Of a DNA stretch of 64,000 nt, positions 1 through 64,000 are shown in pieces; position 1 is the stretch's first letter; each line of letters opens with the position of its first letter. Under the pieces are notes generated by a model. That model saw nothing but the letters and a program-made list of their open reading frames with translations, ran no database searches and was not told the DNA's origin. The position numbers and the translations under genes are program-made. Source of the DNA: Blasia pusilla (lineage: Eukaryota). The stretch covers positions 14,260,001 to 14,324,000 of the forward strand of contig CM114271.1 of the NCBI GenBank assembly GCA_050084515.1, written 5' to 3'.

Positions 1-359
1 ACAGAGACAGTAGTACTTGGCAGGAGATGGACGACATGGGCCATCGGGGCATGCGTCATTTCTCGGGTGCAGTGGGCACCATCGACTTAGATGACAGCCC
101 GGAGACTAGATGGAGAGGAGGGCAGTGAGACAGGCGATGTGGCAGAGACCTTTGGTGGTAGAGGGCCACCCATCTCCTCTCACAATCCCATCATATGCCT
201 CGCGACCACTAGTGGACACATACCCTGGAGCCCAATACATCCTCCAAGCATCGATCTCTACTGAGTATAGTGATCGAAACTCCATGTAGTCATCCATCGG
301 AGGACCCTCCAAGTGCTGGAACAACCCCTTCCATGCCATGAAAGGATTTAGCCCCACAG

Positions 360-1210
360 TGGAGTTCTTCCGACAGTTGGGGAAGAGCTACTAGGGCGTA
401 CGCACCGACAAGCTGAAGAGTCTACAGGATTTTCAGCGACGATCGGGTGAGAGTCTGAGAGAGGCCTTCACACGCATGAGGAGGCTGATCATTGCTACAT
501 TTGGAGTGATCGAGGCGCATCGATACCCCGATTGGTCTGGGTTCGGACCGAGAACTACGAGGAGAGTCCGAGATGCGGTCTTTGATTCACACAAAGCCCA
601 CATTGAAGGTGGTCTTTGAGTTGTCAGAGCGTATTGAGCTCAACATGAGTGAGGAGCAGGTAGTGACCGCTGGATTTTCTCGAGAGTCGACGGGTCCACA
701 AGGGGCGGTGACCCCATAGGTGCCACAGCAAGCACCAGTACCACGGGAGCGGGCCAGTGTGCCTAGAGAGCACGGCGGGTACCGTGAGCCTATGAGGCAA
801 CGACCCGCACCTACATATGTTGCCCAACAGGGACCGATGTGGTCTTGTTGGACGTGTGGAGGGGCCCATAGGCAGAGAGACTGCCCACAGCATGGGAGAG
901 GACCACTAGCGCCTCCGATTGCGCAGGAGCCATAGAGGATGGCCCCACCACAGCACCAGTGTGACCATTGCCACAGATATGGTCACACTAGGGATATATG
1001 GTTTGACCTTTGCCGAGGGGCACGTCCAGAGGTAGGCCGAGGGCCTGGGGGCGGTCGTCCTGGAGGAGGTCGGGGAGTTCTTCCTGGACGTGGTGGTAGA
1101 GGACTACCACCAGCCAGAGGAGATGGAGCAGGAGCACCAGAGCCGGCACTTCTCTCACGTATCGATCACTTGGAGCAGAGGATTGTTGCCATGACGATGA
1201 TGCATCTTAG
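360..1210 (+). pseudogene. gag remnant with two zinc knuckles and an RGG-rich tract
   Basis: FFRQLGKSY*GVRTDKLKSLQDFQRRSGESLREAFTRMRRL (retrotransposon gag-like), CWTCGGAHRQRDC (846-884), CDHCHRYGHTRDIW (960-1001), GRGPGGGRPGGGRG. In-frame stops at ~392, ~717 and ~933. Confidence 0.8.
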
Positions 1211-1859
1211 GGAAGGCACGGAGCTGCGAGCAGCTAGTGTGACTCAGCTTCTACCTCTTACCCTGACCCGGGTGAGGATCTCGCCAGTATGGGATTTATG
1301 TGTAGTGCAGCCCAGGTTGAGGCAGATGCAGTGGTGACTCGGGGTGCTGCGAGAGGCACCAAGCCATCGAGAGGTGGAGTTGAGATTGACCCACAAGAGG
1401 GGACCGATGGGCGGCAGGCCAGGGTTCCACAGTCGTTCACACTATCGGAGGCACTACACACACCATCGATGGTGCCTCGATGACCAGCGGTGCCTACAGT
1501 TTAGGCACCTACGTCGACGTCACGAGGAGGTGGAGTGACAACTCCTATGCCGGCTCGAGTGGAGTCAGTGTCGACTATAGTGTTGGAGGTGGCCACTAGA
1601 GTGAGTGAGACTCTGCTATTTTCCGCCTTAGAGTTGGCGACGTTGGGAGTTGGACCAGCTGAGGTGTTCTGGTTGGCCGCCACGTTGTGTGAGCGTGGAG
1701 AGATGACTGCTTCTTGTTCAGAGGTAGTTGAGGAGGTGGTGGACTTGTCCTTAGAGCCGGTGCTTGGGACGTTCCCCACAAAGTCATGGCATGCGGCGGC
1801 GGCAAAGTTGGTAGATATGCCAGCTCGACCGGCCATAGAGCGAGCACTGGTGACACCTA

Positions 1860-2260
1860 GAGTAGTGTTACTGGATAACCGAGCTGGAGTATTTCGCTTG
1901 GTTAGTCCGACGGGGACAGTATACCACCCACAACGCGTCCTACTTGATTCGGGAGCGCAACCCTTGATGTTAGGGAAGGCGGCATGTTTAGCGTTGGGGT
2001 TACATAAGACCGACATTGAGCCTTGTCCCTTCCAGATACAGACCTTGATTGGGGGCGTATCACCCACTCGAAGATATGAATCGACGGAGATTCCGTCGAG
2101 TCCGCCGAGCATCGACGGATAGTGCTATTGTGCGCACACGTGCGATTACGACACCTGTTGAGTCGTACGATGTGTTGGTGGGGAGTACAGTGTTATATCC
2201 CCTAGGATTCATCCTTGACTTCTAGGAGGAGACCGTTGCTTATCGGCCAGGATGGCGGTC
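1860..2260 (+). pseudogene. Retroviral-type aspartic protease remnant
   Basis: RVLLDSGAQPLMLG with catalytic DSG at 1946-1954; C-terminal YDVLVG at ~2166-2183 in another frame. Confidence 0.85.
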
Positions 2261-2634
2261 AGGTGACGGTCGGATGAGTCAATTACCCGTGCAGTTTGCG
2301 GGATGAGGTGGTCGATCACGAGGCGAGTCTGTGACCACGTTGGCGGCTTTCACAGGTAGTGTTAGCTGGCCAGGAGAGTTGTTGGAGGGGAATGCACATG
2401 CGGAGGATGTCCCAGTAGCGGATAGTCCCACGGAGAGACAGGCCATGGCGGGTGTCTCTTCCCATGTTAGCGATGCCTCTTCACGATTATGGGGTACGAC
2501 TCGAGAGCTACAAAGGAGTGCCTACGACCTCGTGAGGCAGGCGTGGAGTCATGTTTTTATCCCAGAGCAGCGAGATTCACGTGGCGATCGGGCTCTTGGA
2601 GTGGAGACGATGACCCCACTAGATACCACACACT

Positions 2635-3780
2635 GTGTGGCGTGCCGAGGAGGGTGTTAGGGTGTTAGATCTCTTCAGAGGGATTAGCACCGGATTGGTG
2701 GCCATATTGCAAGCGGGCATACGGGTGCATCAGTACCTTTATGTGGAGAGAGATGAGACCGCGCGGCGAGTATCATTACGTCACGTGGCGAGATTGGCCC
2801 AGAGGTATCCTGAGTTGTCGTCGGTATCTGCAGTACGGGGATACCAGCATACACTACCCGCTGACATATCTTTGGTGGGGGCGCAGGATTTGGATAGAGT
2901 TGGCACCATTCATTTGGTGATTTCTGGATGGCCATGTCAGGGTCATTCATCAGCTGGCCGAGGATTAGGATTGCGGGATCCGAGGTCAGGGATGTTTTGG
3001 GAGATGCTGCGAGTAGTACGACACTTGCAGGAGAGTCAAATATGTTCTCCAGTGTACATTTTGGAGAACGTGCCGTTGTTGGGAGATACTCGTGCACGTG
3101 TGATGATGAGTGTACATCAGGTGAGGTCGTGGTTGGGACCTGCTGTGTTGTTAGATGCAGTGAGAGTTGGGTCACGTGCCCATCGTCCACGACTATGGTG
3201 GACAAACCTGATACCATCAGAGGTACTGAGTCGAGCCTATAGTGGAGTCCAGAGAGCATCACATCTCACAGTGGATGCTATTTTGGACTCAGGGCGTCGA
3301 TCTCAGGTAGTGACACGCGATGATAGACCACCGTTGGCCACGGCCAATAGGGTGGGGGAGTTGAGGGTAGCCTTACCTACGTTGGTGAGCTTCCCAGCAT
3401 CCCATGCCTTTCGTCAGGGAGGGCGAGGCATGATTTGGGATGAGGTGACGGGAGTATTGGAGGAGCCTACAGCAGATGAGCGCGAGCGCGCCATGGGGTT
3501 CACTACCAGTACTACGGCGGTGCCAGGGATGACTGAGGCATCACGGAGACAGGTGTTGGGGCAGGCGATGGACCTCAACTGTCTCAGATGGATAGTCAGC
3601 CTAGGTATGGCTGGGCAGAGATGGATGCGAGTGTCATCCATGCCGCCACGATCCACGAAGTTGGACCACCGCCTCGTGGTGCATGACAGGCATTGGCTGG
3701 GGGCGAGACGAGGAGAGATAGGCACCCATGGACTTCCTGGGACGTCGTTCGAGCAGAGAGTGCAAAGGCGGCTAGAGTAG
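2635..3780 (+). CDS. DNMT3-like C5 cytosine DNA methyltransferase domain of the retrotransposon polyprotein (domain ~2656-3600, uninterrupted)
   Basis: All catalytic motifs in canonical non-permuted order: I VLDLFRGISTG, II YLYVERD, III ADI, IV LVISGWPCQGHS (PCQ 2932-2940), V PRSGMFWE, VI YILENV (3064-3072), VIII DAVRVGSRAHRPRLWWTN, IX ERERAMGF, X RRQVLGQAMD. There is no own ATG; the frame is entered by a frameshift near 2630. Confidence 0.95.
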   Translation: MWRAEEGVRVLDLFRGISTGLVAILQAGIRVHQYLYVERDETARRVSLRHVARLAQRYPELSSVSAVRGYQHTLPADISLVGAQDLDRVGTIHLVISGWPCQGHSSAGRGLGLRDPRSGMFWEMLRVVRHLQESQICSPVYILENVPLLGDTRARVMMSVHQVRSWLGPAVLLDAVRVGSRAHRPRLWWTNLIPSEVLSRAYSGVQRASHLTVDAILDSGRRSQVVTRDDRPPLATANRVGELRVALPTLVSFPASHAFRQGGRGMIWDEVTGVLEEPTADERERAMGFTTSTTAVPGMTEASRRQVLGQAMDLNCLRWIVSLGMAGQRWMRVSSMPPRSTKLDHRLVVHDRHWLGARRGEIGTHGLPGTSFEQRVQRRLE

Positions 3781-3997
3781 CACATGTTCATTTTTCGGAT
3801 GTGGAGCATGGTGTAGGAGGTCAGAGTGGAGTGGTTGTGGCGGAGGTGGCTAGGGTTGCTACATAGCAACCAAAGCAGGAGGTTGCGTCCTCTCCGAGTG
3901 AGGTCACAATGGAGACTTGGGAGCCTGTGATAGGTCTCAAGTTGATAGGAGGAGAGCGACGGCGAGTTCATAGGTTTTCGAGAGGGAATGTCGGTTT

Positions 3998-4671
3998 TTG
4001 CCTTTGATGAGAGACTTGGGTACGCTGAAGGGTCCCGAGATACGGATTGAGTTGGCTAGTGATACGCCGATCTTTCGTCGACCCTACAGGTATTCTGATA
4101 TGGAACGAGCCTTGATTCAAAGTAGGAGTCAGGACTTGTTGGAGGCAGGACTTGTGGAGTTATCACATGGGGAGTATGCATCTGCCACAGTCATGCCGGC
4201 AAAGAAGGATATGTATGGCAATTGGACGGATAGGCAGATGTGTGGAGATTACCGTCCTATCAACTGACAGACGAGGTCAGATCGGTATGCCATGCCTACT
4301 CTTGAGGAGATCTTTGATGCGGTAGGGCATGCAAAGATCTTGATTTTAGATCTCCGTCTTTGGCTATCATCGCTTCCTATCAGGTTGGAGGACAGGAGAA
4401 GATTGCGTGCAGGGGATAGATCGGTTCGGGAGAGATTGTTGTATCGGTGGCGGTTCTTACCATTTGGGTTGAAGAACGCGCTGGGGTTTCGAGGAGAGTG
4501 ATGGATAGGATTCTGGCTGGCTTGGATTTTGTAGGATGTTACATAGATGATATTCTTATCTTCAGTTCCACGGTTGAGGAGCATGAGCGACACTTGGAAG
4601 AGGTGTTTCGGCAATTGCAATTACATGGACTGAAGTTACATCCAAGCAAGTGCAGATTCTTTCACGAGTAG
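3998..4671 (+). pseudogene. Reverse transcriptase remnant
   Basis: PIFRRPYRYS, YASATVMPAKKD, MCGDYRPIN, YRWRFLPFGLKNA, GCYIDDILIFS (YIDD 4540-4551), LKLHPSKCRF; split over three ORFs. Confidence 0.95.
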
Positions 4672-4672
4672 A

Positions 4673-5330
4673 TTGAGTACTTGGGACACACCATATACCC
4701 GAGTTCAGCAGACGAAGGTAGAGGCTATTGAGCAGATTCCACGCCCTACAGATGTGAGTCGAGTCCGAGCATTTCTTGGACTGGCGAACTTCTATCGACG
4801 GTATGTCAAGGGTTTAAGTGCGATCGCAAAGTCTTTGACCTTGTTGACGAGACTTGATCAGGTGTGGTTGTGGGGAGATGATCAGGAGCGAGCATTTCAG
4901 GAGCTCAAGGACAGGTTGACGTCCTCACCCATTTTACAGAGACCGGTTAGGGGTTGCCCATTCCAGTTACATACGGATTGGAGCATGTTGGGTCTAGGAG
5001 CAGTGATTACTCAGAGGGATGACGAGGAGAGGGAGTTTGTTGTGGCTTACGCGAGCCGATCGAACAACATTGCAGAGGCGAAGTACAGCTCCTACGAGGA
5101 GAGTGCTTGGCTGCAATGTGGGCCGTGGCACATTTAAGGTGCTATTTATTTGGCAACCCTTTCACACTTATCACTGATCATCAGCCGTTGAGGTGGTGCA
5201 TGGAGTCCGACAAGCTTACGGAAAAGCTTGCCAGGTGGGCTCTATTACTACAGGAGTATGAGTTTGAGGTGGTTCATAGGCCAGGTCGGCTGAACCAGGA
5301 TGCGGATGGGTTGAGTCATAACCCATGTCC
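4673..5330 (+). pseudogene. RT connection and RNase H remnant
   Basis: VRAFLGLANFYRRYVKG, FQLHTDWSMLGLGAV, VAYASR, EAKYSSYE, FTLITDHQPLRW, LARWALLLQEY, NQDADGLS. Confidence 0.93.
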
Positions 5331-5699
5331 GAGTCTGAGAGACGACACAGGAGCTCGATGGCACGGAGAGAGTGATGAGGAGATGGTGCCCGGTTGGCAT
5401 GCATCTGCCTATCTTTGTTGGTTGACTATGGCAGGTCAACCACAGGTGATGACTCCAGTGGTGGGATTGGATGATGAGTCTTTGGATCCGGAGGTTAGTG
5501 AGGAGGCGACAGGTGGTCGTGATATCCATGACGACGTGGAGGTTGTGGAGTTCTTGCGCACTGGCGTCATTGCGAGTATAGTGAGTGCTAGGGAGTGGGA
5601 TCGGATCCTACAGAGAGCCAAGAGGTTCAGGTGGGAGGGGACTCACATTTTGCGGGTATGGGGAGATGGTAGGATACGAGTGGTACCTCATCCTTCCCA

Positions 5700-6695
5700 G
5701 CGAGCACGTGTAGTGCGACATGCCCATGAGGAGTTGGGACATTTCGGAGTAAAGCGTACTTACAGCTTACTCTAGGTTCAGTATTGGTGGTGCAGCATGC
5801 ATACTGGGGGTTCAGCAGTTTGTGGCCAAATGTATGGTATGTGACAGAGTGCGAGCATCCTTCAATGCTCCCAGTCCGTAGTTACATCCTTTGTCGATTA
5901 TGGGTTTAGGTTATCGGTGGAGTTTAGACTTTGCGGGACCTTTGCCATTGACTGGGCGTCATCATAGGTACGTGTTGGTCATGGTGGAGCATTTCTCCAA
6001 GTGGATAGAGTTGGTGGCACTACCAGACAAGGCGAGCGAGGGAACAGCTTATGCGTTTCTAGATCGTGTGCTTAGTCACTTTGATGCACCGGCGGAGGTG
6101 TTGATTGACCAAGGTACCGAGTTCAGGGGAGAGTTTCAGGCCTTGTGTGATCAGGGGCTGATAGATCACCGCACCACGTCCAGGGATCATCCTGAGGCGG
6201 ATGGATTGGCGGAGAGAGTGGTACAGACGGTGAATAGAGGATTGCGCAAGTATGGCTTGCAGCGGGGACAGTTGTGGGAGTGGGACCTATAGTTGCCATG
6301 GTTGGCTATGGGTTATCGCTTTAGTCGGCAAGCATCCTTGGCGTCATTTTCACCGTACTTTTTGCTCTTTGGGAGAGAGCCAGATTTACCTACAGCGATT
6401 CGACGTGACATGGCGGAGGTGTTAGATCTTGATGATCCAGATATGTGGGTGCAAGCATGTTCTCAGAGGGCAGAATTTTTTCGTAGAGTTATGCCTATGG
6501 CCTTTGAGAACTTAGCTATTGCCCAGCACAGAGATATATTGAGGTACGCGACCATTCGTGGAGGAGGTTATCGTCCAAGGATTAGGAGGTTTCATCCTGG
6601 AGATTACGTGTATTTACAGCAGGCGGCACCCACGACGCTAGATGTCACTGCAGGGCGCACGATCCTACGTGTGCGCGAGGCATTACTGACCGGAG
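5700..6695 (+). pseudogene. Integrase remnant (HHCC plus DDE core), C-terminus truncated
   Basis: HAHEELGHFG, CMVC at ~5831, WSLDFAGP, VLIDQGTEF, HPEADGLAERVVQT, SPYFLLFGR, FHPGDYVYL; TAG stops at 5773, 5879 and 6289. Confidence 0.93.
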
Positions 6696-7659
6696 TAGTG
6701 GCAAAGAAGCAAAAATTTTGATAAAAATGAAGAAATTTAAATTAAGATAAAACCATCTTATCCACAAAGGGTGAGTGACTAAATAAATAGGTTGAGTAGA
6801 TCGGATACAATGGCATAGCCACATAAGTGGCCATCATGTAGAGGTACAAGGCATGTATGGGATGTGTAGAGTATACGTGAGAGGAGGTACACAAGTGTAC
6901 CATGTGCAGACGTATAGGTACACTTCCACAGGTTTTGCAACTTATGGATTTAAATCGGTGGTTTAGGGGAGATTTTCCAAGCAGAACGTGATGGGAATTT
7001 GTAAGGGTGGGGAGTTTAGGGTTAGTGAGGAGTAGGGGAATCTCATTGTGAGGTGGAGTGCTTAAGAGTGTGACTGAAGGTTGTCATCATAACGTTCTCC
7101 AGGGTTAGGAGTAATGGGGTAGTGTGAGTAGTAGTGGAGTTATATGGAGTAGAGTAAGATACTCATGGTCTTTCGATGAGGACCCACTAAAGATTCGATC
7201 CATCACATCATCATCTCCATTGGATAGTGAGTCGATTGAAGCAATCGTGAGTATTGAGAGTTTTGCCTAAGAAGACATGGGAAATATGGGCTATATCGGA
7301 ACATGAATTTTTTTGAATGGGGTAGGAACCATTGAGTTGGATGATTGTATTGGTGGTTTTGAAATGTGGTGCGGTTTCTAGAAGATACAAACCTCGACCC
7401 CCTTCAATCTTTTTCATGACATGGAAGGGATTTTTAAAGCATTTGGAGGGAAGTCCTATGGATGATTATCATGAGTTTTTTTATCTTTACATGCGGTAGA
7501 GATTAAGATCCATAGTAGATAACAAGCTCTAAGTTATGTGTCCATAAATGGTTGTACAAAAAATGACAGGTTAGCAATGGTGACTACGATTATAAGCTTA
7601 GGACTTGGATAAGAGGCATGGTTGATGTTAGTGACATGGTAGAGATATCGAGTGATTCA

Positions 7660-8700
7660 TGGCCATCTAGCTTTAGCTTGAGAATTGAGTTCTTCCCAAT
7701 GTTGGAGAGCAACTACATGAATGTGTGGAACGAGACAATGAAGAGTCTATATTGCTTTCAATGGAAGTTGGATGAGAGTATGGTGGCTACATTCATCCCC
7801 ATGAGATGGCTGATAACTTTGTCTCATGAAATATTGGAGGAAAATGCCATAAAATTTTGATATGAGGTCTTGAACCAAGATCTATGGCAAAGAGTTCATG
7901 ATGCTACACTACTACATGATAGGCCGGCCTATCATGTATATATTCCAGTTTTCTAAGAGGATTGGTCTTGAGTGAGGACAAACTTGTGATAGCAAGATTA
8001 TTGTGAGAGACAATACCTCTACAAGATACAATAGCTCCACATGTGCTATAGCATGCACCAATACCACAGAAGAGAGGTGATGTGCCAAGAGATCAAGGTG
8101 GATATCATGAGTCCATGAGGCAATGATCAATTTAGATGTATGTTGGTTAGTAGGGATATATATATATTTGGGGGCATGTGGTAGATCCCAAAGCTTTAGG
8201 GAGTGCGACACACATGGTGTTAGGGCGCACACAACACCTTACCTTGCCCAGGAGCCACCCCACATGGCAACACCAAAACTATAGTGGGACCATTTTCATA
8301 AGTACTCTCACTTGAGAGATATATGTTTTGAACTCTGTCAAAAAATATGCTGAAAGGGAGCCCAAGGGCCTAAGGGCAGTGGAGGTCAAAGAGGTTTTGG
8401 ATGTGGTAGAGGAGCTTTGCCATCTATTTGAGCACATGTAGGGTGCACACCACATGCAAAAATCCTTACGCGGATAGAGAAATTAGAAAAGAGAGGCTTG
8501 CTACTATCATGGCGAATTAGCCCCAATGTGATATGGGTGCATGGACATCTACCTCAACTACAACATCCATTTTATATCAAGATGCAAATGCTAATTTTAT
8601 CTATATGGAATTAATGTGTAGTGCGTCACATGTTGATATTGTTGTTGTAATGACTTTGGATGCTATAAAAGTGACATATCCATAGGGAGGTGGAGTTGAG
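7660..8700 (+). mobile_element. Older, highly degenerate gag fragment of the same Gypsy family
   Basis: FFPMLESNYMNVWNETMKSLYCFQWKLDESMVATFIPMRWLI aligns to the gag at 365-490. WDHFHKYSHLRDICFELC (~8285-8338) aligns to CDHCHRYGHTRDIWFDLC. ILTRIEKLEKR aligns to LLSRIDHLEQR. 8625-8700 aligns at DNA level to 1288-1384 (atgtgtagtgc...gaggtggagttgag). Confidence 0.8.
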
Positions 8701-11700
8701 TAAGCCCCTCTTCACTAAATAAGCCCCTCCTTCTAGTACAGAGGGGCTTATCACAGGGAATTGGATATGGATATGAGAGTGGGAGAACTTTTTTCCACAC
8801 GGACAAGTTCATCCATAGGATGGATACAAGTCTACAAACTTGGACAAGTTCGTGGGCTCGTACTTTTTATTTTTGCAACCTTGCCCATACCTTTACGTAT
8901 ACCAAACCAGAATTGTAAATATGTTTCAATTATTATTTGGATGTGTTTCCTTTTCCAATCAACCTCCCATGAGATTTGGTGGCATCTTCATCTCATTTTA
9001 ACGGTGTTCTTGTATGTAGAAGATGTAGTGTACTTCATTCTCTTCTAGTATATGGAGTGGAGGAGTCATGGGTTAACCTAACTTCCACCATACATGAGAG
9101 GAGCATTCTAACCTTAGGATATCTCTGTAAGTAGGAGTGAGTCTTGGGGATTTCACCTAGAGGGTCTAATACATCATGTACAACCGTAGGCCTTTAAAGT
9201 GACCCTTTGCTATTATTATTTTTAATTAATGATACTATCTTTGGTTTTTTTGTATTTTTAATTAAGGCATCACTTTTATATTTTCTTTAATTATAGATTT
9301 TAAGTACCCTTTCACTATTATAATTACTTAGTTCCCTAATGCAATAGCCGCTTGCTTTTGATTCTCAACCTGATGCATCAACCATGGAAAAATAAAGGCC
9401 ATAAAAAAATCAGCAAGAGTGAATGAACAAAACAATATCTAGTGAAATGCGCATAAGAATGGGATGTGAACAATTCCTACCTATCGACGCTAAGCAACAA
9501 AGTATGCACACTCACTCTATTTTTCTCAAGGGCTTCGCCAAGTTTCTTTTTGTGTGTATTAGAAGTTTCAGAAATCATAAATGGCTCCCTCAATATTGCA
9601 ACCCTCTTGCCTCCCGTCAAATTCCTGAGACCTCACGACGAGCCTCACGAACCCATAACCTTGAGCTGCCATGCAATTGACCTAGTTCAAGCCGTTACAT
9701 CACCTTGTGCAAGTAATTCCATTGATCTTACTAATCTAATGGTCCAAAAAATGGTTTCAATAATCTATCTCACATTGAGATAGATAAGTGAAATTAAGTG
9801 ATGGTTTTCTCAAATGGATTTATGTTTTTTCCTTTGGCACCATCTTACATTTCACAATTAGATTGTCGTGAAACCTTGAAAAGTTTTACATGTTTGCATT
9901 ATTAGGCCATTCAACAATTCAGATCTTCTTTTAGAAATTTAAGGGGGGGAGAAACAAATCATCAAAGAAGATCTATCCTCCATTTTTAATTCATTAATGG
10001 GAGGTGCAATGTGTTTGAAATAATTCATGTATGTTGAGCATCCCCTAGACATGAACTAGAAAATTTTGGAGGATTTTGGAGTTTGACCCTCATGGAACAT
10101 CCTTCCCCTTGCTTGAGTCTATTTTGTCATGACCATACGGATTATGTCGTAGAGTATAGTGTGCTAGTAGAGGCCATTCCTTATGTAGGACCGTAGTGGC
10201 TTGGTAGAGATGCGGTTCCATACATAGGGTTGGGGGTTATTCAATTGGGGGTGACTTTCCCAGTAGGGCCCGCTCTTAGGTTGGAGGATATAAGGTGGAG
10301 TGCACTCAAAGAACTGATTGTTCTTTGAGTGCAATTTTCTTGCCTTCATATATTTGTAACATTACATTCCACCATCATATGGATTTGAAAGCTACAGAGG
10401 AGCATTTTTGCTTGTCTTTAACTTTAATGAACGATTTAGATCTTGTGAAAGTCACTAAAAAATATGAGTTATGATTTAAACTTGGAATTTTTTATTTTTT
10501 ATTTTTAGCTTCACTTTGGGGCAATATTTTCCTATGAAAAAGTTCAACCAACTCCTCAAGTTTCCATGCATGACTTGACAAAAATTCCAAATTTTTTTAT
10601 AAGTATGAGAGAAATTGGACATTCACAAGTCTTCCAACTTCATGTATCCATATACTACCATTACTTATACATTAAAGAAAATGAATTATTTATGGATGAT
10701 GTTAGTGCATATTTAATAATTATTTTATATGTATTCCTTCTTTTTTTTTAAAAATATGACCACTAAGAAAATAACAAGTCACAAAATGGGATATTGAGTT
10801 TCTTATAGTAGATTTTTAATTATTTGTACCGGCCTATTAATTATTTGGATCCTATGTTATAATAGGATCTAAAAAAAATTCTTCAATACCTTTCGCAACT
10901 AATTCCTTAATCATAATTTGCCTCTTTCTTAAATTAAAAAAACCTATTTCACCACTCACATGAAATGCTAATATCTTGAAGTGATGTCCCCGAGGAGTAA
11001 GTTGGGACCTCTTGACATCTTGTAAGGTATGAAGAAGGAAAGTGATTGATCTGTGAGTGCCTAATGTTTATCATGTACATTGCATGGAAGAAGGAAAGTG
11101 TGATGAACTTGCAACATCTAATGAGGTTTCCCGCGAGAGAGAAAGTGAAAGTCATGAACTCAATATATCTTACGAAGTAGGAAGAAAAATTAGTGACATA
11201 TCAAGATTTCTTCTCATGAGGTTTCTGGTGCGGGAGAATGAGAGATTTATCTCTTTGAACCTTTTTGAGAGGTAGTTTATTGGAGAGGAGGCAAGGTTTA
11301 CAATCTCATGATCTCTTGCAAGGTAAAGTGTAGTAAGCCTATCAATTTCCAAAAGTTGATGCTATGCGCTTAATTGGGCTTTACTTCATAAGGTCTCGAA
11401 GGACTAATAATTAGTGGAAAGGCCTCTCTCTTCCTTTTCTTTGTAAGACTCTATGAGTTCAATAGTATATGTTTCAAGATTGACTTATGATGCTAGCTTT
11501 CGCGCATATTAGTTTTGAGTTTTGCCTCAATTACATCAATTTTTGCATTAAAAAAAACATCTTGTGAGTTAGTTATCATTGGAGAGAATCGTTTTTCCAA
11601 TAGAAGACGCTCAAGATGATTGATCATTAGATCCATTAAAAAATTCAACTTAATAAAGTAATTTTTCGTTGCATTTTTCTCATTATCTTTTGTATCCCCC

Positions 11701-14492
11701 AAGATTTCTTAAGCAAGATGACAAGTTTATTTGCACTACCATCTACAGCTACAAAGGCACTAGAGAATTAGCTTTGATTATATTTAATAGTTGGAAAAGG
11801 ATGAGATGTAAATATTAGCCCAAGAGATTCGATCAAAGAACTTAGGCGTAATTTTGTATGGAAAGAAGTCTGGTAAAACAAAACATCTTAATCTTATTGT
11901 GGAAGATCTTTAAAGGGAAGTATTGAATGCAATACAAATCGCCATCCATTTTGGAAGGTGAGCAAAAGTTCTCTTTACATCAATGATTGTAATGATTGCA
12001 TTTCAAACCCAAATAAGATTTCCTTTGAGCTTTCAAATTGAGGAATTGATGAACAATGGGAATAAAGGGATTACCCAAAAAAATAACACTCTTAAAGTTT
12101 CCTCCACTGATACTACACCTAAAAACTTTCCCTTGCATAAGTTGTATTTTTCCTCAAAAATATTTTTTAATTGGCAAGAACAAGTTTCTTGAGTAATCAT
12201 TGCTTTAAGTTCCAACTTACACCAATCTATATGCAATTGTAACGGACTTCTCTCGTCAATTACCTCAAGGTGGGCGTCTTTCCTTCAGCTCTTAGAAATT
12301 TTGTTTTGACTCTTCCTCAAGAATCTAAGTCAATTTTGCAAGTATGGTGGTGGTCACAATAAATCCCTTTTTCACTTCATTAATAACAAAACTTCCAATC
12401 TCATATACGCATGAATTCTATCATCATTTATGAAGGTTGGATGTATGAAATTGCCACTACTTTTGTTTCTTGTACTCATGCTCGGATTCACATGACCTAA
12501 ATACTCAAATATGATGTTCATTTGCTTGTTTAGATTTGATGATCAATCGATAAGATAACAATCCTCACACATCTACCTATGAACACATCTCAAGGTAGAC
12601 AATAGTCACAACCGAGTACAAATTCACTAATCCCTCAAGAATCACTTTATCTTTTGTATAACCTCTGCGCCTAACTTGGGTCTAATGGTTAACTTCCACA
12701 TAGCTATTATTGCAACACCAAGAATAAACAAGTAAAGATTAAGTTCTCCCAATCATATGTCATGAGAACTCATGAAGATGCTCTTCTTATGATTGACAAT
12801 CAATTAACTCCAACTCTTACTCCATGATTACCATCATACACAACACCTATTGATTTTTTTGCGTCTATCTAAAGTCATGAATACTCCATCCTTCTACACA
12901 ATCTCATCATCATCTACAACATACGTTGCACACATGGCCTCCAACTCACTTACATGGACTTGGAAATTAGGAGTCCCTACGGAGTAGTTTCATGGAACTA
13001 TGATACAAGGGCACAAGCTTTGCTTCCTCGAGTGTCTATATAGATTTTGTTTCTTTCGCTTTTAGCCCACTATGGCTTGCTCCTAGTGGTTATTGATGCC
13101 CTCAACTTGCTTGCATGTGCTTCATGCATTCAACTAGTATACAACTTATGCGTAACACATGACCAATAGTCATGCTGCCCAAAAATTAAGCAAACATGCA
13201 ACCACACTTGTAACACATCTCCAACTCTATGCTCTTCTCTCCTAAAGAGGACCATAGAGTTAATCTGGTTGGGTATGAAGCACAATTACTCTTCTTTATT
13301 TATATGCATGAAACAATAATTGAACAGAGTATCTCAAAGTAAAGGTTTGTGTGTTGGATTGTCACCCTGGCTAAGAAAAAAATGACCAAGATCACAATTG
13401 ACATGTTGGATGGGCTCCTCGGCTAAGGCCAAATGACAACCACTTGTACCGACCATACAGAAAAAAAAATTTTGCAGCCCTTTCTTATTGAAACATTTTC
13501 TCACTACCTAATTGTTGTAAGCCAATCACCTAATCGATTCCAAATCAAGAAATCATCCTCCCGCAACAATAAAGACGTTCCATCTCATGTGCAGATGGGG
13601 ATAATAGCATGAAGTGGTGATAGTTTTCTATCAAGAAATCATCCTCCAACAACATAAAAGATGTTCCATCTCATATACAGATGAGAATAATATGAAGTGA
13701 AAGTTCAGTATGTTCAATTGTGGAGAGGATAGACATTATTCATGTAATGGATCTTCCATGTAGGACAATTTAAGCAAAAGGGGAAATCGAAGTTGATTTT
13801 TGGATTTAAAAATAAATGATATTCACGTGTCTTCTTTTCTGGAATGAAATCATTTGTTGAGATTTATAATATCTCAAGGAGCATCGTACAAGTATGCTCA
13901 TACAAGATCATGAGGCCAAAGGCCCAAGAAATTAGTAGAAGCCAACCTGTTTCCCATTTTCCTGTGACTGATAATAGGTTTACAATTTTGATCTAGATAG
14001 CCTGCCTCTACAGTAGTACACCTTCGCCATCAAACATCTCACTATGAGATATTGATCTAACTCACATTTGGGCAGGTATCTGGGGTGACAACTCAAACAG
14101 ATGAAAGCATGTTAGAGCTACAATGGAACCTTTTGCCTCAAAAGATGGGTTCATTTGTAAACAGGAATCTGGAAGTTTTGGCACACCAACCATGTACATT
14201 CCCTGAGAAGCAAATGTTTGAAGCCATAAATTTTCCAAGGAGGTCTGTGTTACACGCTATGTCGCAACTGAAGCAGCTTCTCAAGGAGATGACAAGGCAT
14301 ACTTGGAATCTGTATTGAGACAAATATGTGCATTTCAGAAATGAAATCCCTACTCATTATGTCAACCTGGTATTCATCCTTCACTCCTTGTAAATGTCAA
14401 TACAAGGGTGGTTGTTGACAGCAACTATGAAGGACGTTCATACTCTGACACTTCAATCCTACTGTATCTCCAAAATCTCTTTCCCGGGTAAC

Positions 14493-17400
14493 TCATGTTC
14501 CCAATCGCTTTGCTCCACATTCAGAGCAATACTTGGATGTTTCACGTAGGTACTGGGCACCGCACTCGTCGCAGTATTTGGCAGGTGTGTTTGGCGGCTA
14601 TACACATGCCAAAGAAAGACAATCCACATTAGTAATTGGATTAACTTGCCTACTAGAGGTGAAGGGGCGAAAAGGTTCACAATGGAAATTCATTGAGATA
14701 TTCTCAGAACCCAATCAAACTCTTAGGTCTACAACTAATGTAGTTTAAACCGTGTCTTGGTGTGGAATTAGTGTTCTTCCTTTCACTGATACCATCTGCT
14801 TATGCTTGACAACCTCTTCATCATCGTGGACCCATCTACAATGTTCAAAAGGTTTCTTGATGAAAGATGAGGTCCTGATGATGTTGGCCTTCTGTTTAAC
14901 TCTGCTGATAGCGAGCCTGTCAGGAGAACATTTATGGTTTGAGTAAACTTTGGCCTGATAGACAAGATTCAAGTTCCTGATGGGAGAAAGAAGCCATCTT
15001 GTGGTTTTTTGAGAGGAAGTTATTCTAGGGATGAGAGGGTGGGGGATTTCCGAGTAGGCCAGCAGGAGCTTGAGAAGATCATAACATAGATTGGCTATAA
15101 ATTAAAATTGGTAGTGGGATTTGTGAGGTAAAGTTTTTGTTCGGTCTTAGATATTTTATAAAACAGAAAGTCTATCAATGCTGAATGGTGATACATACTA
15201 AATGTAAGGAGTGATGTTTTGAACATTGTAGATGGCTAAGTGACAAGAAAGTGAACAAAGAGATCGACAATTAGAGCAAAACTGACAGACCAGATCCCAG
15301 TTCACAACTTCTGATGGACTTCAAGTTCACATACTGACTAAATTGTGCGACCCTTGTTATAGAAAATATGAGACAGAAAAGCATTAACTGCAAAGAAACA
15401 CTACTGCTAATAATCTCAAACTCATTGATTGCAGTAAATCCTCAGAATACTCACCATAACCAGCATGACTGGTACTCCACCTGAATGCATCACCGGAGAC
15501 TGAACATGGGGTGGGGTGTGAGGAGTATGCTGACTGTGGGGTGTATGCGGATTCATGGAAGCATGCAATGAATGGGATGCATGAGTAGGTGTATGTTGAC
15601 CATGATTCGTATGAGCTTGTGCTAGTAAATGTACAGGGCAATGAGGTTGGTGTTGATGTTGGTGTTGTTGGTGTGAATGCTGGTGAGGTTGCTGTTGCTG
15701 TGCTTGAAGTGGCTGCCACACCAATCAAAAGTTTGCAGTTAATAAAAAACCAATCTACATGTCTCACATGAGAGGAACCATCATATGATTCACTGGCATA
15801 GATTCTCATTTCAACCATTCATCTAGACATCGCATTTCTCAATCACCATACTGAAGCTCTCATGCACATGATCAGAATACTCGAACCATCTGTTCCGTAG
15901 AATGTTCTATGACATGGTGATATGCCTTCAATTGGAGGAATGGTCAATGCTCCGAATTTGATCATCCACTTTAAGTAAAGACACACATGTCTATGTATGG
16001 AGGCATACATGCACTCCAGTTTTCCAACTACTGGTCAAACTGGCAATTTGACCTCAGCTGTTGATCACAAAGTTTCAAATCATAATTTAAAAGCTCCTTG
16101 ACCATGCCTGGGATCTGCTGTGACATTATTCTCTATACTGCAGGCATCAGGACAAGGAGAAGTTCGTACACAAGCAATATTGATTCTAATTCAAAGAATG
16201 TACCTGGTGATTCCATTACTGGTTGGCCAGACAATATCTATTTGATATGTAAGGAGATAACATACCGGTGAGCGTGCACCCATACTTCCAGAATCACCAG
16301 ATGAGAACTGCTGGCCAGACACATACTGAATAAGTATTCTACAAAGTTCGTTCAAACCAGCTGAACTCATCTTACATTCTTTCAGAAACACACGGCTCCC
16401 TGTCAATGCAGGGATGACACTGACAAACAGTCACTGCATCTCTTGAAATTCCCTAAGAGGCTAACCTTCATGGCATATATGTCTAGAGTCTGAAACAACA
16501 AACTTGACCCAGTCGCAAGTTGAAAGGATAAAAATGAGCCAAATTAACCATAGAAGGGTGCTAAAACCACGAAGGAAGCACAACAAGAAACGAGTGGTAA
16601 AAGGGTAGAGAACAGTGGAGACTGCCATAGTTGAGGACCAGCAAGCCTGATTGAGATGTCGGTGGTTGATTTTGAAATAAAAAAGCAAGCTTGAATTCAG
16701 AGCAGAAAATAGACATGGCGTTTGTATAGTTATTGTCACCTAGTTTAAGACGTGTACTATCTATTTAGCTAACGTTGACCACTTTAAGACATGTACTACA
16801 TAATTATTACTAATCTTCCTCACATAATTAGGTGGCTTCAGCCAACTTTCCACTAGTAGTAATTTTTTTCCGGTGTAACAGAGAATCAGAGTGCTAGCAG
16901 ATGAGACCTCCACAAAAGGGAGGATCTGTCTATGTGGCAGGTATCCATCCAACAATGGACTCCTTTCAAACTTTTAGAAGTATTACAAGTACTCAGAGTA
17001 CTGACATGTGCATGTTTCTGAAGTCTTCTTGAGGTAAAACTGTCCATTCAAATTGTAGTGATACAGGCTTCACAATTTGAATTAACATGCTGATACAAAG
17101 CAGACTCTTGCACAGACTAAATTGTCTATAGTGGAACAGATTGTTACATAGGTGGTTCCACTGCTATGCATGCTGGAATCTCCCAGAGGAAAAGGGTTCC
17201 ACATTTTGTAACCAATTTTACAGATACACTACATCTCTCAATGTTCTATTATATGCTACCGGTTCTGCATGCATTATGCCATAGCATTTATTTATTGAGT
17301 TTGTTTTGTATCACTTTGTCAACAGATACAGTCAAGTTTGGATGGGTGGAGAGCTTCCAGTAAGCACAACACACACTTATATTGAAAATCTAACATTTTC

Positions 17401-20400
17401 AATATAAGTGGATCTTTCACAGTTTGAAATGTTCGTACTCTCAGTGGATGACAGGGATGCTGCAAAGACCACCTGCCTCTGTATAAAGCAATGGTTATCT
17501 GTCTTCTGTTTTGAACAAAATTGACGCTTGCAAAGACACAAGAGAAATATTCCCAACACTACAGGGAACATGGAAGAAATGAAATTAATTAAACAGAACC
17601 CAAGAAAGACACACTGCAATTTGCCATTACCAAAGACAGGATGGTACAAATGAGACCCAAATCAGAGGATTCTTGCATCTTAATTATGAGAGGTAAGCTC
17701 CACTTCAAACGTGTCAAATACAAGATTGATGATAATGTATACTCCATACCTGCTGTCGCAAAGGTGGGGGAGGAGGTAGGCTTGTTGAAGGCTCTGGAAA
17801 AGGCTGCACATAAAAACCCATTCACTTTCTATTGTCTAGGTCCTTTACCCTCAAAACAGTTTGTTACCAATAATTTTAAGATAAATGTATAAAACTCTTC
17901 TGTCACTCCATACTACCCAGGGTTCTACCAACAGTACAGGTTGCTAATAGAAATATGAAGAATATAACCAAATACAGAGGATGCTAAGGTGAAACAGTAC
18001 AGCATAATTGATAATGCATAAGAAAGAACTGCAAAGTAGTAACAAAACAGAAGTCAGTCTCACCGGGAGGACAGAAACATTAGAAAGTGTATGCTGAGGA
18101 GTACGGCGATGTTTAACCCTTGGAGAAAAAAATTTGTAGTCCCTTGCTGAGATGGTAGCTTCATGCCTCCCTGTTAAGCGCTTGAACCTGACAGTCGCAC
18201 ACTCCCCGTTAATTAAATTAAGAATGATCACTTCATGAGCCTTCAAAAAGCAAGGTAATGATGATAAGTTTCTAGTTTGGTCATGCCCCGGGACTAGTTG
18301 GTTAGATACTTAGCAGGACACAAGTTAGAACTCCTATATTTTCTCGGGTAATCCCGAATTTGGGTTAGTCACCATCATGTACTCAGGGTTTGGATCTGTT
18401 TAGGAAGATCTAAGGATCTTATGTGTATAAAATCTCTGCTTAAAGTCAGAAGATTATTCTACAGCAAGCACAACTTTTGGTGAGAACTCCTTAGGCTCTT
18501 GGTGTGTTGTGCAGCACTGGCCCTGCTGCAGAGTGATCTGAGACTGTATTCATTAAGTGAATTTAAGAAGCTGAATGTGTAGACAAAAAGTTCTTCAGTT
18601 CTGCTTGTTTAGGATATCCAGTCAATAGAGCGAGAGAGGTTAGACATTTTCATGGCTTCCTCCGTGTTTTTCTCCTGCAATCGTTTGCCCACTGCTTTGG
18701 TCATGGTATCCACAAATGGTTTCTCATCTTGCTCCCACAGTTTAGGCCTGCAGGGAGCTTGGTTGCTTGCACAATCTCTTGAACCTTTTTCGTCCAAGAT
18801 TTGGCCTGCTTTACTGGCCACCTTTGGGTCCAAATTTTCCCCATCGGTACGTTAGGATAGCCATGGGAATCACTTGCTTCCAGCGTGATCTGACAGACTG
18901 TACTCATTAAGAAGTGCCTGTCGTAGCCTGTCGATGGCATGTCCTGGTTGTATGGTGCGAGTGATCTGAGAGAAGAGAGTCTGAGTTTGTTAGCAGGCTT
19001 CACTACAAGGCAGGTCGTTTGTTCAGCTAGCTGATGGAAATCATTTGTGCTAGGGAATGAGACCCATGTTTGATCTATGAGCTGGAGACAAGTTGGATCT
19101 GTGTTGTGAGTGCAGGGTGGGGTGGGGTGGGGTGGGGTGACCATGTAGAATCCTCCTTAGAACCTGACAGAACACGAGGAGAGCCACATGAAGACAGTGG
19201 TCTGATTAGACAAGTGAGCTGTAACTGATTTGCTGATTGTACAAGCTGAAATGATGGAAGTGTTAGCTGAAGCTAGTTCTGATATGGCACCAGAAGATGG
19301 GCCTGCTGATCTACCTTTTCAACAGGTAATACAAACCAAATGTCACTGAAACTTTTCGAGACATATCTGATGAACCACTGACCAAGTCTAGCTATAGAAC
19401 CCTGGCAGTCCTGCAGGTTGAGTCTGCAAAAGACGGTGGATGATCTATACCAATGTTGGCATATAGTCCACAAAAGCCAAAGGAGCTACCCTTACCATTC
19501 AGCGTCCTCCTGAGGCAACCGATTTGGACGCTCCACAAGTTCAAGCCCATGGACAACCACAAAGCGCACTCGCTTCTCATCACCTGTCACTAATTCAGGA
19601 AACTTGGTTCTTGCCTCCAATGCAGAAGCCATTTCTCTCCGTTTAAAGGTCATGGAGCCTCCTGGTTCAAATTCCAACATATGTACATGTCATGTCGGTC
19701 CTCCACAAATTGGTGAAATAAGAGCATGCTCTTATTTCACAAATAAGAGACAAAAGGAGCGAGGAGGGTCCGAGCTCAAGCACCAGCCTTCCCTACCACC
19801 AAGACAGAGCAAAACAGAGAGACACAGTTTTTACCACAACAATACTCGAGAACAACTGTTATTCATGGGAGCTTATCCTGATGTACCACTCACCTGATTT
19901 TGGATATCTCTTAACAAGCCTTCTGTACAACCCCCCTGCAGCTTCAAGTGCAACACCCATTGTCTTCTCATGAATGCCCTCGACCGTAACCAACCTTTGA
20001 TTTATTTCATGAATCAAAGTTTCATAGAGATTTGCCACAAACGTTAATGGTAGCAAAAATCTTGGATCCCCTTCATACTGCTGATCTCTTGGCCTCTTCT
20101 TCTTCAGCTTCTCCTTGCTGTTAGGACTATTATAATTGGTCTCAGTTGGTGACTCTGGTGTCGGCACAATATGATGTGTAATGAAGTGATCAATGATGAT
20201 TTGCAAAAACCTTGCCCTAGCAGTTTCAATAGGTATTACATCTGCTCAACACAAAAGATTAATTAACTTCTTATTCTAAACATGGGAGCAGACCAGTCCC
20301 ACAATTTTGAGTCCAGTGAGTTCCAGAAAGGATCTACATCAGGTACAAATTTTTAATGGGGTTCCTGATTCTACACTGGTAGAATCAGGAGATATTGATG

Positions 20401-21496
20401 TCCACAAGAATATAGCTTGAAGTTGACGAAGTTGAATGATCAATATCTCCTGAATCCTTACAGATCTCAAATCTTGACCGAATAAGAATAATTCAATGAA
20501 CAAACTGCAGAAAGCTTGATAGAGTCAGGCGCTAAATTTTATTATATGATTTACCTCATCATTCGCAAATTGCCCTTACTGGCACTTCATTGCGGAACTG
20601 AAGGACAGTCTCAGAGAAAAATTTACCCAACCTTCCACTATGAAACAGCCATCATTTGCACCTCAGAAGGAAATTCTACTTGACAAGTATACCAAATCTT
20701 TTTTTCAGTATGGAACTTGCCCTGAAACTATTACTATGGAAACAATGGGAACTTACCATTCAGTGTCAACACACCATACGGAGATCTTGGAGGCTCATCC
20801 CCCTCTAGCGGCATTGGATGATCTGTCTCTGGACCGCTGACACTCTGTAGGGCAAGTGAATTGCCATATGACTGGGGCACACAACCCTGATACCATCAGC
20901 AGGTGAATATTCAGGGTTTAATTTGAAAGCAATCTTGCTGGTCTAACACGTAAATTTTCCTGGGAAAAACATAGATAGTTGTTGCAATTTAGAAGTCAAT
21001 ATGGCACATGGAGGAGAGTTTCTCAATTTAGCAAGATAGATTAAATTTACGAGATAAGGAAAGCATCCTCTTAGTTGCTGACTTCGGCCTCTGCAAGATG
21101 GATGACCGACTTCACCAAGTTTCTGGACCTAAGACCAAGAACGCACGGAGGTGAGGTCCATTTGATCCGCGACAGTTCCACACCTTGCATTGGCAGCGCT
21201 GAAAGAGGAAGGAGGGTAGCAGGGATGTTGGAAGAAAGGAGGCAGAATCAGCTTGATAATAATAATAAGCACTTGAGATGGAGTAAAAGATTAAGAGCCG
21301 TCTTTACCCCAGAGTTGGAGTCCTCTTCGTGGTCCAAACTATCGCCAGTAGGAGCATCCCGATCAGCTTCTGTTATGCCTTCAAGATCCCCATTCCTAGA
21401 GTCTACGGTGTTGAGATCATGTAATGCGTTAACAACTAACATGTTTCCAGAGTTCAAATTATAGTGGGAGCCAGGACCACCCACTCGGCTAGCCAT
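14493..21496 (-). CDS. Conserved plant protein, homologue of Arabidopsis At2g02148 (C-terminal CxxC...CxxC zinc ribbon), 8 coding exons
   Basis: GT-AG exons in phase: 21496-21308, 20886-20757, 20241-19894, 19661-19496, 18187-18064, 17803-17750, 15712-15455, 14597-14493. Peptides LHDLNTVD, PIETARARFLQII, YEGDPRFLLPL, GVALEAAGGLYR, EKRVRFVVVHGL, WFKRLTGRHE and PAKYCDECGAQYLRETSKYCSECGAKRLGT* match the family as I recall it. Confidence 0.88.
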
Positions 21497-24400
21497 TTCA
21501 GTGTGTCCAAAAGTGGAGGCCAACCCGGCTCACTTGTGTAACTTACATTCCTATTGAATCAAGTGAAGTTCAGGATCTGAGTAAGCCGTGACACTTCCTC
21601 GTGCTGAGCTGGGTCCCAATGATGATGATGGGGGGCAAAGATGAGGTGAGGTAACCATACTATTAACCACCAGAATTTGCTGGAAAATGTTGATTTCCAC
21701 ATCTCCACCATCACGTACATCACCTTTTCGAATCCTTTTCTTGGATATGGCATGGAAAACCCAAACCTTCACACAACATTCCCACCCATGACCGAAAAAT
21801 TTAGACTTTACGTTATTTCGCGATGGAGGAGGCGTAGACTGCAGATCAGAATTTCAGTCTCAAAGATTGCCTTCTTGACTACGTCAGTTCATCAAGTCTT
21901 TGAGAAAATTTCCACTAAACAGGTTGCAAACAGGTTCACATGTTTGAAGAAGTTGACAAACTTAGGGTCGACTACATGCATACAAAACGACCACATCCCT
22001 AATTAAAAATTCAGATGAATATATCTTTGCGGAATGAACCCACCAAGATCCTGAGCCCTAGAGGATACGGGGGATCCGAACAGTGCAAGTATAGTACTCG
22101 ATGACAAGGAAGGTTCATAAGATAAAACACAACTCTTTTAAAATTAGAACCGATGTCCACCCAAGATGACGATAACTTTCTCAGCACCCAACGTACAAAA
22201 TTGCAGCAGTTGCCAACCGCACGTACGACCACCCGATAATCAACCATGAGGAGCCACAAACTGAAGCTTCCGACAACAGATTCATGGGCTTTCTGCGCCC
22301 TTTAGCATCTCTGATCTCCCCCCCTTCCCCCACTACTGCTCCACTTAAGCCACCCCAACCCCACCCCGACTCCCCCCGGAAACCCCGGGGGGAATCTTTG
22401 ATCTTCGTCAGAACTGCACACCTCTCCCCCCTCACATCTCTTCGTAGAATTGGACCACTCCCTCTCTCGAATGATGCTCTTCTTTGCCTCACTTTCTTTC
22501 GGTCCGGCACTCATCGGGGGACGCGGGTCGACCGAGAGAACAAGAAGACCGAAGGACGACATACAGGCACCGGAGGTCCCGCAGGTTCTTCTTGGCCACA
22601 TGCACGATGAGAAACCAGGTAATTCATTCCAAAGACACGAGAGTAGAAGCAAAGTGGACACAAGCAAAGCAATCAAAGGAAGGCCCATGAAAGTCCAAGC
22701 CGACCCACATAAACAACGACGAACCCCAACCACGGAACACACCTGCCCAACCGACCAAAAAAACCCCAAAAAAGCACCGATTGCACCATTTCTGCGAGAA
22801 TTGCACAAGCACGAAGGAATCGCAACCTCTGCATCTAGCTACGCGATGGCAAGCTTAGCACAATTTGAATTTCAAACCAAGCAGAGAGGAGGCTACAAGG
22901 CCGGACCCGTGGCTGGCACCATAGCTGCTTCTCGCCCCTCCCACCGAGCCTGCACGTTTGCTTCTTCCATTCCCCTTCCTCTACTCCCCAACCCTCCTCT
23001 GCGCCTTCTCCCGTGCCACCTCATCCCGCCTGTCTGCTGACTCACCCGGGTCCCGGCCATTCCTGTCACCTTTCACGCTGGACCCTAGGAAACGCCCTCT
23101 CCATCCATCCATCCATCCACCCACCTACTCACCGTGCGCTGTCATGTCGCGAACTCTGGTTCTCCCTCTCCGTCTATCCTCTTTCACGGCTCCTCCTCCC
23201 CCCTCTGTTCTCTTCCCTCCCGGTCCCCATCGGTCAGCTGCCAGCACACCCTCGCAGGCCTGCCTCCTCTCCTCAGTCGGCTCCTCCTTCCCTTCCCTTC
23301 CCTTCCCTCCCTCCCTCCATCCATCCATCCCGCTCTCCCTGCTGCCTCCACATGGATACATACATGCATACATCCATGCGTGCATGAGACGGGGCGACTT
23401 GCTTCCCTCGAGCTTTTCACCTGCTCCCCTGGCCTCGCCTGGGCTCGCCTCGCTACCGTACCTCACTGGAGGGACCGTCGCAAGGCTGCCTCGAGCCATA
23501 TGGTGGTGCTAGTAGCGATGCGTGCGCGGAGAGGTGGTTTTGTCCCCGTTTGGTCTCATAGTGACATAAACCGCCGTGCGTGGGTGGACCGCACGGTTTC
23601 ACCCTCTTCGCACATTCCCATGGTGGCGGCTATAAGTAGTCATTTCTTTCAAATTTTCGGAAATTACTCATTTATATATTATTATTAGAGAACGTCTTTT
23701 CATTTTGAGATCCCCTCTCTCCTCTTCACACATGTCATTCTTAGTAGATAGAATACATTTTAGATGGGTACTTCAAAATTAAATATTATTTTTAAATCCT
23801 GCATCGCAAGGGCATATTCTCATTCTAAGGTGACTAGTCGACGACCACCTGTGTGAACGGTGAGTACCATGCAATACATCTAGATGATTCTCTAAATTCG
23901 TTAGAAACTATCTAATTAGAGGTGATAAGTGTCACAATTTCAGGCTATCTGAAAAGGCATGTGTTGTGCCTCGAATGCTCTTGTTCATGAGAGGGTTGTT
24001 GCTCAATATAAAATAGATTGGACAACTCATCGTTAGCCGTGCTCGCACTAGCTGATGCCAGTGCTATGCATGAATGTCTAATTTTGAATTCAGCAATCCT
24101 ATAGGCATAGACAATTGAATTCGAGCGATCTATTGGGTAAAAAGGATATGTGTCAAAAGGAGACGTGATCTCAAAATGAAGAGGCACTCTCCAATAATAA
24201 GATAGATCTACATAATAAATCTTCATTTTAGATTGGTTAGGGTAATTTTAGGGTGTCCTTGCTTGCAGGTGTTTTAAGTCAATACTAGTGTACAACCAAT
24301 GCTTTGATTTCCAAGTAGGTTCCTTGTTCGTGGTTATTTTAAGTGAACACTAAAGGATATATGTGCCATACACGAGCTAATGATGAGTTGTGGAGGTTTG

Positions 24401-26958
24401 CTCTAAATTAGTTAGATGTGATTAGCCTTCTTCTACGCACCTTCTATACATGACCTTATCAAGACCCAATCCTTAGGGTGTATGTATGAATAAGAGTTAC
24501 TCCAAGATGCCCTGGGTGTGGGGGGCTGAATCATTTGTGTTACATGCCACTAACTAACTTTGTCACTTTTATTTTTTTTGTCAACATCATACTATAGGAA
24601 AAGAGGGCGATTGAAATCTGGATCCAATTGAGAGGTAGACTAGGTAAAAGGAGTTGGAAAGTAGCACAAAATTTTCAAGCAGAAATACAAATAGCCCACC
24701 TTAGAGCATCAAATTTTCCTAAATTTGAGGGAAAAGATTTCAAGTTGGGAGCATAGAATGATATTGGTTCTCCAATCAAGAGGACTTATGAAGATGGTGG
24801 AACAAGCCTTAAAAGCCTATCATCTTAGAATTGATATGATGCAATGGAGATCTATTGCCCATAATATAATTAATGGTAGCAAAGAACATCCATTTCCCAA
24901 ATAGAGGCATCCAACATGATTAGAGAATAAAGTGAAAATTTTGAGGAAAAATTTATAGAATCGTGCCTACTTCCTTGATACAATTATTATTCAAGAAAAT
25001 TTGAGTTTGCGCTCAATTCTTTCCACGTGGATCATTTTAAGGCTTATAATAATAAAATTAGCTTTTGGTATGGGGAGTTGGAAATGAAATTTATCATTTA
25101 ACTTGGGAAACACACATGAATTTGGCGATGAAGATGCTTGTCTAAAATATGGGGAGTGAGATATTAATTGCAAACATATGGAATGTTCTAGCTTATAAAT
25201 TAAACTTTGAATTTTTTTGTGTGCAACACAAGCATACTCACTCATAGACATGAGAAATATAACAACAAGTTAGGGAAAAAGAGATTTTAGTTTTTGTTCC
25301 TAAGCTTTTGGCGATTAATGTGGCAAATTTCCATGTTTTTTAGCACATGGTGTGTGGTGGATTTTTTACCTACATCTCTTAAAATAATGAATGGTTGGGA
25401 ATGAATTTAAGAGTATATCCCATTTATCTCTAAACTTGAAAATTTGTCGCCATCTAAGCATTGGGTTGAGACTAGACTAGCACAAAACTTGTGCTCTACA
25501 CAAAATGAAAATTTAAGTAGACATAATAGTCACATTAATGTAACTATTAATTTTTGGGAAATATTCCCCAAAAAACGACCCATAAAGAAAAAAAATAGAA
25601 ATAGTTTCTTGCTTCCATAATTAATTATAAAGGCATCTTGTATTAATTGTTAAAATGAGATTCAGCGGTTTGAGTAATATTTTTTGATGTAGATAAAGGC
25701 ATGGAAACTCTTTTCTCACCTACATTTGGAGGCATGGCACCACACCATGGGATTGGACTCCTAACATATTTAGCACATATTCTCATGGTTACATCCCATC
25801 CCTATTTTCACATGTAATATATTTTGGTGGTATTTAATCTATGTCTTACTTTTGTAATCCATTTCCCCATCGTTTCCACCTTGAGAAACAATTTTGACTT
25901 TGGGCGTTGTCCCTAGGTAGATGCACCTTGCAAGTCATGTTGTATTGGGACCTAAAAATGATCCTCAATTCCTACTTTTTAAGATCATCTCAACCTTGAA
26001 AATTAGATTTTCATACTTCTTTGGTATATACCATTTTATGAGAGATATCCATGATAATCAACTATCAAGGTGAACAAAGTAGCTCTGCCATGATTGTCGT
26101 ATCTCAATTAAGTTTTGAAATTTTGCCACATGACCAAATGGGATATTCAAAGAGGTGCACAATTACAAAGATCTTCATAATCTCCCAAAATAAGATATAA
26201 TCCTCTTTCATTTGACCTAATCTTTTGTATTCTTTGACGAAAAATTCCATACACGGTAAAGAGGAATATATGTGTGTTGTCGCCTCTTTGACAATCGTAG
26301 TGCTCTTTGTTTTGTTACGTACCTTGATCCCTACAATGACATATAAATTTTTTTTATTACGTGTCACTTGAGTGTAAGTCCTATTAGGAATTTGTGTTTC
26401 ATTAATTTTTGTGATTTCCATGCAACTTCATTTCCTCTCCTTCTATCCACATCATGTTACCTTCCATCCCTCTTAGTCACCCTTGATCTATACACGAATA
26501 TACGATATGTCCTATTTTATCCCCTTAAACTTGTCCTTTTCATAAACCATATAAGTATCCCAAAATCTTTTTTAGCACCCTTTCTCCTTAAATTAGACTT
26601 TTCTTGTCAGCTAGCCAAGAGGTAACTCATACCAAAATCTTGCAAACGCAAGGGTACATTTGACTAACATATGCCGCTCCCAAGCACACATGTCTGTTCT
26701 TATGAACAACTTACAAATTATAGAGTAGTTAGGTTGGTATCACAAAGAGAGGGATGCATGCCTCAATACATCAACATGAGCAAGATTTCCCCAATTTAGA
26801 ACATACATGATTGATATTCTCCAATATGATGTCGTTACCGATATGGTCATGTTTGAGAGGACATGACATATTACCTTGCTGTGAACCCTAATATTATGGA
26901 GAGAGACATTGGCTCTCTTATTGACCCTCAATTATTCAAAAAATCATGAGGGGATGGT

Positions 26959-27969
26959 TGTCGCGACCCTCATGACCAAACGAGTGCCAAAGCGGAACAT
27001 CGGAACATTAGCGGGCTCACGCTAAGATGGTTTGCGTGTTGGAGTGGTCTCGAAGAAGAGACAAGAGACGAGACGCAAGCGAGGCTTCGCGTTTCAGATG
27101 TTGTGGTCGCGACCGAGAAACCTGGACCAAACGCGGAATGAGACTTGAAAGGAGTCGAGTCTAGAAAATGGGTGGCCAAAGGAAGGAATCCGGATTTGGA
27201 ACGCCACTAGCGTTTGACAGTTTCCGACTGTATTTATAACCATAACTTTTAGCGCCAAGATGCGTTTGGATTGAACAAGGATGAGTTGGAAGGATTATGG
27301 AAAGCCGGTTCAAACGCACTAAAGATCTCTGCAAACGCATAAGCAAAAACTGAGAAACAACCCAGAAACGAGTGTAAGTAGAGTCGGGTTGAGGGCCACA
27401 ATGAAGGGCTCGACCCTCCTTTTCCAAAGTGGAGGGGGGGGTGTTATTGGAGAACCCCAGAAGTACTAGTAAGGGGGAAGGTCTCCAAGAGTGCTTGGAA
27501 CTCGAACCCCACTTTGGGCGCCACAGGGCGGCTCAAGCGAATGGAACGGAACGCAAGTTTGGGGGTTGGGTTGGAAAACCTGCACCAAGTCTATTGAGGC
27601 GATTTTAGACATCCCTCTTGGATTTCACCCCGCGACTCAATTACTTGGGTCTTGGTTTGGAACTCACACGAGGTCTGTTGAACAGTTGGGATAGCTAGGC
27701 GCGTAAGTGCCTTTTCAGATTCCTAGACTAATCAGGAAGTCTGTTCCAAGTCTTGAAGGACTTGTCATGTTTTGGAAACTAGAAAGTAAGGAAGGTTGAG
27801 CTTGATGAGACGCCAAGTTGAGAATTCGGTGGGTTGGAACGCTGGTTGGCCCATATCTGACTAACGAGAGTGCGTGTTTGGGTGCAGATCGGCGATGAGA
27901 TCGTGTCCTACTGAACGTACGCTTCTGCAACACTAAAGAATGACGTTCAAGGAAAGTAGGGGCGCGACA
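26959..27969. mobile_element. Probable solo LTR (~1011 bp)
   Basis: GC- and CpG-richer block in AT-rich DNA bounded by the 7-bp inverted termini TGTCGCG...CGCGACA; flanks tggt/gggt (imperfect duplication); no coding homology seen. Confidence 0.65.
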
Positions 27970-28960
27970 GGGTGGTTAGCATATTCAAATCAAGGCCTTA
28001 GACAAGTGATATACACAAACTCAAGAAAATTGAGCATGTTGCATTTTTTAGCAAGATTTTCTAGCATCCGAACACAACACAAGCATTTTTAAAGATGAAC
28101 TTCAATATTTTAGAGTAGTAGAGAAGGTATTAGAGTTGGAATTTTGCACCTTTCAAGTCATTGCCTTGAAGTACGTGCTAATGGTATAAGATACATCTTA
28201 GAATTTGACGCCCATTTCCTTCCATCATCACAGATGATTGTGGATTTTTTGAGAGGGACATGCCATTCCACCAATGGGATGATAGAGAGAGCAATGAACC
28301 CTTTGTCTTTCCCTTAGTGTTTCTACATTGATCACCATTCCCTCCACAAGTGGAAGTATATTGTGACACATATCTTGAGAAATAGACTGACTTTCCAATA
28401 TTATGCATCGTAATGAAGAGTGGTAGATATAACATATTATATAAATATTACAATTTTTTATCATAATCCATCGATAATTCATATCTATAATTGACTAAGT
28501 TCCTAACTTACCACAAATTCATACAACGCTTATTCTTTTAGTCATTTGCGAGTTTACATGATTGCCTCAATTGGTATGCTTCCTTGAAGTCTAAGTTCAT
28601 ATTCAACTCTTTTGGGTGCATTTCGCGTACATTGCTCCATACAATACTCTCCAAAGGTTTGAGGCTCTTTAGTATCAAACATATACTCCCTCCTTTTCAA
28701 CTTTTTTTACGAGCTCTTGGGTTTGGAGTCCTCTTACAATATGCTTGCTATCAAGCATAACCTAGATTTTGTAGCTTGAGGATCCTTCAATATTTTAGGA
28801 CAAACTATAATTGACATTTAAAAATTTTTTTCTCAACGTACTAGCAAGTATAGGCTTCTTGCCAAAGGAACAAAAAAAAATTAGAACTTGTTAAACCATT
28901 TTGTCCCCAACCACCCACGTTCCTGCTCTTAACTCTTCGAGGTACTTCCCATCCTTCTTG

Positions 28961-29273
28961 TGTAGAAAACTGTTAAAGAAGCATAACTGGTGGAAAATGA
29001 CTTTCACACTCACACACCACCATGGAGAACAAAAATTTGCAACGAGAGAATGAGTGGAGACCGGTCCCCTTCTCAATTATATAGGGTATGTACTGACAAC
29101 CCTAACCCTAATCTTAACCATAGTCTTGAGTTGGACTAACTATGATTAACTAACCATAGTTAATATAATCGTGCTTAATTGACTAACCAAGATTAAGCTT
29201 CCCTACTTCGTATGAGTACCAAATATAGCAGTTTAAGTGTCTCATGAGTTTAACTGTAACTCAATCTTCAATA
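28961..29273 (-). repeat. Copia 3' LTR, with adjacent polypurine tract (GAGGGGGAG on - strand, 29274-29282)
   Basis: Direct repeat of 33488-33798, 60550-60861 and 62822-63150. Confidence 0.95.
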
Positions 29274-30800
29274 CTCCCCCTCAAGTTCATATATATCTCT
29301 AACGCCTAAATCAATTCTAAACATCTCAAACTTATCTCGAGACAATGCCTTTATAAAGATGACAGTAATTTGCTGATCTGTACCCATATACACAAGATCA
29401 ATTTCTCCTGCAAGCACTTTCTCTCTGATAAAATGATAGTGCACCTCAACATGCTCTATATAAGTATGAAACACAAGGATATTAGCAATTTTGATGCTAC
29501 TAATATTGTCTGCATATATTACACTAGGTTTTAAGTTACTAATATCAATCTCAACAAGTAATTGATGAAGCCACATCGCCTCACATGCTACATTTGTTGC
29601 TCCTCTATATTCAACCTCTGTTGAAGATAAAACAACTGTAGGTTGCTTCTTCAAAGCCCAACTTATACCCGCGCTTCCCAAAATAAATGAATAACCAGAT
29701 ATGGAGTGTCAATCAAACACGCTTCTTGCCCAATTAACATTTGTGAATACCTGTAATTGTAAACTCGGAGAAGGTTCATATGATGTAATCTCCACTTCTT
29801 ACTTACTAAACAGAGAATTTCACATACCACATAATCCTCCTCACAACATCAAGGTGAGGTTTTCGAGGTGCTTGCACAAATTGACTCACTAGGCCAACTA
29901 CATAGCTCAAATATGGTTTGGTTATACTTACACAGATCAAAATTCCAACCATGGGCCAATACCTATTAGAATCTGCAAGCAACTCTCCTTCATCCACTTT
30001 TATCTTTACATTCTGGTCTAACGGTGTAGAGATTGGCTTACAAGCCGTCATACCATATTTTGAAAGCATTTGAAGAGCATATTGTCGTTGTAGTAACCAC
30101 ATGCTCTCTCCAACCTTGATAAACTTAACATCAAAGTAGTACTTGAGTTCTCCAAAGTCCTTCATATCAAATTTTGTCTGTAATTTTAGCTTGACTTGTT
30201 GTACCATATTCTTAGTACTCCCAATAATCAAGAGGTTGTCAATATAGAACACAATGATAACCGTATGATCTTGTCCTCTCAAGACACATAACGAGGAGTT
30301 AGAATCACATACCCTAAAATCTAACTCTTGGAGGATATATGTAATCTTGCCATACCAACCTCTAGGAGCTTGTTTGAGCCCGTATAGAGCTTTCTTCGAC
30401 ATGCATACCCTAAATGAAAACTCGGGATGCTTATATCCATGTGTTTGAGTCATAAATACCTCCTCATATAGATCTCCATTTAAGAAGGCATTCTTAACGT
30501 GCATGTGATGTAATCTCCACTTCTTACTTACTGTAACTACAACCAGTGTTCTTATAGTCGCCATCTTTGCAATAGGACTAAATATTTCCTCATAATCAAT
30601 ACCATATTGTTGTGCATAGCCCTTAGCCACCAATCTCGCTTTGTATCTCTTAATTGTACCATCTTGATTACGCTTGACTTTGTAAATTCATTTACAACCA
30701 ATAGCTTCCTTATCGGAAGGTATATCAACGAGCTCCCAAGTCTGTTGATGTCTTAATGGTGCAAGCTCTTCTTCCATAGCTTCAATCCATTCGACTTTAC
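29268..30800 (-). pseudogene. Copia reverse transcriptase and RNase H remnant
   Basis: VAKGYAQQYGIDYEEIFSP, VKNAFLNG, KKALYGLKQAPRGWY, FYIDNLLI (degenerate YVDD), LSSTEVEY, IYADNISSI, HVEVHYHFIRE. Confidence 0.95.
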
Positions 30801-31085
30801 TTACAACTTCTTTAAAACAACTTGGCTCGTGTTCTTGAAGAATAGTCATCATATATGCATGATGTGTCGCAAGAAATTTATGAATCTATGAAGAGGATTT
30901 ATGACTCTATTTGATCTATCAAGTTGTTGTTAAGAGGTAGATTCCTCTAACACTTGACTCGAGCTCTCACTAGTGTCAAGAAACTGAATACGTACTCTTT
31001 CCTTCCATGGACTCATAGATTTAACTGACAAATCTAGGACCTCTCATAATCTTGCTGTAGTATTTGGGAAATTTGAAGACAATGT

Positions 31086-31900
31086 CTATTGGTTTACAGT
31101 CATATTCTCCCCCTTAACAAACGAGTTTAGAGGTGGAATTTGCTCAGATGGAACATACCATAACTTTAGCTCATCAAAGACAACATCGCAACTAATAATA
31201 AGTTGCATAGAGGATGGAATGTAGCACTTATACCCCTTAATTCCATCAATGTAGCCAATTAATATACATCTTCCAGATTTGGGATCTAATTTCTGACGTC
31301 TTTTAGAAGGAACATCAACATAACAAATACAACCAAATACTTTTATGAAGGAAAAATCAAGTTTATTTCCTGTCAAGATTTCAAATGGAGTATTCTCATG
31401 AACTCATGATGTTGGAGTTCGGTTGATTAGGAAGATTGCACACACTACATCCTCTGCCCAGTACACCTTAGGCATGTTCTTCTCATTCAACATAGCTCGT
31501 GCTGCCTCAGTAATATGTCGATTCTTCCTCTGAACCACTCCATTTTGCTATGGGATGTAATGACAAGTCACTTGACGTTGGATGTCATTTTGACGTAAGT
31601 AGTGATCAAACTCTATTGAAAGATATTCTCCTTCTCCATCACAACGCAATTTCAGAGTGTGTTCTCCAATCTGCTTCTCTAGTAGCACTCTGAATGTTTG
31701 GAATATTGAGAATACCTTTGATTTGGCTTTCAGAAAGTATACCCATATACATCTAGAGAAATCATCAATAAATGAAATAAAATACTCGCAACCACTACGA
31801 TTATGTTGTGATGTTGTCCACACATCATTGTGAATCAACTCCAATATATTGGATGCTCTTCTACCTTGCTTTGGAAAAGAAAATCTAGCTTGTTTTCCAA
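31086..31900 (-). pseudogene. Copia integrase remnant
   Basis: ELIHNDVW, YFISFIDDFSR, LRCDGEGEY, KVFGCICYV, KLDPKSGRCILIGY. Confidence 0.93.
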
Positions 31901-32479
31901 ATTGGCAAGTAAGACATATCTCTAACGTAAAAGGACTCGCTAATTTAAGAAGTCCTATTACTATATTAGATGATGAAGACTCTGTAATCTTTGAAGATTC
32001 ATGTGTCTAATTCTCTTATGCCACACTTTTAGATCTATGACTTATTGGCTAGTTTGACCATACATCCTTGTTTGAATCTGTAGTATAGAAACCTCTAATT
32101 TGAACATTCTGCAAGATCTAGTTCTATTGGCTATCATACTCTGATCATCTATTGTTTCAATGAAACAACCATTTCTGTTAATTTTCACTTGATAATCCTC
32201 TTCTACTATCTGTCATACAGAGATCAAGTTTCTTGCAATGGTAGAAATACAGAGAACATTTCCAAGAGCACAAAGACCATTTGATGCTATTGGAACTTTA
32301 CGAGTATTGTGATATGATGTTGAGTGTCATCTCTTATGAGCAGAATTGCTAGTAGGTAGCAATTCCATCTTATCTAGGATGCATTGGAATCGCTACCTAC
32401 TAGACGCATCTCTTCACTGATTAATATTGGGACTAACTCTTGAAAGGTTAGATACTTCTCTTTCACAGAGATAGATAAA

Positions 32480-32990
32480 GGTCTCAAAGGACTTGTAATC
32501 CTTTGGAAGGCCTTGAAGAGTAAACAAAATCAGATCATCATCTTCTACTGTCACTCCAATGCTATTCAATTGATCAACAATATATCTTACACTTAAAATA
32601 TAATCATTAATGTTCTACGATCCTTTCCACACTTTGTTCAATTTTTGTTTCAATTGAAGCTTTCTGGCCTTTGTAGATGTCAAGAACAACTTTTCCAATG
32701 CATCCTAGATACTCCTTTGAAGTATCAACATCTTGAATGTGACCTATCATCGGCGAACTGATAGCTATTGAAATGTAATGGATTACCTGCCTTGCGCGTT
32801 TGTTCGAAGGATGAACATTCAAGTCTGTTGAGTCACCTTCTGGCTTGGCCTCTTCACCTGTGACAAGCTCGCATAATTCTTGATCCATGAGAAATTTTTT
32901 CATGTGAAACTTCCAAATTGTGTAATTCTGCTTGTCTAGCTTCTCGCCTGTGATTGTTGTTGAGGAATACTCCATGATGAACGATTTCAC
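32480..32990 (-). pseudogene. Copia gag remnant
   Basis: EKLDKQNYTIWKFHMKKFLMDQELCELVTG, a typical Copia gag N-terminus just downstream of the PBS and leader. Confidence 0.85.
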
Positions 32991-33475
32991 TCACAAAAAC
33001 GTAATTTCAGGCTGTTCATTGCTCCAATTGAAGCAAAGACCACTCCTAAAAATAAATCGACCTGAGATTTGCCAAAATTGATCAATGGTGTGAAAGAACT
33101 AGTCGAAATTGGCTTGTAGAGAGCGAATTGCACAACTTTTCTTCACTAATTGCACTTTCCTATATTGAAATTGCTATTGCAGGAGCTCAGAATGTCATAA
33201 TCGAGCAATTTGGGATACGTTGGAAAGCTCCCGATGAGCTCTACAAGTTAGAATAAGCCTTTGGCATCATTCTAACTAATGCGGACCCAAATGACTAATT
33301 CGATCGAGAAAGCCCTAAAAAAGGCCTCTAAAGTTTTATCAACGTCAAAGCTCCACCTGAAATCTGCACCCACTAAGCTTTGAATAAAATTTCCTTCTCC
33401 CAAACTAGAATTGTGCCTTCTCTTGCCTCTCTTCTCTCCTCAAATATCAAGAACTTCAAGTGATGTTCTCCTATC

Positions 33476-33487
33476 GCTCTAATACCA
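33476..33487 (-). promoter_or_regulatory. Primer-binding site (tRNA-iMet type)
   Basis: TGGTATTAGAGC on the - strand directly after the 5' LTR; one mismatch to the plant consensus TGGTATCAGAGC. Confidence 0.85.
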
Positions 33488-33798
33488 TGTAGAAAAATGC
33501 TAAAGAAGCATAATTGGTGGAAGACAGCCCACACTCACACACCACCATGGAGAACAAAATTTTGCAATGAAAGAATGAGTGGAGGCTGGTCCCCTTCTCA
33601 ATTGTATAGGGTATGTACAAGTAATCCTCACCTTAATCTTAATCATAGTCTCGAGTTAGACTAATTATGATTAACTAATCATAGTCAAGATAATCACGCT
33701 TAATTGACTTACCAAGATTAAGCTTCCCTACTTCGTGTGAGAACCAAATGTAGCAGTTTAGGTGTCTTATGAGCTTGAATGTAACTCAATTTTCAATA
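33488..33798 (-). repeat. Copia 5' LTR
   Basis: Direct repeat of 28961-29273, roughly 40 mostly transition differences by eye. Confidence 0.95.
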
Positions 33799-36032
33799 CC
33801 TTGTTCCCAAACGGAATCACAAACACGAAATGAGGATCCCATCCATCTCGGAGGGCTTTTGTATAAGAAGTAGAAGATAAATTCCTATTTGCAACATTTT
33901 CCACTCCAAGCATGCCCATTATGAGTCTTTTATAACTCATAGGTGAACTTCCGTAGTTACAAAGTGTGAATCCCAGAAGTTGCTATTTATGATCAGATTG
34001 CAATTTTGACACACAATCATTTTTTTGATTGCATTGCAAGCTTACTGCATGTCCTTATAGTCGTAATGGTAGAACATCTATTCAAACTCATGTACCAAGA
34101 GCGACTCGAAAAGCTAGGGGAAGTCGCATTAAGTGGACTTGCAAATTATAGATGTAATGGACTCGCAAAGTAGCAACTCTTGGAAATAGACTCGCAATGG
34201 AGCGGTATCACATGGATTTGTAATCACCTCTTTACTCTCCTTAGATCTTTGAATGGTAGGATCCTACAAGTGTTTGGAGATCTTTTAGACCCCAACTCCT
34301 AGCTTTGAGTGCTTAATAGGTGCACTAGTTCACCAAATGTCATCTTGGCTAATCGTCTTTAGCGATATGGGTCCTTTCTCAACAAAGTTAGTAGCTCCTA
34401 AATTCTTTTAGTGAGTTGGGTTGCAAGAGCACCCCTTTTTTTGCTCTAGATTCTTTCTTAGAGATAAATCTTCTTGATACATTATGTGTCTTAAGAGATG
34501 AGGGTTCTTTTTCGATTACAATCTTCTTTTCGAGCATGTAGGAATTCCCTTCTAAATGAGGCTACGATTGTTGTGTTGAATTCCCCCCTAGTTATTTTTG
34601 GTAAGTTTGGGCTCCAATTAATGGTCTTTGATGCATGCCCACTTCATGTTTTTAGAGACCTATGTTTGATGAGGGTATTCCATGCAGTTTTGGGTACGGA
34701 TTTGCTTTTGCTATGAGAAGTCGATTGGCTCATGGATGGATGCTTGCCCCTTGATTTTGGACCATTTACCTTTACTAAAACAATAAAGTTTCCTTTGGGC
34801 CTCTCATGACCATTTGTGGTTGGTTTAACACACTATGAGTGTCATCGATGACTAGATTCCCTTGGTGTGTATTTGACACACTATCTAGTTGGGGTTGAGA
34901 GGATAACCACTCACTAGGTTAAGTGGGATATCATGTTGTGTATTCCTAACGAGAGTGGCTTCGATGTGTAGAGAAAGCAATACTAATCCATATGGGATAT
35001 TGTTATTTGTGCAAACCAAGCTATAGATGATGTGGGAGGTTATTGTGATGGTGGCTTGTGACATAGTTATAGATCTTACATGAGAGTCACTTTGGGCATA
35101 TGTGTTTACCGAAAGGAGATTGCTACAAGGAGTAGCAATGGCGACAACAATAAGAAAGAAGACGTAGATTTAAAGAGATCTTCACGAAGGACCTCACTTT
35201 GTCCAATTACCTGATGAGATGTTTGGAATTATGGGACAAAGGTTTAATGCATTTGTAACTGAGTGCCCTAATCTTCTCCACTCAAGATACGATTTGTCGT
35301 AAGCTATTGCATTCTTATATTGTAGAAAGTAGGTCTCCATGAGTACATAGCATGCCCAATCCAAGAGTGTTTGACCATGGGTTCATAAGTTGGAGACATC
35401 ATTGCTAGAGGTCCTCTTTAATTGTCACTAATATTACATATGCATTGGAGAAGTTTGATTTAAGGGATTTCTTGGTCCTGCTACTCCCAATTCTTTTGAA
35501 TTCCCACATACTCCTCTCATTATATTTTTATTAGATAGTCAATTTGATTTTCGAACACCTCTCCTGTTAACATCTAGTCCTCTCAACCAATAAGAGTACT
35601 CGATTTCTAAATTGATCAGATCGTTCAAAGTTGATTTGAGATATCAAATAAAATTTTTGGATGTCAGTTAAGTTAGCACTCACTTTGGTTAATCTATATT
35701 ATTAAGAGAGGATGGGGTTAGAGAAACCCTCCTCCCATGTTGGACACTTGTCCTTTCAAACCTCTGTTGTTGATGTTGACCCACATGTCAAATCTCAAGA
35801 GTAGTTAAACCAAGAGGACCAAAGCTTAAGGGATGAAAAAAAAATAAATTTCCCCCTTCACCCCTCCGTAGCACATGGGCATCATACTAGTTTAAGTCAC
35901 TTAAGGTTGGTCTCCACCGCACCAAGGAGTTTTTGGTTTTCGCTGAATTCTTAAGCTGGTTCATGAAAAAGGTCATTCCATCATCATGTCTAAAGAAGAT
36001 GTGACTCGCAATAGGGATTGGTTTGCGCAGTA

Positions 36033-36253
36033 GAGAGTTTTGAAAAGATGCAAGTGAAAGTTAAATTTGCATCCATGAATTGCTTTAACCAGCTCATCCA
36101 GTTTGTGAGAGTTTTGAAAAGATGCAAGTAAAAGTTAAATTTGCATCCATGAGTTGCTTTAACCAGCTCATCCAGTTTGTGAGAGTTTTGGAAAGATGCA
36201 AGTGAAAGTTAAATTTGCGTCCATGAAGTGCTTTAACCAGCTCATCCAGTTTG
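36033..36253. repeat. Tandem repeat, 3 x 74 bp
   Basis: Unit gagagttttgaaaagatgcaagtgaaagttaaatttgc...cagctcatccagtttg starts at 36033, 36107 and 36181. Confidence 0.95.
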
Positions 36254-38034
36254 GGAGGTTGCGACCTTCGCGTTCGCGACTCTTTGAGTCCCCTCTTTTT
36301 AAAAAAATATTCCAGATGAATTTCCCATCACCCTTTTTTCTCCAGTACTCTTTTCTTTCCAGAGGCTTGAAACCCCTCACTTGGATCGTGCATCCTTCGA
36401 ATGTAAGCGCTGTGTACCATTCCGAGCACTCCGCAGTACCAACAGAAATGTAAGGCCCAATCATGTTCGCCAAGCTTTATGCTTGTAGCTGCTGCAGCTG
36501 CTGCTGGTGGGGGTGAATCCCGATTCACCGGTTTCGTGATGGAATCCATACATTCGTCCACCTTTGATGGGGGACAGTGCAAGCTTTCATTGCCTTTGAT
36601 GTGAGTTGCAGATCTCGTCTCGAAATCAGTGATCTAGAGATGGCAGGCACCCGGCAGCATGTACCCACTGCGTAAATACTTTCAGATGAGGAGTCGGGAG
36701 CTGTGTGGGTGACCGGTTTACCAAATTTCAGAGGTCCGCGTTTCAGTAGCTCGAGTCGGTGGGCAGATAGATAGTCAAGCGATGATTTGCGTTGAAGTCC
36801 GTCCACGCACTTCAACAAATCTGAACAGGAATGGTCTGAAAGCGCGAAGGGACCTCGCCAGTCACAACGCTGTAGTGATGTACATGATTCAATCAAGCGT
36901 GTCTAAGGAGGAATCTTGTTCTTCTCAGCCGTGTGTGAATGTAATAAAGGCTCAATCACTCTGCATAGTCTATCTCTGACGGGCATAAACTGCGAAACAG
37001 CACTGCATGCAATGGTTGCTGTGAGGCATTCACCAACAGTAACACTGCTCGACGAGACCTAAACAGAAGTCCAATTGCCCATAGCTGGAATCACGTACGA
37101 TCCTGAAAAATTTGGAAAATAGGAGAATGGATTGTCTGGAGCGGTCAGTGAGAGCAGTTCCAGATTGGGTGTGCAGAATGTTCCGTTCAATCGCAACCGA
37201 AGCATAGGTTACAGACAAAGCTCCTGACTCGAGCTGTCCATCAGGCGCTGCTGGAATAGGCAGACACGTTCTCACCGATCGATTCCACCATGTTCTCTTT
37301 GCCTTCAACTGGAGAAAGCCATATCTACAAACAGAAGACTCTGGAGACAGCCATACGATAGACAAGGATATCACGAGGATTCGAAGAAGAAAATGCCGCG
37401 TGTTCCAGAATTTCTGAAAGAAATTATCATTCCACGATACACTCCCAAGAAACCACGTCTTAGCAACACTTTACTGTAGACGTGAGATTATCCTCTCGTC
37501 AGAAATCAATGAAAATCTACAGGACAATGGTGTCATTCTATACCGAATCTGGCAGGCAGAGATTCCTTGACTCAATTATCGTGGGCACTCAGTGAGAGCA
37601 ATTCAAGAGTCAATACTCCAAGTGACACAGTGTGGATTCTGGATAGTGCACGACAAGCGCATAGAGCAGAAACTCTACTTAAAGAGTCCAGCGTTTGACC
37701 TGTCGAAGAAGACAAGGCCACTCGTTTGCCCCTGGGGCCCAATCTTAATTCAGTTCTCCATACCTTTGGGTGATCGACTTCCTCCGCATTCAACTAGTTC
37801 GCTTCACTCAGCTGAAGAATTAGTGTGCAGAGGGTCCCAATCTCGAGCGAAATCCCAAAACTAGGAACCGCGGAATCTCCCTCGAAAATTCTTCTTTTTG
37901 GTGTTGGGCTGGTGATGGAAGCCCCCTAGACCAGTTCTACCTCTTCAGTGGCTTCTACTGAAGCTCCTACCTGCTATTCTCACAACTGAAGGAGACACTT
38001 AAAAACGGAGTATAGAACACATTTCACCTTCAAG

Positions 38035-39694
38035 TCAGGGCTCTCGATTCAAAACAGGGCCCCAACCATCCAAAGGCCAGATCTGTGCCAAGCAGAACAA
38101 AGCAGAAACTAGATGAGCTTGAGTTTGTAAGAATCTGACACTGAGAAGCGTGATGATGATTTGAGCTCAGTCATCACTTGATCTACTGGCTTCCTATGGT
38201 AACTTCTAGTATACAAAAGGACTTGGAGCTTGTGTCATGGAGCAGGGCTAATCTCCAGGACGAAGAGTAGGCTCCAAGTTCAGCGTGAAAGCAACCGTTT
38301 ATAGTGTTTGTGGACATACCCGGTAGCAAACTTTGCCTTGAATTAGCGCGAATGGTACGGGTCCATAATGCCTTGAATCTGTGGAGTTGTAAACATTGTC
38401 GCCTTGCAACCAAACATGGCCCTTCGGTACCTGCCAGGATATCGATCACTCCGAAAGACCACGATGAGCACCATATATCAAACCCTTGCCTTGTCCCTTT
38501 CAGAGGAGACGTCGCAATCTCGTAAGCTGGATGTACCCACCCAAGTATGTATTTCTTATCATATGGCATGGAATCATTCATTACCGACTTGGGTGTCTTC
38601 CCCCGCTATGCAATATTCATCATACAACACTCTTTTAGCTTAGCCATTTCTTTTATTGTAGTCCTCTACTTAGTCGGTGTATTCGGTCTAACGTCTCCAC
38701 CCTCACCTCACTATAATTGACTCAAGACTGGCTCAGGTCACAATCTGTGTGATCCATTGTTTTCTTGCGCTCCAAATGCAGCCCCGTGACCACATAAATC
38801 ACAGTGTTCTTAAGTGACATGATTACAATATGGCGATCTCCTATCACATCCGATTACTCTGTACGGGCTAAATCTTCCTGCTGTTTTCTGACATGCAGTG
38901 ATACCATTTCTGACTGAATTTGGGTATTACTTGTGTGTATGGACAGTTTGGTCGCGTAGGAGGGTGACCCTACTGTTTCTCGTTGATGTGATATCAGCTT
39001 TCTGTAACTTGGTTGAGTTGAACTGGGGCAACTGTTATACGTCAGCAACAGCATCTACTGGTGCAGAAGTTTCAAATAGAGAAAGTCATGATGAGAGAAA
39101 CTGTTATTACCATGACATGGCGGATCTGCCCCCTGCTTGTTGTTGGAAGGACAGTCACGCGATCTCCTTCAAGGCCCAAAACGCGCTTGCAAACCATCAC
39201 ACGGGGATTTACTGGTGATCTCGCCATCACAACATCACCTGACCTGATTTTCTCAAACTTGACTGATAAATGCTCTAGAAGAAGGATGTCTCCTGCCATA
39301 TTGAATGTTGGCAGCATGCTCGGCCCCAAACACTGTACATTTCATGGAAAAGTAGAGATTAGTTCCATCGAGAATTTCTCTCAAAGGACCCTTCATGTTG
39401 TCAGCCATATGGATGCAAAAGGGCTTCACATTGAACAGGCAACTAACATAGTCAGACTTTCTCAAAAAAGTTCCACCTCCTGAAAGCAGAAACAAGAAAG
39501 ATTGAGTTTCATATCACAGAATGATCATCAGAAGGAGTGGAACTAAAAAGAAAGAAAGAGACACTATTAAAAGACCAACTTACCTGATGAACTTGGCAGA
39601 CATGATTGGAGAAGACATGAAGAAAGCACAGGAATTGTGTGAACACCACAGACCGCTCCCATGCCTCTTGCACAAGTGCCCTCCATGCAGCCAT
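38035..39694 (-). CDS. IMP1: Mitochondrial inner membrane protease subunit 1 (peptidase S26), 4 exons, 163 aa
   Basis: Phase-0 GT-AG exons 39694-39584, 39332-39111, 38430-38320, 38082-38035. Motifs GPSMLPT (catalytic Ser), [11 protein letters not shown] (catalytic Lys), [27 protein letters not shown]. Confidence 0.93.
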
Positions 39695-42600
39695 TATCCA
39701 CTTTTTCGGGCTATTCACCAAGTACTCACTTTAAAGTATAAAAGATGACATAGAACATATGTAAGTCATCTTTCTCCCTTCAATTCACTGGAATCTAATT
39801 CAACTATAAAAAGCTCAGCCACTACTAGTTAACAAAATGCCGACATTGAAACAGTGCATGCCCAACATGTAACCGGTGACCTGATTCCCATCAACTGGCT
39901 AGATGCAAGCTAGACTCTGACTTTTACACATCCCAGAATGCATGGCAGGGGAAACTTCTTCACTGGAATCTGTGAGTAGATGGATTATGGAGTATTTGCC
40001 CATTTGGTTCTATATTTTAAAATTAGGTTTTTTGTGAATCCTTTTCACATGAAAGGATCTTTATATTTGATTTTTGTTCGTGATCATGTTCAGAAAGTCA
40101 GTGGGCATGGATTTCAATTCTGTGTGATACAAGTAACTGAACATATTCTCTTAAAATGTGACAAGAGAGGACGATTGTCACATTGAATGCAATCTGATTT
40201 CTTAAAGCCGAGCTAATACTCGGCACAAACATGCCCATTCAGTATTCTACTTAGCCATACGGCAGGCTGTAAGGCATGGCAATCCCCTACATGTCAAACA
40301 AAAAGCGAATACAGCTCAGGGTTGATGGCGACCACTATAAACAGATTGTACTCACTAAGTAACGCTTCCTCCATGTTCCTAACACCTGATTGGACAAAGT
40401 TAAGGAACGAGAGGAAGAAAGAAGTCTATGAGAGGAGGTAGATACTCTCCTCTAGGTTGAGGTTGAAGCGTTGTTGACAAGTTTCCAGGTTTCAGCCAAG
40501 AAATATAATCTACCTTACCTCAAGCAGGACCCCACAAACACCACTTATGAGTGCAGCAGCTCTGGGTTTTCCGCCTAGGCTATAAACAATGGGAAAAGGT
40601 GCAACGGACATCGATGGGGACGAATTGGAGTTTGTCTTCAATGAGATGAATGGAGATCCACCGGAGCTCGCATGAGGTCTGATACCATTGCTACTGTATG
40701 AGATTGACATTATTCTGAAAGGGGACTCTTCAGTTTACCTGAAAGTGCTCTCGAGGTTCTGTGATAAATGATCAATTGAAGTCAACCTGCAAAGACCAAA
40801 ATAATTGTCTTTGGATCCCAACTCCTGGCTAGCCAGTGATTGCACACCTTCACATTTGGCCAAGAGGTGAGAAGGGAGTTGATAGAGATTGTGGATGAGT
40901 GCATCCACCTCAACAATCAGTGGAGAAACAATGGCAGTCGCATGAAAGGTAATGCAAAGTTGAGATGTCTATACCTCCTAAAATTAAATTGCGAAAGGAA
41001 GGAAATGTGGAACTCATTGCAAAAGCTCATCTCTTCAAAGCCATGGTCATCCTGGCCAAACTGTATGTTTCTGAAGTTTGAGGGCCAGCCTCAATGAATG
41101 GCCTCAAGGACTTGATGCCACTCAAAAACTCTTCTATGTGACAATATCTGGGGATTACAAGAACAATGCCCCATGATTTGATACTTGCTGATTCAGCGAG
41201 GTACCAATTGAGATTCATACTATCAAAAATCTGATCACATTTCTGAAAGAACTCGAAGAATTCACAACACCCATATCTCTATCTATCAGCTGGGGTAGAC
41301 ATCAGAAGAACTGGGAGAGCAGCAGCCACATGTGTGGGAAGAATAATAAAAAGAATAAGATGTTATCATGGGAGACCCACAAAGCAGACCTATTATATCT
41401 CTGCCCCCAGGCCCACTACACTTTGTCATCCATTCGCTAGATTCAGATGTTGATCAACTCACCTGGAGCCAGAGAACGGAAAATCCCAGACGAAGAGAGA
41501 AGATAGATTGTGCAAACATTGCAATTCCAGGACTCTGGATGATGAAGAGCACCGTCTTTTCAAATTGCAATTACCATGATGGCATCAAACTAGAGTTCCC
41601 TGATTTCTTCCAGCGCCCTACTCTCACAATCACTGATTTCATGGCGAGCAAGACACCGATTTCGATTGCAAGATTCTCACAGGTGTGTGCAAGCTAGAGA
41701 GCATTTACCTGGAGAGAGTACCTCGTATTCCTCTTTAGTTCTGCTCTGCCTTGTTCCACAATTTGCAAATCAAAGTCCCATGGCCCTTTGGGTCCCCGTG
41801 GACATTCTCTCCTAGCATCGTCCAACCAGGTCTAGGACGACAGGCACTACTTAATGAGTACAGTCTCTCTCGGGTCTATGGTTGCAAGGCTACGACAGGC
41901 ACACATTAACGAGTACAGTCTCTCCCTCGGACAGGAGGCAAGATAGAATGCTCAATTTCGTGAATCTCGTACACAGACGGAGAAAGGAGCAGTGGTAAGG
42001 AATTGATTGAACACTATGGAGAGTCTGAGGCAGCTCAAGAGTACAGGAAAGAAAAACCCTCTGAATGAATGCAGCAAGTACTCGACAACAAGATACGAAT
42101 TTTTTTGGTGCCAATCTGCTATTGGAACTGTAATTTGCAGCACCGTCTTCGTCCGCGTCCAAATGTCCATTTTCTGTACACTAAATCCTGGCAGCACTTC
42201 TCTGGTACTTGCTCTGAGCTATCTGAGGACTTTTCATTTCAATCTTTTCCACCTTACCACACAGTCAAATTCGTAATTTTGAGAAGCAAGAAACACTCCG
42301 ATATGCTCGATGGTTTGTAGTGGCCACCCATGCTTATCTAGAAACGTCAGGATGAAATACAGGAAGCGCTCATTCTGATTTCGACGAGACAGTTTCGCAG
42401 CGAAGTATCCCCAGTCTCACGCGGACGTAGCTGGCTATTATGTGTACACATCTGACTTCTCTTTAGTTTCCACCATCGCGACGAGAAGAGGAAAATTGTG
42501 GCAGCAAAGTTCCAAAAGAAACGACGCACCGCAGTATCCCCCAGGGACGTAGAGCGAATGTGAATGGAATGAATGGACGTAGCAACCACTCGGATACAGA

Positions 42601-43948
42601 AAATTGCATTTGAACACACCTTTGACTGCGCCAGCTGCGATTAAACGTAAATAGTCTGTACCGATACTTCTCTTCTCTCCTGTCCTGCCCTCGCTGCCTA
42701 CGCGTTCCTCTACATGACAAAGGAAAAAATCGTTGAAAGGCGCATATCCTCAGAGGATTCCAATCTGCGTAAGAATGTCCAAAGCTTTGAAGGCCACAGA
42801 TCTAGAAGCAGATTATCATTACCACTCGCAGCGACGTCCTAGCTCTGAAGCGCATTGCGTGCCATTTGCTCTCATGAATAGGCGGTGCTTTCTTCCCTCA
42901 ACCTGATTTCAAATTTAAGTCAAGAATTGCTTAAACCCTAACGTGCAAAATCACTCCAAGTCTGCACAAACAGCAACCCACCATAAGAAAAAAGCCGCTT
43001 CTTCCTTGAAGCCCTATCCAAGATTCCAAACATCAACTCAAATGATGGAATGGGCCAAACAGCTCTGGGCCTCCTGTCTTTAAATTAAAAAAACTTCATA
43101 CAGACAATCACCCAGCGAGGATTCCAGCAGCAACTATCCGCCGACCGAACCTGTGACGTCAGTGAAGAGCCTACGTATTGTTTTCCTCTTCTCAGAAGCT
43201 GCAGGTTCGAAGTGAATCATCTCAAGCTTTGCAGAGAGTCCAGGGCTTTCCACACCAGGCGGTCTTCGTTCCCTGCTCTAATTCTTTCTCGTTACAGGAA
43301 CTCGTTGGTGATCCGGTATGAGCTACAGTACATGGAAAGGCTCGCTCCACGGCGGAAGGAGCTCCTTCCCTCTGACGTTTCTTAATCCTTCTTGATCCTC
43401 ATTGCGACTATATAATAAATATCCTTGGCACATACTGCCTGTTGCTAGACTGTCTCCAAATACTCTACAAGTTTGTAGGTAGAGTGTTTCTGGTAAACCA
43501 GGTTCACACGTATGGTTTACTGCTAGGTCTGCACCACTTTTGTACGGGCTATATTTAAGTTGCTGCGACGAGAATGAATTCCACTAAGAGGTGGTAACAA
43601 TTGTGAATTGTGTGACTACATTCAAAAAATGAGGGAACGCGTTCGATGAACTAAGTGAGTTGAGGATGAAAACTCCAGACGTTCTTGAGGCGTTGGTGTC
43701 ATCAGCAGCAAATCTGGAAGAAGGAAGAAGTAGAGCGCATGGCTCAGATCAAGGACCAGAAGTGCTGGCTGGGTGTATTGCAGATTCAATGGAGCGAGAG
43801 GGGAGGCGGATCGACGATGTCCATTTGAGTAGTGGCTTTTGGGCGCAGACGAATCAGGTGCTGCGAATTACAGTTCCCAAGGCAGTTTATCACAAGAAAA
43901 TTTCGTATCTTGTCGTCGGTAGCCGCTGCTTCCATTCATAGAGCCACG

Positions 43949-43952
<4 letters not shown>

Positions 43953-43984
<32 letters not shown>
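43953..43984. repeat. (GA)n microsatellite
   Basis: Perfect GA dinucleotide run upstream of the RanBP2 zinc-finger gene. Confidence 0.95.
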
Positions 43985-43988
<4 letters not shown>

Positions 43989-44495
43989 CATAGCCTTGCG
44001 AATGTAGACCATAGACGGTGCTAGAGACTGGGATAGGTGCAAAGAGAGCAAGAAGCGGCGAAGGTATCATATGAGAGGAGGGAGACTCTCTCATGTATTT
44101 GTGAGTGCCATGAGAGATTGAACCCATCGAGTAGTGACTGTCATACCCTTGCGACCATACACCCAGCGTCCTGGCTGGACGGTGCTGACCAGAGAGAGGG
44201 AAAGAGATTTTGTGCATGAGTAGTGCAATCTTTCTCTCCATGCAAGGGCCGTGGACTGAACCTTCCTAACAAAAATGGATTTTTGGCCGCTGCAGCTGGC
44301 AACTACATTGCAGAGATTTTGTGCATGCTAGTGGTCCGCCGTAGAGATCAGAAAAATAGAAGCAAAGAGACTGGGCGAATTTGAACTGTCTTCAAGCTCG
44401 GGGGCCTGGAACTGCCCACGGTGCTTGTGCTAAAATCAAGGTTGCAGGGGTATCTCAGACTGAGTTGCAAAGTGGGTTGTGGTGGTGTTGCAGTG

Positions 44496-46824
44496 ATGGC
44501 CACAGTCACTGGAGCGAGGGAAGGAGATTGGAAGTGTGGAGGATGTGGGAATAGAAACTATGCGTTTCGATCCATATGTAATCGTTGCAAACAAGCCCGG
44601 CTTTTAGTCGATTCTCAAACTCCATGGGACTCCAAGTGGCTTTCTCGCATCGGCGACTGGATCTGCGCTGGTTCTACTCCCTCCCTGTGTCTCTTTCTTG
44701 TCTCATGTATTGGCTGTTGTTTTATCCATCTTGCTTCATAGAGGTGTCTTGTGGTTAACCCCTCGGGGAAAGCCCTAGACCAGTGAGGTAGTAGCTTGAG
44801 TGGCATGGGGATTTCTTCACGACGACCTTGCTTTGCTGGGACCTATATGCCAAACACTATCTTCGAAAGTGTTTGCCTGCTTCTAGGCAGTTTCAAAGCA
44901 CATCCATAGATTGCCATGTATGTCCAAAGGAGTTCTTCAAGGGCATCCTGTTAGCATGTGTGAAATAGGGTGGGGGTTTGTGTGTGGTGTATCCTGGGTT
45001 GTGTGCTTTGGGCACCCTCACCCGTTTGTCTTGCACTGATGTCTGCAACCTTGGAAAACGGGGTTGGATGGGAGCGGTCATAAGGTTGCAGCAACAACAA
45101 TTATGCCTCAAGAGAAAAATGCAACAAATGCAGTCAACCTAAAGAAGTTGGCGCTCTGGCGCCTCAGGCGATTGCTGTTCCTGGACCAGTGATTGCTGAA
45201 GGGCTAGCACGCGGAGTGAATGTGGGATCTCAAACTCCTATGCCCATGATTGTGCCCAGCGTATTAGGCAGGACATGGCCTTGGGACCATTTTGCTGGAG
45301 GTTGTATGACCAGCAATGTGCCTGGTGGTGTTAACTTTCGAGTGGGTGATTGGATCTGCGCTTGTGGCTTCCACAATTACTCTTCCAGGGTTATGGTAAG
45401 CTGTAGGTGACAACACTTATCACGTCCTTCTGAGTCTACCCCTTGAGTTCTTGGGTGTATCTCAATGCTCATTCATGAAGGCCAATTGAATGCTTGGTGG
45501 GAACAATTTATCCAGGAAATTTATCAAGGCAGGGTCTGCGGTTTGCACCGGCATTCTATTATAGTTCTGTTGAGAAAAGTGGTTTGTGTTTTGTGTGAAT
45601 GAACTCTAAAAAGTCTTATACTCTGGTTGCAGTGCAAACAGTGCCATACTCGAACAACAAGTGTTGTAGCAGAAGCAGGAGCTGCGGTTCCTACTGCATC
45701 TAGTATGCCTCCACAGAACTTTACGCTTCAAGGTGTATGTTCCTGACATAAAGTTTGCTAAGTTACATCGTGATGCACATAATGTGATCCTAACCAGTAT
45801 CATTTTCCAGTTTTTTCTTTGAATGAAATTCAACCACCCTGTACAGCGCATGCTTTCAAAATCTGTGAGCACATTATGACAGACGCTTTGTGTTTTGTGG
45901 CATTAGAGTCTGAGGGTTTAGTCACTGTTTTCGATGCAGGTTCTGGGACTAAGCGCCTGGCCACAGAAGTGGTGGGTGGTGACTGGGCCAGTAAGCGACT
46001 CATCATGGGGATCGATAGTTCCAGTAACCATCATCAAAATCCTGTATGTATCAAGCTATTTTCATTTGAGTCAATTTTTAACAGCTCTTGTAGTTGTAAG
46101 TGAATCCTTTGCCTTGAATTGTTGGCCATTGGATGTCATACTAATAGATGGTCGGGTTTAGTTGAGCTCCCAACAACAGCAGCAACTGCAGCTAGTCTAT
46201 TCTGGTTTAGATGAGAGAGCGAAGTTCTTCTCCGGGCAGCCATTAGTGTCAGGAGTACAGGGAGGGATTGGTGGGCCACCTCTGGCAGTTCTGAGTTCCC
46301 CCCAAATGCCAGCTGCCTTGCAAGTCTCAGGTTTAGTGGTGCAACCTGCCCTTCTGGGAAAGGGGTAAGTTGCACACTGTCCCCAACCATTCGTTTTTCC
46401 TGGATAGGATTTCTTTGAGATCTCCATCATGAGGCTGCTCTGTGGTGTTTTGAATACATCTTATGATCCTACTGCTCCATCAACAGTCAGAAACTACAAA
46501 GAATGTTGTATGCTCCAGAGCAAAGCAATGGCGAGTAGGTGATTGGATGTGCACGAGTTGTATTAACCACAATTTTGCCTCTCGCAATACTTGCAATCGG
46601 TACGTCTCATCTGTTCTTGATTTTTTCTATACTTTGATGCGTGTATTACCTTAAACAGGTCAAACAATTGATGAGTTTCCTTTTTTCACCTTAAACTCTA
46701 AACCCTAAACCCTAAACTGACATTAATTCTTTTTGCCATGTTGATACTCTTGACATATTCGTTGCACCTGTCTTCATTCAATAGCTGTGGCCAACCAAAG
46801 ACAGCAGATGAACTAATCGTTTGA
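44496..46824 (+). CDS. RanBP2-type zinc-finger (putative RNA-binding) protein with four fingers, At2g17975-like, 7 exons
   Basis: Exons in phase: 44496-44670, 45085-45395, 45633-45732, 45940-46043, 46162-46364, 46519-46599, 46785-46824. Fingers GDWKCGGCGNRNYAFRSICNRC, GDWICAGCSNNNYASREKCNKC, GDWICACGFHNYSSRVMCKQC, GDWMCTSCINHNFASRNTCNRC. Confidence 0.9.
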
Positions 46825-48738
46825 CGACAACGATTGCCAAAGTTTTGGTCGCAACTTTGGACTGACATGTGTAGCAGTAGTAGGTACAATTTAAAACTGC
46901 AAGGGGTACAATTTAAAACTGCAAAGTTCCTAAATAGCTAAGTGTAGTACCTTCACAGATGGTGTACATGGTGTGAAAGACTTGAGGGAAAGACACTCCC
47001 ATAGCGTACTGTATATTAGTCATATTGAGGTTATTTATCTCCTTGAGGTGATCGTAAGCAGTTTTGAGCGTACTTAACTTATTTTTGACAAAGCAATGAA
47101 TTATTGTTTTAATCTTAATTCTTCCTAGTGTTTGAATGCATGGTGACTTAGCACTCTACGCATGCCAGCATTGAGGTTCAAAGGTGGATACTTACCATTC
47201 TGTGATATTCGGTATATTAGCCAATGGAGGTTAATTACAGTTCTCTCGAGGTGATTTCAAGTAGTTTAGTGGCTACTTCAATTCTTTTCTTCCTCGATGA
47301 AAGTAACGAGTGACTGTTTCCATCTGAACTCTTGTAAATGTTTATTTGAATGGTGACTCAACACATCAAGCATGCCAGCATTGAGGTTGAGAGGTGGTTG
47401 CTTACCATTCTTTTGTATCTTGTAAATAGCCAGTGTAGGATTGGTACTCGTGCTCTCTCCTTCCGTGTCAAGAACAGCTCCTCACGCGCATTCACATCTG
47501 ATCGTCTCAATTTCTTTCAAAATTTCCCCTTTGAAAACTGCGTTTTTGGTGTGGTCTACGATCACAAGCTTGTTGCATTTCTTGTCCTCGTACAATCTGT
47601 GATGAGGTTGCTTTCCCTTAGTTCTTCTAGTTTAGAAAAAAGTTGACGCTACCATCTGTTAGCTTCCAAAAGGGATGCCAGCGTTTCTGAATGCTGTAAT
47701 GGCGCTTTTCGTGATTTCTCTGCTGGCTAAGGGAACACGCAAACTGAAGCGGGAGATTGAAATTTAGCTTCCCCTCTGACTCTGGTCTCATCACTCGATG
47801 ACATGCGGATGCGGGATCCTAGACATCCTCTCCCCAGCCTTGTTAACTGCCAATGTTCGTTATTCCTGGAGAAGGTGGACACTTGTGCAGCCTCTTTAAA
47901 AGATACTGGATAATTTCTCACTATATTGGATTAATGCCACGAGATCGAGCTTTTGTCTTGAGAGATGAAGGAGTTTTTGTTTTCTGCAATCAAGTTAAAG
48001 GCCCCAGAAGTGTCAATGCCAAGCAAATCTTTGCCTTACCTTGACATGTAGGGCTAGCTCCCCTTACCTTGTTCTGCCACCGCAAGGCTGATGAGAGCCT
48101 TGAGTATCGACCGGGCTATTGGTATTTGACAACCAGTCAATGGAGGGTTACTACCTGAAGCGAGGGAATGTGTTCACATGGATATCATTTGATGAGCAAG
48201 GAGGTTCAGTTGTCACTTTCAAAAAGATTAGAAATATGGGATGTATTGAACAAGACGATATACAGAAAAGGATACGCACAAAGTGTCTCCATGCGTAGTC
48301 ACTAGACATATTTCTTAGCGTTGTGGGTGCAAAATTTTGGATTAGGAGATTACTGTCGGTCTACATAACTAAGCAGATAGGAGTGCAGATTTTCGAAGGG
48401 CCCTTCCAGTCTTTCTTGTCACAGCAAAAGTCTCTTCGAATCTGGTTCCCCATGTGACAAAGGAAAAAGGTTCTCAACGACCTCTCGACTCTAACTTTTA
48501 TTTGTACATTTTGGAAAGATTGTCTTTCCCTGCCTGCTCTCCCTCGCACACTCTTCTACTCTTTTCTGATTTCCACGCTGGTCTAAAACCGGAGTCTTGC
48601 ACATTGATGGGAAGACCCAGGTAGTCATTACCACGAAGTTATCTTCTCCAAGTCTCCTCTGTGACACGGAATAATTTTTTCACGTAGAAGCTCTAATGCT
48701 TCGACACGCACCTACGTAAACCCCACTGCCTTCTGTCG

Positions 48739-51737
48739 TCAAGTTATGCGAGCAACCCACCATTCTGGTGCTGCTGGACATAGAGGTTCCAAAGAGTCGA
48801 ATACATCTGCAGCAAAACCTGAGATTACGCTATCTGGGCTACAAGAGTCGGAATCCTTGCCCTCAGGCTCTTGCATGGTCTGATCACTTGAGTAAAGCAT
48901 CGGAAGTTTCTCCCACTGCTGGCTGTTGCTCAGGAAGGTGGGTAGCTCGGGACTGAAAATCTGACTGCTCTGCATAGACGATGCCTCTGTCTGAAGTAGA
49001 AAGTCAAGGTAGTTGTTGTTTTGTTGCTCTGCAGATAGAGGAACTCCGAATTCCCTGGAGTTGTTCAGGATAAGAGGTAGGCCTACGTCTGGCAACATTT
49101 GGACGGAATCGGGACTCCCATCATTCCCAGGATGATGCTCGAAGCAAGCTCTTGCATCCCGCCTTGACCTGGGTCTGCGCTTCACAGATCGAGCATTCCT
49201 AGGGGTGACCATCAAAGAAGAATGCTGGTACATGACAGAGCTATGCCTTACGTCATCAGGGAGACACCTCCCAGATTGGGTGAAGTCCGAGTCAGTGAAA
49301 TGGGAGTCACCAGCAACCATATCCTGAAGCTTCAGGCTCAAAACATCTTCAACTTCCAAAGAATTGAAAGGCTGGACTGAATGGCGAAGGCGCATATGCC
49401 CTGGTGGTTCCCTGAACGCATTGTCATCTTCAAACATGAAGGCAGTCACAAAGCCGGAGGAGACTAATCCTGTCCCCGATGGACTGTGTACCTGCAACCA
49501 CAAAGAATGCGCCGCATTCAAAATATTTCTTCGAAGACTCCTCAAAAGTAGCGGCAAAGCTACTAGCACGACCCGAGTACATTCGCAGTGTGACAACTAC
49601 ATAAGTATCAATGGATTCCTGGAGCTAGTTGATCTCATCTTGTCTAGGAAAAGCAAAAAAAATCTTTTCGAGATATTTTATTACCCACTTTAGGAAGATA
49701 TTTTATTATTACCCACTTCGGATATAACCCTCTGGTATGGTATAGTCATATCCGAAGTTATATCGATACTCCCGAAATCGCTGCTTCTCGGTTCAGGAGC
49801 TGGGTCTATGGTTGCAAAGCTACGACAGGCTCTTCCTAATGAGTATTCTCTCTCTCCATGGACAGGCACAACAAAATAAGAACAGTCTCTCATAGCTCCG
49901 TTCCACCACGGGGTCAATCCTTGCATGGTTACGAAAGGATGGGATTTTCATCACAGCATTACACTTGCCATCTTAAATTTCAAATAATATTTAAAAATTA
50001 GGTGTATGGATTTAAAATTTACGTCCAATCTCTTTCCCACACATCTGGTGCTTCCTTACTTTTTCCTTCCATATGCATCTGAGTCCCACGAGGTCTACGG
50101 TCGTAAGCCTACGACAGGAAGAGCATAGCAAATTTGATCCTATCGCAGTGGTCGAGGTCTTTTCGATAAAATTCGATGGACGGGTGGCTTAGAAGGTTCA
50201 TACCATTTACAAGCAATTTATGTGGGAGAGATAACCAACCTGGAGCCGAATGATGAAAGTGTAGTATGACGCAAATAAAAATAGGAAATTGAAAGTGGAA
50301 GAATACTGCGACATGCGGAGAGCATACACGCGGGTGGGGCCAGAACGCACCTGGAAAGCTCCAAAATCGGTAATCGAAGGATCTTTACTGAGGTCCGACG
50401 TATCAGCAGCAGCATCGGTACTGCCAGAGGGCATTTTCGGGCGCTGCAGGGCACGCAAAATGCGTTTCTGTCGAGTGCTCCAAAAATTTTTCACGTCATT
50501 ATCAGTACGTCCGGGAAGACACGAAGCTATTTTGGCCCACTTGTTTCCAAGCTTAGCTTGCATCTCCACCACCAGTTTTTCTTCTTCTGGAGAGAATTTA
50601 CACCCACTCCTGCAAATTTGATCGCACATCGTCCTATTCAGAAGATTTTGTCTGAACAACTGAGTATCTTCCGGAATACTAGCAAGATGCTCAATCCATT
50701 GGCATGCGTCACTTTGAAAGGTGAGGTTTTACTTCCAAAAGTCCAACAGTGATAGTAAAATCATCAAAACGATTGTCCAAATTGTTCTGAGCGTTCTCAC
50801 AGTCAGCTACATGAAACCCATCGCCAGAGAAACAGATATACTCTCCATTTGCTAGTTCTGTACCATCTAAGCGTTCACCGATGATGTATTAGGCCTCTAA
50901 GAACAAGGCCTCGCTTACATTTCAGCACTAAGTCGTGTACTTTAGCTAAAATTATGTTACATTTGTACGAGTAACAGCAAGAAAGATTTCCGTTCAACCA
51001 CGTTGGTGTGCAGGCAAGAGAAAATTAAGATGCACTGCCTCAAGGAATCATCGCTTTCCTTGTATTTGCGCGAAAAACGGAGAGACACTTAAATAAAGGC
51101 GGATACAGGAATTGTTCCGATGTATCAGGACTATACATCAAATACTGGATCAGGATGATATAAGGAAACTTCTCAACTACTTTGGTCGTATTTACTGACA
51201 GATACTTGCGACTAGGAGTGGATGCCTAAGAAATATTTGTGAAGGAAACGAAGAAGTGAATAAAGGCTCCGAATTGATTTTGATGAAGGGTACATGTTCA
51301 ACTCTCATCTTCAGACTTTGACGACTTCAGAATTTTCTCATGGCTGCTTTTCTATCATACACTGGCGAAAATAAATGCCTCTGTATGCCCCATGCATGAT
51401 GGTATAACGATTACTTAGGATGAAAACATGATTTTGAACGGAGCCTCTAGCTTAATTCTTGAGCTGGTGGATAAAAGTTGTCTAGACTGTAAAGCAAACG
51501 AAATTGGGATACTAAAAAAAGATGAGATGAGATATGGTACCTTTTTAGATCAGGTTTGAGCTTATTGACCCAGCGTAAACGACAAGACTTTCCAGTTCGA
51601 GGCAATAAACCTTTGGACCGAATAGAACTCCAGTCGCGTGCACCAAATTGGCGCACATATTCTACTAGAATTTCGTCCTCTTCTGGCATCCACGGGCCCT
51701 TCCGTAAGACTTCATCCCCATTCTGAATTGTCTTCAT
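48739..51737 (-). CDS. DUO1: R2R3-MYB transcription factor DUO POLLEN 1 orthologue (sperm differentiation regulator), 3 coding exons
   Basis: Exons 51737-51541, 50609-50351, 49491-48739. DUO1-diagnostic RDWSSIRSKGLLPRTGKSCRLRWVNKL, GCKFS linker, NFWSTRQKR, and acidic C-terminal SPDSVISGFAADVFDSLEP. Confidence 0.9.
51612..51632 (-). promoter_or_regulatory. Putative miR159/miR319 target site within DUO1 exon 1
   Basis: mRNA-sense TGGAGTTCTATTCGGTCCAAA (encoding WSSIRSK), the position of the known miR159 site in angiosperm DUO1; one mismatch plus several G:U pairs. Confidence 0.55.
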
Positions 51738-51976
51738 CGTACATGCACCAGCGCTCGCAAGAGAATTGGTGGTGACCAAGGTCGATTCAATCGCCCGTCA
51801 TGGGACTATCACTCTGCTTGAAACTAATCGCGTATGAAGTCGGATTATGTTAGCCTGCAGGGATGATGTATCCATAGTAACGTTCACGGTTTCAGTGAGT
51901 GATGGGATGGTATCAGCCAAAAGAAGGAAGGCGTTTCTGTGAACCATGGCCAATTCAGATCAGCCAAGCTTGGAAG

Positions 51977-52026
51977 CTGGATGGTGTTTCGCTTATTCAA
52001 AGGTGAATAAGCGAAACACCATCCAG
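51977..52026. repeat. Perfect inverted repeat, 23-bp stem with 4-nt loop
   Basis: ctggatggtgtttcgcttattca-aagg-tgaataagcgaaacaccatccag. Confidence 0.97.
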
Positions 52027-55000
52027 GTTAGCAAATTTCGAAGAGGAAATTGTGATATAAAGTGCGAAATGAGTGGAAAGGGACAAAGATTTGTGAATAA
52101 GCCATGGTAAATTATGATTATAACATCTGGCTCACTGTATGTGAATACGAACTCTCCTAGTAGCAAGTTAGGCTAGAAGGTAGAAAGAGAAGGTATTTCC
52201 TGCGAAAACCGGGAGCAGTCAAGCTTAGAAAGTCGGGCATAGATTCAGCGTTTGCGTCACAAGCGCAACACTAGGTGCCGAATGAAGGCGAAGTGGACAT
52301 TGATTAGTGTTGAAAACCATTACTGGTTCAGGCTGAGAAATTTGGCCTAATTCCTGGGGGTATCCTACTGTACGGGGAGAAAGTAAAGGGCAAACGGAAT
52401 ATTGGTTTGTGCTTTCTATATGATCATTTCAGTTTAGCAGTGTTGGTGTAAATTTATTTGGATCGGCCCGTGTAAGTGGGAGAGATGAGCGTTATCACCT
52501 CGGAAAGTGCTACCAGTATCTCATCGCAGGTGCGTACGCAGCTTTTGTCAGTCGGCCGTCCTCAAGACATGAAGGGACAAAGAATCCCATCGCACGTCCA
52601 GAAGTACGTATTTGGAAGTTATTGTTCGTTTCCTCGTTCATACAAAAGTGGTTGACGTTACATGTTGTGCGGAAGTCCCAACATCGATTTATTTGGAGTT
52701 TATCAAATTAATCCGGTCGTGTAGGGATCCACAAAGATTTCACGGACCAGTTCCTCCTCTTTTCTTATGACTGCAAAACCTGCAATGAATCTTATCGTTT
52801 CTTACAGACCTGCAAATCCTGCAATGAATTCCTCTGCTGATTAATATTGCTTGAAATCGAGAGTATTAGCCACTAGCAGTGCACCCTCAACAGGTGCGTT
52901 TGACTCCAACGTCCTTGGGTTCAATGCAAACACCACATCGCCCTCAACCACGGATAATCCTGGTGGCCACGAAGCTACTGGGATGAAGGGAGGAACCGCG
53001 GATAGAGGTCACTTGATAGTCGTACGGTTCTCCCTTTGTTTCTTCAGTTGTGCAAAGAGTACCACTCGATGTGCTGCGGTCGACGTCCTGTCCAAGTTGA
53101 TGAGCCAGCTTACAAGTGCTGACATCCTCCATTAAGTGAATGCTCTGGACTGAAATGTTTGAACGTCTCGTTGACATGTTTCGCAAAAATTAGAAGCGTA
53201 AGAAAACATCTCTTTCAGCACAGCAGCGATAGGGAACAGGCGTTGTCTGGGAAACAGAATAATACGCAGGACCTTCGGTAGTCAACTCTTGTATTTGAAA
53301 AGTTTCTCCTCACAGTACTACAGGCGTTATGGCGTACACCTGTAAAATTTCCAGCTATCTACATATGGTGGCCAAGAGCACCACGATTGCTGCGCGGATA
53401 ACTTACGCGTCACTTCAAGCCAGACAGAGAGGGAGACCCACAGAATAACTCGACAAATAACTTGAGCTGGTTAGACACACGCCTCTTCTCTTGTACAAAA
53501 GGACATACTCAGCAGACGGAACAGCGCTCTCCGTTCTACGAAAAGAGTATTGAGCTTCCTCCTCTCCGACAGCCTTCAAAATGTATAAATAAGCATATAC
53601 GCTTACGATCCCCTGATCAATTATGCTAGCACTCCATCACCGCCTACAATAATTCTTCGAGATGTTTCTTTCCTTTGGATCGCCTGCTGCGGCAACGGAA
53701 TCTCCAATCGCGCGTGAACCACGTAACAGCGTGGAACCAGCAGTAACGGGAGGGAGAGAACGATACTTTGTCCTCCCGTACCTCCGACTCCTCCTGCTAC
53801 CTCCTCTCGCATCCACTCTCGCTCGCGCAAAAACGCAAGAACACTCCACGGAAACTACACCGCGAAGGGCACACGGAATCGAAATCGTGCAACTTCACAA
53901 ACGCCAGCGACAACTTGGATCAGTAATCGCGCCACTCGTTGCAGCTTAAAGGTGAACTCGCGCAACCACAAAAGCCCGCAAAACTGTCTTCAAGACCGCC
54001 ATGGAAGGCTCGCCATCAGGCACACGCTCCGCCACAAATCGACGCACCGACGCGGTCGAAAGCACCACGCGCAACAGACGCAGGCGCGCCTGAAGCTCCT
54101 GAGAGACGGAAGGATTGGGACTAAGAGGGCAGAGGAAGGAACGAATGCTGCCTCTCTCTCACGCTCCGTCTGTCTTCTCTCCCTCTCGTCGTCGTCTTCC
54201 AGCACAGCAAAGGAGCAGTTACGAAGGCATCTGATAGGCGAGCCCCTTTGTCTGGTCCTTGCTTTTACTCGCTGGGTCTAGGGCCTCTACGTCCGCAGGT
54301 TCGCTGTAACTTCTAGAACTTCTGCAGTGCATCCATCGCCCTCACAAACTTTTCATGTTTTCACGTCTTCTTCTCTCGTATATCCGTCGTGTTGGTTGGT
54401 ATGGGGTGGGTATTTATTTATTTACTTATTTCTAAAAAACAATTTCAGTTTTCGTTTGCTCGTTTGAAATTGAGCGTCATAACGAGATGTAGCCACTGAT
54501 ATTTAACCACTATTTAATCGAGAGAGGCTCCTCTTGTAGTAAGAGTAAAATTTTCAACGAGTTCTCACAAATGCATTTCTTTATTATTTTGTATATACTA
54601 GAGTGGTGGTGGTGCCCGAGCACCACTTCGAAAGCGGTAATATCTGTATTATAATTTGAGGAGCGTTTTTAAATGGCGACAACTTCAAAATTAGACACGT
54701 GTTTTTTTAGCTATGGAAATTATGCACGTGGCACTTTTCTTTTTAAACGGGCACGTGTAATTACAAGTCTGGATGCGTATATATGTATAGGACGGTGCAT
54801 TGCGCAATCCCTCACGGGTCTATACTAGTATGTATATATGAGTACATATCTATCACCCCTCTCTACTTCGCCTCCCTCCCTTTGGGCAGTTTGTTCCAAT
54901 CTTGCCTGGCCCTTTTTGTCCTCTTTGTTACTTTTGTCCCTTGAAAACCATTGCACCAACCAATTGAGTACAAAAATGTCACCATCTTTTGCGGATCGGA

Positions 55001-56706
55001 ACAGTAGAAGAGTTGGGTCGACTCTCCTTTGAGTCCCTAAAACTATGATCAAGGCCTCTACTTGTGCATGTGTTGCACAGATCTCTCTTCTTAGGCAGAG
55101 GTCCAAATTGACTCTGACGTCCTCAACCCCTCCTCCATTGAACTCCACAATATGCAATTGCTGTGGAACTCCAATCGACAATCCATCCTCCTTTCGCTTC
55201 TCTATCCAACCCCAAAAACTCTTCAACCTTTGGCAAGACATCCGCACAGATATTTGGTGTGTCGTCAAGAGACCATATGCCCCCCTCCTCTTGTGAATGT
55301 GGAATATGACGTTGCCATAGATATTTAGTGCTAGTTCTTGAAACATAAATAACTTGGAAATTAGAATTACCAAGGTTCCTAAAATTAATTCGCTAACCTA
55401 CCAAGGTCGTGAGTATATGCCAATTTGTGAAGACCTATTGCCTTGTCTTTCTACCATGGTAAACATCGTCCATCATCTCTTGCTCCGGGTAAATGCCATA
55501 ATGAATGTATTTTCACAAATCACACCATGTTAGACTTCTTCCCAATTATAAAGAAATAGAAAAAAAACCAAGAAATTAAAGGGGATATTTACTTACAAAG
55601 ATATCTCAGAATGCCTCAACTCCACCATCTCTAAAGTAGCGTGTTCCCTTTGATGTTATCAAAGATTTTTGCAACTCCACTGTTCACTAGTGATCCACTC
55701 TCCCTCATATAGGATGGACAATAGGTGCCAACTCCCATCCCAAGATTTTCCTCTAACTCGTAATGTCACATTTCCAGGGCACCAACATCACCAACACCCA
55801 TGCCTCTTGCTTGCAACCACACTCATGCGCTTTTGCCACTAGCAACCGTGCAACAATCATCACTTGATGACAACTCTTGGATGTGAAACAACTAATTATT
55901 ATCTACATCATGTCACCCAAGATGCTCCATATATTCTAGAAATCCCCTTAAAGAGACTATCGATAAGTGATCAAGGATATAGTCTACCCACATATTAATC
56001 ATTGGCAGATATACACTTCAAAATCTGGTGGAGAAACTTTTTGGCCTTGGGTGTGGTTGGAGCTCTAGAGAAACTCAAAATCAATGTCCAAAAATATATA
56101 TGGCTATAGACCCCAATCCAAATAAGTACAACTCAAAGTGATCTGTAACTTCTATCAATTGTTCCCTCACCAACACCGCAAGAGACTACATGATAAAATC
56201 ATATGGGAAACACACCACTTTCTCATAATACTCAACAACAATCGAGCCAAATCCACCCTCACCATGAGGGAGTCCAAGTCTCATGTGTGTCGACAACATA
56301 CCCTAGCCTATGCTTGGATGGCTCAACCATGGAAAGATAAGCCTTTCCAAGCCTTCCCTTGGGATATTCTCCTCCGAAGACCCTCTAAGGCTCCAAGAAG
56401 GTGACGTATGCACACAAATAACCTCCACCTACACAATAGGTTCCTAACAAATTGAAAACTTTCAAGAAGGTTCCAAGAAAGCTAACAATCTAGGCGATGA
56501 GATCATTAAGGGAGGTCAACATGTCACTCTTAGCCTCTCCACACTTAACTACATACATAGCTTCCCTATTAGGGCCTATTAATTACATACTTTTTTCAAC
56601 TAAAAATGGCATGCTACATCTATGATAATCTCCTAATCCTTAGCCGATAATCTCCTCCAAGACTAATTACATAACTCATTGTATCCATATGTTGAGCAAT
56701 AGCCAA

Positions 56707-56754
56707 ATTCTTAAATGCTATAGGCATAAATCCGCGCCTATAGCATTTAAGAAT
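56707..56754. repeat. Perfect inverted repeat, 19-bp stem with 10-nt loop
   Basis: attcttaaatgctataggc-ataaatccgc-gcctatagcatttaagaat. Confidence 0.95.
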
Positions 56755-57027
56755 CTATGACCTCAGAGAACATGCTCACATCTGGATATTTGGGTTATCA
56801 AAGTTCATCATCTCTTCCATATCACATTTGAGATAACATCAAATAGTTGCAGGTAAGTTATAGTCTCTTCCAAAGAGCAAAATATACAAAAGATCTATGA
56901 CCTTAGAGAACATGCTCGCATCTGGATATTTGGGTTATCAAAGTTCATCATCTCTTCCATATCACATTTGAGATAACATCAAATAGTTGCAGGTAAGTTA
57001 TAGTCTCTTCCATAGAGCAAAATATAC
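56753..57027. repeat. Tandem duplication, 2 x 140 bp, nearly identical
   Basis: Unit atctatgacc...aatatac starts at 56753 and 56893. Confidence 0.95.
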
Positions 57028-57179
57028 GATGAAGATAATACCAATGATGCATGTCAACATAAGAGATATCGCGTATCCAACCATAGTAACTATAGGTCCC
57101 ACTCCTTCAAATATCCTCATTTTGAACCATACTTGTAAACATATTACTCTCTCCCCAAACCATTTGATATCATGTTTGT

Positions 57180-58250
57180 ATCATCTATGATTATGGTGGA
57201 CAAACGTGCTACCATCAAAGGTATTGAGGCTACCTTATGATGGTGTTCAAAGAGCATTGCTCTTGATAGTGTATGTTATCTTAGGTGGTGACCTATGATG
57301 ATAGACAACCATTGGCTATAGCCAAAATAGTGGAGGAGTTGAAGGCAACACTTCCTATATTGGTGAGCTTAAGGATTTCCGACATCCCATGTCTTTCATC
57401 ACACAGGATCAAGCATGATATGGGATGAACAGACTTAAGGATTGGAGGGACCGTTAACTAAGGAGTGAGAGTAAGCAATAGACATGAATAATAATAATAA
57501 AAATGGGTTTTTCTATAGGTATAGCAATGATGCAAGAGGCATTATAGAGACATGTGTTGGGTCAAGCAATTGACATGAACCGACTTGCTGAGTAGCAACC
57601 ATAGTCTTAGACTTTGTCTTTATGTAAGATCATGATGGAGACTTGGGAGCAATGCCATTTAGGTTTTGGATTGAAAATCAAAGAGAAGAGAGACAATAGA
57701 TAGATTGATTCTTAAGAGGACATGAGTTTTTTTTTCCTTTAGCATGAGATATTTAGGTACTTTTATTTGATGGGTCTTGATATTATATGGATAGAAGCTA
57801 TTATGCACACTCCATGCCCTGCAAATATAAGTCGATTTTGATCTTGTTCAATATACTTGATCAACCAAAAAGATACGCATTGGAGTATGTTGGGCTTGGG
57901 AGCTGTGCTTACTAAGAGAGATGATGAGGGAAGAGTTAATTATGGCTAATGCAAGCCAATCAAACAACATTATAGAGGTTGAGTAGATCTTGTACAAGGG
58001 AGAGTGCTCGGCTCAATTGGCTGCAGTATGGATCACATCACATTTTAGGTGTTTTTGTTGAAATTTGTTCTGGTAGTCCTTTCATGCTCACCATTGATCG
58101 CAAACCATTGAGGCGTTTATGTGAATCTACGAGGGATGAAGCCATCATGTTGGTTTGTGATAGTTTTTTTAAGAGGGTGGCATATGTTATGCTTGCCCTC
58201 CAAACTCTTTACGTAGCTCTCACGAGATGATGTATAAACGTTAGAAGTGT
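57180..58250 (+). mobile_element. Internally deleted fossil of the DNMT-carrying Gypsy family (DNMT motifs VIII-X, RT start, RNase H, PHD finger remnant)
   Basis: LWWTNVLPSKVL (57191) vs LWWTNLIPSEVL; DDRQPLAIA vs DDRPPLATA; HVLGQAIDMN (57551) vs QVLGQAMDLN; DTHWSMLGLGAVLTKRDDEGR (57872) vs HTDWSMLGLGAVITQRDDEER; PFMLTIDRKPLR vs PFTLITDHQPLR; then MLVCDS..RGWHMLCL. Confidence 0.88.
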
Positions 58251-59944
58251 ATACACAAGTGGATTACATTTGGTTAGATGTGTTGATTGCTTTGTGGAGT
58301 TGGGAGACCTAATTGATTCTTAGGGAGCAATTTTATAGTGTTGGTATATGTGTGTGAAACTATTTTGGTGTGTGTGTGGATCTACTCATTTGTTGGCAAG
58401 ATGGATGGACCCAACATGCCAACTCCATTCCATCGTACGCCATGATGAATCAAGACTCTAACACAAAAGCTCTTACCGGCCTACCAAACCCTAAAAGGAA
58501 GATTTCTCCATGGATTCCCTCTACTCATCTCTTATACCCTTGGGAAGAGCCAAAAGAGGCCTCTCCATAATTTTAACCCACATCAATAACCTACACTCAT
58601 AGGTTATTGGGTAACTGTTGACTTGGTGAACATGTTATCTGATTTAAAATATAAAACCAAGGAATTGTTCATAAATACTATTCCTAATGTAACAAAGTTG
58701 TAACCAATCTCATATGACCACTCATAATAAAGTTATGTCTAAATAGTTGGCTTACTCCCTACATTGTCGACATGGTAGAAACTACATGTCCAATCTCCTT
58801 GATCTCCCTACATATGGTCTTAACATTTATCTAGGTTATATTTACAATTTTCATGCCTTTTATAAAGAGGAGGCTATAGGGGCTTTGGAGGATACCTAAG
58901 GTTTGGTTTTATAAGCGATGCCTCATTGCTTGACTTAATTCGGGATTGAGAAAAGTTGCAAGGAAAAAAAATCCTTGATCTTTGACCTTCATCAATTTCT
59001 ATTGGAGATATCATGCATCGCCATCACCTTCATTATTATTGATGGTGATGCTCAATAAGCCTCTAGGCTGATGTTGCTATGTCTATGCACAAGGTACCAG
59101 TTTTAAAGGTGGTTGCGTATTTGCGTGAGTGAGTCACATGTGATTGTATACAATCATTTTGGTCCAAATTTAGCTCATTGACGTAGTTACTAGGTTAGTA
59201 TATTAGTAAATGGAATGTGATGCAACGTTATGGGGCAACCACAAAGACTTAATATTGGTGGAGGTATATGATAGGTGGTATATAGTGTGCAAAGGATTTA
59301 TATAATGTGGTATATAGTGCGCGAGACCTTATACAATGTGAGATCATTCCTAGCTATATCCAATTTCTTCGTTTTGCGCTAACATGGTAATGCCTAGAGG
59401 AATTATATATGCAAGGTTGCGAGTGGACTTATCCACCTCCGTAGACTTATGTCCATCCTAGGGACGAACTTGTCCATGCGGGAATTTTTTCCTGCATTTC
59501 CTGTTCCATACTCGATCTCAACCACTTTTTGTACCCCCATCAACTCGTCCCGACAACATGTATGTGTGCCCATGCCCATACTCTTTCCCGGCTTTTTATC
59601 CATGCACTCCACCACTGCCATCACTTGTCCCCATGTCTTGCCACAAGGGGGATGTTGGTTATTTTTTTCTTTTGTTGCTTCGCATCTTGTGCCCCCCACA
59701 CTTGTCACATCCCTGGCGCCCCACATCCCATACCCCGCAGCCATCCATATGCTCTTATGTCCCACAACCCATGCCTCACACCTATTTTGTGCACAATCAT
59801 AGCCCACGCTTTTGTAGGTGACCCAAGTTCTCTGAAAACTTGGGGGCAAGATGGCTTGTTTTTAGACTTGTCCATTTCTGTGCAACCCTGGAAGTATGTT
59901 AAGGATCAACACAAACAATTTCATTCATGTTGGGATGAGGTTTT

Positions 59945-60861
59945 GTCTTGATCCATGAGAAATTTTTTCATGCAAAACTTTGAGATATTGTATTTCTGCT
60001 TATTTAGCTTCTCGCTTGTGATTACTGTTTAGGAATACTCCATGACGAACGATTTCACTCACAAAAACTTTATTTCAGGCTCTCTACTACTCCAATTGAA
60101 GCATAGACCACTCCTACCCACAAATCAACCTGAAATTTGCCAAAATTGATCAAATGTATGAAAGAACTAGTCGAAATTGGCATGTAGAGCAAAGTGCACA
60201 ACTTTTCTTAACTACTTGCACTTTCCTACACTGAAATTCCTACTACAGGAGCTCAGAATGTTATAATTGAGCGATTTTGGGTGCGTTGGAAAGCTCTCAA
60301 CAAGCTCTATAAGATGACTAGAAGAAAGTTGTTCTAGCTGCTACGGACCTAGATGGTTAAATTGACCAGGAAAGCCCTAAAAAATACCTCCAAAGTTTTA
60401 TCACGGTCAAAGCTCCACATGAAATCTGCACCCACTGAGCTCTGAACAAAATTTCCTTCTCCCAAACTGAAGTTGTGCCTTCTCTTGCCTCTCTTATCTC
60501 CTCAAACACCAAGAATTTCAAGTGATGTTCTCCTATAGCTCAGATACCATGTGGAAACCTGCTAAAGAAGTATAATTGGTGGGAAACGACTCTCACACTC
60601 ACACACCACCATGGAGAAAGAAATTTGCAATGAGAGAATGAGTGCAGGATGGTCCCCTTTCAAATTATATAGGGTATGTACAAGAAACCCTAATCCTAAC
60701 CTTAGTCATTGTCTTGAGTTAGACTAATTGTGATTAACTAACCATAGTTAAGATAGTCGCGCTTAACTGACTAACCAAGATTAAGCTTCCCTACTTCGTG
60801 TGAGTACCAAATATAGCAGTTTAGGTGTCTCATGAGCTTGATTGTAACTCAATCTTCAATA
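59945..60861 (-). mobile_element. Truncated second Copia copy: 5' LTR (60550-60861), PBS, leader and start of gag
   Basis: Continuous DNA similarity to 32878-33798; PBS TGGTATCTGAGC at 60538-60549. Confidence 0.93.
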
Positions 60862-60910
60862 AATCAACCATAAACACATGAAACACTCAACTTTGTTTGC
60901 GTTTCATATG

Positions 60911-61990
<1,080 letters not shown>

Positions 61991-62821
61991 GTTATTTTGA
62001 TACTTCTTGCCTCTGTGTTTGGATGCCATGAGTTAGCATGGGATCGTGCGTGTTTGTTTATGTGTTCGGTGACAGAGATGTATGTTGTGTAGCGATATGT
62101 ATGCGCACGACACATATCGTGTGTCTCCTTCAAGAGACCTCTCCAACACGCAACCATCATAGCGTGAGACTACCAAAGTTCGGTTGTTCCATTTGGCGCT
62201 CGTTTGGGTAAGTGGGACGCAACACACATGATGGGTTGGGCCCCCGCGGCTAGGCCGTGTGCAGGCCTAGCCGTCTAGCGGTGGACCCAAGGTTGCACGG
62301 AAATGCAAAGTCCGGACGTGCCCGGCCCGCACCCGAGCCTGATGCCTAGATCCGAGATCCCACATCAATTGTGTGGCGCGTAAGGGGTACGGGTTCCGTT
62401 AGCCCTGGTCTACATGGCAGACTCTATGGAGGCTTGGGTACGGGCCACGAGTACTCGAGTACGGACACGGACTTTGTTCGTGTGCAACCGCGCGTGGGTT
62501 GTGGAGCTAGCCTTGGGCCCGACATCAATTGGGCACAGTCTTCAGCCCGCCCAACAGGAGCCAAATGCGCCCTACCTGCCAGGCAAGGGCTCATAGCCTG
62601 CACAAGATCCTTTCAACCACTACCCTTCTAAGCCTGCACCCATTCCCATATCCCAAGCCCACATGGGCAGTCGAGGTGCCAAAAAAATCCAAGCGGGCAA
62701 GGTTGCAGGGAAACGAATAAGTCTGCATGTGTGGGCTCGTTAGCATGAGCAAGCCTAGGGCCCGCCATACGCAGGGCTGAGCCCACCCAATGGGGGCCCA
62801 GCCTGCCACGTGGGGGCCTAG

Positions 62822-64000
62822 TGTAGAAAATTGCTAAAGAAGCATAATTGATTGGATACAACTCTCACACTCACACACCACCATGGAGAACAAAATTTTA
62901 CAATGAGAGAATGAGCGAAGGCTCGTCCCCTTCTCAATCATATAGGGTATGTATAAGCAATCCTAATCCTAATCCTTATCTTGATCCTAATCCTAATCCT
63001 AATCATAGTCTTGAGTTAGACTAACAGTGATTAACTAATCCTAGTTAAGATAATCATGCTTAACTGACTAACCAAGATTAAACTTCTTGTGAGTACCAAA
63101 TACAATAGTGCGGGTGTCCAATGAGCTTGACTTTAACTTATTCTTCAATACTCCCCCTCATGCTCATATCGATATTTCTAATACCTAAATTTTTTCTAGA
63201 CAACTCAAACTTATATGTAAACAATGCCTTGGTAAATATATCAACAATTTGCTGATATGTACCTATATGCACAAGATCAATTTCTCGTGGAAGCACTTTC
63301 TCTTTGATAAAATGATAGTGCACCTCCACATGTTTTGTTCGAGCATGAAACATAGGATTATTAGCAAGCTTGATGTTACTAATATTTTTTGCATATATTA
63401 CACTAGATCATAAGTTACTAACACCAATATCAACAAGTAATCAATGAAGCCACACCGCCTCACATGCTGCATTGGTTGCTCCTCTGTACTCAACCTCTAT
63501 TGAAGATATAGCAGTTGTAGATTGCTTCTATGAAGCCCAACTTATAATTGCGCTTCCCAAGGTAAATGAATAACCAGATGTGGAGTGTCTATCAGACACG
63601 CTTTTTGCCCAATCAGCATCTATGAATCACTATAATTGTAAACTCGAAGAAGGTTCAAATTGAAGCCCAAATTGAATAGAGAATTTCACATACCGCATAA
63701 TATTCTTCACATCATCAAGGTGAGGTTTTCGAGGTGCTTGTATAAATTGGCTCACTAGGCCAACTACAAAGCTCAAGTCTGGCCTGGTTATAGTCAGATA
63801 AATCAAATTTCCAACCATGAGCCAGTATGTATTAAAATCTGCAAGCAACTCTTCTTCATCCACTCTTAGCTTCACACTTTCGTCCAATGGTGTAGAGATT
63901 AGCTTACAAGCCGCCCTACCATATTTTGAAAGCATGTGAAGAGCATATTATCATTGTAACAACCACATGCTCTCTCTAGCTCTGATAAACTCAACACCAA
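62822..64000 (-). mobile_element. 3' end of a third Copia copy: 3' LTR (62822-63150), PPT, RNase H and RT remnants; continues beyond window
   Basis: Similar to 28961-30130; FHARTKHVEVHYHFIKE, LIYLTITRPDLSFVVGLVSQF. Confidence 0.95.

What the first reader, a model, noticed from the sequence alone, without database searches (positions are those of the whole stretch)
58117..58250. Degenerate PHD finger at the 3' end of the fossil: possible chromatin reader plus DNA-methylation writer in one retroelement
Seen: directly after the RNase H remnant the DNA reads LCESTRDEAIMLVCDS, then after a +1 slip in a T run RGWHMLCLPSKL, later *C (TGA plausibly from TGG). Known: this matches the PHD core (MLxCDxCxxGWHxxCL...WxC), and PHD fingers bind histone H3 tails. 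Inference: intact elements are Gag-PR-DNMT-RT-RH-INT-PHD. The PHD could steer integration as chromodomains do in chromoviruses, or stand in for the ADD domain of animal DNMT3. The 1-6695 copy is cut just before such a domain would begin.
Basis: partly seen in the sequence, partly recalled or inferred. Interest (0 to 1): 0.75.

Follow-up and report, generated by a model that had tools for sequence, protein, structure and literature searches.

The report
Retrotransposon integrase ending in PHD finger
The stretch is a broken histone-reader (PHD) zinc finger from a dead copy of a very abundant plant retrotransposon that also carries its own DNA methyltransferase; in better-kept copies the finger is the tail of the integrase and is separated from the methyltransferase by a leaky stop codon, so it more likely helps place new copies than steers methylation.

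Summary
Real. 58108-58254 is a decayed PHD finger (4 of 8 zinc ligands left), joined to RNase H by a ~1.6-kb deletion. It does not score as PHD alone, but is 74-84% identical to 40 scored genome copies. In 19 of 19 fetched copies the PHD follows integrase; 14 are colinear DNMT-RT-RH-INT-PHD. First-look candidates: 9551 PHD, 7841 DNMT. The ADD idea is weakened: a TMV-type leaky stop (TAG-CARYYA, 22 of 24 located copies) puts DNMT3 in Gag-PR-DNMT and the PHD in RT-RH-INT-PHD. The finger is under purifying selection, lacks the methyl-K4 tryptophan, but in this subclade also lacks the acidic wall, so histone binding is unproven. Ends are split repeats (A...B-A-B) with 4-bp TSDs and a self-priming site, fitting integration from a circle. 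Kin occur in liverworts, mosses, Klebsormidium and chlorophytes. Closest known: KnitGypsy-Dnmt3. This scan noted the PHD and the permuted ends before, in other genomes. New variant of a known kind.

The parts
58108..58254 (+). Decayed PHD finger (two frame slips, 4 of 8 zinc ligands left) of a DNMT3-carrying Gypsy element
   Evidence: relatives score PF00628
58108..58113 (+). Microhomology shared by RNase H and the PHD start; deletion junction (about 1.6 kb of RNase H end and integrase absent)
   Evidence: natural copy L053 5842 to 7457
57880..58118 (+). RNase H remnant of the fossil
   Evidence: 70% identity
57180..57585 (+). DNMT3-like remnant (C-terminal half) of the fossil
   Evidence: 62% identity
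57585..57760 (+). Remnant of the RT N-terminal region
   Evidence: 65% identity
56622..57135 (-). Integrase C-terminal region, inverted, with a 135-bp tandem duplication (56753-56887 / 56893-57027)
58255..58407 (+). Spacer, decayed G-rich polypurine tract and first half of terminal repeat B
58496..58758 (-). Inverted remnant of terminal repeat A
   Evidence: 62% identity, E 2e-12
1..6690 (+). Younger, 3'-truncated copy of the same family: Gag-PR-DNMT, RT-RH-INT; its repeat A lies about 2.5 kb before the window (L013 7529-7991)
2623..3780 (+). DNMT3-like C5 methyltransferase frame of that copy
   Evidence: PF00145 E 1.4e-9; best 26 solved matches are DNMT3A/B/C
3864..3872 (+). In-frame TAG followed by CAACCA (UAG-CARYYA readthrough consensus) between DNMT and RT
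   Evidence: consensus in PMC2754532

Best explanation
Shown: the stretch is the ruined PHD finger of an old, scrambled copy of a high-copy Ty3/Gypsy family. In whole copies ORF1 is Gag-PR-DNMT3, then one in-frame TAG-CAACCA, then RT-RH-INT-PHD, the PHD being the last domain of the integrase. Inferred: ribosomes mostly stop after the DNMT, so DNMT is made at Gag level and INT-PHD only by readthrough; after proteolysis the PHD travels with integrase, as chromodomains do in chromoviruses, and docks the integration complex on nucleosomes, most likely through the H3 N-terminus when K4 is not methylated, which would steer copies away from active promoters. The DNMT works separately, probably on the element's own cDNA in the particle. 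Reader and writer share an element but not a mature protein.
For: INT precedes PHD in 19 of 19 copies, 14 colinear with DNMT, 1 rearranged, 4 truncated or deleted; modal spacing between all 18 anchors from PR to PHD is a multiple of 3; TAG-CARYYA in 22 of 24 located copies, 27 examined, and with other letters (CAGTTA, CAATCA) as the only stop in two divergent open elements (L085, L086). PHD follows rve in 23 of 23 long representatives scanned, complete C4HC3 in 130 of 150, PHD in 75 of 80 metagenome loci. PHD pN 0.19-0.46 versus pS 0.59-0.78 in 11 of 11 pairs; dN/dS 0.13-0.33 in the 8 unsaturated ones. Trp two residues before the His in 0 of 130, D/E after Cys3 in 126 of 130; that Trp marks methyl-K4 readers (PMC5415848, passages; column assignment is from my knowledge). 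Top solved matches include CHD4, DPF2, KDM5A/B PHD1, PHF21A, listed as unmethylated-K4 binders in PMC6979384 (passages). Complex prediction with host H3 residues 1-36: weak support, score 0.34, best control 0.02, runs agree in at least 82% of contacts, partner pLDDT at least 52; the mark was reached by 51 of 78 solved and 2 of 108 mismatched pairs, but at 0.60 or under by only 5 of 78 solved and all 4 mismatches that passed; like complexes are solved, so it may be from memory.
Against: No binding or targeting data. The land-plant subclade lacks the acidic wall (0 of 12 complete genome copies, 0 of 15 nearest relatives, versus 88 of 130 wider relatives) and acids before Cys1 (0 of 12), and its finger is net basic (+2.6 versus -4.0); loss of that patch weakens H3 binding in BAZ2A/B. 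Only 31 of 123 human PHD constructs bound H3 in a screen. The 29 top PHD hits on C1 run from 1.8 to 65.5 Mb of 68.7 Mb: no visible clustering. Readthrough is not universal: 5 of 24 metagenome loci with DNMT before RT show no stop in the RT frame, and 48 of 244 proteins carry DNMT between RH and INT in one frame. No protease site between DNMT, RT and INT was mapped.
Confidence: 0.55

Rival explanations
1. The PHD is part of the integrase machine but reads something other than an H3 tail: DNA, the internal att junction, a host protein, or integrase itself, tuning its activity.
For: Net basic finger without acidic wall in this subclade; fixed 219-nt spacing from the GPY-like motif (17 of 21) and a linker as conserved as the core (84-93% identity in four pairs); a reference title in PMC11054761 says the Tf1 chromodomain modulates integrase activity (title only).
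Against: Canonical PHD fold with the Asp after Cys3 and the C-terminal Trp kept; weak pass with H3; wider relatives keep the acids.
Confidence: 0.27
2. The PHD stands in for the ADD domain: in the readthrough polyprotein or in the particle it guides the element's DNMT3 to unmethylated-K4 nucleosomes at the insertion site.
For: Both domains co-occur across the clade (82 of 244 proteins hold both a DNMT and the INT-PHD region in one frame); in the chlorophyte branch the DNMT lies next to INT; the finger is of the unmethylated-K4 type, the mark that ADD reads (recalled).
Against: Leaky stop puts most DNMT in a product without PHD; about 1,200 residues of RT-RH-INT lie between them; DNMT changes position while PHD does not; top solved matches are not ADD domains.
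Confidence: 0.13
3. The PHD is a functionless passenger, or the fragment is an unrelated nested piece.
For: The fossil alone has no Pfam hit; no scored copy has an open frame over the finger longer than 460 aa (150 scored).
Against: In frame with integrase, purifying selection, kept across hundreds of 50%-identity clusters, and the fossil continues into the family's own repeat B.
Confidence: 0.03

Closest known systems
KnitGypsy-Dnmt3 of Klebsormidium nitens (de Mendoza et al. 2018, PMC5890265; abstract, passages and a search of 3 supplement files seen, figures not held)
   Same: Gypsy domain set with an intronless DNMT3-like domain in the polyprotein; DIRS-like arrangement of terminal repeats (Fig. 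4c legend); a K. nitens INT-PHD protein (KFL_015960010) falls in the same branch (52% identity).
   Different: The text and supplements searched do not mention a PHD (Fig. 4c itself could show one), readthrough, self-priming or a mechanism for the ends; described from a charophyte with few copies, whereas here there are thousands of candidates and kin in liverworts, mosses and chlorophytes. That the K. nitens protein belongs to KnitGypsy-Dnmt3 was not shown.
Chromoviruses (e.g. MAGGY; Tcn1 and Tf1/Sushi groups) (passages of PMC6317226, PMC6673714, bioRxiv 2021.11.30.470311)
   Same: Chromatin-reader domain at the integrase C-terminus; self-priming as predicted for Tcn1/Tf1.
   Different: PHD instead of chromodomain; DNMT3 cargo; split terminal repeats; clade position relative to REXdb lineages not tested.
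PHD-bearing retroelements of Chlamydomonas (Gypsy-7a_cRei, REM1) and CR1 LINEs (passages of PMC9940879, PMC8557442; REM1 and Kapitonov and Jurka 2003 seen only as citations)
   Same: PHD as an accessory domain of a retroelement; Gypsy-7a inserts intergenically 2.6 times more than chance.
   Different: No DNMT reported in the passages seen; PHD position relative to integrase not stated there.
EpiLTRs (bioRxiv 10.64898/2026.05.21.726589, passages)
   Same: Histone reader plus cytosine methyltransferase in one LTR element.
   Different: Chromodomain, DNMT4-related DNMT and a DAM domain; stated to be distinct from streptophyte Gypsy-DNMT3.

Membership tests
PHD finger (PF00628) | Cys4-His-Cys3 ligands and Pfam cut-off, in the fossil itself | tested here: not met
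   4 of 8 ligands, two slips; no hit for either frame piece
PHD finger (PF00628) | Cys4-His-Cys3 ligands and Pfam cut-off, in natural relatives | tested here: met
   5 of 6 ORFs above cut-off; complete pattern in 12 of 24 genome copies
H3K4me3-reading PHD | Cage tryptophan two residues before the His ligand | tested here: not met
   0 of 130, 0 of 15, 0 of 12
Acidic-wall H3K4me0 readers (BAZ2A/B, KDM5 PHD1, DPF, UHRF1) | [quoted passage not shown] | tested here: not met
   0 of 12 genome copies and 0 of 15 nearest relatives; met in 88 of 130 wider relatives (column placed by the DPF2 alignment)
H3-tail-binding PHD | Measured binding to H3 peptide | not testable with these tools
   prediction only, weak support
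Gypsy-DNMT3 (KnitGypsy-Dnmt3 type) | Gypsy order RT-RH-INT with DDE integrase | tested here: met
Gypsy-DNMT3 (KnitGypsy-Dnmt3 type) | Intronless DNMT3-like domain inside the coding region | tested here: met
   PF00145; DNMT3A/B/C rank above bacterial enzymes, E 4e-6; no DNMT tree was built
Gypsy-DNMT3 (KnitGypsy-Dnmt3 type) | DIRS-like (split) terminal repeats | tested here: met
   B-A-B after the PHD in 20 of 29 copies; A at the 5' end in 12 of 22 copies with upstream DNA
Gypsy-DNMT3 (KnitGypsy-Dnmt3 type) | Common descent with KnitGypsy-Dnmt3 itself | tested here: inconclusive
Chromovirus | Chromodomain at the integrase C-terminus | tested here: not met
   stop codon follows the PHD by two codons in genome copies; no Chromo hit in 23 long relatives
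Canonical LTR retrotransposon | Two full direct LTRs | tested here: not met
   5' end has A only; 3' end B-A-B
Canonical LTR retrotransposon | TG...CA ends with target-site duplication | tested here: met
   4-bp TSD exact in 8 of 10, one mismatch in 2 of 10, no 5-bp match
DIRS / tyrosine-recombinase elements | Tyrosine recombinase, no TSD | tested here: not met
   rve integrase and TSDs
ADD domain of DNMT3 | Reader in the same mature protein as the catalytic domain | tested here: inconclusive
   separated by a leaky stop and RT-RH-INT; processing not testable

The most novel reading that the evidence does not exclude
A green-lineage-wide Gypsy clade with its own life cycle: a self-primed RNA is copied into a cDNA with B+A repeats at both ends, which closes into a 2-LTR circle; a DDE integrase tethered by its PHD to K4-unmethylated nucleosomes opens the circle at an internal CA-NN-TG site and inserts it with a 4-bp duplication; a leaky stop loads each particle with Gag-level DNMT3 that methylates the new copy. 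This would be a natural case of the circle-junction integration that was abandoned for retroviruses, coupled to a reader and a writer, and it has filled a land-plant genome with thousands of copies.
Probability: 0.25. Interest if true: 0.85.

Novelty: new variant of a known kind. Interest (0 to 1): 0.52.

Why it matters
Retrotransposon PHD fingers have been guessed since 2003 to steer insertion, without a test in the passages I read. Here a PHD is fixed to the integrase of a DNMT3-carrying clade that is present in Marchantia polymorpha and Sphagnum, so insertion sites can be laid on existing chromatin maps and the finger assayed. The leaky stop gives a clear prediction on how reader and writer are dosed, and the permuted ends make circle-junction integration by a retroviral-type integrase testable. 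Annotated 'DNA methyltransferase' gene models in these bryophytes include pieces of this element.

Tried and rejected
Pfam on the two fossil frame pieces: no hit. 'TGA from the Trp codon': rejected by alignment. PHD natively after RNase H: rejected, deletion junction. Unrelated nested element: rejected. tRNA-type primer site: none seen by eye; a 14-nt complement to the region 31 nt after the TATA box was found instead, against at most 8 nt in 44 control windows. The other circle permutation (A-B-A...B) was looked for among 29 copies and not seen; 8 copies end at B1, 4 of them with 5' A visible and no B before it: unexplained asymmetry. Run search listed no holder on record as RNA. Laying reads: 2252 of 10.1 million and 2443 of 12.0 million records from two RNA runs of organism A lie on a copy, mostly sense, but most are under 95% alike, 67-70% run on unlike, the flank beyond the element is covered as deeply, and organism A is not shown to be this genome's species: not used as support. 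A1/A2 transition rates (CG 0.059, CHG 0.101, CHH 0.030; 6 pairs) only suggest host methylation. Paper searches without a description of PHD plus DNMT3 in one Gypsy element; split repeats in Gypsy; circle junction. The library lacks most subscription papers; Fig. 4c of PMC5890265 and Supplementary Table 6 of bioRxiv 2021.11.30.470311 were not visible and may list this fusion. Placement among REXdb lineages and host species were not determined.

Full report
Observation. The pieces alone have no Pfam hit. The DNA, however, matches 40 scored places in the window's genome (G000, 390 Mb, 26 contigs) at 74-84% identity (40 of 172 candidates scored), and six natural frames from those places gave PF00628, five above the cut-off. 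Against one natural copy the fossil aligns from 58108 to 58407 (E 1.4e-32). It keeps ligands 2, 3, His5 and 6, has lost 1, 4, 7 and 8, and has two slips.

The fossil. 56622-58758 is a scrambled, older copy (62-70% identity to a natural copy): inverted integrase tail, DNMT half, RT start, RNase H, PHD, part of repeat B, inverted repeat A. RNase H and PHD are joined at a shared TTGAGG with about 1.6 kb missing, so the PHD does not natively follow RNase H. The copy at 1-6690 ends about 135 nt before the first Cys (spacing).

The family. Short probes gave 9551 first-look candidates for the PHD and 7841 for the DNMT; 150 of each were scored, at 86-100% identity. Candidates are not copy numbers. No scored copy has an open frame longer than 460 aa over the PHD or 539 aa over the DNMT, so all scored copies are broken. 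Of 19 loci fetched around PHD hits, all have integrase directly upstream; 14 are colinear DNMT-RT-RH-INT-PHD, one is rearranged, four lack the DNMT through truncation or deletion. Over 25 copies the modal distance between each pair of 18 anchors from protease to PHD is a multiple of three, and the PHD is followed by a stop after two codons. The DNMT's best 26 solved matches are DNMT3A/B/C, ahead of bacterial enzymes.

A leaky stop separates writer from reader. One in-frame stop lies between DNMT and RT. It reads TAG-CAACCA in 22 of 24 copies where it was located (27 examined; window 3864). CAR-YYA after UAG is the tobacco mosaic virus readthrough consensus (PMC2754532 and PMC2194720, passages). 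Among 24 metagenome loci with DNMT before RT, two open elements have a single TAG followed by CAGTTA or CAATCA, both fitting the consensus with other letters; four have TAG or TAA then CAACCC; five have no stop; 13 are decayed or show other stops. Marchantia and Calypogeia gene models end after the DNMT in the same way. Inference: DNMT is made at Gag level, INT-PHD at readthrough level, at least in this subclade.

The finger. It is conserved beyond this genome: 403 representatives at E 1e-30 or better; PHD after rve in 23 of 23 long ones scanned; complete C4HC3 in 130 of 150; PHD in 75 of 80 metagenome loci. Named relatives are from Marchantia, Calypogeia, Riccia, Sphagnum, Klebsormidium, Closterium, Haematococcus, Scenedesmus, Pleodorina and Tetrabaena (some by DNMT only, some by INT-PHD only). 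In 11 pairs the PHD has pN 0.19-0.46 and pS 0.59-0.78; dN/dS is 0.13-0.33 in the eight unsaturated pairs. Among 244 proteins the DNMT lies between RH and INT in 48, before RT in 4, before INT with RH unseen in 30; 44 have no DNMT between RH and INT and 118 show only INT. A midpoint-rooted INT-PHD tree of 130 rows (INT-only fragments without a species name left out) puts this genome with Marchantia, Calypogeia and Klebsormidium, apart from the chlorophyte branch with DNMT next to INT. The PHD stays on the integrase in both.

What it may bind. The methyl-K4 cage tryptophan is absent in all 130 complete fingers; the Asp/Glu after Cys3 is kept in 126 (meaning of the Trp from PMC5415848, passages). 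Nearest solved fingers include CHD4, PHF12, DPF2, KDM5A/B PHD1, PHF21A and ATXR5, several listed as unmethylated-K4 readers (PMC6979384, passages). Against this, the land-plant subclade has no acidic wall (0 of 12 complete genome copies, 0 of 15 nearest relatives; 88 of 130 wider relatives have it) and is net basic. A complex prediction with host H3 1-36 gave weak support: 0.34 against a best control of 0.02, at least 82% contact agreement, partner pLDDT at least 52; such low passes are more often wrong than right unless likely beforehand, and like complexes are solved. Top hits are spread along C1 (29 hits from 1.8 to 65.5 Mb), so there is no sign of centromere-type targeting.

The ends. Repeat B (138 bp) follows the PHD in 29 of 29 copies; B-A-B in 20, B only in 8, B-A in one. 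A (about 480 bp) opens the element in 12 of 22 copies with upstream DNA. Ends are TGTCA...ACA with a 4-bp duplication, exact in 8 of 10 and with one mismatch in 2. A G-rich tract precedes B1; A holds a TATA box; the 14 nt after A1 are complementary to a stretch 31 nt after the TATA box (control windows at most 8 nt, 44 windows). A distant relative (L118, 50% identity) has the same layout with a different 15-nt pair, 32 nt after its TATA box; in L098 the best complement (11 nt) was not near the TATA box, and L079 gave none. Self-priming is predicted for Tcn1 and known for Tf1/Sushi (PMC6317226, passages). The B|A junction is ACA-NN-TGTCA in 14 genome copies and similar in 13 metagenome loci; the A|B junction has no extra base in 11, one A in 2, one G in 1. 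Inference: reverse transcription defines B+A as the LTR, the cDNA closes into a circle, and integrase opens it at the internal junction. Retroviruses were shown to use linear DNA instead (PMC11054761, passages). The mirror permutation was not seen, which the model does not explain.

Comparison. KnitGypsy-Dnmt3 has a Gypsy domain set, a DNMT3 and DIRS-like repeats (PMC5890265, abstract and passages); 'PHD' occurs neither in its text nor in three supplement files, but its figure was not visible. PHDs in retroelements are known and called widespread, and reader-plus-writer EpiLTRs are described in a 2026 preprint. Searches found no paper describing PHD plus DNMT3 in one Gypsy element or such elements in land plants. 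Earlier notes of this scan report the same PHD in other genomes and the permuted ends once; I read them after reaching these results and count them as leads only.

Verdict. Real, correctly read in architecture, and a variant of a known kind. Integration tethering 0.55, non-histone integrase role 0.27, ADD-like role 0.13, passenger 0.03. Interest 0.52; the readthrough and the ends add more than the PHD alone.

Noticed in passing
window 3864-3872; L085 5083, L086 4661: TMV-type TAG-CARYYA readthrough signal between DNMT and RT, with different letters in divergent elements; absent in a more distant subgroup.
   Followed up: yes
L045 7680-8436 and L046 1589-2085; L118; L098: Split repeats A...B-A-B, internal ACA-NN-TGTCA junction, self-priming site and 4-bp TSD: possible integration from a 2-LTR circle.
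   Followed up: yes
L135 210; L147 8425, L148 8426: Single in-frame TGA followed by CGG (the tobacco rattle virus type context) or by CTA between DNMT and RT in distant relatives; may be other readthrough signals or chance.
   Followed up: no
P0017, P0019, P0089 and most representatives: In 123 of 130 wider relatives the frame runs more than 15 residues (often 100-400) past the PHD; no Pfam hit for this tail in those scanned.
   Followed up: no
P0065, P0251, P0255: Some relatives carry a G-patch domain between DNMT and integrase.
   Followed up: no
P0176-P0199, P0206: Many Marchantia, Calypogeia and Sphagnum gene models, some named DNA (cytosine-5)-methyltransferase, are pieces of this element.
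   Followed up: partly
loose ends at L045 7781 and 7825: RNA reads of organism A show an abundant related subfamily that shares only the B|A junction and has different A and B sequences.
   Followed up: no
window 8067-8709: A third, more diverged Gag remnant of the family.
   Followed up: no
window 29809-32006 (-): Copia remnant: RVT_2 (E 3e-59) and rve frames.
   Followed up: no
window 50210-50728 (-): Open frame with a Myb DNA-binding domain (E 3.5e-15); host exon or transposon piece not determined.
   Followed up: no
window 28957-30134 / 62818-64000 and 32878-33798 / 59946-60861: Dispersed direct repeats of 0.9-1.2 kb at 80-84% identity, overlapping the Copia remnant's end; probably its LTR family.
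   Followed up: no
L013 1-8319: An inverted, more diverged DNMT-RT-RH-INT-PHD copy and two A repeats lie just upstream of the window.
   Followed up: partly
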